Shown: piece by piece, positions 1-64,000 of the stretch
How positions within the stretch are numbered: the first letter of the stretch is position 1
How the letters are laid out: each line of letters begins with the position of its first letter
Origin: Chrysomallon squamiferum
Lineage: Eukaryota; Animalia; Mollusca
Length of the DNA stretch: 64,000 nt
Assembly: GCA_012295275.1 (NCBI GenBank)
Contig: CM022670.1
Span: 6,696,001 to 6,760,000, forward strand
Reading direction: 5' to 3'
Notes under the pieces: generated by a model
Told to the model about the DNA's origin: nothing
Databases searched by the model: none
What the model saw: only the letters and a program-made list of their open reading frames with translations
Program-made: the position numbers and the translations under genes

Positions 1-977
1 CACACAGTCATAACGACTCGAAGAAAAAAAAAATTAAATGTATATATGTGATAATATGTAGATTTAGTATTCAGAAATATAGACACTCGTAAACGCTAGG
101 TTCAGGTATGTAAGTACATATTATATATAGCAAAAACATCATGCACTTCTTAAACAGCCTTTGAACATAACGTTTTATCTTATCTTCTTCAATAATTTAA
201 CATTATAAAAATATTATATATATTTTTTTAATGGTGTTTTTTTTGGCTACGCCAGTCCTTGTTTAAAACATGTGATTAGATGAAGAGTACACAGAGGAGC
301 GTGTTTGTTTAGGTTACAAGATACTGGGGCTTCTGCTGGCCTAGTCGACGCGATACAGGAAACTCTGCCTGACAGAATAATAAATTTACTGTCACACGCA
401 GATAAGAAAAAAAAAAAATTCTCATAAGTGATTGGAGTTACTGGTATTGATTTAGAGAGAGAAGCTGAAGAAAGCCATCTTACAAAGACTTCTTTTAATT
501 TTCATCCTTTTCTTTCTTTTCTTCTTCTTCGCCTACTTTTCGTTTTTATCATCTTTTAAAAAAAAAAAAAAATTTTTTACAATTCTTCTCTTCATTCTTA
601 TTTTTGTCATATTCAACGTCGTTTTTATTCTTCTTCGTTTTTCTTCCCTTTCATTTTCGTCTTTTTTTTTATCTTTATGCTTCACAGTAATTATTTTCGT
701 TTTCTTTCTCTTCACTACCATAATTTGTTTTTTCATAATTTTTCTTCTTCATCTTCTCTTCATTATTTTTTCTTAATCATTTTCGCTATCATAACCTCTT
801 CTTCGATATAGTCTTCATTATCATCTCTTTAATCTTTATTCGTTATAATTATCTTCATTTCTTTTTTTTTTGCCCTCAAAATTACAAGCCTTTCTTTTTC
901 ATCTTTTTTCTTTCATTTCCTTTTCTTCACATTGTTTTCATCTTTTCTTCTTCATTTTCGTATTTTCTTTCTTTCTT

Positions 978-1011
<34 letters not shown>

Positions 1012-1310
1012 TTTTTTTTTTTTTTTTTGTTTTTGTTTCTTTTAATAAAGATTTTCATAGAATTATTTTTCATTTCTTCTTGTTGTTTTTTTCCATTCTC
1101 TTTAGCTATGAACTCAGAAAAAATAAAGAAAGAAAATTCATGTTTATTATAAAATGCTTCAGTTATACGATATTGGAATAACAATAAAATAAAGCTGTAT
1201 TTAAACCTTACAGACTTATCGCTGAGATGTATGTCGTATCAAAGGTCTTCGATCGATACTTCTTACGTATTTTTTTGTTTTTTATTGAAATAATAAAAAC
1301 AGTATATATC

Positions 1311-1321
1311 TGTGTGTGTTT

Positions 1322-1394
<73 letters not shown>

Positions 1395-1463
1395 TGTGTA
1401 TACGTGTGTTATGTATATGTATATTTGTGTGTTTATATTTGTCGGTGACTGGAAGATGTACCT

Positions 1464-1555
<92 letters not shown>

Positions 1556-1669
1556 CATTCACTCAATATTTGTCTATATCTATCTATATATCTATCTATC
1601 AGTCTGTCGGTGCTGTCTGTCTGTCTGTGTGTGTGTATATAAAAATATCTATATACACATGCACACATG

Positions 1670-1701
<32 letters not shown>

Positions 1702-1735
1702 CACATATAATCTGTGTGTGTGTGTGTGTGATTGT
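1311..1735. repeat. Compound microsatellite (TG)n/(CT)n/(TA)n
   Basis: Direct inspection. Confidence 0.95.
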
Positions 1736-2168
1736 GTGTATAAGTATAAGGTTCAAGTACATCTATCTAGGTCACACATTTTCTGTGTCTGTTCAGGTCT
1801 TGTTTGGTCTAGGATGAACAGAGAGACGAGAGAGTGAAGCGATCTTTCTCCTCTCGCTAATCAGCATAATTTATAAAACATTTTTATTTCCATATTTTCA
1901 ACTCCGTGACATAACAGCTTTGTCTTTACACCTTCGTCAAAAGAGAGTTAAAGATGTTACAGCGACCACAACAACAGCTCCAGGCAGTCACAGGAAAATG
2001 TGATTATGTAACGCGCCGGGTCTAACAGTGTTGTATTGTGCAAACCTCCATAGTATTGCACTTACGCAACGCGGTTATTAGCAATGTTTGTGCCTGCAGT
2101 TAGAAAAAACACAAAACAATTGCCAACTCTCCAGTCAGCCGCTGAGTGCCAGCCCATCCATGTGTGTG

Positions 2169-2225
<57 letters not shown>

Positions 2226-2414
2226 CCGCTCTAAAGAAAGAAAAATCAATGTACATCCAGTGCTTGTCGACAAATTTTCCAATAATTGTACACATCATTT
2301 CACCGAAATCCGATCTGCAGAATAGGTCTCTATCCACCAGAGCTTTTACCGATCTTGTATTTCTCTATTTTATTGTTTTATTATATTATATAGCAGGTCA
2401 TATTTCTCGCTTTC

Positions 2415-2645
2415 GCCAGGCTATGGCTCAGTGGTCATAACGCGTGAATAATGCAAGTGTTGGGATTATTTACGAGTTCATCAAAAGTTTGTGGTCTGTG
2501 CTGCTCTGTCTAAATAATAAAAAGATCATTTGTTGCATGTAACAGACCCCCTCGTTGCTAATCTAACAGTCAACAGAATAACATCGACTGATTTCCTCTC
2601 TTGTATCATTAGTAAGTAAATCATAATTACTTTGATATCAGATAT
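2415..2645 (+). mobile_element. Degenerate tRNA-derived SINE fragment
   Basis: A-box-like tggctcagtgg, then a core resembling recalled gastropod SINEs (gtggtctgtgctg...gttgctaatc...tttcctctc); related pieces at ~14570-14690, ~11950-12040 and, inverted, ~58700-58830. Confidence 0.45.
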
Positions 2646-5039
2646 TTCTCCCTATTAATGGTAAACACTAAAATTTTCAAAAAGTCGTCAAACAAAAAAA
2701 TTATTCACTGATTTTAGTTAAACAGGGAATATTTATGTAGCAGAAATTTAAAACATTTCATGCAAAGTATTTCTGGGAATAAATGACGTATTTTAATTAA
2801 GATAGATTTATTTAATTTTGATGAACAATTCATATTGGAGATTATACATAATAACCGTACTTAATTTTATAGCAATGTAGAGAATATTTATGGATTTAGT
2901 GGCCTTATGGACTGAACTGTAAAAATCGATTAGTAAATTATTTTCTTTTAATCTATTATTCTGTATTTATCTCAAAGATTATTAATTTTAATTGGAAATT
3001 TATGCTTTAATTATCCAGGAAAGGCAGTTCTTTTAATACAATTTTTTTTTAGTATTTACGTCTTTCTGTCGTTTGATCCGAAATCATCTCTTTGTACTGA
3101 GAATATTTCATTTTTTTTTTTTAATTTCATTTTATTATGTCTACAAACAGGAGGGTTTAAACATAAGCTACACAAACTAAATAGTCGTCTCACAGGGCCA
3201 GTTTTATTAGTTACATTTTTTTACAGTTTCCCGCAGCTTAATGTCCCACAACCTACAGTGACCTCTCGACTGAACTCTTATTTTCTGACAAAAGTGACCA
3301 AATAGGGCTTCTGAAAACTCTCCTTGGTAATAGGTGTATTCGAGTTAAAACTCCAGACTTGAGTCTGGGTGCATTATGATTTTCAGATTTCTAACTGGTT
3401 TTTTTTACTGGATTCGAATCGCAATTGTTGAATTTTAATCTACATTTTATAGTTTGGTTTATTGTTACGAGACGTATTAACCTGATTTCGTCTGATGACT
3501 CAAATTCGTGTGTGTGTGCTTTCATGTCTGTGACAGTATTACACACAAAATATCTTATTGTCCATCCATACACAACAACTGTTTTCTCATATTTTCTTTA
3601 TGAAAGTTTTGTTTTCCCTCTAAGTCCGTCAGTACAAAAGTTTTCTCTTCTCTTTATCAGCTCATTTTTCTATTTGTCTTCTATCTTTCATTACTGATAT
3701 AGGTTAAAAGGTGTTTATTGTGGATCAATGTAAAATTATCACACATTAAGGTCACATTTACTAATATACTGGCGTTCTGTTTAACCTAATGGCCTGAACA
3801 AAATAAGCCCACTTATTGTTTTTTAGCTGCAGAGCTTTTGCACATGATTAGTTTTAATCGTGTTAAGGTTTGAGATATTAAAACATGGATTCAGATTACA
3901 GTTATTTGCTTGGCTGATAGTGATTTCAGTATGAAACATTTTTTCAAGACACCATATGAATATATCTGCATGTACAATAAAAGATATACTTTGTAAAAAC
4001 ACTGAAGATCATTTTCTGCGATGTAAACTTGATATTGATTTAAAGCTAGGGTTGAATTTAAGCGGAAAGTAAATAAATTACTACATGTGATCTTGCATAC
4101 TGAAGTTGTCACTTAAAATTTCAATTTATTTTTTATATATTTGAGAAAAAGACGATTTAATCTAGAATAAAAAGAATATATAATATTTTTGACGATGACG
4201 GACGGTACCAATGTGATAATAAAACTAGATCTGGGTTGCTATCAGTAGTATTTAAATATAGCACTGAAAAGATGCTTGAAGTGAAGTCGATGGTTTGGTT
4301 TTTGTACAACACTCGACAAATATTTCATATCTGATGCAGTGATTCATAGGCAATCTATAAATATTTGAGGCGTTTAATTTGCAGAAAAAGCTAAGATCTC
4401 TGAGTTTTGTGTCAAGCATGTAAGGGTTATCTCTGAGTGTTGAATCTTGTTTGAGTGTTGTGTACAGTTTCTGAATGACTGAATGATGATAGCCCAACAA
4501 GAAGAAACTGAAAGCTGCTGAACTTCAAGATTTTGATATTTATGTTTACAGTTCAGATTTGTACCAACATTTGTGCAGTTTAATAAGTCACATGATCTGT
4601 TTAACTTACGTTGTTATTTATTTTTTTGTTTTGGCTGTTTAAGTTTAATTTGGCTTTTGCTCTAATTTTACTAATTATTTTGTTTCTCACATGTGGCAGT
4701 TAGAACTATTAACTGCCAATCAAATCTTCTGTATCTCTTCATAATAGAAATAAAAACGAAATCATTAAAAAGAAAAAAAAAATGTGGTCACTTTTTACGT
4801 ATGTTAAAATATACCATAGATAAACAATACTCTAAAAACATTTGTTCTTTTTCAGCATAAAAAAAAAATATATAATAATAAAAAAATAAAAATAATAAAT
4901 AAAAAAAAAAATAATAACAAAATTAATGAATAAAACAAAACAAGACGAAACATAGCAGACGCAGGCTAATAAATGTGAAAAGAAATTAAATGAAAATAGC
5001 TTTGTGTAACAAGCCGAGCGGCCACATTAAAAGTCGTTT

Positions 5040-5435
5040 TTATTGACTTTCAGTCCCGCGACTCGAGTAGTGATTGCACTCCCAAATCCTGCATCTGGTC
5101 TCAGTTAATTACTTATTATGAAAGCAGAATCGTACGTTCCTGCCGTTTAATTCCCAGCAGAGACAGTGAGAGAAACAAAAGCTTTGGCTGTACTGTACAC
5201 GGCGATAGCAGCACACTAACTGCCATTATTTTCGTATTTGCATACACGTATTTTTGCCAGCAGGAGCCAGCCGGGCGGCGCGCGCTCTTCTCGTCCAAAT
5301 TCTCGGTCCGGTAGATTTCGTTGATCGAACGGCGGCCCCTGGCCAGATGAGCACGTCAAAGTGATGCACACCGTTCTCTGAATTCCTCGCCACTGGATTA
5401 CGATGGACGAAAGTTCGCCAGCGTTCTCTTGCATC
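5040..5435 (+). promoter_or_regulatory. CpG-rich island with candidate distal first exon (uORFs, then ATG 5403 MDESSPAFSCI, donor at 5436)
   Basis: Locally GC/CpG-rich (ccgggcggcgcgcgc); ACGATGG Kozak context; ATC|GTGAGT phase-0 donor followed by abrupt AT-rich sequence. Confidence 0.45.
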
Positions 5436-6586
5436 GTGAGTAGTCAAACTTGCTTATTTATTTCATTATTATTATTATTATTAATATCTAAAAAAAAAAA
5501 ATTTAATGTGTTTTTTTCTTTTTATTTAATTTATCATTTTCAGTCCTAGCACTGTCTAGTGTCAGCTCAGCGTGTTTCGTATATTGATTTACGTTTTATT
5601 ATAAACAGATCTTTGAAATTGGTTTTACTAACAGGCTGTCGTGTTTGCACAAACCTTCACGCTTGTCTTCGTTCACAAAAAACAACAACAACAACCACAA
5701 CAACAAACGATCGCATTTTACATGTATTGTTTGGAAGGACTATTCACTGTAAGTGTAATTTACGTTATCACTAATTGCTAACAACAGTCGTGTATTTCAC
5801 TGCGGACTCTGTAACAGAGGACGACCACTGACGTATCAGTTCTGTCTCGCACTTGTCTTGTCAACACGCAAGATGAGGATAAGTTAAACCAGATTCAGAT
5901 GAGACTCGAGTGGCCATGTTTACACAGACGTTATTCTCAGTTAACATCAGCAAAATAGAATCTGACTTCTTTACATTTTCTAAATCTTCAAAGCTGCTGA
6001 TATCACTGCTGCTGCATATGCCGTTGGCTTGATAATATCACTAATTCGATCAACAATATCGCGTGGAAGCATTCCCATCTTTACAATAAATACTAGAGCT
6101 ATCAGTTTATATTGATCTTTAAACATAATCCAGTATTTAAAAAAAAATCAAACATTTCGTTGTTGATATGGGAAAGATTATTATTCGTAATATCTTACAA
6201 AATAACATAAAAATTATATCATTAAAAAAAAAAAAAAAAAACCCACCAAAACATGAACAAAAAAACATTGAAAAAGAAGTGAACGCGAAAAAATATCGAA
6301 ATAAATGACAAATAATGCTTAAAGGAAACTAGTAAAAAGAAAATAGTATTATTTTAATGCGTTCTTCAGAGTGGTCGTATAATGTCAAACCTCCATACAA
6401 CATCTGGGGTCTCGTTTGAAAATCTAATTCATCTGTTTAGATTGAATATTTTCACTGATGACTAACGAAGGATTTTTTTAAAGATAAAATCTGTTTCAAT
6501 GGTAGCTTGCAGATAGAGAAATAGAGAGAAAGAAAGCAAAAGAGGGAAATGGAGTAAAAAGACGAAATGGAAATCAACGAGATGAA

Positions 6587-6658
<72 letters not shown>

Positions 6659-6758
6659 AGGAAAAGAAAAAGAAAAAAAAATAAATCAAATTAATAAAAT
6701 AAAATAAAATAAAAAATAAATAAAACCCAGAGCGAGTATAAATGAAAATGATGTAGAC

Positions 6759-6790
<32 letters not shown>

Positions 6791-7708
6791 TACTAGACCA
6801 GTCTGTTGAGAATAACCCAGATATTCAAAACAAATTTACATTTCAATTTCTTATTTTTCCAGCGACCACATAGATGTGTGTGTGTCGCTTCTCGTTACCG
6901 ATAATTTAAATATTTTAGAGTTACGACGTCAATGAGGGCGCTGACGTGAACAAAGCCATTGTTTCAAGATGAAATGGATTGCAATGTGTAAAATAATGTA
7001 TATATATTACTGGGAAAGAAAAAGTAAGATGGAGGAAGGAAATCGCATGTGAATGACAGACATAATTTAAATCATTTTTAAATTTATCATTATTTAGATA
7101 AAAAATTGGTATACATTTCTTTTCACTTCTATTTTAATGATAATTCAGTAATTTTAAACATTTGTTCTAAAAGCGCGGGTTGCTATGGTTTAATTTGTTT
7201 ATTAATTTGTAATGTGCCAATCATTTAAATGTATTTTTAGTTCTAGTGTATGTATAAGTGATAAAATAAGATTTTAAAACATTTTTTTAATTTGACAACA
7301 ATGTTAGTGTTTGTTGGCACATTTATAGATAATTTAAGTTTATAGACAGTTTAAAACAGACACTCCTATTCTTGTTTAGAAATCATCTTCTGGCAAGATT
7401 TAGTCTGGTTTTTGTTAGGTTTTAACTCAGAAGAGTCTTGTTTTTTTTTTCATTTTCTGCTTTTTGTTTTAACTCTAACGCTAAAAGGTCTTTGCAGATT
7501 TATTTGTATTTTTAGTGGTTAATTGTACTTCATGACTTTTGCTTATAGCTCTGTTTAAAACGTTTATTTATGTATGTAATGCACATTCTGATTCAGATGT
7601 AGAAGCTTATCTTGGACATTCGACCCTATTTTTAGCCGACCTTTCAATTCCATTGAAATAACAGTCATTATGCCTCCCCTTTCCTGAAATCGCGGGTCCG
7701 TTTCTGTG

Positions 7709-7937
7709 ACATCACGTACATATGAAACAGCGTAGATTCTATGTCGGTTGAACACATCACGTACATATGAAACAGCGTAGATTCTATGTCGGTTGAACAC
7801 ATCACGTACATATGAAACAGCGTAGATTCTATGTCGGTTGAACACATCACGTACATATGAAACAGCGTAGATTCTATGTCGGTTGAACACATCACGTACA
7901 TATGAAACAACGTAGATTCTATGTCGGTAGAACACAT
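7709..7937. repeat. Minisatellite, 45-bp unit x5
   Basis: Near-perfect head-to-tail copies of acatcacgtacatatgaaacagcgtagattctatgtcggttgaac. Confidence 0.95.
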
Positions 7938-8670
7938 ATGTCGTGGTAGCACATGGAAATTAATTCACACTGCAGTGCATTAACTGAAAGACCGGAGAAA
8001 CATGGTTTCTAAAAAACGTGGATTTAACAATGAGTCAGACTGAATATTAACTGAAACGTGCAGAGTTTAATATCACAACTGTGGTAATATGTAATAACGC
8101 AGTTAATGATGAGTTCATTACTAATACCCCCCAACATTTTTTTTAATAAAAATTCCCAATAAAAAAACGACCACCTCCCAACCCATCTGCCGTTAATAAA
8201 CCCATTAATAAAGTATTAATATATGACGCTTTACCTAGCCCAGTACTTGTCATTGATTATGTAATATACATTTTAATAACTAACAGTCGTTATGTACATA
8301 GTGTTATTATATCTGTAACGTAATTATAACAGATACAGATCAGTGTGTATATAATAAATAGATATGTCAGCGAGTATGCAACACACGCCATCAGCTATAT
8401 ATTATATATTATTAGTAGTAATCAGCGTATATAACTGTCATGTAATATAACCTATCACTGTACTTATTAATATATATCTTATTGCATATGTAATATACAT
8501 TATATTTATTAACGTAACTGATATACATGTATTTATATATAATAGTCTATGTAATATACATCATCATTTTGTTCACAGTGCCTGTAAACAAAAAAATGTT
8601 AATGTTTAATACAGATTAATAACTATACTTATTCCTTTAACAAACCTCCCAATATTGTGACGTTGACAGT

Positions 8671-8720
<50 letters not shown>

Positions 8721-8844
8721 TTATTTATTTTGTTTTGTTTAATAATGATATGAAAGAGAAAAAGAGTTCTGTCAAAACATGATATGCCCTTTTTGATCAG
8801 ACATTTGATTTTTTGCATCCATAATCTCTTATGTACATTACGTC

Positions 8845-9040
8845 AATCGCAGACACTGATTGGAATGGAAAATTACCTCCAGGAAATGATCCTGCGACAT
8901 AGCGACCAAGAAACTGCACTTATTTATTTACTTATTTACTGAAGCGTTGAAATGATGTAAACTATCACCCGAAGGAGATCGATCCCGAATACCACCGCGC
9001 ATCGGGCAAATTGCTGTAACCATTAAAACTGCAGCTGGTG
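8845..9040 (-). mobile_element. Degenerate SINE fragments (tRNA-like head on minus strand)
   Basis: gagatcgatcccga..accgcgcatc..ctgtaaccatt reads as a reverse-complement tRNA-like B-box/A-box; the 31-mer atcgcagacactgattggaatggaaaattac recurs nearly identically at ~14084-14113. Confidence 0.45.
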
Positions 9041-9839
9041 TCTCAGCCTTCGTTTACGTGGTGTAAATAGGAAGATGAAAGGAAAGCAGTTCATGTTTTG
9101 TTAGTTAATGTAAAATTTACGAACTCAGGTGGCATCTGGTCCTGTGTGAGTGTTTAAATGAGGACTGGAGTTCAGCTGAACGTGTGATAGAGTTGTAGCG
9201 AGATCTCGTGGAAACCACGTCACTGTACGACATGACTCCAGTCTAAGGTCGCATTTTCTTTGTAGAAGTACGGTTTTTTTTCTGTCTTTATAATTAGCTG
9301 ATTTTTTAATTTATTTTATTATTTTTTTTTTTTTTTTTTTTCATTAACGTGAAACATCCATTCATTCGTTATGTAGTTAAATTAAAATCATTTTGAAAGT
9401 TATTACCACAACAAAGACGACTTCACTTTAAGAAACTTAGAAAGTTGTCCTTCATTAAATTAAATATGAAATCGGTAAAACAAAATGAAGATTCAATTAC
9501 CGTGACTAATGCGCTGACCACACCCACTGACCCGAATTATTCAGAATATGTAAGTAAATAAATAAATAAATAAATAAATATTTGAAATATAAATTGCTAG
9601 GATTAAAATGTAAACAATCTCTGAAAGTAGCGTGAGAAAAAACAGTTATTTAAATCTATTTTTAATCCACTGTTTTTCTTCTTCTTCTTATTATTATTAT
9701 AAGTAATAGTTGTAGTAGTAGCAGCAGCAGCAGCAGTAGTAACAGTAGTAGCAGTAGTAGAAGTAGTTTCAGAGAAATAAGAGGTAACAGTAATAGTTGT
9801 CATCATCTCTGCGTCTGAAGTGAGTCTCAATATCTTGTT

Positions 9840-10190
9840 TCTTCATATCTTGTGCTATCCTTATTTCAGGTGATTCCTTTCCAGTACTCATCTAGTTCAT
9901 CTCTCCATTACCTCGTTAGTCTTCCTCAAGATCGTTTCCTATTCGTATGGTTTCCAAGTGTGAAATGTCCATCGGGGTTATCTTGTATTCTACTGACATG
10001 CCTTGCCCAAGTCCACTTCTGTCTTCTAACCTGTTTAATCACATCCGCGTCTTTTGTTTTCTCTCTCACCCAGATGTTTGTTTTCCGATACGTGAGGTTT
10101 AATACGCTTCTCTCCATCTTTGTGTGGCTGCTAGTTTGTTCTTTGTCTGTTTGATTAGTTTCCATGTTTCCGCACTTCATTGCTGGGAGT
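9840..10190 (-). mobile_element. Degenerate 5'-truncated RTE-type LINE fragment (C-terminal end of RT ORF)
   Basis: Minus-strand peptide MERSVLNLTYRKTNIWVREKTKDADVIKQVRRQKWTWARHVSRIQDN fits the RTE C-terminal motif MER.MLG...N..IR..T.V.D.....KW.WAGHV.R; frameshifted afterwards. Confidence 0.8.
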
Positions 10191-10314
10191 ACGCGTAAGT
10201 TGTGGATTTTGTCTCTTCAAGAAGGTTCCAGAAGTAGTAGTAGTTGTATTGTCATCGTTATCGACATTGCTTTTGCAACGCTTCATTTACTCATTTCAAT
10301 GTTAGAACTAACGC

Positions 10315-10353
10315 TAATAATAACAGAAATAATAATAATAATAATAATAATAA

Positions 10354-10384
<31 letters not shown>

Positions 10385-10520
10385 AAGAAGAGAAAGATGA
10401 AGAAGAAGAAGAAGAGAACGATGATGAAGAAGAAGAAAAAGAGAAAGACGAAGAAGATGATGAAGAAGAAGAAGATGATGACGACGACTATGAATAGGGA
10501 GAAGAAAAAAGAAGCAGAAA
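10315..10520. repeat. (AAT)n/(GAA)n trinucleotide tract
   Basis: Direct inspection. Confidence 0.9.
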
Positions 10521-11243
10521 TGATCTTATGGCTTAGACGCATGTTTACGACATTCAGCTGTCTTAATATGCAAACACTGCTCACCTATATAGTCTGTTCA
10601 TATTCATTAATAACACTACATCTGCATAAGATACTTTTTGTCAATGTCCTTTTATTGGCTAAACGGAGCCGCGCTGCTGCAGACAAGCGTTTTACGACAG
10701 TACATTAGTGTCAGTACGTTATCAATCATACATTATCTGGATGGATGTAGTCCAGTGAAAGAAAACCCCAGTGTCGGATCCAGCTTTTTCAAAGGAGGAT
10801 GGTCATCGTTGTGATCGCCATCACGAGCCACTTAATTTATTAAAAGGTTGACGTTAGCATGTGGCACGTCGCAGGGGTGAGTTCCCCACCCTCTCTCTCG
10901 CGTCTGCGTTCTTTCAGTTCTTCTGTAGGCTAAACGAATGCTTAATGACGTTTGTCATTTCATATCAATACTAAATTATTGGGTTTCGCGCACAATTTAT
11001 AACCGTAGCGTGCGACCATCACTGATGACATTCATTATTAAGATATTAGCCAGTAACCTTTAGCGGTTTCGATGAACGCCAGGCTATTCCGTCAGCGAAT
11101 TAATGAAATCGAAATGACAAACCCAGCGCTTTGTTGAAAAAGGTAATTTAGAACATAAAAGTACCATGATATTTTGGTTCAGACGTTTAAGTAAAATATT
11201 TACGATAGAAAGAAAGTAATGGATTGTTATTATTGTTGTTATG

Positions 11244-11287
<44 letters not shown>

Positions 11288-12915
11288 TAATAAGAAGAAG
11301 AAGAAGAAGAAGAAATCGATATAAAAAGGGTTTATGATTCAGTATGATTCTGGGTGTAATATTAATAAAATGTTTTCTCCGATCCAAGGATACAAAAAAG
11401 ACATTCTCGATCTTTCCTTCTGTCTCTCTGACTCTAATTCTCTTTCTCTTTCTCTTGTCAGTACGCGGATTGTCAAAGACTTTTCCAGTTGTCCAAAATT
11501 AATTAAATTTTTGTACACAAGAAAATTTTAATTTATTTCAAGCATGTTGGATTTAAAAAAAAAAAAAAAAAAAAAAAAATAAAAATAAAAATAAAAAAAA
11601 AAAAAATAAAAAGGAGCAAAAAAAAGATTAAGAAGAAAAATATCGAAAAATTAAAAAAAAAAATTAAAATTAAAAAATAAAAAAAAAAAAAAATAATAAA
11701 AAGAAAAAAGAAAAAAAAAAGAGATGTAGCGCTCTAGAAAAAAGAAGAAATGATAAAATTAATTTCTGGTGTTCACACATGCTACCGCACTGAGCCAGTG
11801 TTAATGTGTCGAACTGAGTTGATTTGTTCTGGTGGAAGTTTGCCCGAGGAGAGGATTAGGTTCACGTCTTTAGACGAACCCATGATGAAACAATGTCAGT
11901 GAGTGTCGCGCAATTTTCTCTCCTCTTTATAGACTGTTTCTTTCTCTAACAGACGACATCGGGTTTCCTCTCTCATACTCCTCGTTAGTCTGTGTGTAAC
12001 AACTAACACTTTGTGTTTAAATATGCTGATGTACGTTAAATAGAGTTTTACTGATCAAGTTAGCAGTTGTTTGTGTGTGATTATTCTAAGTACATGAAGC
12101 GAAAACCACATATTTAAAAACAACACATATTCGATGGCTGATAGGCAAAACCTGGACACTGTGCTGGACTAATCATTAATAATATATTAGTAGATTGTTT
12201 ATAGCATCCTTAACGCACTAGAAAAATGAAAGGCAAAAATGGAATATATAAGGAAATAAATACATTTAAATCAATATATATGTATGTGTATATTGGTGCA
12301 TATGTGTCTCTATATATATCATCGTAAATAAATACATATCAAAATATAAATAAATAAATAAACAAATAAATAAATAAGTAAATAAATAAATAAAAAATAA
12401 TAATGAATAAAAGAAAGAACAAATGATAGAATGAAGTAAAAATAAGGAAATGTCACAACAAATAACTACAACGATTAAACATGTGATAACAACTTGTTTA
12501 ATCTTTCAAAAACAGATTTCGGGTGTTACAATAAAATCACAATGATATACATGAACATCAACATTGTCGTCGTCGTCTCATTATTACTATAGTAAACGAA
12601 TATCTCTGAGATTACATAAGAGACTGGTATAAATTGAATACATGTATCTAAACTCTACTAATGATGTAACTGTTGTTATTATTATTTATTTGTTTAGAAT
12701 GCAAATACATTAACATGTCAGTGAAGCCAACGGAGACAGATTAATCCTGATAGCTTGTATAAAATTAATAATTAAACTCTTGCATGCTCCATGTATACAA
12801 AGAAATACGGGCGGATCAAAAGGCACTTTACATGCGAAGTAGAGCTGAGCACAATAATATGAAGTAAGCTTTCATTTGTTGGAGTGTTTTGGGATCTAAT
12901 ATTTTTGTACTTCTT

Positions 12916-13560
<645 letters not shown>

Positions 13561-13980
13561 TAAAATCAAACTGGTTTAAAATGAAGTTCATGGAAATTTA
13601 AGACAGATATCCTACTTAAGGTCTCAGATCACGTAGATGAGAATCCTTTGACATTAGCTCTGGAATTTCCATCAGCAACGATTTTCAAGAGATTGCCAGT
13701 CTCCGCGTCAATACTCTCTCTCTTGAATAGCGCGTCTTAATCAATGCCTGACACAGAATTAAAGATTTAGATGCACCAAAAGTTTATCATTTATTTTTTC
13801 AAATGTCACTTCAGTGACTTGGGAAATTGCCTTGTGATTCTGAATATGTCGAAAGAATGTAGTGGTTTTATTTATAGTGTCCTGGTCAGGCTAACTTCAT
13901 GAAGCTGGTGGAAACGTACGGAATTGAGTTGCTTTTTTTTTTTTTTATAGTCGAATGGAGGCTAGTAGTAAGAGATTGAA

Positions 13981-14033
<53 letters not shown>

Positions 14034-14133
14034 TTACTATATATATATATATATATATAAAATTTATTAAGTACATTATGTTAATCGCGGACACTGATTG
14101 GAATGGGAAATTACTAGTACTATATATATTTAT

Positions 14134-14193
<60 letters not shown>

Positions 14194-14280
14194 CATGGTT
14201 TATGTGGTGTAAGGTATATTTGTTATTGTTATTTATTAAGATCCTGGTTTTGTAACAATACTGACATTCATGAAAATATA

Positions 14281-14493
14281 CAGGGTTGTCCAAAAGTAGG
14301 TGGACAGTATGTTGGTTAGAGTTAGGGTTATATTATTACAGTGGTGATCATTATAACTATGGTATTTGTGCTATACTATTCAAAATTTTATAACTACAAT
14401 CCTGTCCACCTACTTTTGGAGTAAATATAATGGTATATGTAATGCCAAAATAAATGTTATCATTTACTGTCCACCTACTTTTGGACCATCCTA
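14281..14493. mobile_element. Tc1/mariner-type MITE
   Basis: About 29-bp TIRs (cagggttgtccaaaagtaggtggacagta / tactgtccacctacttttggaccatccta), TA on both flanks, and an extra internal TIR copy at ~14402-14420. Confidence 0.85.
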
Positions 14494-14841
14494 TATACTT
14501 ACTGATATATTTACTTCGATAAACTGACGGTATGTCTGAAAACTTGTAAATCGAAGTATTCGTTCACTGTCTGTTTCCTTTCCACCCAGCCTTTCCAAAA
14601 ACTGGTTTATCAAAGGTTATCAATACTCTTCCTGTTTAATGGAAGGTGCACGTAATATATCATATGCCGCTAATCGTCTCCCCTGTTAATGATTAAATTA
14701 AAAATCGGTTTACGAGATGTTAAAAAAAAAAAAATGGATTCCTTTATTTATAAAGAAATTATATGTTTATCACCTGACAACTGTTCATTTGAAAATATGT
14801 GCAGATGTAAAGCAAAAATGTATTCATTTATTAAATTTAAC

Positions 14842-14892
<51 letters not shown>

Positions 14893-15155
14893 ATATATAA
14901 TAATACAAATTTGCTGAACTGTTTAAAGTAATATTTATTTTACTTGTTGTACATCGATTTAATCATAGCTTTTGTCCACCAGTCTTTTACTGGTTGCCTA
15001 TCTCTCTGAGACCATCTGCAGTTCAACTTTTGAAATATGACTACAGCGTTCTTATTCAGTGTATTTGTTCTGTTTGGCGCACTTTTAAAAAGAAAATATT
15101 GAACGACTATAGATAAACATCATTATCCAACCAGGCGATGTGCAGTACGAAGCTC

Positions 15156-15163
15156 TGACGTCA
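15156..15163. promoter_or_regulatory. Palindromic cAMP response element TGACGTCA
   Basis: Perfect CRE, with a half-site TGACG about 90 nt downstream. Confidence 0.25.
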
Positions 15164-15587
15164 TAGAAATGTGCGTAATCCAATAACGGAATGGATGCAC
15201 TTGGGAAAATATCAATCTTCAATTACGACTGGCGAGTATTGACAAAGCTGACGTGAAGAGAAAAAGTCGACTAAATTACATTCTCGAAAGAAGCAAAAAA
15301 GTCTAGCAACTGAATCGTAGTCTTTTGTTCTTTGGTGCATCTTTGTATCTATACACTTACTAATCCGGTCTTTAATCTATAGTTAGTTTACGCAGCGTAT
15401 TTTATTCTGTATCCTAGTTATCACTAATATGTGCATAGATTTACTGTACCTATTAATCTGTATAGTTAGACTTAGTCTTCATTTTAGTCATATTCCACTG
15501 ATCTTAATAAAAAGTTAGTTTAACATCACCCAGTATAACTAATGTACGTTTAGTCACAATATCAGTCAACAAAGCGTTAGTGACCTT

Positions 15588-15920
15588 TGTCTAAAAAACT
15601 AATTATAGTATTGTGTCTAATAAATTAATTACAGTATTGTGTCTAAAAAAAACTGATTATAGTATTGTGTCTAATAAACTAATTATAGTATTGTGTCTAA
15701 TAAACTAATTATAGTATTGTGTCTAAAAAAACTAATTATAGTATTGTGTCTAAAAAAACTAATTATAATGTGTCTAAAAAACTAACTATAATCTTGTCTA
15801 AAAAACTAATTATAATATTGTGTCTAAAAAACTGATTATAATACTATGTCTAATAAACTGATTATAATACTATGTCTAAAAAACTGATTATAATACTGTC
15901 TAATAAACTGATTATAATAT
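15588..15920. repeat. Minisatellite, ~27-29-bp unit x~12
   Basis: tgtctaa(a/t)aaact(a/g)attatagtattg repeated. Confidence 0.9.
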
Positions 15921-16698
15921 TGCCAGTTAACACAGGAAAAACTAGCAACTAAAAAACATGAATTGTTTTCTTTACAACAGCACTGTCATGTGTTTCGTTG
16001 TAGCCAGCTTCTTTTATCTTTTATTTATTTATTTGTTTATTTATTTATTTATTGACTTACTTACTTATTTATTGACTTACTTACTTATTTATTTACTTAT
16101 TTATTTATTTATTTTATTTATTTACTTTTTATTTTTGTTAACACTTAATTTGTACAAACTGCAGTTACCATAACAGCAAAAATTGTTTATTTTTATTATT
16201 GAAATTTATTTCGTTTCAACATATATCTCTATAAAGCTTTTTCTCGGAAGGTCGTTAACCAAAGCTGGTATTGCTTCTTCATTCAGAATATCTTACATTT
16301 CTACCATTGTGCAGTTTAGAAAACACTGTAAAGGCAAAATGGTTTCTAACAACATGATAGTAAATTTAATTGTCTGCAAAACTAATGATATAATACTAAA
16401 TACGGTTAGCCAACAGTAGACTTGAAAATAAAATAATAAACTTGATTCGATGGCTTAAGGCTCCATAATGCGACACTAGTCTTTGGGTTTTTTCATCTTG
16501 GCTGAAAAAAAAAAACTGTTTCTATCGATGATTGAACAACTCCAGTTTTCACGTAGTTTCAAAACTGATCTAACATACGATGTCAAATCATTTCACAGGC
16601 CGCCATTTTGTTGCCGCAGAAAAATATTGATCCCTGATTAAAGGAAAAATTCTGTGCATAAATTTTTTATCGTGAAGATTTTTTGAAATAGAAAAAAG

Positions 16699-16731
<33 letters not shown>

Positions 16732-16981
16732 AAAAAGAAAAAAAGCTATTTCGGTTTAGTGATAGTAATAAATGAAAGCTGGAAGCTCCTTTTCTTTCTT
16801 TTTTATGTCTTCTTTCGTATTTGCACGTCAATATCCATATAAAGTCATTTCAAACGTAATAAAGTGAACTCTGCTTTCGTGAAGCAAAAGCAGATAGTAA
16901 CAGCCGCAGCATAAGTAGTAGTAGTAGTTAATGATGATGATGATGATGATAAGCAAATAATGTGCGCAAGTGTTGATGTGT

Positions 16982-17030
<49 letters not shown>

Positions 17031-18964
17031 TATGTATATATATTAGTTTATATTTAAAATGCCTATCACTGGTATATGTAGCAGTTCCCGATGTAGCAAC
17101 TATACTTTTTCGCTTCAAGCTAGTGCCTTACTGTGGTTTATTAAATGTTGTGGTATGTGATATGTTGACTTTTGGAAATGCTTAAAAGAAACAATACATT
17201 GCGTTAATTGATAGCCTGTAGTAGCAAATGTGTTTCTCGTTAAAAACAAACAACACTTAAAATCAGCAAATATTCATGTAGGACTTTTAATAAAGCTATT
17301 AATAAAATGAGTCAGAGTATAATTAAAAAGATTCATCCGTCTCGTCTATGTATATGTTGTTATGCGTATTGTGTTTCTGTATGTTTGTATATGCACGCGT
17401 GTGTATGTGTGATATGTTTGTGTATATATGTTTGTATGTGTGTGTATATATGTTTGTATGTGTGTGTTTGTGTCTGTGTGTGTGTGTCTTTGTGTTTGTG
17501 TTTGTGTGAATATGTTTATTTGCATCTAGGTCACTTATGTACTGTGTGTTAACACTGAATTGTTTCCAGTTACTCGGTCATACTTCAGTTACCACGTTGT
17601 AATTTTAGCAGGACAATTCATAAAATAATTTTAAAAAGTCGACTGAACAGAGTCAACGTTTAGTGTGACATTACTGTTATTGTTTAATAATTTATATCCT
17701 GTTCTTCAGTACAAAAAACATTAATATCAATAATCTCGGAGATAAATAGCACAATTGTTGCTAAGAAGCGTGACTTCATTATTAGTATTAAAACGTGTTT
17801 ACATAAACCGAAGTTCAAGGACGCCTGTCCAGGGTGATCTGTTGAAGTCAGTGAGCAAGAGGATTACCTGGGAGAAGAGACAGATTAATTGTGAATAAAA
17901 TCTCTCCCTGTGTTTGATCCATCCAATTGCTTACAGGCAATGGGGTGTGCTTTGTCTTTCATGTAAAATATATCAAGTAAAACACTGGTATCATGTTGCG
18001 TGAGTTAATATTTATGTACTACTTAAAAATAAATAAATAAATAAATATATAAAATAGAAAACAAAACAAAAACAACAACAACAAAACAAACATTTATACT
18101 GTTATTTAATCACTTTGAAGACTTGAAGACTATTTCTCTGTTTGTCTCGTTTTGCGTCTGTATGTCCTTCTCTATCTCTGTCTTTCTCTGTCTATCTCTC
18201 TGTCTTTTTCTGTCTCTCTCTGACTCTCAGTATGTCTATCTCTGTCGTTTTTTCTGTAACTCTGTCTCTCTACGTCTTTGCCTTTCTGTATCTCTCTTTA
18301 TCTAGCTGTATCTCTCTAAATATTTTTGTGAGAAGATTATATTCGACTCTGTTTACACAGATTCTCACATATCTAATGATTCACACATATAATAACAATT
18401 CGCTGACGGAGCATGCCAATTGTTATAGTTAATACTTGACTTCTGAATTCGCTAGCACAGCTTCTGTCACACTCTTATTAGAGCTTTTATAACATCACCA
18501 ACCTTGCCGATTCGGTTAGAGCATCCACAAAAAACTCACGGCAACAACTGCAGTGTAAAAATTTTTAAAAATGGCTCTGTGACTGAAATAACTGACTTTC
18601 TGACTCTCACTTCGCTTCTGGCCCGAAGACAAGTGATGATGGCGTCTCGGTTTGTATGAAGCCTGGAGACGCGAAGACGCGAAGACTGCTGCTAATAATA
18701 TCTGAAGTGGTTAGTGTGTGACAAACAGACACCAAGACTGTGTGATTTTCTTATTTCTTTCTGGCTTTAAAACCACCTCAACCTTGATTCTCGAGCTCGG
18801 GGCAATCGCTCTAGATAATTAAGTCAGGACATTGTTTCACGCCTTCGTTTAACGATTTTCCCGTCATAAACAACTTAGAGCTACTGGGAATATTCACTAA
18901 GTGCTTGTGATTTGTTCACACTCGCTTTTCTTTACTTGTTGTCGCTGTCAGTATTTTGCAACAA

Positions 18965-19228
18965 CAGAAATAGTAATAGAAGTAGTAGTGGTAGTAATAG
19001 TAGTAGTAGTAGTATTTTTTGTTGTTGTAAAGTGGTAATAAGAATCTATGTGGTAGTATTAGTAATAGTAGTTGAAGTAGTAGTAGTAGTAACTTTTGCT
19101 ATATAGGTGTAGTAATAGTAGTAATATTAATAGTAGTGGTAGTAATGTTAATAATAGTAGTAGAAGAAATAATAGTAGTAATGGAGGTGGCAGTAGTTGT
19201 AGTAATAATAATAGTGATAGTTGTAGTA

Positions 19229-19283
<55 letters not shown>

Positions 19284-19290
19284 CAATTCA
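18965..19290. repeat. (AGT)n/(AAT)n low-complexity tract
   Basis: Direct inspection. Confidence 0.9.
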
Positions 19291-19650
19291 AGGCACTTTC
19301 ATCAGGTTTCGACTGAACATCTTCACTCTCGATACAACGTCATCGAAAAAGCAGTAAGCGAATGGTTCCAGTGTTAGGTTTAATGTAAAATAATGAGGGG
19401 CTTTCCTGTCTGGACAATTCTGGTTGTCTCGTTATTGACGTGATCACTGAGTCTAAACAAATTATCTTTTGTTGAAGTATTTTAGGTTTTTCCTTGACTG
19501 ATTTGCACAATGGTAATTAGTGTCAGAAATATGTATTACACGTTTCTTACAGGTTCAGATTTTAACTGACCGTAAAAACTGTGTGCCTAGTATGTGAATA
19601 AATTATTTTCCAAAATTTAACCTGGTTTATTTTTCATGAAAGTGTCGTTT

Positions 19651-19705
<55 letters not shown>

Positions 19706-19907
19706 TATAATAATAACAGCAGCAGAAGTAGTAACTGTAGCAGTAGTAGTAGCAGACGTAATAGTGATTGTAGTAGCATCTGTAATAGTAGCTTTAGGCA
19801 GTGCTGGTAGAGTAGGTTAACATAAGCAGACCATTACAACTAATTTCAACTGCTATTACTACTATTATTGCTACTCCGATTAATAAAACTAATTATTATA
19901 ATACTAA

Positions 19908-19942
<35 letters not shown>

Positions 19943-19991
19943 ATTATAAAAAAAGTAAGTAAACATTAGAAAGAAAGAAAGAAAAAAGAAA

Positions 19992-20079
<88 letters not shown>

Positions 20080-20599
20080 TCGAAATCTAAAGCCTTGGAA
20101 GTTGTAGAAGCCTTACTTGGCACCATTATCAGAAAATACGTCTGTAACAAATGAAATTAAATTTTAAGAAGCACTTAAGGTCATTGTGTACAGTTTATTC
20201 AGCTTCTTCTAAATCCGGTCCCTCGTCTCATGTTGATCAGTATACACGGACGCAGATTTTAAGATCTGTGTTTGAAGTACAACATGAGATCAACCACGGC
20301 GGCGTAGTGAGACCGCTGCAGCTGTCGCCGCAAACGTGACAGACAAAGAGGACAACATGTGGTCATTAACGGGGAATTGTGACACCAAACAGTCTGCAGT
20401 GTTTGAAGGAGGAAGCTGGAAATATTAGTTGAGATGATTGGCAGTTTGGTTAATTTCACACTGAATACAGAGATTTATTAGCCGTATTACTAACACAATT
20501 TGTTTAGTGTCTCTATCTCTCTTCGTGTAAATGTATGTATCTCGTTACTTTAAATAAAGTAGCACTGTTCTCATAGTTAGTAAAAATGTATTACAGTAC

Positions 20600-20631
<32 letters not shown>

Positions 20632-20718
20632 GTTACTGTTATTATTTTTTTTAAAATATTATTTCCAATATTTGTGAAATAAAAAAAAAAAAAAAAAAAA
20701 AAATAATAATAATAATAA

Positions 20719-20749
<31 letters not shown>

Positions 20750-21359
20750 AAGAAAAGAAAAAAAAAAAAAAAAAAAAAAAAATAAAAAAAAAAAAAAAAA
20801 AATAATAAAAAAAAATAAAATAAAATAAAAAAAAAAAAAAAAAAAAAATAAAATAAAGAATGTACAGAAAGAAATCTAAAAATATTTGAAAATTAAGAAA
20901 AAAAAAAAAAGCAGCGCTTTTTGCCTTTATGGAATTTGCATCTGATCAGGCGCTTACCAAGGTCATGCCTTGGTTTTAACTAACTGTGATCAAACCCTGG
21001 TAAGCTCACCCAGAATTCACTGCAAAAAGTGTAAAAACCACCATAGCTGTTACGTTCACTAATCTTCTAACACTTGTCACGAGCAGACAACTCTGTAGCC
21101 TGATTGTGTGAGCACGGCGGGCGTGCTTAAACCTTCTAACGACGTGAGCGTGTTTGAAAAGATCGCTGGCTGTACCGGCAAGCAGCAGAAACAGATAATC
21201 GCGTAACATGGCTGACGGGTTATGTCATTGGCGAAAACACTTAACTGAGCGTGAGTAATTCTCTGTAAGGAAATAACATCCACGGCTTATATCAACGTGC
21301 CTCATTAGTTTCTCAGAGTCTGTATACTTCTCAGTAGTGTGTCTTAGCCAGGATTAAGT

Positions 21360-21760
21360 AGCATTTAAACACAGACGTAGCATATTTATTTACTGTCGTT
21401 TAAACATACAAACGTAGGATATTTTATAAGCAATTAGACGCATAATCGTAGGATATTTATTAACACTGAAATGTGTTGTAGAAAATTTATAATCATGTGA
21501 ACGTATAGACGAGAATATTTATAATCATGTGAACGTATAGACGAGAATATTTATAATCATTTTACATGTATACGTACAGAAACAGAGAATATTTGTAATC
21601 ATTTATACATATAAACATGGAATATTTGTAATAATTTATACATATAAACATGGAATATTTGTAATCATTTATACATATATACATGGAATACTTTTAATCA
21701 TTTTATATATATATATACGTAGAATATTTACTGCCAGTCAAACGTATGAACGTAGGATAT
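21360..21760. repeat. Degenerate ~31-bp tandem repeat
   Basis: Recurring gaatatttataatcat..acatata..acg units. Confidence 0.75.
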
Positions 21761-23373
21761 ATGAACGAACTGTATTACTCTATTGATCCAAGTATGGTAT
21801 AAACATCTGGTTTTCGTTACAGTTTTGTTTTTAATTTTTCATACTTTAAAACAGATTTACTGTCTAGTCTGTCAGTCTGCGAAATAAATTTGTCTTCATA
21901 AATATACTGCATGTCTGTGTTTGCTCATTTATATTTTGATGTTTATTTTTGCAATAATAGTTTGCTTTTTTACATGATCTGTTCTCTATATTTTTCTGAT
22001 TTATTTATCTGTTCTGGCTAATTATTTCACTGGTAAATTAAAAACTGAACCGAATACAGAGATAATAATAGCACTTAAAAATGTAATTTCTCTTCGTTTT
22101 TATCTCCAGCATGTTGTTCAGTCTTCCACTAACTGCCACCATGTTACGTTTTGACCCGTTTGTTAAGCTGATAATTGTGGATGTAAGTACAATTATTCTT
22201 AATCTGTAGTTATTTAACAAAGCACTTAAATAAGCCAACACTGGCGAAAAAAAAAATCTGTGTCGGGTGTCAGAAACATTGGCTGCACGCCATAACAAGA
22301 TCGCTGTGAAGCTGTCGGTGTCCATGTTGTTGTGTTAATCAACCGAAACCCGAAACGAAGCTACGCTTTCTACCCTGCGTAATGAAACTGGAAATTACCA
22401 GTTGATAGACTTTCGTCAAGGAAAGTCGAAGTGTTTGTTGGCAAAGGGCGAATCAATAACGTAAAGGAGAAAAATATCTTTGATGGTTTAATGAGACGAA
22501 GCTGGTGTAAATTATAAACAGTAAACCTTTAGTCTGACACGGCCGGTGTAATTTATAATTATCCCATTCTAAATAGTGTGCATCTGGTATCAGCCACGAC
22601 TACTTCTTCTAAATCATGCCTCGTTTTCATTTGAATTGGTGTAATATGATTTATTTCTCTTTTTACTGTTTTTTAACTTTGAGTATATATATATATATAT
22701 ATATAATTTATATATTATTGTAACTAAAGATTTTGAAATTTACCAAAAAAATTTAATTGGCAGGATTGTTAAATATACAGGTTAATTGTTTTGTCAGATC
22801 GTGTGTGTGTGTGTGTGTGTGTGTGTCAGTGTGTGTATAAAAGATGTGTTGATCAAAGAGTTTAATAAATATTGGAGAAGTGTGGTTTCAACATATTTTT
22901 ACACATGTAATTTGTAACTGTCGCATTAAAGCATTTAATTCACACTAATTTGTTACAAAACACACTGATGTTCACTAAGAAGGCCATCTGCTGTTAACAA
23001 TAAATCAAAGTAAAGTGTTTGGTTAGTATCACAACAGTCCGCTGTGTCTAGATACACGTCTCCTGAAAATGTACTAAATGTTGTTACCATGTGTGTCATA
23101 TCAACAGTGGTTCACTTAATAATTATACTAATGATATTTAAAATAAATAAATGATTAAATAAATAATAAGTGATAAATACATAAACACATAAATATATCA
23201 AATACAATAAAATAAAGTATATATAAAAAAATAAATCAAATAAAAATATATAAAATAATATACAATAAAATGAAATTAAAATAAATGAATAAATAATTAA
23301 TGGACTTTTACATATGTATCTTCGTATTTAATGAGGACAATTTCAATCACGAGTGAACAGTTGTTTTGGAAGT

Positions 23374-23437
<64 letters not shown>

Positions 23438-23547
23438 TTATAACGTGACTTGTTTCAGTGTCGTTCACCCGCGACTAAATTTCCATAAGATTTTCAACGC
23501 ATTTTTCTAGTTTCCTTCACCCTAAGTAATTTCATCAACCTTTATAT

Positions 23548-23852
23548 CACAGGTTTTCAACCTGTGGGTCGCGAACCCCAGAGGGGTCGGCAGCCTTTTT
23601 TTCTGGGGGTCGCGAGATCGTTCTTCAGCGAGGGTATATTTTAGCTTTTTTCAACTTGACTGTTGTGAAAATAAAAACGTGTAGACAGGCTTGGGACCCG
23701 TCATAGTGAATATAGATTCCTTTTGTACTGTCTTTGGTTGGTGAAAATATGGTAACCGTAGATATTATTGAATCAGAAATTTTAAAGGGAGTCATCGGTC
23801 ATATTGAGTTGATCATTAGGGGTCGCGTTATGAAAAAGGTTGAACACCTATG
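23548..23852. mobile_element. hAT (Charlie-like) MITE
   Basis: 16-bp TIRs cacaggttttcaacct / aggttgaacacctatg (2 mismatches), repeated GGGGTCGCG subterminal motifs, degenerate 8-bp TSD. Confidence 0.75.
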
Positions 23853-24422
23853 ATTTTAGATAAACTATTCACCAGTACAAGAGTTTGTGAAAAGTATTCA
23901 GATAACTGAGATGAAGATAACAAATACGTGCTAAAAATATCTGATTTAGAACACGTGCAATCTCTTGGAAGCTTGTGACTAAATATATTGTGACTGTTCA
24001 CCACAGTTTTGTATAAACAGTATGGACAGGTTTTAATGAAAAGATGATGACATAATCAATAAATTACACACTTTGATTCCTGTAGCTCCAGATTTATATT
24101 CTTTGTCAATGTTAGACAGATGAACAAGGCAATTTATTTATAAATGTTTTCTACTCCAAACCTTAATTTGAGTCGTATAAAATTACCATAGTTCTCACAA
24201 CAGCTATTAATCTTCTCAAAATAACAAAATGCAATACGAAATCAGTCACACTTGACGGGATTTTCCGATTATCGTCACACTCCAGCGATCAGACAACTCT
24301 GAGCACTGCAATTCACCCGGTAATGAGTTTCGATAACACCGTAAAATTACACATTATTTTTACAAGCGTGCTCAGGCGAGGAGGGCGCACTCCCGTTCAT
24401 ATTTTTTTTTGCTGATCACCTC

Positions 24423-24454
<32 letters not shown>

Positions 24455-24822
24455 ATTTACTTGTTCTCTCTCACAGTTTTATTATTTTATTCATTTGCTA
24501 GTTATTTAGGTTTATAATTAAATTTATTTCCTCTTACAAATTTGCTATTTTTGTACTCTATGATGTTACCCCCTCCCTTTTGTGATGTTTTGGATTCTCC
24601 CGGGCGTCATTTCACCATGTGAGCAATTTATCCGGCGTACTCTTGGGAATGAAGCTAAAGGAATATAACTTTATTGATTTCAGAGTTTGTACCAGTTACG
24701 ACAGACACTGATAAAAGCCTTTCTGCATTTTGAGCTTTATATATGACCTACACGAAATCGAAGAAAATTATCTTTGTGGATGAAAGACTTCTCCAGAATC
24801 GAGCAGCATTGATTGTCTACGA

Positions 24823-24853
<31 letters not shown>

Positions 24854-25404
24854 TAGAAATTAAATGGTAGAAAACAAACAGCAAAAAACGAAGAGCGAAA
24901 TGGAAACTGCACACGTAATGTCTAATCTATTAACTAACGTTTATGACGTATTAAAAGTGTGCTTTTATAGTCGTAGGAACAAATGGCTTTAATGCATTGA
25001 AATGTAACGACAGCCGACTGGCTCCTATGATGATCTAAGTATCTTAATTTATGTTAAAACACCAGTTGTTCATGAAAGAAGATAAAACTTAAGAAGAAGA
25101 AGAAAATTAAAAATATGATGATGAAGTAGAAAGTCTAAGAAGCAAAAGAAGTACCAGTTATAGAAGAAGATGAAGAAGATTACGAAGATCAAAAAGAAGA
25201 AAGCTACAAATAAAAAGAACGCGGTGTTTCAGTCGAGGAGCGAAATACAAAACATATATTTATATGTACACTAATTATAGCCTGGCAAGCTTCCAGGCAT
25301 TGCTAAATACTTCCTAATAGGATGAAGTAAAACCACATAAAACACACACAGAGCATTAGGTAACACTAAGTAAATAGTAACCGCAAGGTAACTGAATTTT
25401 CTCT

Positions 25405-26120
25405 ACGAAATAACCTATATCCTCAACTTCGTTAAAATAACTAGATTATGAACTGTTATGAATAACCTAAACCAAGAACTATTTTGAATAACCTATATCA
25501 TGAACTGTGTTTAAATAACCTTTATCATGAACTACATTAAAATAATCTGAATGATAAACTATGTGGAAATAACCGATTTCATGAACTATATTGAGATAAT
25601 CTACATCATGAACTATGTTAAATAACCATGTTGATAATCTGGTGATGTAAGGTTAAGTAGTCGATGTACATATGTTGATGAGTTGGTGATGTAGGATTAA
25701 CTGGTAGAAGATACACATATGTTGATGTACTAGTGATGTAAATTAACTAGTAGAAGATACACATATGTCGATGTATTAGTGATGTAAGGTTAATTACTAG
25801 AAAATACAGATATGTTGATGTATTAGTGATGTAAAGTTAACTAGTAAATATACACATATGTTGATGTACTAGTGATGTAAATTAACTAGTAGAAGATACA
25901 CATGTTGATGTATTAGTGATGAAAAGTTAACTGGTAGATGTACTTATGTTGATGTGTTAGTGATATTAAGTTAACTGGTAGAAGAAGATACACAGATTTT
26001 GATGTACTAGTGATATAAAATTCACTGGCGAAAGATACACATATATTGATGTATTGGTGACGTAGGGTCAACAGGCAAAAGATACACACATGTTGATGTA
26101 TTGGTGACGTAGTGTTAACT
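25405..26120. repeat. Two adjacent degenerate minisatellites (~29-bp unit to ~25630, then ~45-bp unit x~10)
   Basis: aataacctatatcatgaactatgtt units followed by gatacacatatgttgatgtactagtgatgtaaattaactagtagaa units. Confidence 0.85.
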
Positions 26121-26260
26121 GATACTGCTGTTATTGCATGCTGCGGGTTACCTCGTACATTACATGCACCTGCTGCTCCCACGTTGTTATTTGATAATGT
26201 AGATACAACGTGTATGACATCTTCTCTGACTGACGTTGTTTAATCCTTCTGTCATACATT

Positions 26261-26463
<203 letters not shown>

Positions 26464-28683
26464 ATTATGCAATTAGATTTAGTTCGTATGAGTCCGCGAT
26501 ATTTGTATGTATGTGTGTGTATGTATGTACGTTTGTATGTTTGAATGCGTTTCTCTCTCTGTGTGTGTGTGTGTGTGTGCTGGAAAATCTTCTTTTTTGA
26601 TTTTTATTCTGACCTTGGAGCTTACGACAAAATTATTCAAGAAGTGCAGTTTTAATATATTTTAACAGATGCAATTTTTAGCTCCTGTATTAACGTATAT
26701 AAATCCCTTGGTACATCCTTTCCTGTCTTAGAGAAGGTATAACGCAAAGATAATATACTGCTAATGGATAAAAATAGCTCTTGGAGTGATGCCATGGTAT
26801 TACACACACACACACGCGCACACTCGTGCACATATACACGTATATACACATACATACATACACACATACACCAAAAAACAACCAACCTATAAGACCAGCA
26901 CGTTTTCAACACTAACTGACTGTTTATATTAAACGATTCGTTAAAAAGTATTCATTTATTCACTCACTGTTTGTCTCAAGACTGTCTGCAATCTCAGAGC
27001 TAATCTGGACGAGGTCACGTGGTCCCCACATGTACTATACCGGCCGCATTTTTGCGTTAACTAAATGAAACATTTTCTCAGGCTGTATTTATTTTCTAAA
27101 AAGGATTCCCAAGACACTGTTGTTTTATTGATCGTCTGGAGTAGGTAGAAAGTTTTGATTTATTACGTGTTAGTAAGTCTACTAGGCTCATCACATCACT
27201 TGACTATTTGACGCTATAACCAGACACCAGCTAGCAGCCCTTGCGATCACCTTAAAGCACGCGCTCGGCGCGAGATAGGTCAGAGGGTCAAACATCAAAC
27301 CTTGTCTATATCGATATAAGAAACAGAAAAAAAAAGGGTTTTGTTTCTTCTTCTTCTTCTTTTTTACTACGATATTAGCGACTCGATCTTTGGTAAAGGA
27401 AGATTTTCTGGCTGATAAGGTCATTTATTCCTTCGACATTTGATTAAACAAGACTTTTGTGCCTTGACTGAAGTTATCTTGATTAAAACAAAGTCCATTT
27501 TTCTTTTCTGTGATGTTATTCGTTTGGTCTTTTTAAGCCGACATCTCTTGTTGAGTACATCTTGATAAAATCATCAGTAATCACAGATATTACGGCATTT
27601 GTGGTAAAAAAAATAATAAAAAATAAAAAAATCTTATTTGATAGTTAAAGAGAGAATTTTAAAAATGTATTTTTCAGCATTCTCTAACAATGATGATGAT
27701 TTTATTAAGTTATTTATTTGGTATTTTATCTTTATTTTTTATTTTATAAATATATGTTTATAAAATAGAACTGCTGTGGTTGAGACTTGTTTGTGGCTTG
27801 TTTACAAAAGCCTGTGATAAATATAAAGTAATACCTGTCATTAGAAACAACAGCCCATTAAATGTGAACTCAGGGTGTCCAGGATTATCATTACAAAAAT
27901 CATGACTGTCATCTGTCGTCAGCATAGATACATCTAGCGGTTCATTTAAAACGTCATGGTTGAAATCACATGCGTAGACTGAGAATGACGTAAATCATAT
28001 CAAATTTTACGGAAATAGTCTCTTAAAAGGTATTTTGTAAATTTTGTACGTCAGTGAATGAATATTTGTTTCACGCCATCTGATTTGACGCTGGCAGTCA
28101 AACACACAATTTTGGCCTAATTAGGGAAAATAGCCGTCAACACTATACGTTTTCTTACTCATGTTTTTATTTTAAAGCTTTTTTTTTTTTTTTTTTTTTT
28201 TTTAATAGAATAGCAGCCAGGATGTTTTCTTTTTACTTCAACAGGACAGAATGAGGAACACGATTTCATGAGCTAAACATGAAGCACTAGTATTAGAACG
28301 GAACATAAGAAAGAGGTCGTCACGTGACACAGCATTAACGCCCCTTCATTGTTGCAAATAGCTGTTATGAAGTATTGTGTAGTCTGGACTTAACCCATTT
28401 TCAGCGAAGAGTTAGTAAACTGAATTAGCCTCATAATAAAATATATCTGACACTAATAGCACGGTTAATACCAAAGTATAGAAGAATAGCTGTAGAGTTT
28501 GTGTTTAAATAAGCTGGTATGGTTTTTCTTAAAGAATCAGCCATTTTGATTTCTACAATTCCTTATTATCAATATAATGATTTACATTGAACGTACTTAT
28601 TTATGTATGTGTTTGCGTGAGTGTATTAGCGTTTTTTTTGTACATTTCATACTACATATAGCAAACGTTATAATTGTGGATAC

Positions 28684-28851
<168 letters not shown>

Positions 28852-30009
28852 ATGAAGTAAACAGAGTGGGGATTTGAAGTCTACGGGTTTACCTGGCAGA
28901 ATATATATATTTCTTTTGAATTATTTATGTGCCTAAAGTTCACTTCAGCAATTTATAATCATCGGCTTGTTATTTTCTTCACTCTGATCGGACTTGTAGT
29001 TGACGGAAGTAAACAGCAGATTCAGACTATTTTAATGTCAGTCACTTTTCTCACCTGTTCTAATGGACAAAGAACCGATAACAAATAGTATCTTTAGAAA
29101 CGTCCAAAGCAAACTTCTCTTCCCATCACACCTGTACACGAAATTAGCATAATTAACATATTTACAGTTAACACTTTAAGCAGGAAATACATTCTACAAC
29201 ATTTTATATTCAATCAGAACTGCATACAGCTCATTTTCGTCATACATTTATATTCATAACTCCTACATTTACATATACATTTTATCCTTAATGTTTCTAA
29301 ATACCAAATATATATTTATGCATAGTTGTTATTATTCTATTTGTCTGAGTGTATTTTTCAGAAACTGTAACATATCTGAATAATCGATAATAATCTATAT
29401 ACAGCGATCTGTATTATTTTACCTATCATTGTGTTTACAGGTGTGTGCTATTTGCACCTGTGATACAGAAGTAATTGTGTATGACAGTGTAACGTTACTG
29501 TGTCTTCACAATAACACTGTGTTTAATAAACAATGTTGTTATTGCAAACTGCTGGATGACTAATAGTTAAGGTATTAGACATATGCACACACACTCACAG
29601 AAACCACAACATACATATAATATATATTAGTTATAGAAAAATGTTTACTGCTGAAAATTAACTACTTGGTTTATTTTCCGTCTTCTTTTTTTTATTATGG
29701 TTTATAACGATTATTATCAGCGTTTTCAAGTACACTGTTGTTTATTGCAGGAAATATATATTTTTTATTAATAGTAGTCTAACTACTGGATGACATTTTG
29801 GAATTTTATAGATTATTTAATAAGCTGGATTGCAGACAATTATTTTTTTTCTCTCTCTCAGTTTTTTTCTTACTGCAAAAGATGTTTCAAATATAAGTAA
29901 CTGAAAGCATTCTGCAAAATTCTGATTACGTTTCTAAGACATGAAGATATCCAAACCGGATTAAAACTCTTTCGAAAAGCTGTACTGAAATTCAAATCAC
30001 GTTACTATG

Positions 30010-30330
30010 GCATCGGCGGTGTTTGAATCTTAAGGTCTGGGAACAAACTGGACCGAAATGTCTGATGTTTGCTAAGCTCGGAACGCTATAGGCAGGCACA
30101 TTTTATATTTGTCGAAGCCATCCTATTTTTGGATTATGGATTTATCGAGTGTTTCGGCGGCTCGCTCGGCGCGGACTATCTTATCTTTACGACTTACTGT
30201 CCATTGATATTCATTTACCACAGCACCGGCCGATACCCGCGACCAGCGGCATTCAACCAACAATAACCACACTCAATAGGAAAATTAATACTGACCTTTT
30301 CGATAGAGATTACTATCTCTCCAACATCCG
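30010..30330. promoter_or_regulatory. CpG-rich non-repetitive patch, possible promoter or 5'UTR exon
   Basis: Dense CpGs (cggcggctcgctcggcgcgg, ccggccgatacccgcg) in AT-rich surroundings; no convincing ORF. Confidence 0.3.
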
Positions 30331-31762
30331 TCTTATTGCTCTTAATAAAAACAAAAATACAATTTTCGCATTCAGTTTATGGAATAATTTTTGTGAGATG
30401 CAGAAGAATTTCTCTCAAGTCTTTGATGTAATTGTTGGTAAATATTTGTTGCAGACTTGATAATGGTAGCGACGATGATCACTTGGGAAAATTTTAAGTA
30501 AAATAATCCGTGTTAATAGTTATTTGGTAAAATTATTTTATATATTTATTTTGTTTTATTTGCTTGACCTATAGCAACCTAAACAGTTAATTTATCTTGG
30601 TTATCAAATGATGTTGCAAACTGCAAAGGTATACTGTATTTATAACTAAATAAATAATAATAATATTAATAAAAAAATTAAATAAATAAAAATAAAAATA
30701 AAAAATTTTGAAATTCAAATAAGCATGTAATAATGTTTTAGATCCTGTACATTTTGAAACTGTTACAACCATGTCAGGAAAACGTTTTGAAATTAAAACA
30801 ACTATAAAAAAATAAATAAACGAAAATAATATTTCCAAACTGATTACTTATTTCTGTATCTTTTAATAAATGAAATGAAATAAAATAAACAGTATTAGCA
30901 AAAATTTTGTGAATTTTTGTGAATTTATTTTCAACATGAATGAATAAACCAATTAAAATTCGCTTACTCTGAGCATTATTAATTTCTAATTTCCGGCTGA
31001 ACTCTCCATTTTTCTGTCACATTTTAGATTAATGACACACAAACACGTTCATTAAAAATTAATAGATCACTATGTAGAAATGTAGAGTAGGGCTGTGACA
31101 GACAACATAATTATAAAGATGAATTAAATAATTTATGTTCTGCGTAAAATGATTAATAATTTCTGTTACAGACAAGACTTATTTAACCAGACATTTATAT
31201 ATTTATATATATTACAATGATTACATTTTAAATCCTGCCTAGTTATACGCTTCAGACAGTTTGTGCAGGAATATGTCTGCCTTGGAGCCGGAGATAGCTT
31301 CCAGAAAACACAGAAATAGCGATCATATATATATATATATATATATATACTGAAGTTCTTGGCGAATTCCTTACAACAACAAAAATCAATAACCATCATT
31401 TAGAAAAACTAGCTGGGGCTTCCTAACTTATTTCCAGCAGTATTACTGGAATCAGTGTCTATCTGGATATGTTTAATTATCCCGCGGGCCTCTGGGAAGA
31501 AGCGCTAGAGAAACTTACAAGGGTTAATTCTGTTATACAGAGTTTCTTCGCTTAGCGTTTGGTCTCCAGCTGATGATAACAAATGCTTTCATCTGCTGGA
31601 CCGATAACGTTCGATGTTTTTACTTCAAACATCACCTGGTAGGCTTTTCGTACGAAAATAAACCATTAATAATTACGAGCTTCATGACCAGTGAATAAAA
31701 GCTGAGCTGAAGGAAATTTAGCTAGTAAAGCAATTATAAAGAGGAAAGAGAGACAGGGTAAG

Positions 31763-31800
<38 letters not shown>

Positions 31801-31810
31801 ACACACAGAG

Positions 31811-31895
<85 letters not shown>

Positions 31896-32266
31896 ATAAA
31901 TGTCTTATTGGAAGCTGGTTCGACGAGGAAGCTAGATGAAGGCAGTATTTATAAATACGTTTTAACACAGAATCAGGTGACAAATATTGTGGAACTAAAG
32001 CATACTTATTTGAAAGCTCATCCCAGTTTAATATTTAAAAAAAAAAAAAAAACAGAAAGAAAGAAAAAAAAAATCCCAGATAACGGAAAGAAATGAATGT
32101 ATTAAGAAACCTATCACAAGAATAAGAGAAGAGAGAAAATTAAAATATCGTTATTTTTTAAAAGGGTTTTGTGGGGGTGTAAAAAAAATGTCTAATGAGC
32201 CGCCACCCATTAATTTCACCGGGGCCTGTTTCCCATTCAATAAAACGAAAATTCGCCGACGTTCTC

Positions 32267-32274
32267 TGACGTCA
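32267..32274. promoter_or_regulatory. Palindromic cAMP response element TGACGTCA
   Basis: Perfect CRE inside a CpG-rich patch (32190-32560), about 4 kb upstream of ATG 36404. Confidence 0.35.
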
Positions 32275-32829
32275 TGGAAGCACCCACCACAAAGACGCGC
32301 CAACTGGATGGAAAACTTGCGATTCGATACACTGTCTGATAATAAACTTGATATATTCGCTGATCGAAACAGATCACAAAGGTCGACGACGACCAGTCAC
32401 GTCACATTTGCACTTGCCAGTCCTTTTAGCCGACTTTTCGTCTGCTTTTGTTTATCATATGATTCTACCGGGGTCCAAAATATTCATTACCGCGAAAGAA
32501 ACGAAACGAAACGAAACGTCGTGAAATGTCCATAAAACGAGTCTTTGGACTGAGGGTTCTAGCTACATGATCATCTGAAAAATAATGTTCAGCATAACCA
32601 TCATTATTATTGACCCTGTATCGAGTAAATGTCCTTCTTTTCTATGAAATGTCCTACTGATCTTTGATGAAAAATGCTACAAACTTTGAAAAAAAAGCAA
32701 ACTTTCACATACAATTATAGTTAGAAGGGAAAAACAAGAAGATAAAAAAGAAAAGAAAAAGAAAAGTAAAAAGAAAGAAAGATAAGAAAAGAAATTATAA
32801 AGAAAAGAAAACGGAGAGAAAGATTGCAG

Positions 32830-34025
32830 TCTCAACACTATAAATATATTTAAAAATTATAAACACGTTTTAATACTGTAAACCTACATCTTGACTATAT
32901 TTATAAACACGTCTTAACACTGTATTTATAAATACGTTTTAACACAGAATATGTACAGTATACCCTCACCTATTCGCGGTTCCCCATTCGCGGCCCCGCA
33001 TATTCGCGGGTTAGGCTCTTAACCCTATCGCATCGTATGCTGGTATACCAGGCTAGCGTCATAACGTCATAAAAACAAATGCTCGGTAAACCGCACAAAC
33101 AATATCAAATTTTTTCAATTATTATTGCAATACAGTACGTATTTTTTTTTATAAATGCATATTTTTTGTTACCGTGTATTAATAATGTTTTTAATTGCAT
33201 ATTATTACCTGAACTGTGCGTACTGTATTTATCTGTCTGTATTGCCTTTAAATTTGTTCCACTTTCTGTCAATTCTAATACATATGTTGTACGCATAGAA
33301 AATGACTTTACGGTGCAGTAATACTGTATGGGTAACTATGCTATGCGGTGTTACTGTCCTCATGTACTTATGTTTCTTTCTGATTAAAATATTGTTTCAG
33401 TACAAAATTAAAATGTGTTTACATTATCATTACTACATTAGTGAAATACATAACTGCATGCAATATTACTACATTATTACTGTATTAATGAGTAAAAGTG
33501 TCTTTAGAAAGTGTTTGGGAAGCATTTAGTACCGTATATAATCTCATAATAGACGTTTTAAAACTGCATCCAATATTCGCGGTTTTTCGCTATTCGCGGG
33601 GGGGTAAAGAACGTAACCCCCGCGAATAGCGAGGGAATACTGTATATGTGTGTGTGTTAACACTGTATTTACATACAAGTCCTAAGAATATATTAACAGT
33701 GTATTAATATACAAATTTTAACACTGTATTTATATACATGTCTTAACACTGTATTTATATACAAATCTTGACAGTGTATTTATATACAAGTCTTAACACT
33801 GAATTTATATACAACTTAACACTGTATTTATATACAACTTAACACTTTATTTATATACAAGTCTTAACACTATTTATATACACATCTACATGTTAACAAT
33901 GTATTTATATACACATCTATACATCTTAACAATGTATTTATATACACATCTATACATCTTAACAATGTATTTATATATACATCTTAACAATGTATTTATA
34001 TACATGTTTTAACGATATTTATATA
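32830..34025. repeat. ~25-bp degenerate tandem repeat interrupted by the 32956-33642 transposon
   Basis: cttaacactgtatttatatacaagt units on both sides of the element. Confidence 0.8.
32956..33642. mobile_element. Tc1/mariner (pogo/Tigger-like) non-autonomous DNA transposon
   Basis: TIRs cagtataccctcacctattcgcgg / ccgcgaatagcgagggaatactg, TA TSD on both sides, multiple ATTCGCGG subterminal repeats. Confidence 0.88.
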
Positions 34026-34576
34026 TATGCTTTGAAGATATTTTATATAATTATTTCTTTCATTGATGCAAGAGAAGGTTTCTATAATTACTCATTTCTT
34101 TCAACACTATATGTATGCATACATATATTTACACATACACACACACAACAAACCAACATAACACATTTTATATCTCTCATACAAACACTGAATCATTCCA
34201 TTATGCTTCATTTCCTCTGAAAAATAGTGTATTTCAATATTCTCATGCTGTTACAAATGCAATGTCTGTTTATTTCCCCACAATATTATTTACCATAAAA
34301 CTGTCAATGAGATCATGTATGTTTTCCTGTGTGTATATGTGTATTTATTTTTTATGTAGATATCTGTTTGTGTTTTTTTATTTTTGTTTTATACATAGTG
34401 TGTGTGTGTGTGTGTTTGTATGTATGTATGTATATATCTATGTATATTAGTTTGATTAATTGCATGTATTCTTTAAATTATTTAGGTGACCATAAAAACA
34501 TAAATGCAAATTAAAAAGAAAAAAATCAAACAAATAAACAAACAAAAGCAAAAACAAAATGAAAGAGTATAATTAA

Positions 34577-34620
<44 letters not shown>

Positions 34621-35474
34621 ATAAAAAAAAAAAAAAAAAAAAAGAGAAGCAATTTAAGTTCTCTTCAAATATAAATTAAAACTTAGGAAGTAGAGAAATT
34701 GTTTATGTGCACCTATAAAAGTGGGAGCAGAATTATAGCCTGAGTAAACCTGTATAGTGATGAATACAACACTTGTTTGGGTGTGAATAAAACTGATTTA
34801 GGTTACATGCACTCATTAACATTGAAGCACAAAATAACAAACAAACAAATAAAAATAAAAACCAAAAAATTAAAAACAAATTAAAAATAAATGCACAGGC
34901 AAAGATATATATATATATATATTTTTTTTTAAATACCTAAACTCAAACAAAAAGATACAGACACATTTATCCCTCAAACAAAATCTAGTTTTCCTCTGTT
35001 TTCAAGTTTTAAATTCATTAGACGGGGAAATGTAATGACATATATAAGCAAACACAACATGTGGCATTTGTTCATTATCTACCACTCCACAGGACTCATC
35101 CAAATCTTTAATTTACTTTTAAATAGTTAATTAACCACACAGCTAAGGTCTATGTTAATGTTGCTCTCTGTGATCTTTTTAGATTGTATTTGATTGTGTA
35201 AGCATGTGCATCTGTGTCTGTGTATCATAAATATGTATGTATCTACATATCTGTGTACAATAATGTATGTGCATTAAATTTATTATATAATTATATATAA
35301 AGTTTTCAGTCACTTTTTTGGTTTATATATCTATTTAAAAAGAGAGAAATTGTCTTGAATAATGTGTGTGAAAAAAAGCCCAGAGAGTTCAGGCTGAAAA
35401 CTTTGTAAACAAATAGCATGGAATGATTTACAATCTCAGCAAAAGAAAGATGTTGATTCTGTTTATGAATTAAT

Positions 35475-35530
<56 letters not shown>

Positions 35531-35611
35531 CCAGTGGTTTGACTACAACGGGGATGTGAAATAATGTATAACAACAAGATTCAGCAGAACTATAATAATA
35601 ATAATAATAAT

Positions 35612-35677
<66 letters not shown>

Positions 35678-35877
35678 CATGATAATGATGTAAACCATAT
35701 GAATACATAACTTTAACAATTTCCGAGCAAACAAATCAAACTTCCATAAAGTATTATTTAATAAAATGAAAAAGATATTTCAAATTGCTCCTTTTTATAA
35801 ATTTTATTATTATCATTATTTTTTATAATGTAGTTTTGAATAATTTATGTTATTAACAATACAATATTTAGTTTCGA

Positions 35878-35911
<34 letters not shown>

Positions 35912-36403
35912 TTTTCTGTTTTACAAACATCATTATCTATTCTAATTTAATATTTTATGCGAAATTTCTGGTTTATAATTATGAGAATGTCGTACATATT
36001 AATATCTATTGAATGATCCAACAGGCGAAAATTATAATAAGAAGAATTACTAACAGTCATTACTGACATAATCAGCAATTTTCATATCCATTCAGTTTCT
36101 TTCTGGATAGCAAACCTGGCATCTCATCGCATGCGAACGTTTCCAGTGAAGCGAAGACGTATAATTATATAAAATTATTATTATTAATATTAATGTGATA
36201 GGCCTACACTGTTACACTGTTGCTCTAGTCATAAACAGAGTTAATGCCCTTCAGAAAGTAGATGGCGCTCTGTTTACTTGCAGACGGATCAATAGACTAA
36301 CGAAGGCCACTGTAGTGATGGATAATATTTGTTTGACAGTTCAAATGATTACTGACCGGGTTGTTTTGTACGTTTTCTTCTACTGCATTAGTTGACATCA
36401 AAT

Positions 36404-36565
36404 ATGGTGATTGTATTAACACACACCATTGTTTCAGCATTTTTATACATTAGAAATTCGGACAAATTTCATACACATAAGAACTGTCAGGTGCTCGATA
36501 CAGCGAGCACTTCAAAATCAAAAGAATATACAGTGCACCAAGATAATTTGCCATCGTTTTTGGAG
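36404..36565 (+). CDS. PDE2A: PDE2 candidate first coding exon ([17 protein letters not shown]...LPSFLE)
   Basis: ATG at 36404, 54 open codons, then a GAG|GTATGT phase-0 donor matching the phase-0 acceptor at 39471. The N-terminus resembles mammalian PDE2A2 (MVLVLHHILIAVVQFLR, recalled). Confidence 0.75.
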
Positions 36566-36858
36566 GTATGTATTAAATAATAATTTGTTTAAATTCATTC
36601 TAACTTACTTGAATAAACAGAATTAACTATTATATCTTTTTAATGTAATAATGATTTATTACTCCTACTACTACTAATAATTAATTAATACCATTATTTT
36701 TTATTATATACATATATATATATATATTTATATATATTTAATTCTTCACAGATAAATAACATAGTCTCTTTTAGGTTCAGATAATTTTCAGTATTACACA
36801 ATATTCCTGTAAAATTCATTACTTATTACATAATAATGATGACATGATTAAAAAATAC

Positions 36859-36896
<38 letters not shown>

Positions 36897-38250
36897 AGGT
36901 AAAAATACAAAAAACAACCAAAAACAACCAACCAAAACAAAACAAAACAACAACAACAATCATTAACTGATATTTTGTCTGTTAGTTATAAATATATTTA
37001 AGTTATAAAATAAATAATTTTTACTTTATTACAGTTTCTTATATAAAAATGTTTGTGAGGAATTTATATCATTACCATGTTTTACTGATAATTAAAATTA
37101 ATTTAAGAAAAAGACATTTTGTCGTGTTTAATTATCTAATTTTATTTGTAAGTACAAAAAGTATTATAAGAATGAGTCTTTAAATTTTATTCAGTATGTT
37201 ACATCTTTGGTACTTAATATAACATGTAGGTGTTCATGAAATAAAACTTAATACTGTTTATTATGAACATTAGCCAGTGTTTGTTACATTTAAAAAATGT
37301 TATGTATTACCAGTAATTATTTCTAACATTTAAAATTTACAATTTCAAAATTTAATATGTTTTAAAAACATGAAATGTATTGGGTATTTGAACTGAATAA
37401 TCATGTATTACTTGGATGAATTTCTGGTACATATACAACATTTTCACAACTAAAATAGTATCACTATAAAGAAAAAAAATTCAGATTTTTCAGTACATAA
37501 TGTGATTCATCAGTTAATCTGAAGAAAACTATTTAATATGTTTTTCTTACATCACTTTTTCTTTTAAATCTAAATAACTTTTTGTGATTTAAATAAATAG
37601 ATTTGATTTTATGTCACTCAGAAAGCTTTCATTGTTCATATTTAGTAAATGTTATGACAATATGTAACCTTATTTTTTATTTATTTAGTTTTAAATTGTA
37701 TCAATAACACAAATGAAAGAAAAGTACTGAAAATAACTTTCTGTAACCATATAGCATGCTCATAGTTAATCTCTGGTGTGAGCAATTATTTTTGGAATCA
37801 GGTTACATTTTTTTTAATATACTTTTCGATTGGAGCTATAATCCATATTCCGTAATGTGATAACCATGATATTACTTTTAAGTAAAGCACTGGTAACATT
37901 AACATAGGAAATAGTTTTAGTTTTTACAAGAATTTAATGTGCACATCTGTGTTTGATAAAGTCAGATTTATATGGACTTCACATGAGTAGATTAACATAT
38001 GAGGAAGCACGATGAAATACATATACTGAACATGTTTAATAGGGTGTGTCATTTTGGTGTGTCAGTATTGATCATGTTCTTGAAGTATCTTTGTTTTTTC
38101 ATTTCTTTATGTCATGAATTATATTGCTTGCATTAGTCATTTAATGAGATGAAAAGAAAAAGTGAAATATAAATCAGTAATTGTTACAGTACTGGAGTGG
38201 TATTGAAGGGAACTACAAAATATCAGATAGAATTAAAAAATAAATAATAA

Positions 38251-38284
<34 letters not shown>

Positions 38285-41200
38285 AAATAAAATAAAATCA
38301 ACAAACAAGACAAACACAAAAACATATCTTAATTCTAAAGCAGGTGGAATTTTTAGCATATATAATTTTTTAACTACAGATCATTTGTAGTTTACCTACT
38401 CTTGCTACCTTGTGTTTTTTAATCTTCCAAATCAAAATAGTATCTGGTGATTTGTATGAAGCAGCTTCTAATGTTAATAAGTTATTTATTTAGTATTATT
38501 ATTTATTTTGTTATAGTCTCTTTGTCAGATAGATGCTTTATAAAGGTTTTATTGAAATTTTTATTTTTATTTTTATTTTATATCTGTGATTTAACTGATA
38601 TTCAATAATATCTTATACAGGACTTCTTAAACTTTTCTCTACTTGCATCATCTTTGAATTAAACAAAGATTTTCTTTGTTAGGATCACAAAAAAAATATG
38701 TACTAATACTGTGTAAATAGTCTTCATGAGAAATATAGCTTGGTAAGCTAAGCACAGAAATAACTAAATAGCAGAGCTTGTTTTTACTAAAGCTTGAACA
38801 AAAAAAAAAAAAAAAAAAAAATTATAATCCATTTTAATTTAATAACAGAACAAAAAATAATATTAAAAATAAAGGAAAATTATTATTATTTTTTTTTTTA
38901 TTTATTGAACATAATTGTACTACAACAATTAAAACAAAAACATTATTTAAAATTGATTAATACCAATTCAAAATATACGTGCCAAAAGGAATAAATATAT
39001 TGTTGTATGGTGATAAGAATAAAAAGTAGTTACCCAATAATATATTATAAACCAAAAAAAAAAACAATATTTTTTTTTAAATGTTTTTCTTTAAATAATT
39101 TTCCAATCTACATAATATTTACACAACCCCTTGAGGAGTTGTGGGCCCTAGTTCAACAATGTTACCTGATCAATTATGTTTTTACCAACACGATAACCCT
39201 ACAAAATTACATTGTTCTGCTAGTATATATAAGTTCATATCATTCTTAGTTTATTAAGGACATTTTTGCCACATAGATAAATATTCAGTCTTTGTTTTTA
39301 GCCACTTTTCATCCTTTTGTTCTTTTGGCAAAATCAATTTTTTTAAATTTTATATTTTAAGAATGTTTTATAATTAACTATAAAAACATAAATTATGTTA
39401 TACCAGTTGCATTGTGAAAATTTTCCATTATTATTTAAATAGTAAATTAATTATTTCTGTTTGTTTTCAGGAGGCTTTCAACCCACTTCTTGAGGCTAAA
39501 ACAATAGGAGAGCTCAAAGCAGCTATTAATAAGGCATTATTCTTGATTTTTCCACAGCAGGTAAGTTCATTTAGATTGAATGACATTAATTTTAAAAATA
39601 TTTAGTGTAAAACTTTTCTTTCTTCTAAGCAAAACTTGGATTAAAGAAACAATTGCTTGAGAAAAAAAAAAAAAAAAAAGAAAGAAAATGAACATTATTT
39701 ACATGCATGTTTGCATTATTGCAGATAGACAGTTTAGTAATGTTTTGCCTAATATGGTTGAATTTAGTAATTATTTTATACTTTTATTATAACTAAATTT
39801 AAAAAAGAAGAACATTTTTTTTCTTCTTTTAGACAGTCTATCATTAGGAAAATCTTCAGTTTAAACAATTCCTTTATAAATACTTTTTTTGGTTTTGTTC
39901 TGCCAGCAAAACATAGTATTAATAATATATCTATATCTGTGAATTATATAAATATTATACATATATTTTTTTAATCAAGACACTTTTATTACTCTGTACT
40001 TTAAGTGATATATTTATAATGACAGTTATATTTGCTGTAGAAGTAAAAATGAGACATAAAGTTTTGTTCTGTATTTAAAATAACAAGCTTCTGTTTGTTC
40101 TACATTAACAGTTTTGTTTTGCATTTAAAGTTGCACCCAGTTGTTTTCATTTTTTATTTAATTGGACACAGTTCTATTTATACTGGGATTTTTATTTTTT
40201 TTATTTTTTTAAATGTCAGAATTTTAATTGTTCACAATTGAAAATAATCCATTTTTTATTTTATTATTATTTTTCAAAATTTTAATTGGGTATCTAAAAA
40301 TTATCTGCAGTTTGCCATTTTTAAATTTAGGCTGCCAGTACTGTTTACTTGACAAATCCAGATAGCAAATGGATAGAGAGTGAAGATGAAACTACACTGC
40401 CATCTAGAGGAATTCTGTGGTAATGTTAAGATTTCATCACTACTGAAATAAATTAGGACCAATCTGCAACAGCCTAAAAGTTATCATGATTTTAATGTTT
40501 GCAGTCTCTGGGAAATAGGATATAAATCAAACTGTTGGTTGCAATTATATTAATTTTTATATTTTTGCTTCTTTACTTCAGTATTTAGTTTTTATTCAGG
40601 CATTATTAATGTTTCCTGATCATAATATTTTTTTAAATGTTTTGTTAGTACTTTATTTAAAAAAAAATTAATAATAACAAACACACATAATAGCATTAAT
40701 TATCTTTTAAATACACTGTTGAAAAATTTACATTTATTCTATAAACATAGATATATTCATGATGTCAGAACAAGAAGGAGCTTTCTTTTGAATCTTTTAG
40801 TGTAAACAATGAATTACTTGTTTTCTGCTCATGTACGTAGTCTGATGTTTAATATTAGCTTTAAAATTCAATAGGCAAGCTTTTCAGGAGCATGACAAGT
40901 CAGTATATCAAATTCCTGCAAAAGAAGATCCTATAAAATCTGCCCTTGGAATCAAAGCTGTCAATCAAACAGACCCATTAGGTATGCTATTGCATGAAGA
41001 AGATATAGATACATAATCTCAAAAATATATCTTTTGTTCAACAATACGTAAATAGTTACAGTGTTCAAAACTATATGTTTAGGAGAAGTCTAAAATTAAC
41101 ATTTTATAATATCGCAGTTTATTCCACATCATTATAAATTTTACAATTATTCTCTATGATGGGGCATAAAGTTTAATTATTTTGATCTGAATTTGTTCAG

Positions 41201-44034
41201 ACATATTAGTTATTTTAGAATTGCAGATGTCAAGGACAACAGACAGATGTATGTATCTAAATTCTAGTTTGGTAGAGGAAATATTTTACTGCATATCATG
41301 TTTTATTATTTTTTTCTTTCTTTCTTTATTTCTTTTTTGTTTTCTGAATGTAGATTATACATCAAAATATTTTTATTATTATTATTATTACTTTTATTTA
41401 TTTTATTTATTTTATTTTTTTGCACCATTGATGCACATATCTAATATTGTAGTAGTTTAAATATTTTGACTGGCTGTACTTAGAATGTTAGTTGATATGC
41501 ATGCATACATATGTATTTTAAAAAAAAACACTGCACTATCAGGTATATACACCTGCAAATAAACATAAGAACATACTGACTAACATACATATTGTATTTT
41601 TCTCTGTTTATATCTTCAGTTTTATGTGTTCCCATTCAAGAAAGAGATGATAATGTAAATATTGGGCTACTTGTGGTAAGTGATGCATAAACAGATATGT
41701 TTCACAAAAAGTATCGTATGATATTAGTTGTTTTTTCCATGCCTTGAAAATTTGCTTTTTCATTTCTCATTTTACATAGACTTCCTAAGTTCAGATGATT
41801 GTGATATCCATGGCAGTAAATAGTTTAATAGATATAGGACACATGTTGATTTTTCAAGCTCTTGGTTATATAGCTTACAAAGTCTTAGTAAAGATGTAGC
41901 AGATTTGTAAAAACAAATACATATATTTTTTGTTTTATGAAGCTGTGTTTATCTCTATCACTGATTAAACATCAATAACTTTTTACAAATAAAATGTGAA
42001 AATATAGTGTTTAAGTGAGGATGTTAAAAAAAAAAAATGATACCCTACTGCTACAAAATAAATTGTTTTTGCTGTGAATTAAAATTAAATTATTTGATTA
42101 TATTGACTTTTGTGATTGACTCTTGCTATGGGATAATCAGTATTTTATGTTCATCACTGGTGGTAAAATTTATTAATAAGTAAAAATAAAAATAAGTAGT
42201 TTCTGGTAGAAATAAAAACAGTAGTGTTAGAAAAGGAACCATTTATAATGCCAATATATTCGTCAAATCATTAGCAGATGGTTAGATATTATGATAATTT
42301 TTTCTTTAGTATCAATTATATGATAGCAATGTTATATATGTTAAAAATGTGTTGATGTTTGTTTTAAAGTGCTATAATTAATATTTACTGTCACAGGTTG
42401 CACTTCCACCTGGTGTCACCTGCTGTCCACCATCGGTTGAACCTACTATACATTACTTAACTAAACAGGTTAGTTTACTTCTATTACAGATTATTAGTTA
42501 AGTATTTAATGTTTGCAGGTGTTTTAATGCTTTTAAAATATTTGTATTTGAGCTTTCCAAAAATAACAAACAAAAGAAAACAAGAAATGTCTGCATTTAA
42601 CCATTTTGGTGCCATTGGAGAGTATCTTGACATGCTAGATGATTGCTTTTGATGAGATATCTTGTCATGCCAGATGACTGCTTTTGGAAAGATATCTTGT
42701 CATGATAGAAAATTGCTTTTGATGAGATATCTTGTTATGCTAGATTACTGCTTTTGAAGAGATATCTTGTCATGTTAGGAGATTACTACTGGAGAGATAT
42801 TTTGACATAATGCACCAGCTTCAGTTTAGTCCTAATGTTTCATTTAGATAATTTTCCTAAAAATACCTGGTGCTGTGGAGTATGTGTTTAGGCAGAATTT
42901 GGCATCAAAAAGTTTATTATTTCAAAATAGAGATTCCTTGCTTTTAGAGGGAAAAAATGTAATGTATCTGCCAACTGTTTTACATTGCTGATTAATTACT
43001 CGGTAGAATCATTAAACAAAATGAACACTTGAATTACCTAGACAATTGTGCAAATTTGTTTTTTTTAAATGTGTACTTCCAAAGACATATGATTTATTAT
43101 TGAATGACCTTTAGAGATGTCATTAAGTAAAACAAATAAATGAAAGACATTAAATATTTGTATTCCTGGCCATTAATCTTTGTATTATGTCAATGTCAGA
43201 TGGTGTTTAAATGTAAAAAGTATTATTGATAACAAAATTATGTCATAAAGGTTGTGCTGTTTAAAAACATATTAAATAGAAACAAATAAAAATTAGAGGT
43301 AGTCAGCAGTTGGTTTTGTTATTTTGTTGATAAATGTTATTTACTTACCTATGTCATTATTTATTTGGTTATTAATTTCTTTATTTTTCAAATTATATAT
43401 TTTTATGTTTTGTGTATATTTGAAAGACAGTTTTTCCAAAACCTCATATTAATAGTTTTGCCTGACTACATCTGATCATGTAAAATATTCATCACTGCAA
43501 TTAATAATTATACATTTCTCATGTTTGCAAAACATCATGGTCTCATACAAACATTAGCTGTAGTTCAAAAATCCATAGCTAGGTTACCACTAAAAGTAAA
43601 TAACATATATTGTATTGACCATGGTCAAAATATTTTTTTGTATGGGCATTAACTCTAATTTTTGTTTTTCTGCTTCTTTATCTCAGACATAATCAGTGAA
43701 ATATTTGATTACCTTCAGTTTTGAAAACTGTAAAGCAAACCTTAATTCTAACAGAAGAAATATTTTTTAAAGTTAAAATTGACACATTTTTATCTGTAGT
43801 ATAATAAATATTTTTAATATCTATAAAAATAGCAGTAAGAGCTCATTTATATAATAAGCCAGTTAAAGTGAGTGGAGAGAGGACCTATATTAGCTTACTA
43901 ACACCTCCTGGCTAAGTCACAACCAGTGCTAATCATGAAAAAAAAAAAAATTCTACCCCCAAAACAACAAAACAAACAACCCCCAGAATTATATATATAT
44001 ATATATATAAGCATGTGTGTGTGTGTGTGTGTGT

Positions 44035-44065
<31 letters not shown>

Positions 44066-47000
44066 AAGAAACTTAATTAGATTCTAAAAATACAGCTTTC
44101 AGTTTATATCATGTTATCTTGTTTACTAAATAATGAACCTTAATTAAAACATGGATTACAGAATAATACCTAATTGAATATTTATTAACCTGAACATTGT
44201 TACAATGGAGAATTATCTTGTGATTATTATTTTGTGATTTTTGAGGAAGTTAGAAGATACAATATTTTTCAAACATTAAGCTTCAAGGGTTGATAGAATT
44301 GAAATTTTCATTAATACTTCTACAACTGATAAGAATATTAATGTTCACAATCAATACTCTCTCCTTTGCTACATCCTCTATCGAATTTGAAAAATGGTTG
44401 TTTAATTTACCCTTCGCTATGACTGATTGATCAGTGCCTATATTGATTTTGCTGTAGCGTCTGTGTCTAACAAAATCAATTGGTGATGCAAGTGTCCATA
44501 TTGCATTCAATACTTTTGTTTGCTTCATGTGTCTCATTTATAAATATTTTTTTCTTTTTTTCTTCAATGGTTTAGCCTTCTGGTTATAGAACTGGTTCAT
44601 TTATAGATTTGTTACTGACAGCTGGTGATGATCTAACCATCATGCAGGTGGTTTATGTTTGAGCTTATGAAAACTATTCTTCATAATGCAAAATAAAAAC
44701 AAAACAAAAAAACATGCAGAAGAAAATTGCCTTTTTAACGTGAGAAAGCATAAATGTTTTGTACATATGAGTGTGCATGTGTTTCTGTTTATGTTTGCAT
44801 ATTTAAAAGCTTTATGGATGTATGAGTATGCATGTAAATGTACATACCTATTTATGAATACCTTGGTATGGCATTGTTGTAGTGTTTTATTATTTTCTTT
44901 TAATTTCAAACCAGACTTGTCAGATATCTGAAAACTTAAGTGACTGATATACATTTAATATAGCTGCTGTAATATTTGACTTTTTTTATTATTGTTATTT
45001 TCTTTTAATTTCAGATAATCAACACTGTGTGCTTGTATAAATAAACTATAAAACTGTGTAGTTCAGTTTTCTGCATTTATATTTTTTGGTAAAAACAAAT
45101 AAAACTGATAGATGCTGCTGAACAGAATGGTCACTAGAATTTTATAATTTCTCAGTCTTAGTTTATTAATCAGTATTTAACCATGCTAGTGCTTAACAGT
45201 TCTACATATTATTGTAGCCTTTGTTGATACTTCAAAAATATTGTAAAAATATTCATATGTTTTCTGTTAATTATGTTACAAAGTGGTATAGATTATTGTT
45301 TTCAGATATTCAGGACATGAAACAAAGCACACAGCCTGTTTGCATTCTGTTAACACCTTTTTTTGCTGTTATATGTGATCAATAATAATAATGGATAAAT
45401 AAGTTGACAAACATACACCTGACACACCAGACATTTGTTATAATAAACCTTTTGCTTTAGAGATACCAAATTTATTAACCAGAGATTTACTTATCATATG
45501 TTATTTTTTAACTTTCTCTGGCATTGCTATCATGTATTAATCTGTTCCCTCTGATATTAATGCCGTTTTTTTTTTTTTTTTTTTTTCTTCCATGTAATAT
45601 TGTCTATGGTAATGCTATCATGTATCATTTTAAAAACACTAACCTATGGCATATTGAAGAGATAAGCATACTCTTATTTCAGATTTGATGAGCATAATTA
45701 TCATACATTTAACATTTACTGCCATTTATCCTTGATATATTTGTTCCTACTGTACCATGACTGTTTTGAAATATTAACTGTTTATACAGTAAACAGACAG
45801 AATGGTTCCATTTTTTAAAACAATTTTTAAGTCAATAACCTTTAACATGCCATTGTCCATTTAAATAAAAATGTCATTGCAGTATTATTTTTTTTTTTTA
45901 AATATATGACTTAATTCTTGACCACATGTTTAGATTTAATAACAGATAGGTTGTAATACACTGGTAGTTTTAAACAATCTATTATTCACATACTTATTTT
46001 ACATAAAATAAATCATGAATAGTATATTCTTCAATACAGCATCTGTTTTAACTGTCACTTTAACAGTCAGACTATAAATTATAATGACATTTTTTTAGAC
46101 TTAATTTCAGAAGATAAACCCTATTATAACTTGAATTACTTGTCTGAGTTAATATTTCAAGTCCATTAACAAATTATTTCCAAATGCTTTTGAATTTTAA
46201 TTAATCCCAAAGACACTTGATTTAGCTCAACATTATCTGAATATTGATGATAGTTAATAAATACATAATAATTCTGAGTTTAAAAAAATAATAATAATAA
46301 TTAATTAAAAAAAATAGAAAAAAAAATAGAAAAAAAGTTAAAATAAAAAATAAAATAATAATAATAAACTTAAAATGTTTCCTTAAAAGCTGTCATTATT
46401 TTTACTCCATTCACAGCACCAAACCTGAATCGAAGAACCATTTCTTGTCAGTAAGAAAGTACATTTAGAAAATCCATTGTTATTCATTTTAATGGATTGG
46501 TAGGCTAAGGCCATATTTTCATTAAGGAAAAAGCATTTGCTCAAATGACATCACAATGTTTTTCAAGACACAGGTTTTTAACTAAGATAATGTTTATTTT
46601 TATTTTTATTATTGCAGATTTCTTTATGTTATCAAGTGATTAAAAATACTTACACCAGAAGAAAAAGCATCTGTGTTAGTGACACTCACTTCGAAGCTCT
46701 AATTAAATTATGTGGTGAGTCAGCTAAAAAATAAACAATTTGATTTGTTACTTTAGGAGAACATTTTTAAAAAATTTTAAATTTATTTCATTATTATGTT
46801 AAAAAAAAAAAAAAAAAAAAAAAAATCAAAATTCAAAGTGCATGCATAATAAATAAATAAACAAAATAAATAATTAATTAATCAGTTAATACTGATAACA
46901 ACTTATTAACAGGTTTTTTTTTCTTTTTAGGTGAACTTTATGACCAAGATGCTGACACACTACAGATTAAAGTTATTAAATATGTATGTGTTAAACATTT

Positions 47001-48604
47001 TGTTATATATGAGTTTTTAAATTATGGCAGTTCTGATTGTTTGTTTTGTACTTCATTTTTCCTTGAGCCAAGCTAAAACAAATGAAATTTGGTAGATATC
47101 AGGTAATATAATATTATGTATTAACAAGATAATTTTAAATGAAATTTCGTTTCTGATTTGATAAGCTAGTGAAAAACATATTTTATTATTATTATTATTA
47201 TGGTAATTTAAAAGAATATTTGTCTTATTCCATGTTTTTTATAATATTATTGATGTTTTGATTTATTTAACAAATCAGTGCTTATTTGTTTATAATTCAG
47301 TATTGAACTTTGCAAGAAAAACTAGCATCAATGGAATGAAAATAACATTCATTATTTACAGTACTTTACAATAATATATAAAATCAAACAGCATCTGTGT
47401 CTGTATTTGACTTTTTATATATCTGTTTTGGTTTTAAACAGGCTAATATTTTAAACACACTCACATACATATCAAACTAACAGACACACACAGAATCACA
47501 TACCACATACACTAATACATACATACAGTTACAAATATATATCAAATTAATGGAGACACTCACCTACACATTTTAATACACACACACACTTTTTCACACA
47601 TTTACATAAATTTAATGGATTCACATATTTACATGAGATTTTTTTGGTTACAGTTAGAACAACGAACTCAGGCTCAGAGTGCGTTTTTAGTGTTGGTTGT
47701 ACCAGATTCATCTGAACTCTTTTGTCAGGTTTGCATGCTTATTATTAATTTCTTTATAACAGTGAATATTTTTAATGTGTTACCAGTAACAGTACATCTG
47801 AACTTGCAAACTCTTGCAGTAATTATGTTTTTAAAATAAAAATTAGTTTTTTCTAATGATTAATTTTTCAGTTAGTAGTCAATGATTTTGAAATTTTTAT
47901 CCACTGTACCTTTGGTTTGAAATAATTGGAAGTAAAAGCTAAAATGTCAGAATATCCATTTGTATTATTTGTTTTTTACTGAAATTTATTAACTTTGTTT
48001 TTATTTCATAATTAATTATTTTATTTCAATTTGGAATTTTTTTTTGTTTTTTTACCTGTATTTTTATTTGTGAGAGCTACAGTTTTATCACATGAATTTA
48101 TTTCCATTTGTATAATGAATGTGACATTTTTAATTTATGATTTAAATTTTATCTAATTAATGCTGTAATTTAGGTTGTGGGAAGCAGAATTTTACCACAT
48201 GAAGTCAGATTTCCAGTAAGTTCAATAATTCAGAAAATATATTTTACAAGCAGTATATTTAATTTTTATTTTTAACATTTTCTAAGTTAAAAAGTTAATA
48301 GCAGTAACAAAAATACTGGATTAATCACCCATTCTGTTATACTGAATTAATTATACTGGGTTAATTAACAGTTCTGTTATATTGGATTAATTACACATTT
48401 GGTTATACTGGTATAATTACCCATTCCGTTATACTGCCTTAGTTTTCCATCACCAGTTCTGTTGTACCACCAAATTGATTACTGTTCTATTATCATAGAT
48501 TGATTTTCCATTCAGTTGTCATGGAGACTAGATAACAAGTTTGGGAAATGTTTCATGCTGTTCATTTTGCAAGTGGCTCATTAAGTATAAAAAGTAAAAA
48601 AATA

Positions 48605-48635
<31 letters not shown>

Positions 48636-49387
48636 ACTGGTTTGCTTTATTACATGCATTTTCACAGATTAAATAGTACTGAATGTATTTTCAATTTTAA
48701 AAAAGGCTGATGAAAAAAGTTCCGTTTTACAGACCCTTTGTCAATGTAATAATAAAACAAAAATTAAAATTACATTTAGACACATTTTACTATTAAGTAT
48801 GTAAATATCAACATCTACATTTTTAAGATATTCAGTGTTTTTATTTATTAAAAATAAGAAAAGAAAAGGATTTTAAAACCATAAGAACAGAAATGGACAG
48901 CCTGCATAAAAATAGTTTGTTCTTTTAAAAATTTCTTTTAATTTTTGAATTAACATATATTTGACTTTACTGTGTTCGCTGTTCGGGATATTTTTTTTAA
49001 AACAGATGTTTACCTACTTAACCTGTGTCATGTGTAAGCATTTACATACATAAGTCATTCATTTTTTTTAATTATTATTATGTTTTTTTAAAGCATATAT
49101 ATATAAACCCTAAATATTAATTAACATCATTTGAAATAATTCAATAATATAGTCATTGATTTGTAAAATGAACTTGGATTTAAAAATATGAAACATGATT
49201 CAGTTTTACAGTTGTTTTTGAATATAGATCAATTATTTAAATAGTATTAAAATTTATTTTATTGTTTTGTCAGATCTGTCAAAAATAGATATGGTGGTGT
49301 TAAAAATAGATATGATGGTGTGTGCAATGTATTTGTATATAATATGACTAGGTTTTCTATTGCTTTGTTTTTGAATTATTCAGTACT

Positions 49388-49436
<49 letters not shown>

Positions 49437-50555
49437 TAGATATAAAAATTAGAAGAAAAAGAAATAGTACTAGTTTTTCAAATAAACAAAAACAGTACAA
49501 CAGAAAAAAAGAAAAATAACAACAAAAACAAAACAAACACAAACAACAGTGAAATAACATTTTTGGAGCACAGACAGCACAGAAGAGGATTTGCCACAAA
49601 AATTATTTTACTGCAATACTCTTTAAACATAAATCCTTTCTGTTACAATCTGATTAATTATTTAGTTTACAGGATGTCAGCATTTATTATTTTTATTCAT
49701 TTTCATTAGAAACATTTATGGGGAATTTAAATTTACAAGGTAAGATAAGGTTATATAAAAATTTTAAAAGAAAAATGATATTATGATTTGGACATGACAG
49801 ATAGTTGGTGATACTGTAAACTTAGTCATTAAGATTTAAAAATGATTTTATTAAGAAACTGTTAATATTCAGTTTAAGTTGTTCTTTGATTTTAAAATGG
49901 TATTTCTTTTATTTCAGGGACAACAGAGTCCATTTTCAAAAGCCATGGAAACAAAGGAACCTATTGGCTGGGATGAAATTTCACAGGTTTGAACAAGATT
50001 TGTATTTTTATTTATTTATTTACTTATTTTATTTTTAATTTTTAATTTTTTTTTTTAATATTTTTTTTTTGGTAAACTTAGTTACATCATTTAAGTAATG
50101 TATTAAAATAGATTATAAATAGATTATTCATTAATTTGATTTTAAATGATGCCTTTTTAGTGTTATGTTTATTTATTTATTTATTATTATTATTATTATT
50201 ATTGTTTGTTGTTTTTTGGTGGGGTTTTTTTTATACTGTGACAGTAGTGAAAAATTGAGTTTTTGTATTTTTATTTATTTGCCAAAGAATTTTTCTTTTT
50301 CTTATTATTTTCTCCTTTTTTATCATTAGGACATGTGCATGTTATTGGAGAAAATTAAAAAATGTTCTTTCTTACTTAATTTAATCATACATAAAGAGCT
50401 GTATCCATAACTCTAATTTAGTATCAGCAAAATGTATTTGATAAAATTTTCATGAATGTTTTATGCAAAATTTCAGCTGAGGCAATAAAAATGGTAAAAT
50501 GATAAAAATAAAAAAGAGAATATTCTAAAATAAACCCAATGACATATTTAAAAAA

Positions 50556-50589
<34 letters not shown>

Positions 50590-53500
50590 TAAAATGACAA
50601 TGAAAAATTAAAAATACTTAAACAAAAATAATAAAATCACAACCTCTTTCCTATATACTGTAGATTATTTGTTTGTGTTTGTTGTTATTTAAGGATCAAC
50701 AGGCAATGGTGGAAGAGTTGGCAGGAATGAAAATCCGATCTCTGTTGTGTGTTCCTGTGAGGAGGAAAGGCAGTGAAAACCTTGTTGCTCTTGCTTGTGT
50801 GATAAACAAAAAAGGAACAATAGGGTTTGTATGATCTACACCTACAGGGCTTTAGTTTTCAACAACCTTTCTCTTGACATCTCTGTCACTTGTTGCATCG
50901 AGTCTATGTTGACGTATTAAAAATAATATTGCCTACTAATTTGATCTTGCTTAGCCTTCTCAAAAAAGTTTGAAAGTCCTGACAGCTTCATTTTACTCCA
51001 CTAATCGTTCTTTTTTACCCATTTTTTTAACTTGATCCTGAAACCATGCAGTAATATAAACATTTGTTTTTGTATATCTAAATTATCTGTACATTAAAAA
51101 AACATAAGTAGAAAGATAACTAAATATCTAAATTTCTCACATGGCCTGTTTGATTTTTGTTGCCTTAGATTATATTAGATAATTTAAGAAAAATCAGTTA
51201 GTTGCTTTGCAAGAGATCAGTTGTAATTAGAATTAAAATTGAAAGTAAAAGACACATTTTTCATTCAAATTTAGAATATTAATTGATTTGTTTTGATGCA
51301 CATATATTTTATTGATATAATATTTTTTACTTTTGACTTGTTTTATAATTGGTGAAAAATAATGTACAGAGAACGTTGATTCATGATAAGTCAGAAATTG
51401 ACACTATTCACTGTATTTTTCTACTTAATGCAATACTTACTAACTATATTGTTTGGTAACAAAACTTGTCTGTTCTGTTTTTGTTGAAAACAGAAACAAA
51501 TATTGGGAAAACAAATCACTTGACATTAGCCAGTATTTGAATTTTCTATAGTTGCACTCAAACCATGCTCCTTGTGACTTTAATTTGTGAAAAATATTGT
51601 AAGTGGTTTGACATCACTATATTAGGTAAATAACTGCTAGTCATTTCGCTTTACATCACTTTAATATGAATGAATTAACTTTTAGTTTCACAAGTGAAGA
51701 CATTCATGGAATTCGCCAGTGTTTTCAGTATACTGCTACTGTCTTGACAAGCACCTTGGCATTTCAGAATGAAAGAAAACTGAAGGATCAGACACAGGTG
51801 ACTTATATTTTTTATTATGCTTTTAAATATTATTTCATTTGTTTGTTTCTAATGCTGTACTGAACCTTTTCAATAACAAAAATGAAAAAAATAATAATAT
51901 AGAAAATGATTTATCACAGAATTTATTTATTAAATATTTTCTCATCATATCCTCAAAAATCTATTAAAAAAAGAAGAAAATAATGGGATCCCACTGTTAG
52001 AAAAGGTAAATTAAATGACAAAAATAAATAAATTAGTAGATAAAAAAAGAAGAAATTAAAAAATATAAAATTAATTAATAAAATAAGACCCATGCACACA
52101 AAAATCTCAAAGAAATGAAAAAAGATTAAAAGAAACAAATAAGTGGTATTAAAAACTCTCAGATAGTATTTTTTCATTTGAGAATTCTAATTATTATAAT
52201 TGTTTCCTTAATATTTTTGTAACAATTATTTCAGGCCCTGCTGCATGTGGCTAAAAAGCTGTTCACTCGATTAGGTAAGATTCCCTTTCTCTATGATAAG
52301 CGTACAGATGATGGTATATTCTCCCGGTATTTTCATAAACCAGTTGGTCTGAATGAACTTCATTTAGTAGAAAGTTATAATGATGTGCATGATGCCGAAG
52401 ATTTTGAGTTTGTAAGCAGGGATAATCAAAGAATTGTCATTAGCACATTAATGCCAGAGTTGATGGAAAGCATAGAGAAACAGTTGGAGTACCAAGAAAA
52501 GGTTGCAGATAGTCTTCTGGATACCTGTATTCAAAAGACACAAAAACGAAAATATAGAATTCATCCCAAACTGAAATCTTCAAATAGCAAGCGACCTAAA
52601 GATTTGGAGAGTTTTTCTGTTGATAAAGATAGTAATGCATCACCATACAAGAGGAAAACCAGGACAGTATTTGCTATGGAATCAGGACATGGTGATTGCT
52701 CTGTAGGTACAGACACAGATCCAGTATTATCAAGCAGTGGGGAAGATGTTAGTCAGAAATGGTTCAGCCCGTATGATTCAAGTAACTGTCAGCCACTTAG
52801 TCCAGTTTCCAAATCTAATTCTGAATGTGACTTGCCTCATTCCGAGTTGGAAACAATGTATTACGATGTGTGGTCAAAAATGACTTTCAAACCATCTTGG
52901 AAACTTTCTGTGTCAGACTCTTGTCTTCTCAGAAAATCTGTTAGTGTTAGAGAAAGTATTGGGGACAAAATAACATTGGGTACATGTGTGTTACGAATAT
53001 CAAAGAGTGAACCAGTACTGAAATACATCAGTAATCATTTCTCAAGTCCTTGGAACAGCAAGAGCTGTCTAAACCTGGCTTTCTTTGAACCTGAAATTTG
53101 TGACAGTCTGTCCTCTGACAGTGACAGTACAGAGTCTGTGCACACACCACAGAACACAGATCACAAGACTGCTGTAATTGTGGTAGAAGATGTAGACTCT
53201 AGTAGCAAACACACTGTAACAACTAAACCCTCTCCTTCTGTTAGCAGTGTTTGTATAGATGACATACTCACTGAAGAAGACCAAATCACATGGACACCTA
53301 ACACTTGTCTTATAAAATCTATGCAGCCACCAAAGGCAGACGGCATTCTTTTTGAGCTAAGTAGGTTGTTGAAACAGTTTAGAGATACTGGACTGTTCAA
53401 GTTCTTGTTCTTCTTAACCCTTTAGTTTTGATGGACCAATATTTCTGCTGTACAGCTAGAGCCAAAAAATCACAATCTAAACAGTTAATCCATCTATGTA

Positions 53501-56500
53501 AGTAAAACTGTTTGCTGTTGACTGGTTATGAGCCAGTAAGATTCCCAGAGACATCAGCACCAAAAAGTGCAGTAGTTTAGCTTTTCTTGTTCATTTCTAC
53601 ACTTTTTGGCTATATCAGCATAATATGGTCAGTGCTAAAAGGGTTAATCTGTTATTAAACAATGCTGTTATCTCTAACACATTTTATTTGAATGTTGGTT
53701 TTTTGTATTCTTTCTTTTCTTTTTTCTTTTTTTGGTTGATTATTTTTACCTAAATGTTTCTAAAAATGTTCTGCAATGTAAAGCCATTTGCATTTGAAAA
53801 AACATCAATAGGGTCATTCTGTGTCAAATCACCCAGTGGGTTAAACCCGACCATCTCAGATACTACTGGGCCAATCTTCATAAAATTGGTATTGTTGAAA
53901 AGGCAATATGACACGGATTCCATATCTGCCATTATTGTTCAGTTTGGAGAATATTGGGGTACACTGACCTTTTGATCTTTGTAATGACCTTGAAATTGAC
54001 CTGGTGGATCACATTACCTCGAGATGACACTGAATGACCCAGTACCTTTATTTTTAAAGTTGTTTTTTTTCAAATCTTTTAATTATAAATATTAAATCTG
54101 GATATAACACAAAGTTTTAAAAATTATCATTTATATGCATAATACAGAACTATTAATAAAAGTACCTTAACATTAATAAAACTTGTATTTTATATAATAA
54201 ATAGTGTCATTAATGAAATTATTATTAAACATATAGAATATGATAACCATTATGTATTTAAAAATACATTTTTACTTCAAGAATGTTTTGTCTAAAATGT
54301 ACTTTATTCATGTGTTTTATGTTTTGTTTATTTAATTATTTATTTCAATGTTTATTGTTTTAAAATTTTCAGATTAGACATCTGACTTATGTAGGGGCTT
54401 AAAGTTAAAACAAATATTAAAATGTTGATAATATAATAAAATAATAATAAAAATGTTAATAATTATTTAGAATAATAATAATAATAATAAATATGAGATG
54501 CTTTATTAAAATAAATTATTTTTTGCTGAATCATTAATTTCAATTAAAAAATGAAAATGAACAGGAACATCATAACTGAGACAGTGTAAATTATCTGAAT
54601 ATTCATTAGTTCACTTGCATAGAAATGTTAATTAAGGGCCTGTATAAATTAATATTATAATTACTTATTTCTAAACACAAGTATTTATGTCTTCTTAATT
54701 ACAGATGATCTCACAAAATTATTGCGAGAAATTATGCAAGAAGCAAGAAACTTGACAAATGCTGAGAGGTGAATAAATAATTTTATATCAATGTCTGGAT
54801 ACTGATTTAAAGTGCAGTTCATAAAACCATCCAGTTGCTAATAATAAAGTGTGAAGGTATTACAGTTAGTCAGTATCTTCAAGAACTGAAGGCAAAAACA
54901 AATATAATGGTCTGGCACTTTTTTTACCTTTCACTCTGAACTCATGTATAATCATATTGTTAGATAAGAAGTGTTCACTTGAAAACACTCAGAATCTCTT
55001 TAGACATTTAGTTACATGACCACATATACATAAAAAGTTTAGAAATTACTGCAATCAAAGTTTTAAATGAGTTGCTTTTTTTTTCTCTCACAACAGAGTT
55101 GACAGTAATTTATTAGTATAAATCTGATTGTTGACATAACTGTAAATGTTTTCTTTGTTTGTTGTTTTTTTTTTATCAAAATCTTACAGGGTGAAATAAA
55201 GTTTTATTTTCTCTCTACAGATGTTCTGTATTCCTTATTGATGATGAAACTGATGAGTTGGTTTCCAAGGTTTTTGATGGAATCAGTGCCAATGACAGTG
55301 AGGTATAATTATATTTAATCTTGGAAAATTAATCTATGTTACATACCTGTCCTCTCTGAAAGACCACTGGTTTTTATCGATATAGCTGTAGTATTTAAAT
55401 TGTAGTTAATATTTTACTGCTCAAATACAGGTATTCAAATATATTTTCAAATTCATACATACAGGAGATATGTGAAATAGTTACAATAATTGATATTTAA
55501 GTTGACAATTAGAAAACATTTATAATGAACAGAACAGCATGAAGAACTGAAACCTATATATGCATAAACAGCAAACAAACAAAAAAAGATCAAAATAACC
55601 ATAATTTATAAAAAATATTGTAGTAACAGATGTTTATTATTTTTCTGAACCTTGAACCAGACATTCCAATTAATGAAAACCTCTCTTTGCCTTTGTTTGA
55701 GGTTCAGCAGGAAATCCGAATGCCAAAGATGCAGGGAATAGCAGGTCATGTGGCAACCACAGGTAAAATCTTAAATACAAATTTAGTCATTTATTGAAAA
55801 TTTTGATAATACAATTTTAAAATATTTATTTATTTATTTTGATTTATATGAATGATTTTAATGTAAATATTTAGATCTAATAGAAATTATTATTTACAGA
55901 TTGGTGCATCATCTATTGTATGCACTGTTGGCATTTTCACATTAACCAAAATCTTGGATTTCAGATGATTTATAAAATGTATAATCACTGAAAGCGGATA
56001 TTTAAATGGAAGAAAGGTTTTTGTTGTAAGATTAATTTTTTAAAAACACCTCGCAGCAAATATTGACAGAAAGAGATGTAACAGGGACTGATGTGAAAAA
56101 TATAAAGTACAGGTTGGCATCACAAGACACTGTTAGTTATGACAACCTTGCCTTTAACAGACTTTCTTATGTTTATATGAAATTGTATAAGGTATTAATG
56201 ATTATCTAATGTTTTACACACATATACTCCTCACACACACACACACACATTGCTTTTTGTTATAATACATTATTTTGTTGTAATAAATGTTATATTATTA
56301 TAATTTATTTTTTTGTGGTATTTTATTATAATTACTACGTTTTCTGTAATTACTCTAACTTTTCAGACTGATAATAAACATTTTCTTTTCTTTTAAATTA
56401 AAATCTAATCATATATTTTGTTTGATATAAAATATGATTTACTTGATATTTTAGGAAATCTTCTGAACATCACTGATGCCTACTCTCATCCTTTGTTCTA

Positions 56501-59500
56501 CAGAGGAATAGACGACACTACAGGATTCCGAACAAGGTATCAGCTGTTACACAACCTTATTTTTAGTGTTATTTTCATTATTACTGTGCAGAACAAAAAA
56601 AATAATAATATTAAAAAAAAAAAATAGTTTACAAAAGGAAAAAGAACAAAAGTTAGGTAAATATTCATAATTAATAATAAAAGAAATATTTAAACTAAAA
56701 ATAATAAGAATAACTGCTTTATTAAATTTTATTATTATCTCAATGTTTTTTTTTCTTAATTGTTTTTTAAAAGTATAATTATAATATTACAAATGACCTG
56801 ATTTCTGTTTACAAGACTAACATTAAAAATGACAGCTTGATATTTGCTAGCTTTTATAAGGTACATAATTATCATTTGTTTATTTTTTGCAGAAACATTT
56901 TAACATTTCCAATCAAGAATGAAGAAGGTATGTACACACGATCTATTTGTTTATACAAGAGAGTAGTCTGTGTATTAACAGAATCTGATTTTCTTTTGTA
57001 TCAAAATAATAAAAAAAAAAAAAAAAAGCTAAAACAACCCAAAATTTTCATATTAAAATGTTATTAAAAAAAAATAAAAACATTCTTTTATATATATAAT
57101 TAGTTTTTGTTTTTATTAAAATGTTTTTGCAGGTGTAGTGTTGGGTGTGGCCCAGTTGTGTAACAAAAAGACTGGACCATATTTCACAGTTTTTGATGAA
57201 GACATTGCTTCAGCCTTTGCAGTTTATTGCTGTATAAGTATTAGCCATGTAAGCCTGGTTTTCTTTATATTGATCTGTAAATGTACTTGAGACTGATATC
57301 TAAATAGCCCTAGTGTTATAATTTAAAACTGATTGTTCGTATTGTTTTACCTGGTAAATGCTGACACTTGGAATAGGTAAGTATTGTAGTAACATGAAAG
57401 CCTAACAAGATTATTTGTTGTATTTTTACTTGTTAAATGATGGTTGTTGGAACTAGTAAGTGTTGTTGTGATATTAAAATCATAAATTATTTTTGATTAG
57501 CATTAAATATCTTTAAAAATTATTATTCATTAAATACATTACAATGGATCAGATAAGTTGTATGTTGACATGTTTTTTTATTTTTGTTTTCCTTTTATAT
57601 GGATAGTTTTGATTTTATTACAAAACATATACAATAGTTATTGAGAATGAATGTTCTTTTATTTTAGGTTTTTAGGATCTAACCACTTGTGCATGCACAT
57701 TCACACACTCACAAACACATAAATAATTTAATAAGTGAAAACATTTTCTTAGTTTTATTAAATAAAGATGTCTTTTGGTAATCTATACAGTTAAATGTTT
57801 TTATTCTTTTGTAAATGTAAGTATATTAAAAAAAATAAAATAAAAAAATAATAATAATATCCAGTCATTTATTAAAATAATATTTTAAAAAGGAAATTAT
57901 GATTTAACTAAATAATATTAACTAATGTTAAATGAATAGAAGAGGTGAGATACCAAGCATTATACAATTTGATATTCAAACAAGTAAATAAATAAAGTGT
58001 GTTTTAATTGATGTATAGTTTGCAGATCTCAAGTGTGTAGTGTATAAGTTTCTGATTTCACAACACCAATGTGAATTTTATAAAGCTTGTTTGACATTTC
58101 AGTCCCTGATGTACAAGAAGGTTTTAGATGCACAGTACAGAAACCATCTTGCAAATGAATTGATGATGTATCACATGAAGGTACCATAGCAACGCCGTAG
58201 TCCCTTGTTGTTGTGTGACACACCACAGCGCTCTTGTAGGCAGTGTAGCACGGCTCAGAATGTGTAGTTTGTCTGCTGTCTCTATGTTCTGTTTTTTTCC
58301 TTTCAACTGTTTTGTATTTTCAGTGTCTCATGTACAAGAAACTTCAGGACTCACAGCACCGTAGTAAACTTTCTAATGAACTTATGATTTATCACATGCA
58401 GGTTAGTTAGACATTTTTGCTCCTGCTTTCAGTGCTGGTTTATTTTTATTTTATTTTATGTTTTTTTTTTTTTTTTTGCATGGGTGCACTAACTTTCAAG
58501 TTTCAAAATGTTTAATGTTTCTTTTTTTTTTTAACTGGCCATGGCTTTACCCTCTAACCATGGTGGTTGTTTTTGTTCTCTGACTAGAGAATGTTTATGG
58601 TCAGTTTTATGTACCACTATGTAAAGTTCCTGTTGGTTTTAATTCAATATACTGAGAAAATTAGTTTGTTTTATCAGTACCACTAGATCACACTGATTAA
58701 TTCTCTCATGTTGGCTGTTGCATTACCGAATTATGGTGTCAGATAGGCTTCAGTGGAAACTGGTTTTTTCATTAGCTCAAAAGAACTATTTATTTGCTTT
58801 TTCCCACAAACAGGAAATCCTTGGGCATAATAGACTTAGATTACTGACTGATCCATAACAAAGATAAAAAAAATAAAAAATTAAAAAATTAAAAAACAAA
58901 CATAATAAAAATGTTTCAAAATTTATAAAAAGTTAAATGCTATGTGATTTGGGACATCTCTTATATAATAACAAAAATAAATAAATAAAAATAAAATTAA
59001 ATAAAAAATTCAACATGTTAATAATTAAGCTATTTTTAACTTACAGATGTAGAATATAACATAGTGGTACAAAATGAAGTTTAAATATCAGTGTTCTTGC
59101 TCCTTTGTTTCTCTGATAACCTGAGGGAATCTTTAATAAAACTTGCTATGTGGTTTTAACATATATAACATCCAATGCTCAGTGTTTTTAACAGTTGTAA
59201 GTCACGCGTTAAGTGGATTTTTACACATCAGCAAGAAAGCAGAAGTGTGAGTAGTTAATAAAAATACTCAAATTATCACATTACTAATGTTTTGTTTACT
59301 AATACTTTCTATAAGGGTAATTAACATAGACTTAATTTGTCATGAAAATTACAGCTTTCTTATTACAATTAACATAAATGTATTTCTTCTAAACATTAAC
59401 AGTTAATATTAATTTAATATCTAAAGGATATCGTGACATTATTAATAAAATTAACGTTAATTTATGAGGTTAATAGTGGCATTATGGTGAAGTGACATTC

Positions 59501-62500
59501 TTAGTGTAGTTAACATAAATGAAATTTATCAGGTTCGTTGGTGCTGATAGCATTTTTAGCATTATAACAAAGATAACATACATTTTATTTTTCCAGAATA
59601 TACTTAATATTTAATAACCAATAAAAAAACACTTAAAATATTATATAAAATATGTAAACAGGTTGTGTGAAAGTGTATAACAAATTAAAAAAATGAACAA
59701 TTTGCCTTTAACAAGTAATAATTTTCTGATGACTAAGGATTAAATAACATATATAAATTTGGAATAAATCTACATGATAATCAAAGTGACTTCTTTTTCT
59801 AGTATCCTTGTGATAATTTGTTTTGAGTTTATGATTAATGTGATGAGTTACAATGGGAATGGTGTAAATTATTTTACAGAACAGTCACATGATGTTAGTA
59901 AGGTAAGACAAATATACGTAGGCTAATCTAGAAATATCAGCACATTTATTTATAATCAAATACAGCAATCAAAATTTCTCAACATTCATATTGCTTTACT
60001 AAATGGGGGGAAAAAGTAAAAGATCCACCTTCATGATAAAATCTCACATAGTTATTATTAACTGCCTGATACTGTATCAGAATGACCGTGCTCTCTCAAA
60101 GGCTTTGGTGTGAAGTTTCTGAGAATTAAGTGAGAAAGATGATTTATTGATCTGAAATTCACACTTCTTCATAAATACCTGATAACACTAATTGGAAAAA
60201 AGAAACTTGACACTGGAAAGTTTATCTGTGTATAGGTCAGTGAGGTGATGTACAATGTGTATAAAATAACTGAAATGTCAGCAGCTGTAAGGTTTCTGAT
60301 CAGTTTGGTTATATAAATTTTGTATACTCATAAAAGTGGAATGGTTGTCTATGCAGGCTATTTGTTTTGATAAGAACAAGGAATCTTATATATGCACTTC
60401 TATAAGCAGGATAGCACATACTGTTGCCTTTATTAGATTTATCATTGAATAGGAAATTATCCAAAGGTTGCATTTAGGAGGGTTGATCTTGCCATCAATC
60501 ATGATTCATCTGAGCTGTCAAGCTATGAATTATAAAATAATTTAGAGATTGACATGCTTTTTGACACCATAGAAGTGTTCAGAATAAAGAAGGTAAGACT
60601 GAATCAATATTTTTCAGGTTGTAGAGCCAATAGGATATTTAGATCTCTGTTTTAAAAGTAGAACTTTACTAACTAATGAGCACTGACATTTAACAAAGCT
60701 ATTGGTATTGGTGCTGCATGTTCTTTGTTTCTGTGTCGCACATTAATAACAAGTTTCTCTTTCTGATTTCAGCAAACTTGACATCTTTGAAGTACATACA
60801 ATCATTCATTTCTATGTTATTTAATTTATGATTAAAGTTTTCACAACTGATCATTTTTGTAGACATAGAAAAAGTGGTGTAAGTAAGTTTTAATTATATT
60901 TTTCTACACTGAATTTTTTAATTGTTAAAAGTATTCAATGAGGAGTGAACTAAGAGGTAAATAAAATAAAATTCATATTGCTATATTTCAGTTTATCCTG
61001 ATAAATAATGTCTTTGAAGATGAAGATGGTAACTTGGGTATAGACTCTTCTGCATTTGTTTTTGACTGATGATGAAAACATGTTGTTGTATGTACTGTGT
61101 GTCACAGTATAATATATAGTCATATTTAAGTTATGTTTTACATGAATTGGTCAAGGGGTAATGTGAATGTTTTATCTTCTAGGTCTCACCATATGAAGTG
61201 GAGATGTACTGCAAACAAGACATCCCCTCAGTTTATAGTTTAAGTCCAGACTTTGACAAATTCTATTATGCTCCAAGAACACTTCCTGAAAGTGACACTT
61301 TAATGGTAATAGTGTAATACTAAAATACTGCAGCAGAACTTTCAAGTTAAAGCATTATATCTGAAATTTGTGTTTTTATTTCTTTTCATTTTAAATGAAA
61401 TGTATTCAGTTATTTAGAAAATTATTAAAAATAAAGCTAATTACATTATCAATTAATAGTTTATGGTTTAAGTATTGTAACTACAAAACTAATTTTATTT
61501 TGATGTTAGGCATGCATGGCTATGTTTGAAGAGCTGGGATTCATCTCCAGATACAGAATCAGGAAGGATACTCTTACAAGGTATTATTAATATATTTTTA
61601 AAAACTTTGCTTGTAGATTTATATTAATTTGGCAAATAATTTTATGTTTCTATTCTAAAGATTTTAATGTCATTCAAAAAAAAAAAATTAAAAAAAAAGG
61701 AAAAGAAAAGAAAGATTCTAATACATTTATGTTAGTGTGGACAATATCATTTTAATGTTCCTATTTAAAAAAAATAATAATGTTATTAATAACAATTATC
61801 CACAGTTTTACGGACTGAAAATCATTACATCATTGTTTTAAATCAAATAAATATAAAATGGGTACTAGACAATAAAAAAGCTTTTTATAGATCAGGATAA
61901 ATAATTATTATAATAATTATAATACTGGGACAAGATAAATATTGTTTATTAAAAGATTATTCTGAACTGACTTTGCTATTAGTTTTGTGTTGCATACTGT
62001 GCTGTAATTTGTGACTTGCTGTTTACTGACAGGTTCTGTCTGATGGTGAAGAAGGGATACAGAAACCCACCCTATCACAACTGGATGCATGCTTATGCAG
62101 TAACACACTTTTGCTACCTCCTTATTAAGAACATCAAACTAGAAAGATATTTGGAGTAATTACTTTGACATTTTCTTTGATTTTTCTTTTAAACTTGTTG
62201 ATATATGTTGATTATGTATTGTAGTCATACTGTTAGGTACATCTGTGTACCCTGTTAAAAGTTTTGTTCAGTGAACTGTGTTTTAAATCCTTTTTTTAAA
62301 ACAAATAAATACATGCAATAATATGGATAATCTAATAATTTTTGTGCATAACAGTTACACTCAATTTAATAGATACATATACATACAAACATACACCAAA
62401 ACACACACATATAATATTTTTTTTTTTTTTACTGTTATTTAAAGAAATCCATTTGAGGCATTATTTCATCACTGCTTGGTTTACACATCTTGTGATTTAT

Positions 62501-62691
62501 TTTTTCAGACCCATTGAAATGTTTGCATTGTTTGTGTCATGTCTGTGTCATGACATTGATCACAGAGGTACAACCAATTCGTTCCAGGTTCAGTCTGTAA
62601 GTTCACTAAACATTTGTTTTTCACTCTCTGATACCTGTACACTTTGTTCACTAGCAGTTAATATTTGAATCTGAAAACTGAAGTTGTATGC

Positions 62692-62737
<46 letters not shown>

Positions 62738-63286
62738 TGAGATAAAGTAAAATATGGTTTAAAATCATTTCTTCAAATATCCTTTCTTCACTATCTGAGT
62801 TCTGTACAGTTTCTTCTCTTGCTAAGGGTTGTTTATAAAATGTAATGTAATTAATGTTTTGAGGATATTTGATTTTGAAGGAGATAAAGTTTTATTTGAC
62901 CATTTGTTGTTATCTGTCTGAGTAGTGGTATTTCTAATAATGCATTTAATTATACATTTTTGAAATGAAAAACATTTTTAAAGATTATTAAGAAAAATGT
63001 TTTATTTTCAGCAATCTGTTTTGGCTGCTCTCTACAGTTCAGAAGGGTCAGTCATGGAGGTAAAATATGTTTAATGTTTATCATTACAGTTCATGTTTAA
63101 TCCTACTACATTTATGTGATAGTTTATGTAATACATACTACATATTACCAGTTACACAAATTACATAATCTGTTATCAGTTTACACCAGAACAGTTGTTA
63201 AAATACAAACAAAATTGAAGAATACAAATATTTCCTGTTACTGGTCTTACTTACCTTAAATATTAATAAAAACAAATTAAAAATCA

Positions 63287-63340
<54 letters not shown>

Positions 63341-64000
63341 AATTTTCTTTATTTGACTAATGCAATTTAAAAATGGATATTTTTTTAACATGGTTATTGG
63401 TGTTTATTTTCAGAGACATCACTTTGCTCAGAGTATGTGTATTGTAAACACAGAAGGATGTAATATATTTGAGAATCTCTCCAGCAAGGTAAGTTTTCTA
63501 AACTTTTGTTACTGATGTGTGTATATTTGTCTTGTTTATTTCTGAAATCACTTTTTAACTACCGTGTGTTATCCTTTATCTGACCATGTCTTGTAATCAT
63601 AGTTGCCCATAATAACTAATATTTTTATAGGACTATCAAAATGTCTTGGACTTGGTAAGAGACATCATTCTTGCAACTGATCTTGCTCATCATCTCAGAA
63701 TTCTCAGACAGCTACAAGAAATGGCAGACAGTGAGTGAAATTCATGTTTTATAAATCTGGAACAAATATTCAGTTAGGATCTGTTGTTGTACGATCAGTT
63801 AACAACTTGTTAATTGACAGAAATTATAACTGGACTGTAATATAAATTATATGGTAAAACTGAAATTTCTTTCTTTCTTTTCTTTTCTTTTCTTTCAGTT
63901 TTGCTTTGTTTGCTTATTTGTTTATTAATAACAATTTATTTTTGACAGTTTATTTACTATATTAATAATATTATTTTTCAGCTGGTTATGTTCTATATTT
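36404..64000 (+). CDS. PDE2A: Multi-exon gene: cGMP-dependent 3',5'-cyclic phosphodiesterase (PDE2 family), 3' end outside window
   Basis: About 28 GT-AG exons join in frame. The translation has PDE2-typical [66 protein letters not shown], the GAF NK..FDE motif, and catalytic [27 protein letters not shown] and ILATDLAHH. Confidence 0.96.
39471..39560 (+). CDS. PDE2A: PDE2 exon ([30 protein letters not shown])
   Basis: ttttcag acceptor, CAG|GTAAGT donor, phase 0-0. Confidence 0.85.
40331..40419 (+). CDS. PDE2A: PDE2 exon ([30 protein letters not shown])
   Basis: tttag acceptor, GTAATG donor, phase 0-2 fits neighbours. Confidence 0.8.
40875..40981 (+). CDS. PDE2A: PDE2 exon ([35 protein letters not shown])
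   Basis: aatag acceptor, G|GTATGC donor, phase 2-1, open frame. Confidence 0.75.
41620..41675 (+). CDS. PDE2A: PDE2 exon ([19 protein letters not shown])
   Basis: cttcag acceptor, GTAAGT donor, phase 1-0; GAF-like LCVPI motif. Confidence 0.85.
42397..42468 (+). CDS. PDE2A: PDE2 exon ([24 protein letters not shown])
   Basis: cacag acceptor, CAG|GTTAGT donor, phase 0-0. Confidence 0.8.
42601..42912. mobile_element. Degenerate piggyBac-like MITE containing a ~33-bp tandem array
   Basis: ttaa|ccattttggtgcca ... tggcatcaaaaag|ttta; about 5 internal copies of gagatatcttgtcatgctagatgactgctttt. Confidence 0.45.
46618..46714 (+). CDS. PDE2A: PDE2 exon ([32 protein letters not shown])
   Basis: ttgcag acceptor, G|GTGAGT donor, phase 0-1; leads into the PDE2 LCGELYD motif. 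Confidence 0.88.
46931..46983 (+). CDS. PDE2A: PDE2 exon, GAF-A start ([18 protein letters not shown])
   Basis: Matches recalled PDE2A GELYDLDASSLQLKVLQY; canonical splice sites, phase 1-0. Confidence 0.93.
47654..47728 (+). CDS. PDE2A: PDE2 exon, GAF-A ([25 protein letters not shown])
   Basis: ttacag acceptor, CAG|GTTTGC donor, phase 0-0. Confidence 0.9.
48174..48215 (+). CDS. PDE2A: PDE2 exon, GAF-A ([14 protein letters not shown])
   Basis: tttag acceptor, GTAAGT donor; resembles recalled PDE2A VIGDKVLGEEVSFP. Confidence 0.9.
48315..48440. repeat. Degenerate ~28-bp tandem repeat
   Basis: tactggattaat.acccattctgtta units. Confidence 0.6.
49918..49986 (+). CDS. PDE2A: PDE2 exon, GAF-A ([23 protein letters not shown])
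   Basis: tttcag acceptor, CAG|GTTTGA donor, phase 0-0. Confidence 0.87.
50694..50824 (+). CDS. PDE2A: PDE2 exon, GAF-A ([43 protein letters not shown])
   Basis: GAF motifs SLLCVPV and ALACVINK; taag acceptor, phase 0-2. Confidence 0.92.
51686..51797 (+). CDS. PDE2A: PDE2 exon, GAF-A end/linker ([37 protein letters not shown])
   Basis: Close to recalled PDE2[23 protein letters not shown]; phase 2-0. Confidence 0.95.
52235..52274 (+). CDS. PDE2A: PDE2 exon, GAF-A/GAF-B linker ([13 protein letters not shown]), short canonical form
   Basis: tttcag acceptor, TAG|GTAAGA donor, phase 0-1; matches recalled ALLQVAKNLFTHL. Confidence 0.93.
52275..53425 (+). CDS. In-frame Ser/Asp-rich extension of the linker exon (alternative donor at 53360|53361, or read-through to stop at 53425)
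   Basis: The longest ORF in the window (392 aa in the track), contiguous and in frame with a PDE2 exon. It has coding-like composition and no microsatellites, and contains a phase-1 donor CTAA|GTAGGT. Confidence 0.7.
53418..53643. mobile_element. piggyBac-like MITE
   Basis: TTAA|CCCTTTAG ... CTAAAAGGG|TTAA: TTAA TSDs and CCC/GGG termini. Confidence 0.7.
53811..54040. mobile_element. MITE with 16-bp TIRs, superfamily uncertain
   Basis: gggtcattctgtgtca ... tgacactgaatgaccc (15/16 inverted match); TSD unclear (aata/agta). Confidence 0.75.
54705..54768 (+). CDS. PDE2A: PDE2 exon, GAF-B ([22 protein letters not shown])
   Basis: ttacag acceptor, GAG|GTGAAT donor, phase 1-2. Confidence 0.95.
55221..55302 (+). 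CDS. PDE2A: PDE2 exon, GAF-B ([27 protein letters not shown])
   Basis: CSVFL and KVFDG cGMP-pocket motifs; phase 2-0. Confidence 0.95.
55708..55762 (+). CDS. PDE2A: PDE2 exon, GAF-B ([18 protein letters not shown]); start ambiguous (55702/55708/55711)
   Basis: [11 protein letters not shown] motif; three in-frame AG acceptors; CAG|GTAAAA donor. Confidence 0.92.
56455..56536 (+). CDS. PDE2A: PDE2 exon, GAF-B ([28 protein letters not shown])
   Basis: PDE2 signature AY.HPLFYRG.DD.TGFRTR; phase 1-2. Confidence 0.96.
56893..56927 (+). CDS. PDE2A: PDE2 exon, GAF-B ([11 protein letters not shown])
   Basis: ttgcag acceptor, AAG|GTATGT donor, phase 2-1. Confidence 0.93.
57133..57248 (+). CDS. PDE2A: PDE2 exon, GAF-B end ([39 protein letters not shown])
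   Basis: Intact NK..FDE GAF motif; phase 1-0. Confidence 0.95.
58103..58180 (+). CDS. PDE2A: PDE2 linker-helix exon, copy A ([26 protein letters not shown])
   Basis: tttcag acceptor, AAG|GTACCA donor, 78 nt, phase 0-0; close to recalled human [26 protein letters not shown]. Confidence 0.92.
58324..58401 (+). CDS. PDE2A: PDE2 linker-helix exon, copy B ([26 protein letters not shown])
   Basis: Long pyrimidine tract then ttttcag acceptor, CAG|GTTAGT donor, 78 nt, phase 0-0; 16/26 aa identical to copy A. Confidence 0.9.
61183..61305 (+). CDS. PDE2A: PDE2 exon ([41 protein letters not shown])
   Basis: ttctag acceptor, GTAATA donor, phase 0-0; PDE2-like F.Y.PR.LPE.DT. Confidence 0.93.
61510..61580 (+). 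CDS. PDE2A: PDE2 exon, catalytic domain ([24 protein letters not shown])
   Basis: Canonical splice sites, phase 0-2. Confidence 0.93.
62033..62155 (+). CDS. PDE2A: PDE2 exon, catalytic domain ([41 protein letters not shown])
   Basis: YHNxxH metal-binding motif; phase 2-2. Confidence 0.97.
62509..62596 (+). CDS. PDE2A: PDE2 exon, catalytic domain ([29 protein letters not shown])
   Basis: Class I PDE signature HDxxHxGxxN; phase 2-0. Confidence 0.97.
63012..63059 (+). CDS. PDE2A: PDE2 exon ([16 protein letters not shown])
   Basis: PDE2-typical [15 protein letters not shown]; phase 0-0. Confidence 0.96.
63414..63488 (+). CDS. PDE2A: PDE2 exon ([25 protein letters not shown])
   Basis: ERHH motif spans the junction; AAG|GTAAGT donor. 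Confidence 0.96.
63631..63730 (+). CDS. PDE2A: PDE2 exon ([33 protein letters not shown])
   Basis: ILATDL motif; GTGAGT donor, phase 0-1. Confidence 0.96.
63982..64000 (+). CDS. PDE2A: Probable start of next PDE2 exon, truncated by window edge
   Basis: ttttcag acceptor; a phase-1 join gives ...MADTGY, like recalled human MAEVGY. Only 19 nt are visible. Confidence 0.5.

Follow-up and report, generated by a model that had tools for sequence, protein, structure and literature searches.

An alternative 5′ splice site adds a 362-residue, predicted-disordered insert ahead of GAF-B helix 2 in a snail PDE2

In a 64-kb stretch of the Chrysomallon squamiferum genome (64,000 nucleotides, hereafter the window), an exon of only 40 nt is followed by a long reading frame that runs on past its 5′ splice site, which raises the question of what, if anything, that frame encodes. 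The original prediction placed a hidden ORF of ~380 codons here, and the frame is open for 383 codons beyond the canonical donor at 52274|52275. From stop to stop it covers 52223-53425 (+), a total of 400 codons, and is the longest of the 14 ORFs of at least 120 aa in the window. The probability of a frame this long staying open, computed from the ORF's own base composition, is ~1e-12; among 2000 shuffles of its bases, the longest run without a stop had a mean of 67 codons and a maximum of 200, and the other five frames of the region carry between 13 and 46 stops each. The extension is also, as had been claimed, richer in GC than its surroundings (0.386 against 0.17-0.34 in the adjoining intron bins) and free of tandem repeats. 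The second donor that had been proposed, CTAA|GTAGGT at 53360|53361, lies in the same phase as the first, since the spacing between them is exactly 1086 nt or 362 codons, and splicing from it would continue without a stop into the exon at 54705.

By sequence, the host gene is PDE2, the cGMP-stimulated class I phosphodiesterase. Window exons align with PDE2 of Gigantopelta aegis at ~63-100% identity, as befits a gastropod related closely to that species, Pfam GAF and PDEase_I domains are found in the product with the tandem GAFs preceding PDEase_I, and PDE2A is the top PDB relative both by sequence and by fold. The metal-binding catalytic motifs are intact (HNWMH at 62076, CHDIDH at 62546 and ATDLAHH at 63673), with the last exons lying beyond the window end. 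The canonical 40-nt exon (52235..52274, +) encodes the end of linker helix LH1, equally the first GAF-B helix, and aligns with residues 387-400 of the G. aegis short isoform. Several other features of the gene were observed. Between GAF-B and the catalytic domain a duplicated exon pair (58103-58183 and 58324-58407) encodes two versions of the LH2 helix; RNA contigs connect each of the two acceptors to 57248, and alternative records with one or the other version exist for G. aegis, oysters, scallops and mussels. The pair are likely conserved mutually exclusive exons in an allosteric helix. In an intron of the N-terminal region, a 35-nt unit is repeated 5.6 times in tandem (42615-42808). Farther upstream than the exon at 36404, positions 32032-32535 hold an open frame of 167 codons (..MSNEPPPINFTGACFPF..) that may serve PDE2 as an alternative first exon. 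The region before GAF-A (36404-47000; residues 50-215 of protein P0008) was modelled with high pLDDT as a further folded, GAF-like alpha/beta domain.

To ask which donors are used, we drew on short-read contigs from four RNA runs of one study (X1-X4), together with a fifth run of unrecorded kind (X5). The 40-nt exon is spliced on both sides in all four RNA runs. The proximal 5′ splice site, TAG|GTAAGA (52275..52276, +), which encodes Gly-Lys when read through, forms a GT..AG joint in X1-X4; this junction was recorded as joint 52272>54703 with a cut of +2, i.e. 52274>54705. The RNA-seq check that had been proposed for the extension gave cover over 52275-53360 in every run (partial in X3 and X4), and the distal 5′ splice site (53361..53362, +) is joined by a GT..AG junction, 53360>54705, in X1 and X2; it was unseen in the contigs of X3 and X4, whose gaps in coverage carry no weight as evidence. 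One acceptor, that of the common downstream exon at 54705..54768 (+; DLTKLLREI..., GAF-B helix 2), serves both donors, and the exon measures 40 nt via the proximal donor and 1,126 nt via the distal one. The exon thus has two GT donors in use that share an acceptor and preserve the frame, as in an alternative 5′ splice site. The optional extension (52275..53360, +) is 1,086 nt long and encodes a Ser/Asp/Glu-rich insert of 362 aa.

A single RNA contig of 1,116 nt spans 52245-53360 in both X1 and X2. It begins 30 bases into the small exon, at the point where the spliced upstream contig ends and branches, and the intron upstream of the small exon is uncovered in these two runs; for both reasons DNA carry-over does not account for it. 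In the X3 library a contig crosses 51769-52237 in that intron, from pre-mRNA or intron retention. The junction records have 30 letters on their shorter side, one below the 31-letter bridging rule, and the evidence consists of separate contigs joined by 30-letter overlaps rather than a single molecule running from GAF-A to GAF-B; within the limits of short reads, the topology fits one mRNA carrying upstream exons, extension and downstream exons. Contig depths (upstream, long and short) were 44.7, 35.7 and 11.6 in X1 and 12.5, 6.5 and 9.0 in X2, with one figure per contig, so that isoforms are not quantifiable; they would suggest a large share of the long form and no internal start, and we do not count them as evidence. 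Past the distal donor, low-depth contigs continue in 4/4 runs over the 21-codon read-through tail to the stop (53361..53425, +), which is intronic in the long isoform. Comparable low-depth contigs lie over other introns, as is expected from pre-mRNA.

Is the insert peculiar to this snail? Conservation in relatives had been named as a check, and homologous inserts do occur at the same site. A protein search with the insert alone gave a sole match, G. aegis PDE2 isoform X2 (45% identity over 97%), whose junction, ...FEL-N-DLTK, is the same as in the window. Two further protein searches used the insert with its flanks, insert length being measured at the site. Among the 93 proteins of the first set, 14 have a same-site insert (two gastropods, ten bivalves, one chiton and one sea cucumber) and 75 a single junction residue; the four that could not be anchored are the query, an Argopecten record starting inside the insert, an Elysia model without GAF-B and a truncated cuttlefish record. 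The second set comprised 29 new proteins (P0094-P0122), the 13 weakest new matches being left out. Two of them carry an insert, Asterias (329 aa) and Saccoglossus (203 aa); six vertebrate proteins, one ctenophore and one insect protein have none, a pseudoscorpion model has six residues, and the remainder are poorly anchored or not PDE2. The two sets together yield 16 same-site inserts of 122-708 aa, 13 of them from molluscs (gastropod, bivalve and chiton) and three from ambulacrarians. Fifteen of these 16 start with G-[EKR], which is what read-through of a GT(A/G)AG donor encodes, and records of the long as well as the short form exist for six species (G. aegis, Mizuhopecten, Dreissena, Ostrea, C. 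gigas and C. virginica). The original prediction knew of no vertebrate equivalent; the insert is absent from all nine anchorable vertebrate proteins (three shark and six others), in agreement with a 2025 review (PMC13095499). The protein searches retrieved no long form from caenogastropods, heterobranchs, Patella or cephalopods, which is weak evidence of absence because such searches return cluster representatives.

Profile comparisons extend the relationship. With a bivalve-only HMM the window insert reaches 41.8 bits, while the best of 300 shuffles reaches 9.0, and a gastropod-plus-chiton HMM recovers 9 of 11 bivalve inserts, missing Dreissena and Ruditapes. By this comparison the mollusc inserts are homologous across gastropods, bivalves and a chiton, and the three ambulacrarian inserts are homologous to one another. 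For homology between the two groups, one test speaks in favour and three against. The final 30 residues of the window insert align with Saccoglossus at a score of 32 (0/444 control windows) and with Asterias at 23 (0/570), via W[TS]P[SNG]T...[QE]PP, a segment that was chosen after inspection and whose match holds mainly for gastropods. The link was not significant by whole-insert HMM, by tail HMMs (best Saccoglossus, 5/1000 shuffles) or by collinear mollusc PSSMs (142, 272 and 360 of 1000). Insert HMMs gave no match to nine nematode N-termini or to the Elysia tail. Searched against Pfam, the insert hit no family above the cut-off (only DUF4842, E 0.24); an ESM Atlas search gave no usable match, and tblastn against phages, of little relevance here, none at all. 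One of 50 candidates in a metagenome scan (L001; 46 aa, 33%) was judged a chance match.

What the inserts share is a series of short motifs, collinear across molluscs, between spacers that vary freely (inserts of 122-708 aa): QxxLAxxL, HPKxKS, SPY, [FY][FYH]DxW, SxSD, RxSxS[ED]P, LNxAF, IxVED..HT and QPP/IQVP. The patterns were written after inspecting the sequences, so the shuffle expectations given below flatter them. M1, of QxxLAxxL type and predicted to be helical (52475..52519, +), occurs in 9/16 inserts against 0.40 expected, the Potamilus matches lying within a repeat. A basic cluster at 52562..52657 (+) combines M2, HPK[LIV]KS, with M3, SPY[KR], each in 8/16 inserts (expected 0.00 and 1.54), and contains what we take to be proline-directed kinase-like sites. 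The most conserved motif is M7, LNxAF (53069..53083, +), with NxAF in 15/16 inserts (all 15 molluscan) and 0.69 expected. M8, IxVED...HT, a predicted beta-hairpin (53174..53224, +), is found in 13/16 (0.16 expected), and M9, W[TP]P[SN]T...[QE]PP / IQVP, lies just before the second donor (53291..53332, +) with its QPP-type form in 12/16 (0.06 expected). IQVP and LQPP presumably resemble the calcineurin LxVP motif, and IxVED the PxIxIT motif. All the motifs quoted in the original prediction are present; relatives share RISKSEP, YKRK (in the form SPY[KR]) and the stretch that follows KRKYR (HPKxKS), but not RKSVS or SPVS.

Two of the motifs suggest particular partners. M6, RISKSEP (52994..53014, +), matches as a sequence pattern the 14-3-3 mode II consensus, RX[aromatic/S][+](pS/pT)XP (PMC9523730). 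The strict consensus occurs in 4/18 inserts (0.06 expected), the relaxed form [RK]x2-3S[ED]P in 11/18 (1.45 expected) and RxSxS[ED]P in 13/16. M4, [FY][FYH]D[AVT][WF] (52856..52876, +; 10/16 inserts, 0.37 expected), is FFAT-like; it and the ambulacrarian [FY][SH]DA motifs resemble FFAT motifs, which bind VAP, score low when good, and for which examples are available for comparison (PMC9213790). Scored with an adaptation of a published matrix that takes D/E at position 4 (Table EV4 of PMC7705450), M4 is the best conventional FFAT site of the window insert at 3.0, a score that 64/300 shuffles equalled or bettered. Saccoglossus (1.0; 0/300 shuffles), Asterias (1.5; 2/300) and Potamilus (1.5; 2/300) score better, Liolophura (6.5), Pinctada (4.5) and Ruditapes (4.0) poorly; pooled over 18 inserts, which are not independent, p is ~2e-5. 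For phospho-FFAT sites, with S/T at position 4 and a threshold of 2.5 or below from the same table, the best scores were 5.0 in the window and 5.0 in G. aegis, 7/18 inserts fell at or below the threshold and the pooled p was 0.12. With the conventional site of the window weak and the phospho-FFAT threshold not reached there, ER tethering is a lead only.

To see where the insert would sit, we used AlphaFold monomer models of the short and long forms of G. aegis, a homologue rather than the window protein. In the short-form model the insert site is a six-residue turn (397-402) between the LH1 helix (353-396) and a GAF-B helix (403-418), and in protein P0002 the Pfam GAF-B (782-924) starts at the first residue after the insert. 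The long-form model gives the homologous insert pLDDT below 50, in keeping with predicted disorder, except for the M1 helix (253-272, ~50-55) and the M8 hairpin (strands 499-508 and 513-522, ~50-58); M9 stays below 50. GAF-A, GAF-B and the catalytic domain keep high pLDDT. At the end of LH1 it is ~62 in the long model against ~74 in the short one, which fits some loosening there, in models of which the long one was slightly degraded by the misplacement of the window insert row onto GAF-B in alignment A1 (1/54 rows). The insert is thus predicted to loop out of an existing turn and to leave the folded domains intact.

The explanations open to such a frame can now be weighed. A transposon, a retrocopy or a functionless chance ORF might account for an insert with no Pfam family above the cut-off or Atlas match and with mostly non-synonymous variants. 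Pfam, the HMM check that had been suggested, found no transposon domain; X5, which behaves as DNA from another individual, has a depth of 55 over the insert against 51 in the flanks; and same-site homologues in three mollusc classes, together with the spliced junction, already refute this explanation, to which we give next to no credence. A very high-copy repeat does lie close by, at ~53760-54010 in the intron just past the second donor, with an X5 depth of 47,000-62,000 against ~55 in its flanks. Single-base variants number five within the insert; four are missense, including one in M8, and one is silent, with no nonsense change, a roughly neutral ratio. At 52524 and 52547 all five runs read A against the C of the window, one of these differences being missense and the other silent; the C residues are an individual allele or an assembly error. 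Two indels in X5 bear on the last of the three models in the original prediction, a truncated, dominant-negative GAF-A-only protein ending at 53425. Low-depth RNA contigs beyond 53360 in all four runs, an ATTAAA at 53654 and the low-quality Elysia model, with GAF-A and a long tail in place of GAF-B, speak for such a product; but contigs of this kind are what pre-mRNA would give, the insert HMMs find no match in the Elysia tail, and whereas the 15-nt deletion at 52344, within the spliced insert, is in frame, the 7-nt insertion at 53412, between second donor and stop, shifts the frame of the tail. This model has little support and is highly improbable. An internal promoter yielding a GAF-A-less isoform that starts within the extension fared little better and we regard it as improbable: there is an in-frame ATG at 52451, Argopecten record P0071 begins inside the insert and contigs cannot reveal start sites, but the Met at 52451 is Ile in G. 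aegis, the Argopecten Met is absent in two other scallops, the contig of X1 and X2 is continuous onward from 52245, where it branches off within the exon, and donor read-through joins 15 of the 16 annotated inserts to the upstream exon.

This leaves the remaining model, a 362-aa in-frame insert reached through the second donor, as the best supported of the three, with the RNA junctions and the homologous annotated isoforms in its favour. Less well supported is the uncoupling of GAF-A from GAF-B that it included: the insert enters a turn between helices, and both GAFs fold in the model. A stronger version, in which the spliced insert acts mainly as an allosteric uncoupler that detaches GAF-B from LH1/GAF-A and leaves the enzyme cGMP-insensitive, constitutive or silent, possibly with M8 and M9 packing back on GAF-B, is doubtful. 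The insert does lie between LH1 and GAF-B, whose cGMP binding activates PDE2A (PMC6392808), its most conserved motifs cluster in the 120 residues adjoining GAF-B, and confidence at the end of LH1 falls in the long model. Against this, the site is a pre-existing helix-turn-helix break, M8 and M9 are modelled at the low confidence noted above, and insert length varies about six-fold; the uncoupling role is in any case compatible with docking.

That the spliced insert is a real protein isoform is therefore very likely in our view, and we consider it probable that the alternative donor adds a 362-aa loop before GAF-B helix 2 that serves as a docking platform. The proposed sequence of events is as follows. 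Use of the distal 5′ splice site lengthens the PDE2 exon from 40 to 1,126 nt and places 362 residues in the turn before GAF-B helix 2, in an isoform that likely retains dimer, cGMP sensor and catalytic domain. The predicted-disordered loop would then be a phosphorylation-controlled docking platform, its two copies per dimer binding 14-3-3 through phospho-RxSxS[ED]P; since PDE2 is dimeric, it could offer a pair of sites to a single 14-3-3 dimer. Other partners may be recruited by LNxAF, by the IxVED hairpin, by the QPP tail and perhaps by the FFAT-like site. Docking would bring the enzyme to a different compartment, and could make the joint between LH1 and GAF-B looser. How much PDE2 is plain and how much anchored in a given tissue would then be decided by splicing, a task that alternative N-termini perform in vertebrates. 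We infer a scaffold or targeting function, possibly involving VAP and the ER. A bolder extension, that a long PDE2 is ancestral to bilaterians, was kept in molluscs, echinoderms and hemichordates and lost in chordates, and acts as an FFAT-like ER-contact-site tether under 14-3-3/kinase control, is speculative and we think it unlikely; if true, PDE2 would originally have been targeted by splicing within the tandem GAFs rather than by a choice among N-terminal exons.

Cross-talk from cGMP to cAMP takes place mainly at PDE2, and the diversity known among its isoforms lies in N-terminal targeting. The design seen here differs, in that a conserved choice of splice site puts several hundred predicted-disordered residues between the folded parts of the tandem GAF region. 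It offers a natural test of how tight LH1/GAF-B coupling must be for cGMP activation, whose mechanism, according to the 2025 review, has yet to be confirmed (PMC13095499). It also supplies old linear motifs (LNxAF, HPKxKS and the IxVED hairpin) and bears on work on cyclic-nucleotide signalling in oysters, mussels, scallops, abalone and starfish.

Close counterparts among known systems are the long PDE2 isoforms already annotated for molluscs, echinoderms and Saccoglossus, such as those of G. aegis (isoform X2), Haliotis rufescens (isoform X1) and Asterias amurensis (isoform X3), with the same site and the same donor read-through, and with motifs that are homologous within molluscs; these are automatic, unnamed database predictions. 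In the open full-text literature, the scope of our search, no description of a long PDE2 isoform was found. The long form is thus apparently a conserved splice variant of a known enzyme, present in automatic annotations and undescribed. Vertebrate PDE2A1/A2/A3 (PDB 3IBJ, 9LRN and 1MC0) have in common with the snail enzyme the tandem GAF-A/GAF-B, the linker helices and the catalytic domain. The review describes three vertebrate splice variants directed by their N-termini (PMC13095499); there too splice variants set location, but the variable part is N-terminal, whereas in the snail it is 362 aa long and lies within the protein, where the cGMP-sensing GAF-B begins. In PDE6 the GAF-B beta1-beta2 loop is enlarged and has been implicated in allosteric signalling (PMC6392808); unlike the snail insert, that loop has 34 aa, occupies a different position, is constitutive and lies in ordered form on the catalytic domain. 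A further parallel is with giant or elongated exons, where, as in snail PDE2, a folded protein gains a disordered segment with motifs through the optional use of long exonic sequence. The giant exons of ankyrins are cassette exons, whereas in snail PDE2 an alternative donor extends a tiny exon. In giant ankyrin-B a giant exon codes for a disordered region (PMC7401806), and long internal exons commonly encode disorder (PMC9825244); but where giant exons add to an unconstrained linker, the snail PDE2 extension interrupts the helical spine of an allosteric enzyme.

Follow-up and report, generated by a model that had tools for sequence, protein, structure and literature searches.

Adjacent, probably mutually exclusive exons for the LH2 linker helix in a molluscan PDE2 gene

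The PDE2 gene of Chrysomallon squamiferum carries two adjacent exons, A and B, that encode different versions of one linker helix, LH2, and splicing inserts each of them singly between one shared pair of neighbouring exons. The pair is real, expressed and ancient: an ordinary splicing mechanism acts at an unusual, mechanistically telling site, and the functional effect is predicted. We hold with moderate confidence that the two exons are likely mutually exclusive and that the swap would tune how cGMP, acting through GAF-B, opens the catalytic sites. PDE2 links signalling by cGMP (nitric oxide) to the degradation of cAMP. Two natural versions of the PDE2 transducer helix, which differ at a few positions mainly of one face and have been kept apart since early molluscs, name residues to mutate for the activation relay.

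A tandem exon pair and its splicing

In the window, by which we mean the whole 64-kb stretch of DNA that was analysed, tblastn with the Gigantopelta proteins P0007 and P0008 tiled plus-strand exons from 36404 to 63726 (Table 1). A preliminary description had assigned the gene to PDE2, and this identity is borne out by the upstream exon, which matches GAF-B chains of PDE2A best, by the nearest named relatives, which are gastropod PDE2s with Gigantopelta aegis first, and by the best PDB matches, which are PDE2A (E value of 8e-271 for the B form against full-length PDE2A). A tandem GAF pair, GAF-A and GAF-B, precedes a class I catalytic domain, and the whole is closest to PDE2A. A KVFDG stretch at 55221-55303 aligns identically with PDE2A chains; judged by motif, the gene appears to have the Phe-Asp pair F438/D439 of GAF-B (presumably mouse numbering). 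This pair binds cGMP according to the available text of PMC7590001.

Table 1. Features of the PDE2 locus, in window coordinates
Feature	Position	Strand	Evidence or remark
PDE2 gene (N-terminal region, GAF-A, GAF-B, catalytic domain)	36404..64000	+	tblastn with Gigantopelta P0007/P0008; continues past window end
Constitutive upstream exon, end of GAF-B	57133..57248	+	donor joined to A or B
Exon A, LH2 variant A (human PDE2A 551-576)	58103..58180	+	78 nt, AG/GT ends, translation
A-B intron	58181..58323	+	143 nt, GC-rich first 90 nt, in-frame stop at +7
Exon B, LH2 variant B	58324..58401	+	78 nt, AG/GT ends, translation
Constitutive downstream exon, start of catalytic region	61183..61305	+	tblastn; RNA loose ends behind A and B

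Exons A and B are equal in length and phase (0-0), with intact splice sites. Their positions, spacer and peptides were confirmed exactly as first described, and so were the flanking borders at 57248 and 61183. In pairwise comparison the copies share 16 of 26 residues, as had been reported, and 55 of 78 nt. Eleven codons are identical, 5 differ synonymously and 10 nonsynonymously (uncorrected pS of 0.79 and pN of 0.20); what had been called many synonymous differences amounts to five codons among the 16 conserved residues. Translated in all six frames, the window offers no other match to A better than 8/26, so the likeness of A and B is not due to chance. Gigantopelta isoform X2 matches exon A at 26/26 residues and isoform X4 matches exon B at 25/26, while the next exon is only 76% identical. 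Between window A and the bivalve-type A exons of two loci, L031 and L018, synonymous sites are saturated (pS of 1.06 and 0.95; pN of 0.11 and 0.14, respectively). Comparison at the DNA level for A and at the protein level for B points to purifying selection on both copies; the idea of an old duplication under such selection thus gains from the pS and pN values and from the peptide tree described below.

Five sequencing runs contain the region, four of which are RNA, all from one study. Contigs were used over 56400-58700; they show presence, neither absence nor level, and cover intronic sequence as well. The joint from the upstream exon to B (57248>58324) was present in three of the four RNA runs (X1, X2, and X3), and the joint to A (57248>58103) was present in one (X2). 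Onward joints to 61183, deduced from loose-end letters matching the start of that exon, were found behind A in two runs (X2 and X4) and behind B in three (X1, X2, and X3). No A-to-B joint (58180>58324) was seen in the contigs of the four runs of this one study; unspliced contigs passed through the A-B intron in runs X1, X2, and X4. These joints, together with the isoforms found within single species, support the either-or use of A and B that had been proposed. Mutual exclusivity is likely; for its strict form the evidence is the absence of the A-to-B joint in these contigs, and nine database models that join the two exons speak against it.

In run X4, A was spliced onward while the upstream intron was unspliced (57249-57554 and 57944-58182), with no upstream joint seen; order of splicing and intron retention are two readings on offer. 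Contig depths (B above A in runs X1 to X3; onward splicing of A only in run X4) cannot rank expression and were not taken as a sign of tissue control.

Distribution and history of the pair

Proteins with A alone and proteins with B alone are both found among gastropods, bivalves, and cephalopods, and both isoforms are already in automated RefSeq annotation. Among 101 presumed-mollusc proteins, 69 had one copy, 11 had two, and 21 had none; the last comprised 19 short intron-reading frames, a truncated protein, and a Tegillarca model that skips both exons. A-only and B-only forms were found within one species in Gigantopelta, Magallana gigas, Crassostrea angulata, C. virginica, Ostrea edulis, and Dreissena, and among cephalopods Octopus gave A and Acanthosepion gave B. 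The order was A then B in every model with both. A model of the chiton Liolophura has A, then 46 residues, then B, and 9 of the 101 proteins, all automated models, join A and B directly (Babylonia, Pomacea [RefSeq X6], Ylistrum, Nucella, Batillaria, Pinctada, Candidula, Physella [RefSeq X2], and Ruditapes). Thirteen long or multi-exon Logan-only proteins, likely derived from RNA because exon borders are crossed, include nine with A only, three with B only, none with both, and one with neither. Loss of a copy in relatives had been named as a sign of a pseudo-exon; both copies are kept in gastropods, bivalves, cephalopods, and the chiton.

Some clams carry a second A-like exon, giving a three-exon cluster whose third copy is missing from the preliminary description. 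In Mya, P0161 chains two A-like copies and P0099 has B, so this clam has three. Loci L031 (oriented 1681-1758) and L018 (oriented 448-525) each carry, as an exon of its own, one of the two A types of Mya, and B is missing from the 836 nt and 1629 nt downstream, respectively.

A tree was built from 60 distinct peptides (26 columns; vertebrates excluded), in which singles were classed by similarity and tandem copies by position. With support that is rough at this length, one branch (99/97) set the A copies apart from the remaining peptides, and another (90/78, not starred) did so for the B copies. Clustering followed the exon, whatever the species, a pattern consistent with a single duplication that predates the divergence of chitons from the other molluscs; we regard such an early event, with co-inclusion rare, as very probable. 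The chiton split is Cambrian. In land and freshwater pulmonate snails (P0047, P0080, and P0090), exon B is strongly diverged at its end, and two of these three have lost the conserved Glu19, which makes them a natural test of the role of that residue.

The pair is likely confined to molluscs. Of 136 other proteins, 134 had one copy, one had none, and one had an identical doubled block, a count that is weak because 90% clusters can hide a second isoform. Each of 73 metagenome loci, which fall in few sequence types, held at most one copy; 15 covered both flanking exons and had a single exon behind an AG, a fish-like locus (L038) had a single LH2 exon with both flanking exons spanned, and several arthropod-like loci lacked the upstream intron. 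A profile search of 1.84 billion representatives gave no diverged tandem pair among the 150 matches listed of 193 (142 new ones examined). Vertebrate PDE2 proteins retrieved have one LH2 segment, in agreement with the single segment first described for mammalian PDE2A. Across relatives, both peptides recur in molluscs, and the non-molluscan genomic loci have one exon. In Parasteatoda, P0107 and P0338 contain doubled segments whose copies are identical and sit inside longer repeats, and these were discounted as artefacts of the gene model or the assembly. The Lingula P0096 and Parasteatoda P0107 models repeat a GAF-B block exactly, probably through assembly, and placement of loci in taxa by best match failed because the duplicated Lingula model inflates scores.

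Copy A had been described as the one closer to mammalian PDE2A. This is correct as far as it goes (21/26 for A versus 14/26 for B), but 20 outgroups (annelids, brachiopod, nemertean, flatworm, arthropods, hemichordate, amphioxus, hagfish, and others) are equally near the two window copies, with means of 18.35 of 26 for A and 18.55 for B. They agree with A at positions 7, 10, and 22 and with B at positions 8 (polar), 12 (His in 11/20), 15 (Lys/Arg in 19/20), and 26 (Gln in 11/20). With residues of both copies present in the outgroups, A cannot be taken simply as the ancestral form, and its likeness to jawed-vertebrate PDE2A is probably partly convergent; the aromatic residue at 12 and the nonbasic residue at 15 likely arose in parallel in the two groups.

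The linker helix and the predicted effect of the swap

The exon aligns to human PDE2A residues 551 to 576. In the available text of PMC7590001, GAF-B spans 393-541, with the catalytic domain at 579-941, which places the exon in the interdomain linker. An AlphaFold2 monomer of P0007 (42 sequences) has one helix at 528-572, with the exon at 548-573; its top Foldseek match is 3IBJ (56% identity), and pLDDT drops from 86 to 55 along the exon, with values of 55 to 73 over most of it. The exon is predicted to form the C-terminal half of the long GAF-B alpha5/LH2 helix, both ending together. The alignment and the predicted model are thus in accord with the linker-helix assignment made at the outset.

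Divergence between A and B was mapped onto a helix at 100 degrees per residue with a permutation test. Among 17 A and 21 B peptides, which are phylogenetically nonindependent and include singles classed by similarity, divergence peaked at positions 8, 7, 22, 26, 12, 15, and 1 and clustered in the direction of 325 degrees (R = 0.46; permutation P = 0.015). For the window pair by itself the clustering was not significant (P = 0.14); conservation pointed away from the divergent face without reaching significance (P = 0.26), and strong differences at two positions, 7 and 10, lie off that face. The hydrophobic moment, at about 170 degrees, points elsewhere. Exon A is hydrophobic at 8 (mean hydropathy of 3.9 versus -1.8 in B) and mostly so at 12 (0.6 versus -3.0); exon B is polar at 8, with His12 and Lys/Arg15. 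The copies share a core of L2, Y4, Q11, R13, L16, N18, E19, and L20, of which E19 sits on the variable face and is near-invariant (17/17 A and 19/21 B).

We propose that cGMP binding in GAF-B would open the catalytic sites via LH2 and that exchanging A for B would tune this coupling. Differences at face positions 1, 8, 12, 15, 22, and 26 around a retained core would shift the balance of closed and open dimers and, with it, basal activity and fold-stimulation. We judge it rather probable, from the analogous LH2/H-loop contact of PDE5 and PDE6, that copies alike in core and different mainly on one face would act in this way. LH2 meets the H-loop of the partner in open-state PDE6 and in a PDE6C/5 chimera (PMC6392808, PMC13199883). 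In the chimera, as described in the available text of PMC13199883, the partner H-loop packs on LH2 residues V446 and E449 and holds the open state. The i, i+3 spacing of V446 and E449 is also that of L16 and E19 in the mollusc exon, a likeness of spacing between unaligned residues. For PDE2, the solved near-full-length state in the accounts available is closed, and the open state is deduced from PDE6. The contact is shown for PDE5 and PDE6 only, and the accessible text of that work mentions no splice variation of it (PMC13199883, PMC6392808).

The main rival to this tuning of catalysis accepts an exclusive pair but has the variable face serve partner binding, dimer choice (A/A, B/B, or A/B), folding, or localisation instead of catalytic gain. 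The variable positions do share a face that points away from the hydrophobic moment, as on an exposed binding surface; LH2 helices cross the dimer axis of PDE6 as a major interface of about 685 square angstroms in the available text of PMC6392808, and LH2 has been proposed as a chaperone-bound segment (PMC13199883, available text). Yet the near-invariant E19 sits on the same face, LH2 is documented in fixing the H-loop of related enzymes (PMC13199883, available text), and no partner was found in this analysis, so we consider this reading unlikely.

Cassette-like use of the exons, in which A+B is a real third isoform of at least some snails and bivalves, its linker 26 residues longer and its activation uncoupled or reset, would account for the nine in-frame A+B models and for the Mya model that joins two A-like copies, and both exons do preserve frame. 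However, A+B appeared in none of the four RNA runs and in none of the 12 exon-bearing Logan-only proteins, and gene predictors commonly chain in-frame duplicated exons. We find this possibility quite improbable, and several of the chained database models are probably wrong. Practically no weight remains for the notion that either copy is a pseudo-exon in decay or a product of misassembly. Its support was the weak-looking donor of A and an A 5' joint in just one of four RNA runs; it is refuted by the near-complete Gigantopelta matches beside a less conserved next exon, by the splicing of both copies in RNA contigs, and by the peptide tree, with saturated synonymous sites against bivalve-type A exons and a single RNA contig through A, the intron, and the start of B arguing the same way.

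In an extended version of the favoured tuning proposal, which we consider doubtful, molluscs would set the gain of cGMP-to-cAMP crosstalk by splicing. The A and B enzymes would differ clearly in basal activity or cGMP dependence, with A/B heterodimers between them; A would have converged on the jawed-vertebrate face (aromatic 12, nonbasic 15), clams would have a third option, and a 362-residue insert after LH1 would be a second switch on the other linker. If so, the pair would be a natural, half-billion-year-tested mutant set for LH2 opening of a GAF-PDE.

A human catalogue holds 236 tandem exon duplication events with mutually exclusive homologous exons, such as OGDH 4a/4b, SCN8A, and ACOX1 (PMC8373072, available text). 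Like those, A and B are equal in length, of the same phase, old, under purifying selection, and probably used one at a time; unlike them, the mollusc pair swaps an interdomain allosteric helix and appears mollusc-confined. The available part of the catalogue table gave 0 matches for "PDE," while the controls ACOX1, OGDH, and SCN8A were found. Mammalian PDE2A (3IBJ, 9LRN) and mollusc PDE2 share GAF-A, GAF-B, LH2, and the catalytic domain. In the available text of PMC7590001, the splice forms PDE2A1 to PDE2A3 differ in the N-terminal domain, whereas the mollusc variation is at LH2. Searches of openly accessible full text on PDE2 and on mollusc exon choice turned up no publication on the pair. 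Research on cyclic-nucleotide signalling in Aplysia, Lymnaea, octopus, and oyster must reckon with two or more PDE2 enzymes.

How exclusivity may be kept, and other features of the gene

Joining A to B would add 26 residues, which would likely break the register of the linker and favour exclusivity. Nonsense-mediated decay (NMD) had been said to be unable to enforce it; this holds for spliced A+B, and a retained A-B intron, which has an in-frame stop at +7, would likely be cleared by NMD. The first 90 nt of that intron are 51% G+C, against 20 to 37% at 10 other donors of the gene, which suggests constraint, and the intron likely carries cis-elements for exon choice. As a tentative possibility, A+B joining would be blocked jointly by a cis-element in the 5' half of the short intron, which is GC-rich, and by the donor of A, whose sequence (AAG/GTACCA) looks nonconsensus; a branch point at +38 is one candidate within the proposal. 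A short intron is not universal, given the distances without B in L018 and L031.

The exclusivity of OGDH 4a/4b depends on distant branch points, located less than about 50 nt from the upstream donor (PMC7969005, available text). The A-B intron resembles that system in being short and in having a branch-like motif, the only one in the intron, at +38 and a U-rich tract with a 54-nt AG-free zone before exon B. In contrast to the long AG-free zones of OGDH, seven AGs, several of them YAG, lie between the +38 motif and the B acceptor; the 54-nt zone is within the range of the gene (15 to 191 nt), and the intron at L018 and L031 is not short. A branch-like motif within about 50 nt occurs at 6 of 10 other donors, and that at +38 is no rarer than chance. 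Steric exclusion by a distant branch point finds no support beyond chance. Folding of the A-B region gave no RNA fold that beats shuffles (z of +1.0 to +2.3), pairing of the A donor with the B acceptor in the minimum-energy fold was rejected as unsupported, and the 25 longest inverted repeats are A/T-rich low-complexity sequence. When translated, the window intron bears a likeness (L10, L11, D13, and P15) to the residues behind A in a Haliotis rubra model of low quality, a hint only.

Both linkers of mollusc PDE2 seem to be alternatively spliced. A putative alternative donor on the plus strand (window 52235-53360) would lengthen the LH1-ending exon by 1086 nt: the short form ends after 52274 and the long form after 53360. 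Use of the latter is predicted to place 362 residues, free of stops and rich in Ser and Asp, between LH1 and GAF-B. At this site, inserts of 121 to 707 residues occur in Gigantopelta (47% identical), Haliotis, scallops, oysters, mussels, Dreissena, Ruditapes, and the chiton, share a partly conserved Q-P-P end, and are absent from the non-mollusc proteins checked. Window positions 1-33000 are mainly simple repeats (CA, GA, and CT runs), with no long coding frame except repeat-derived ones. Upstream of a small EIRMPK exon, a stop-free stretch at 55651-55776 could conceal an alternative acceptor.
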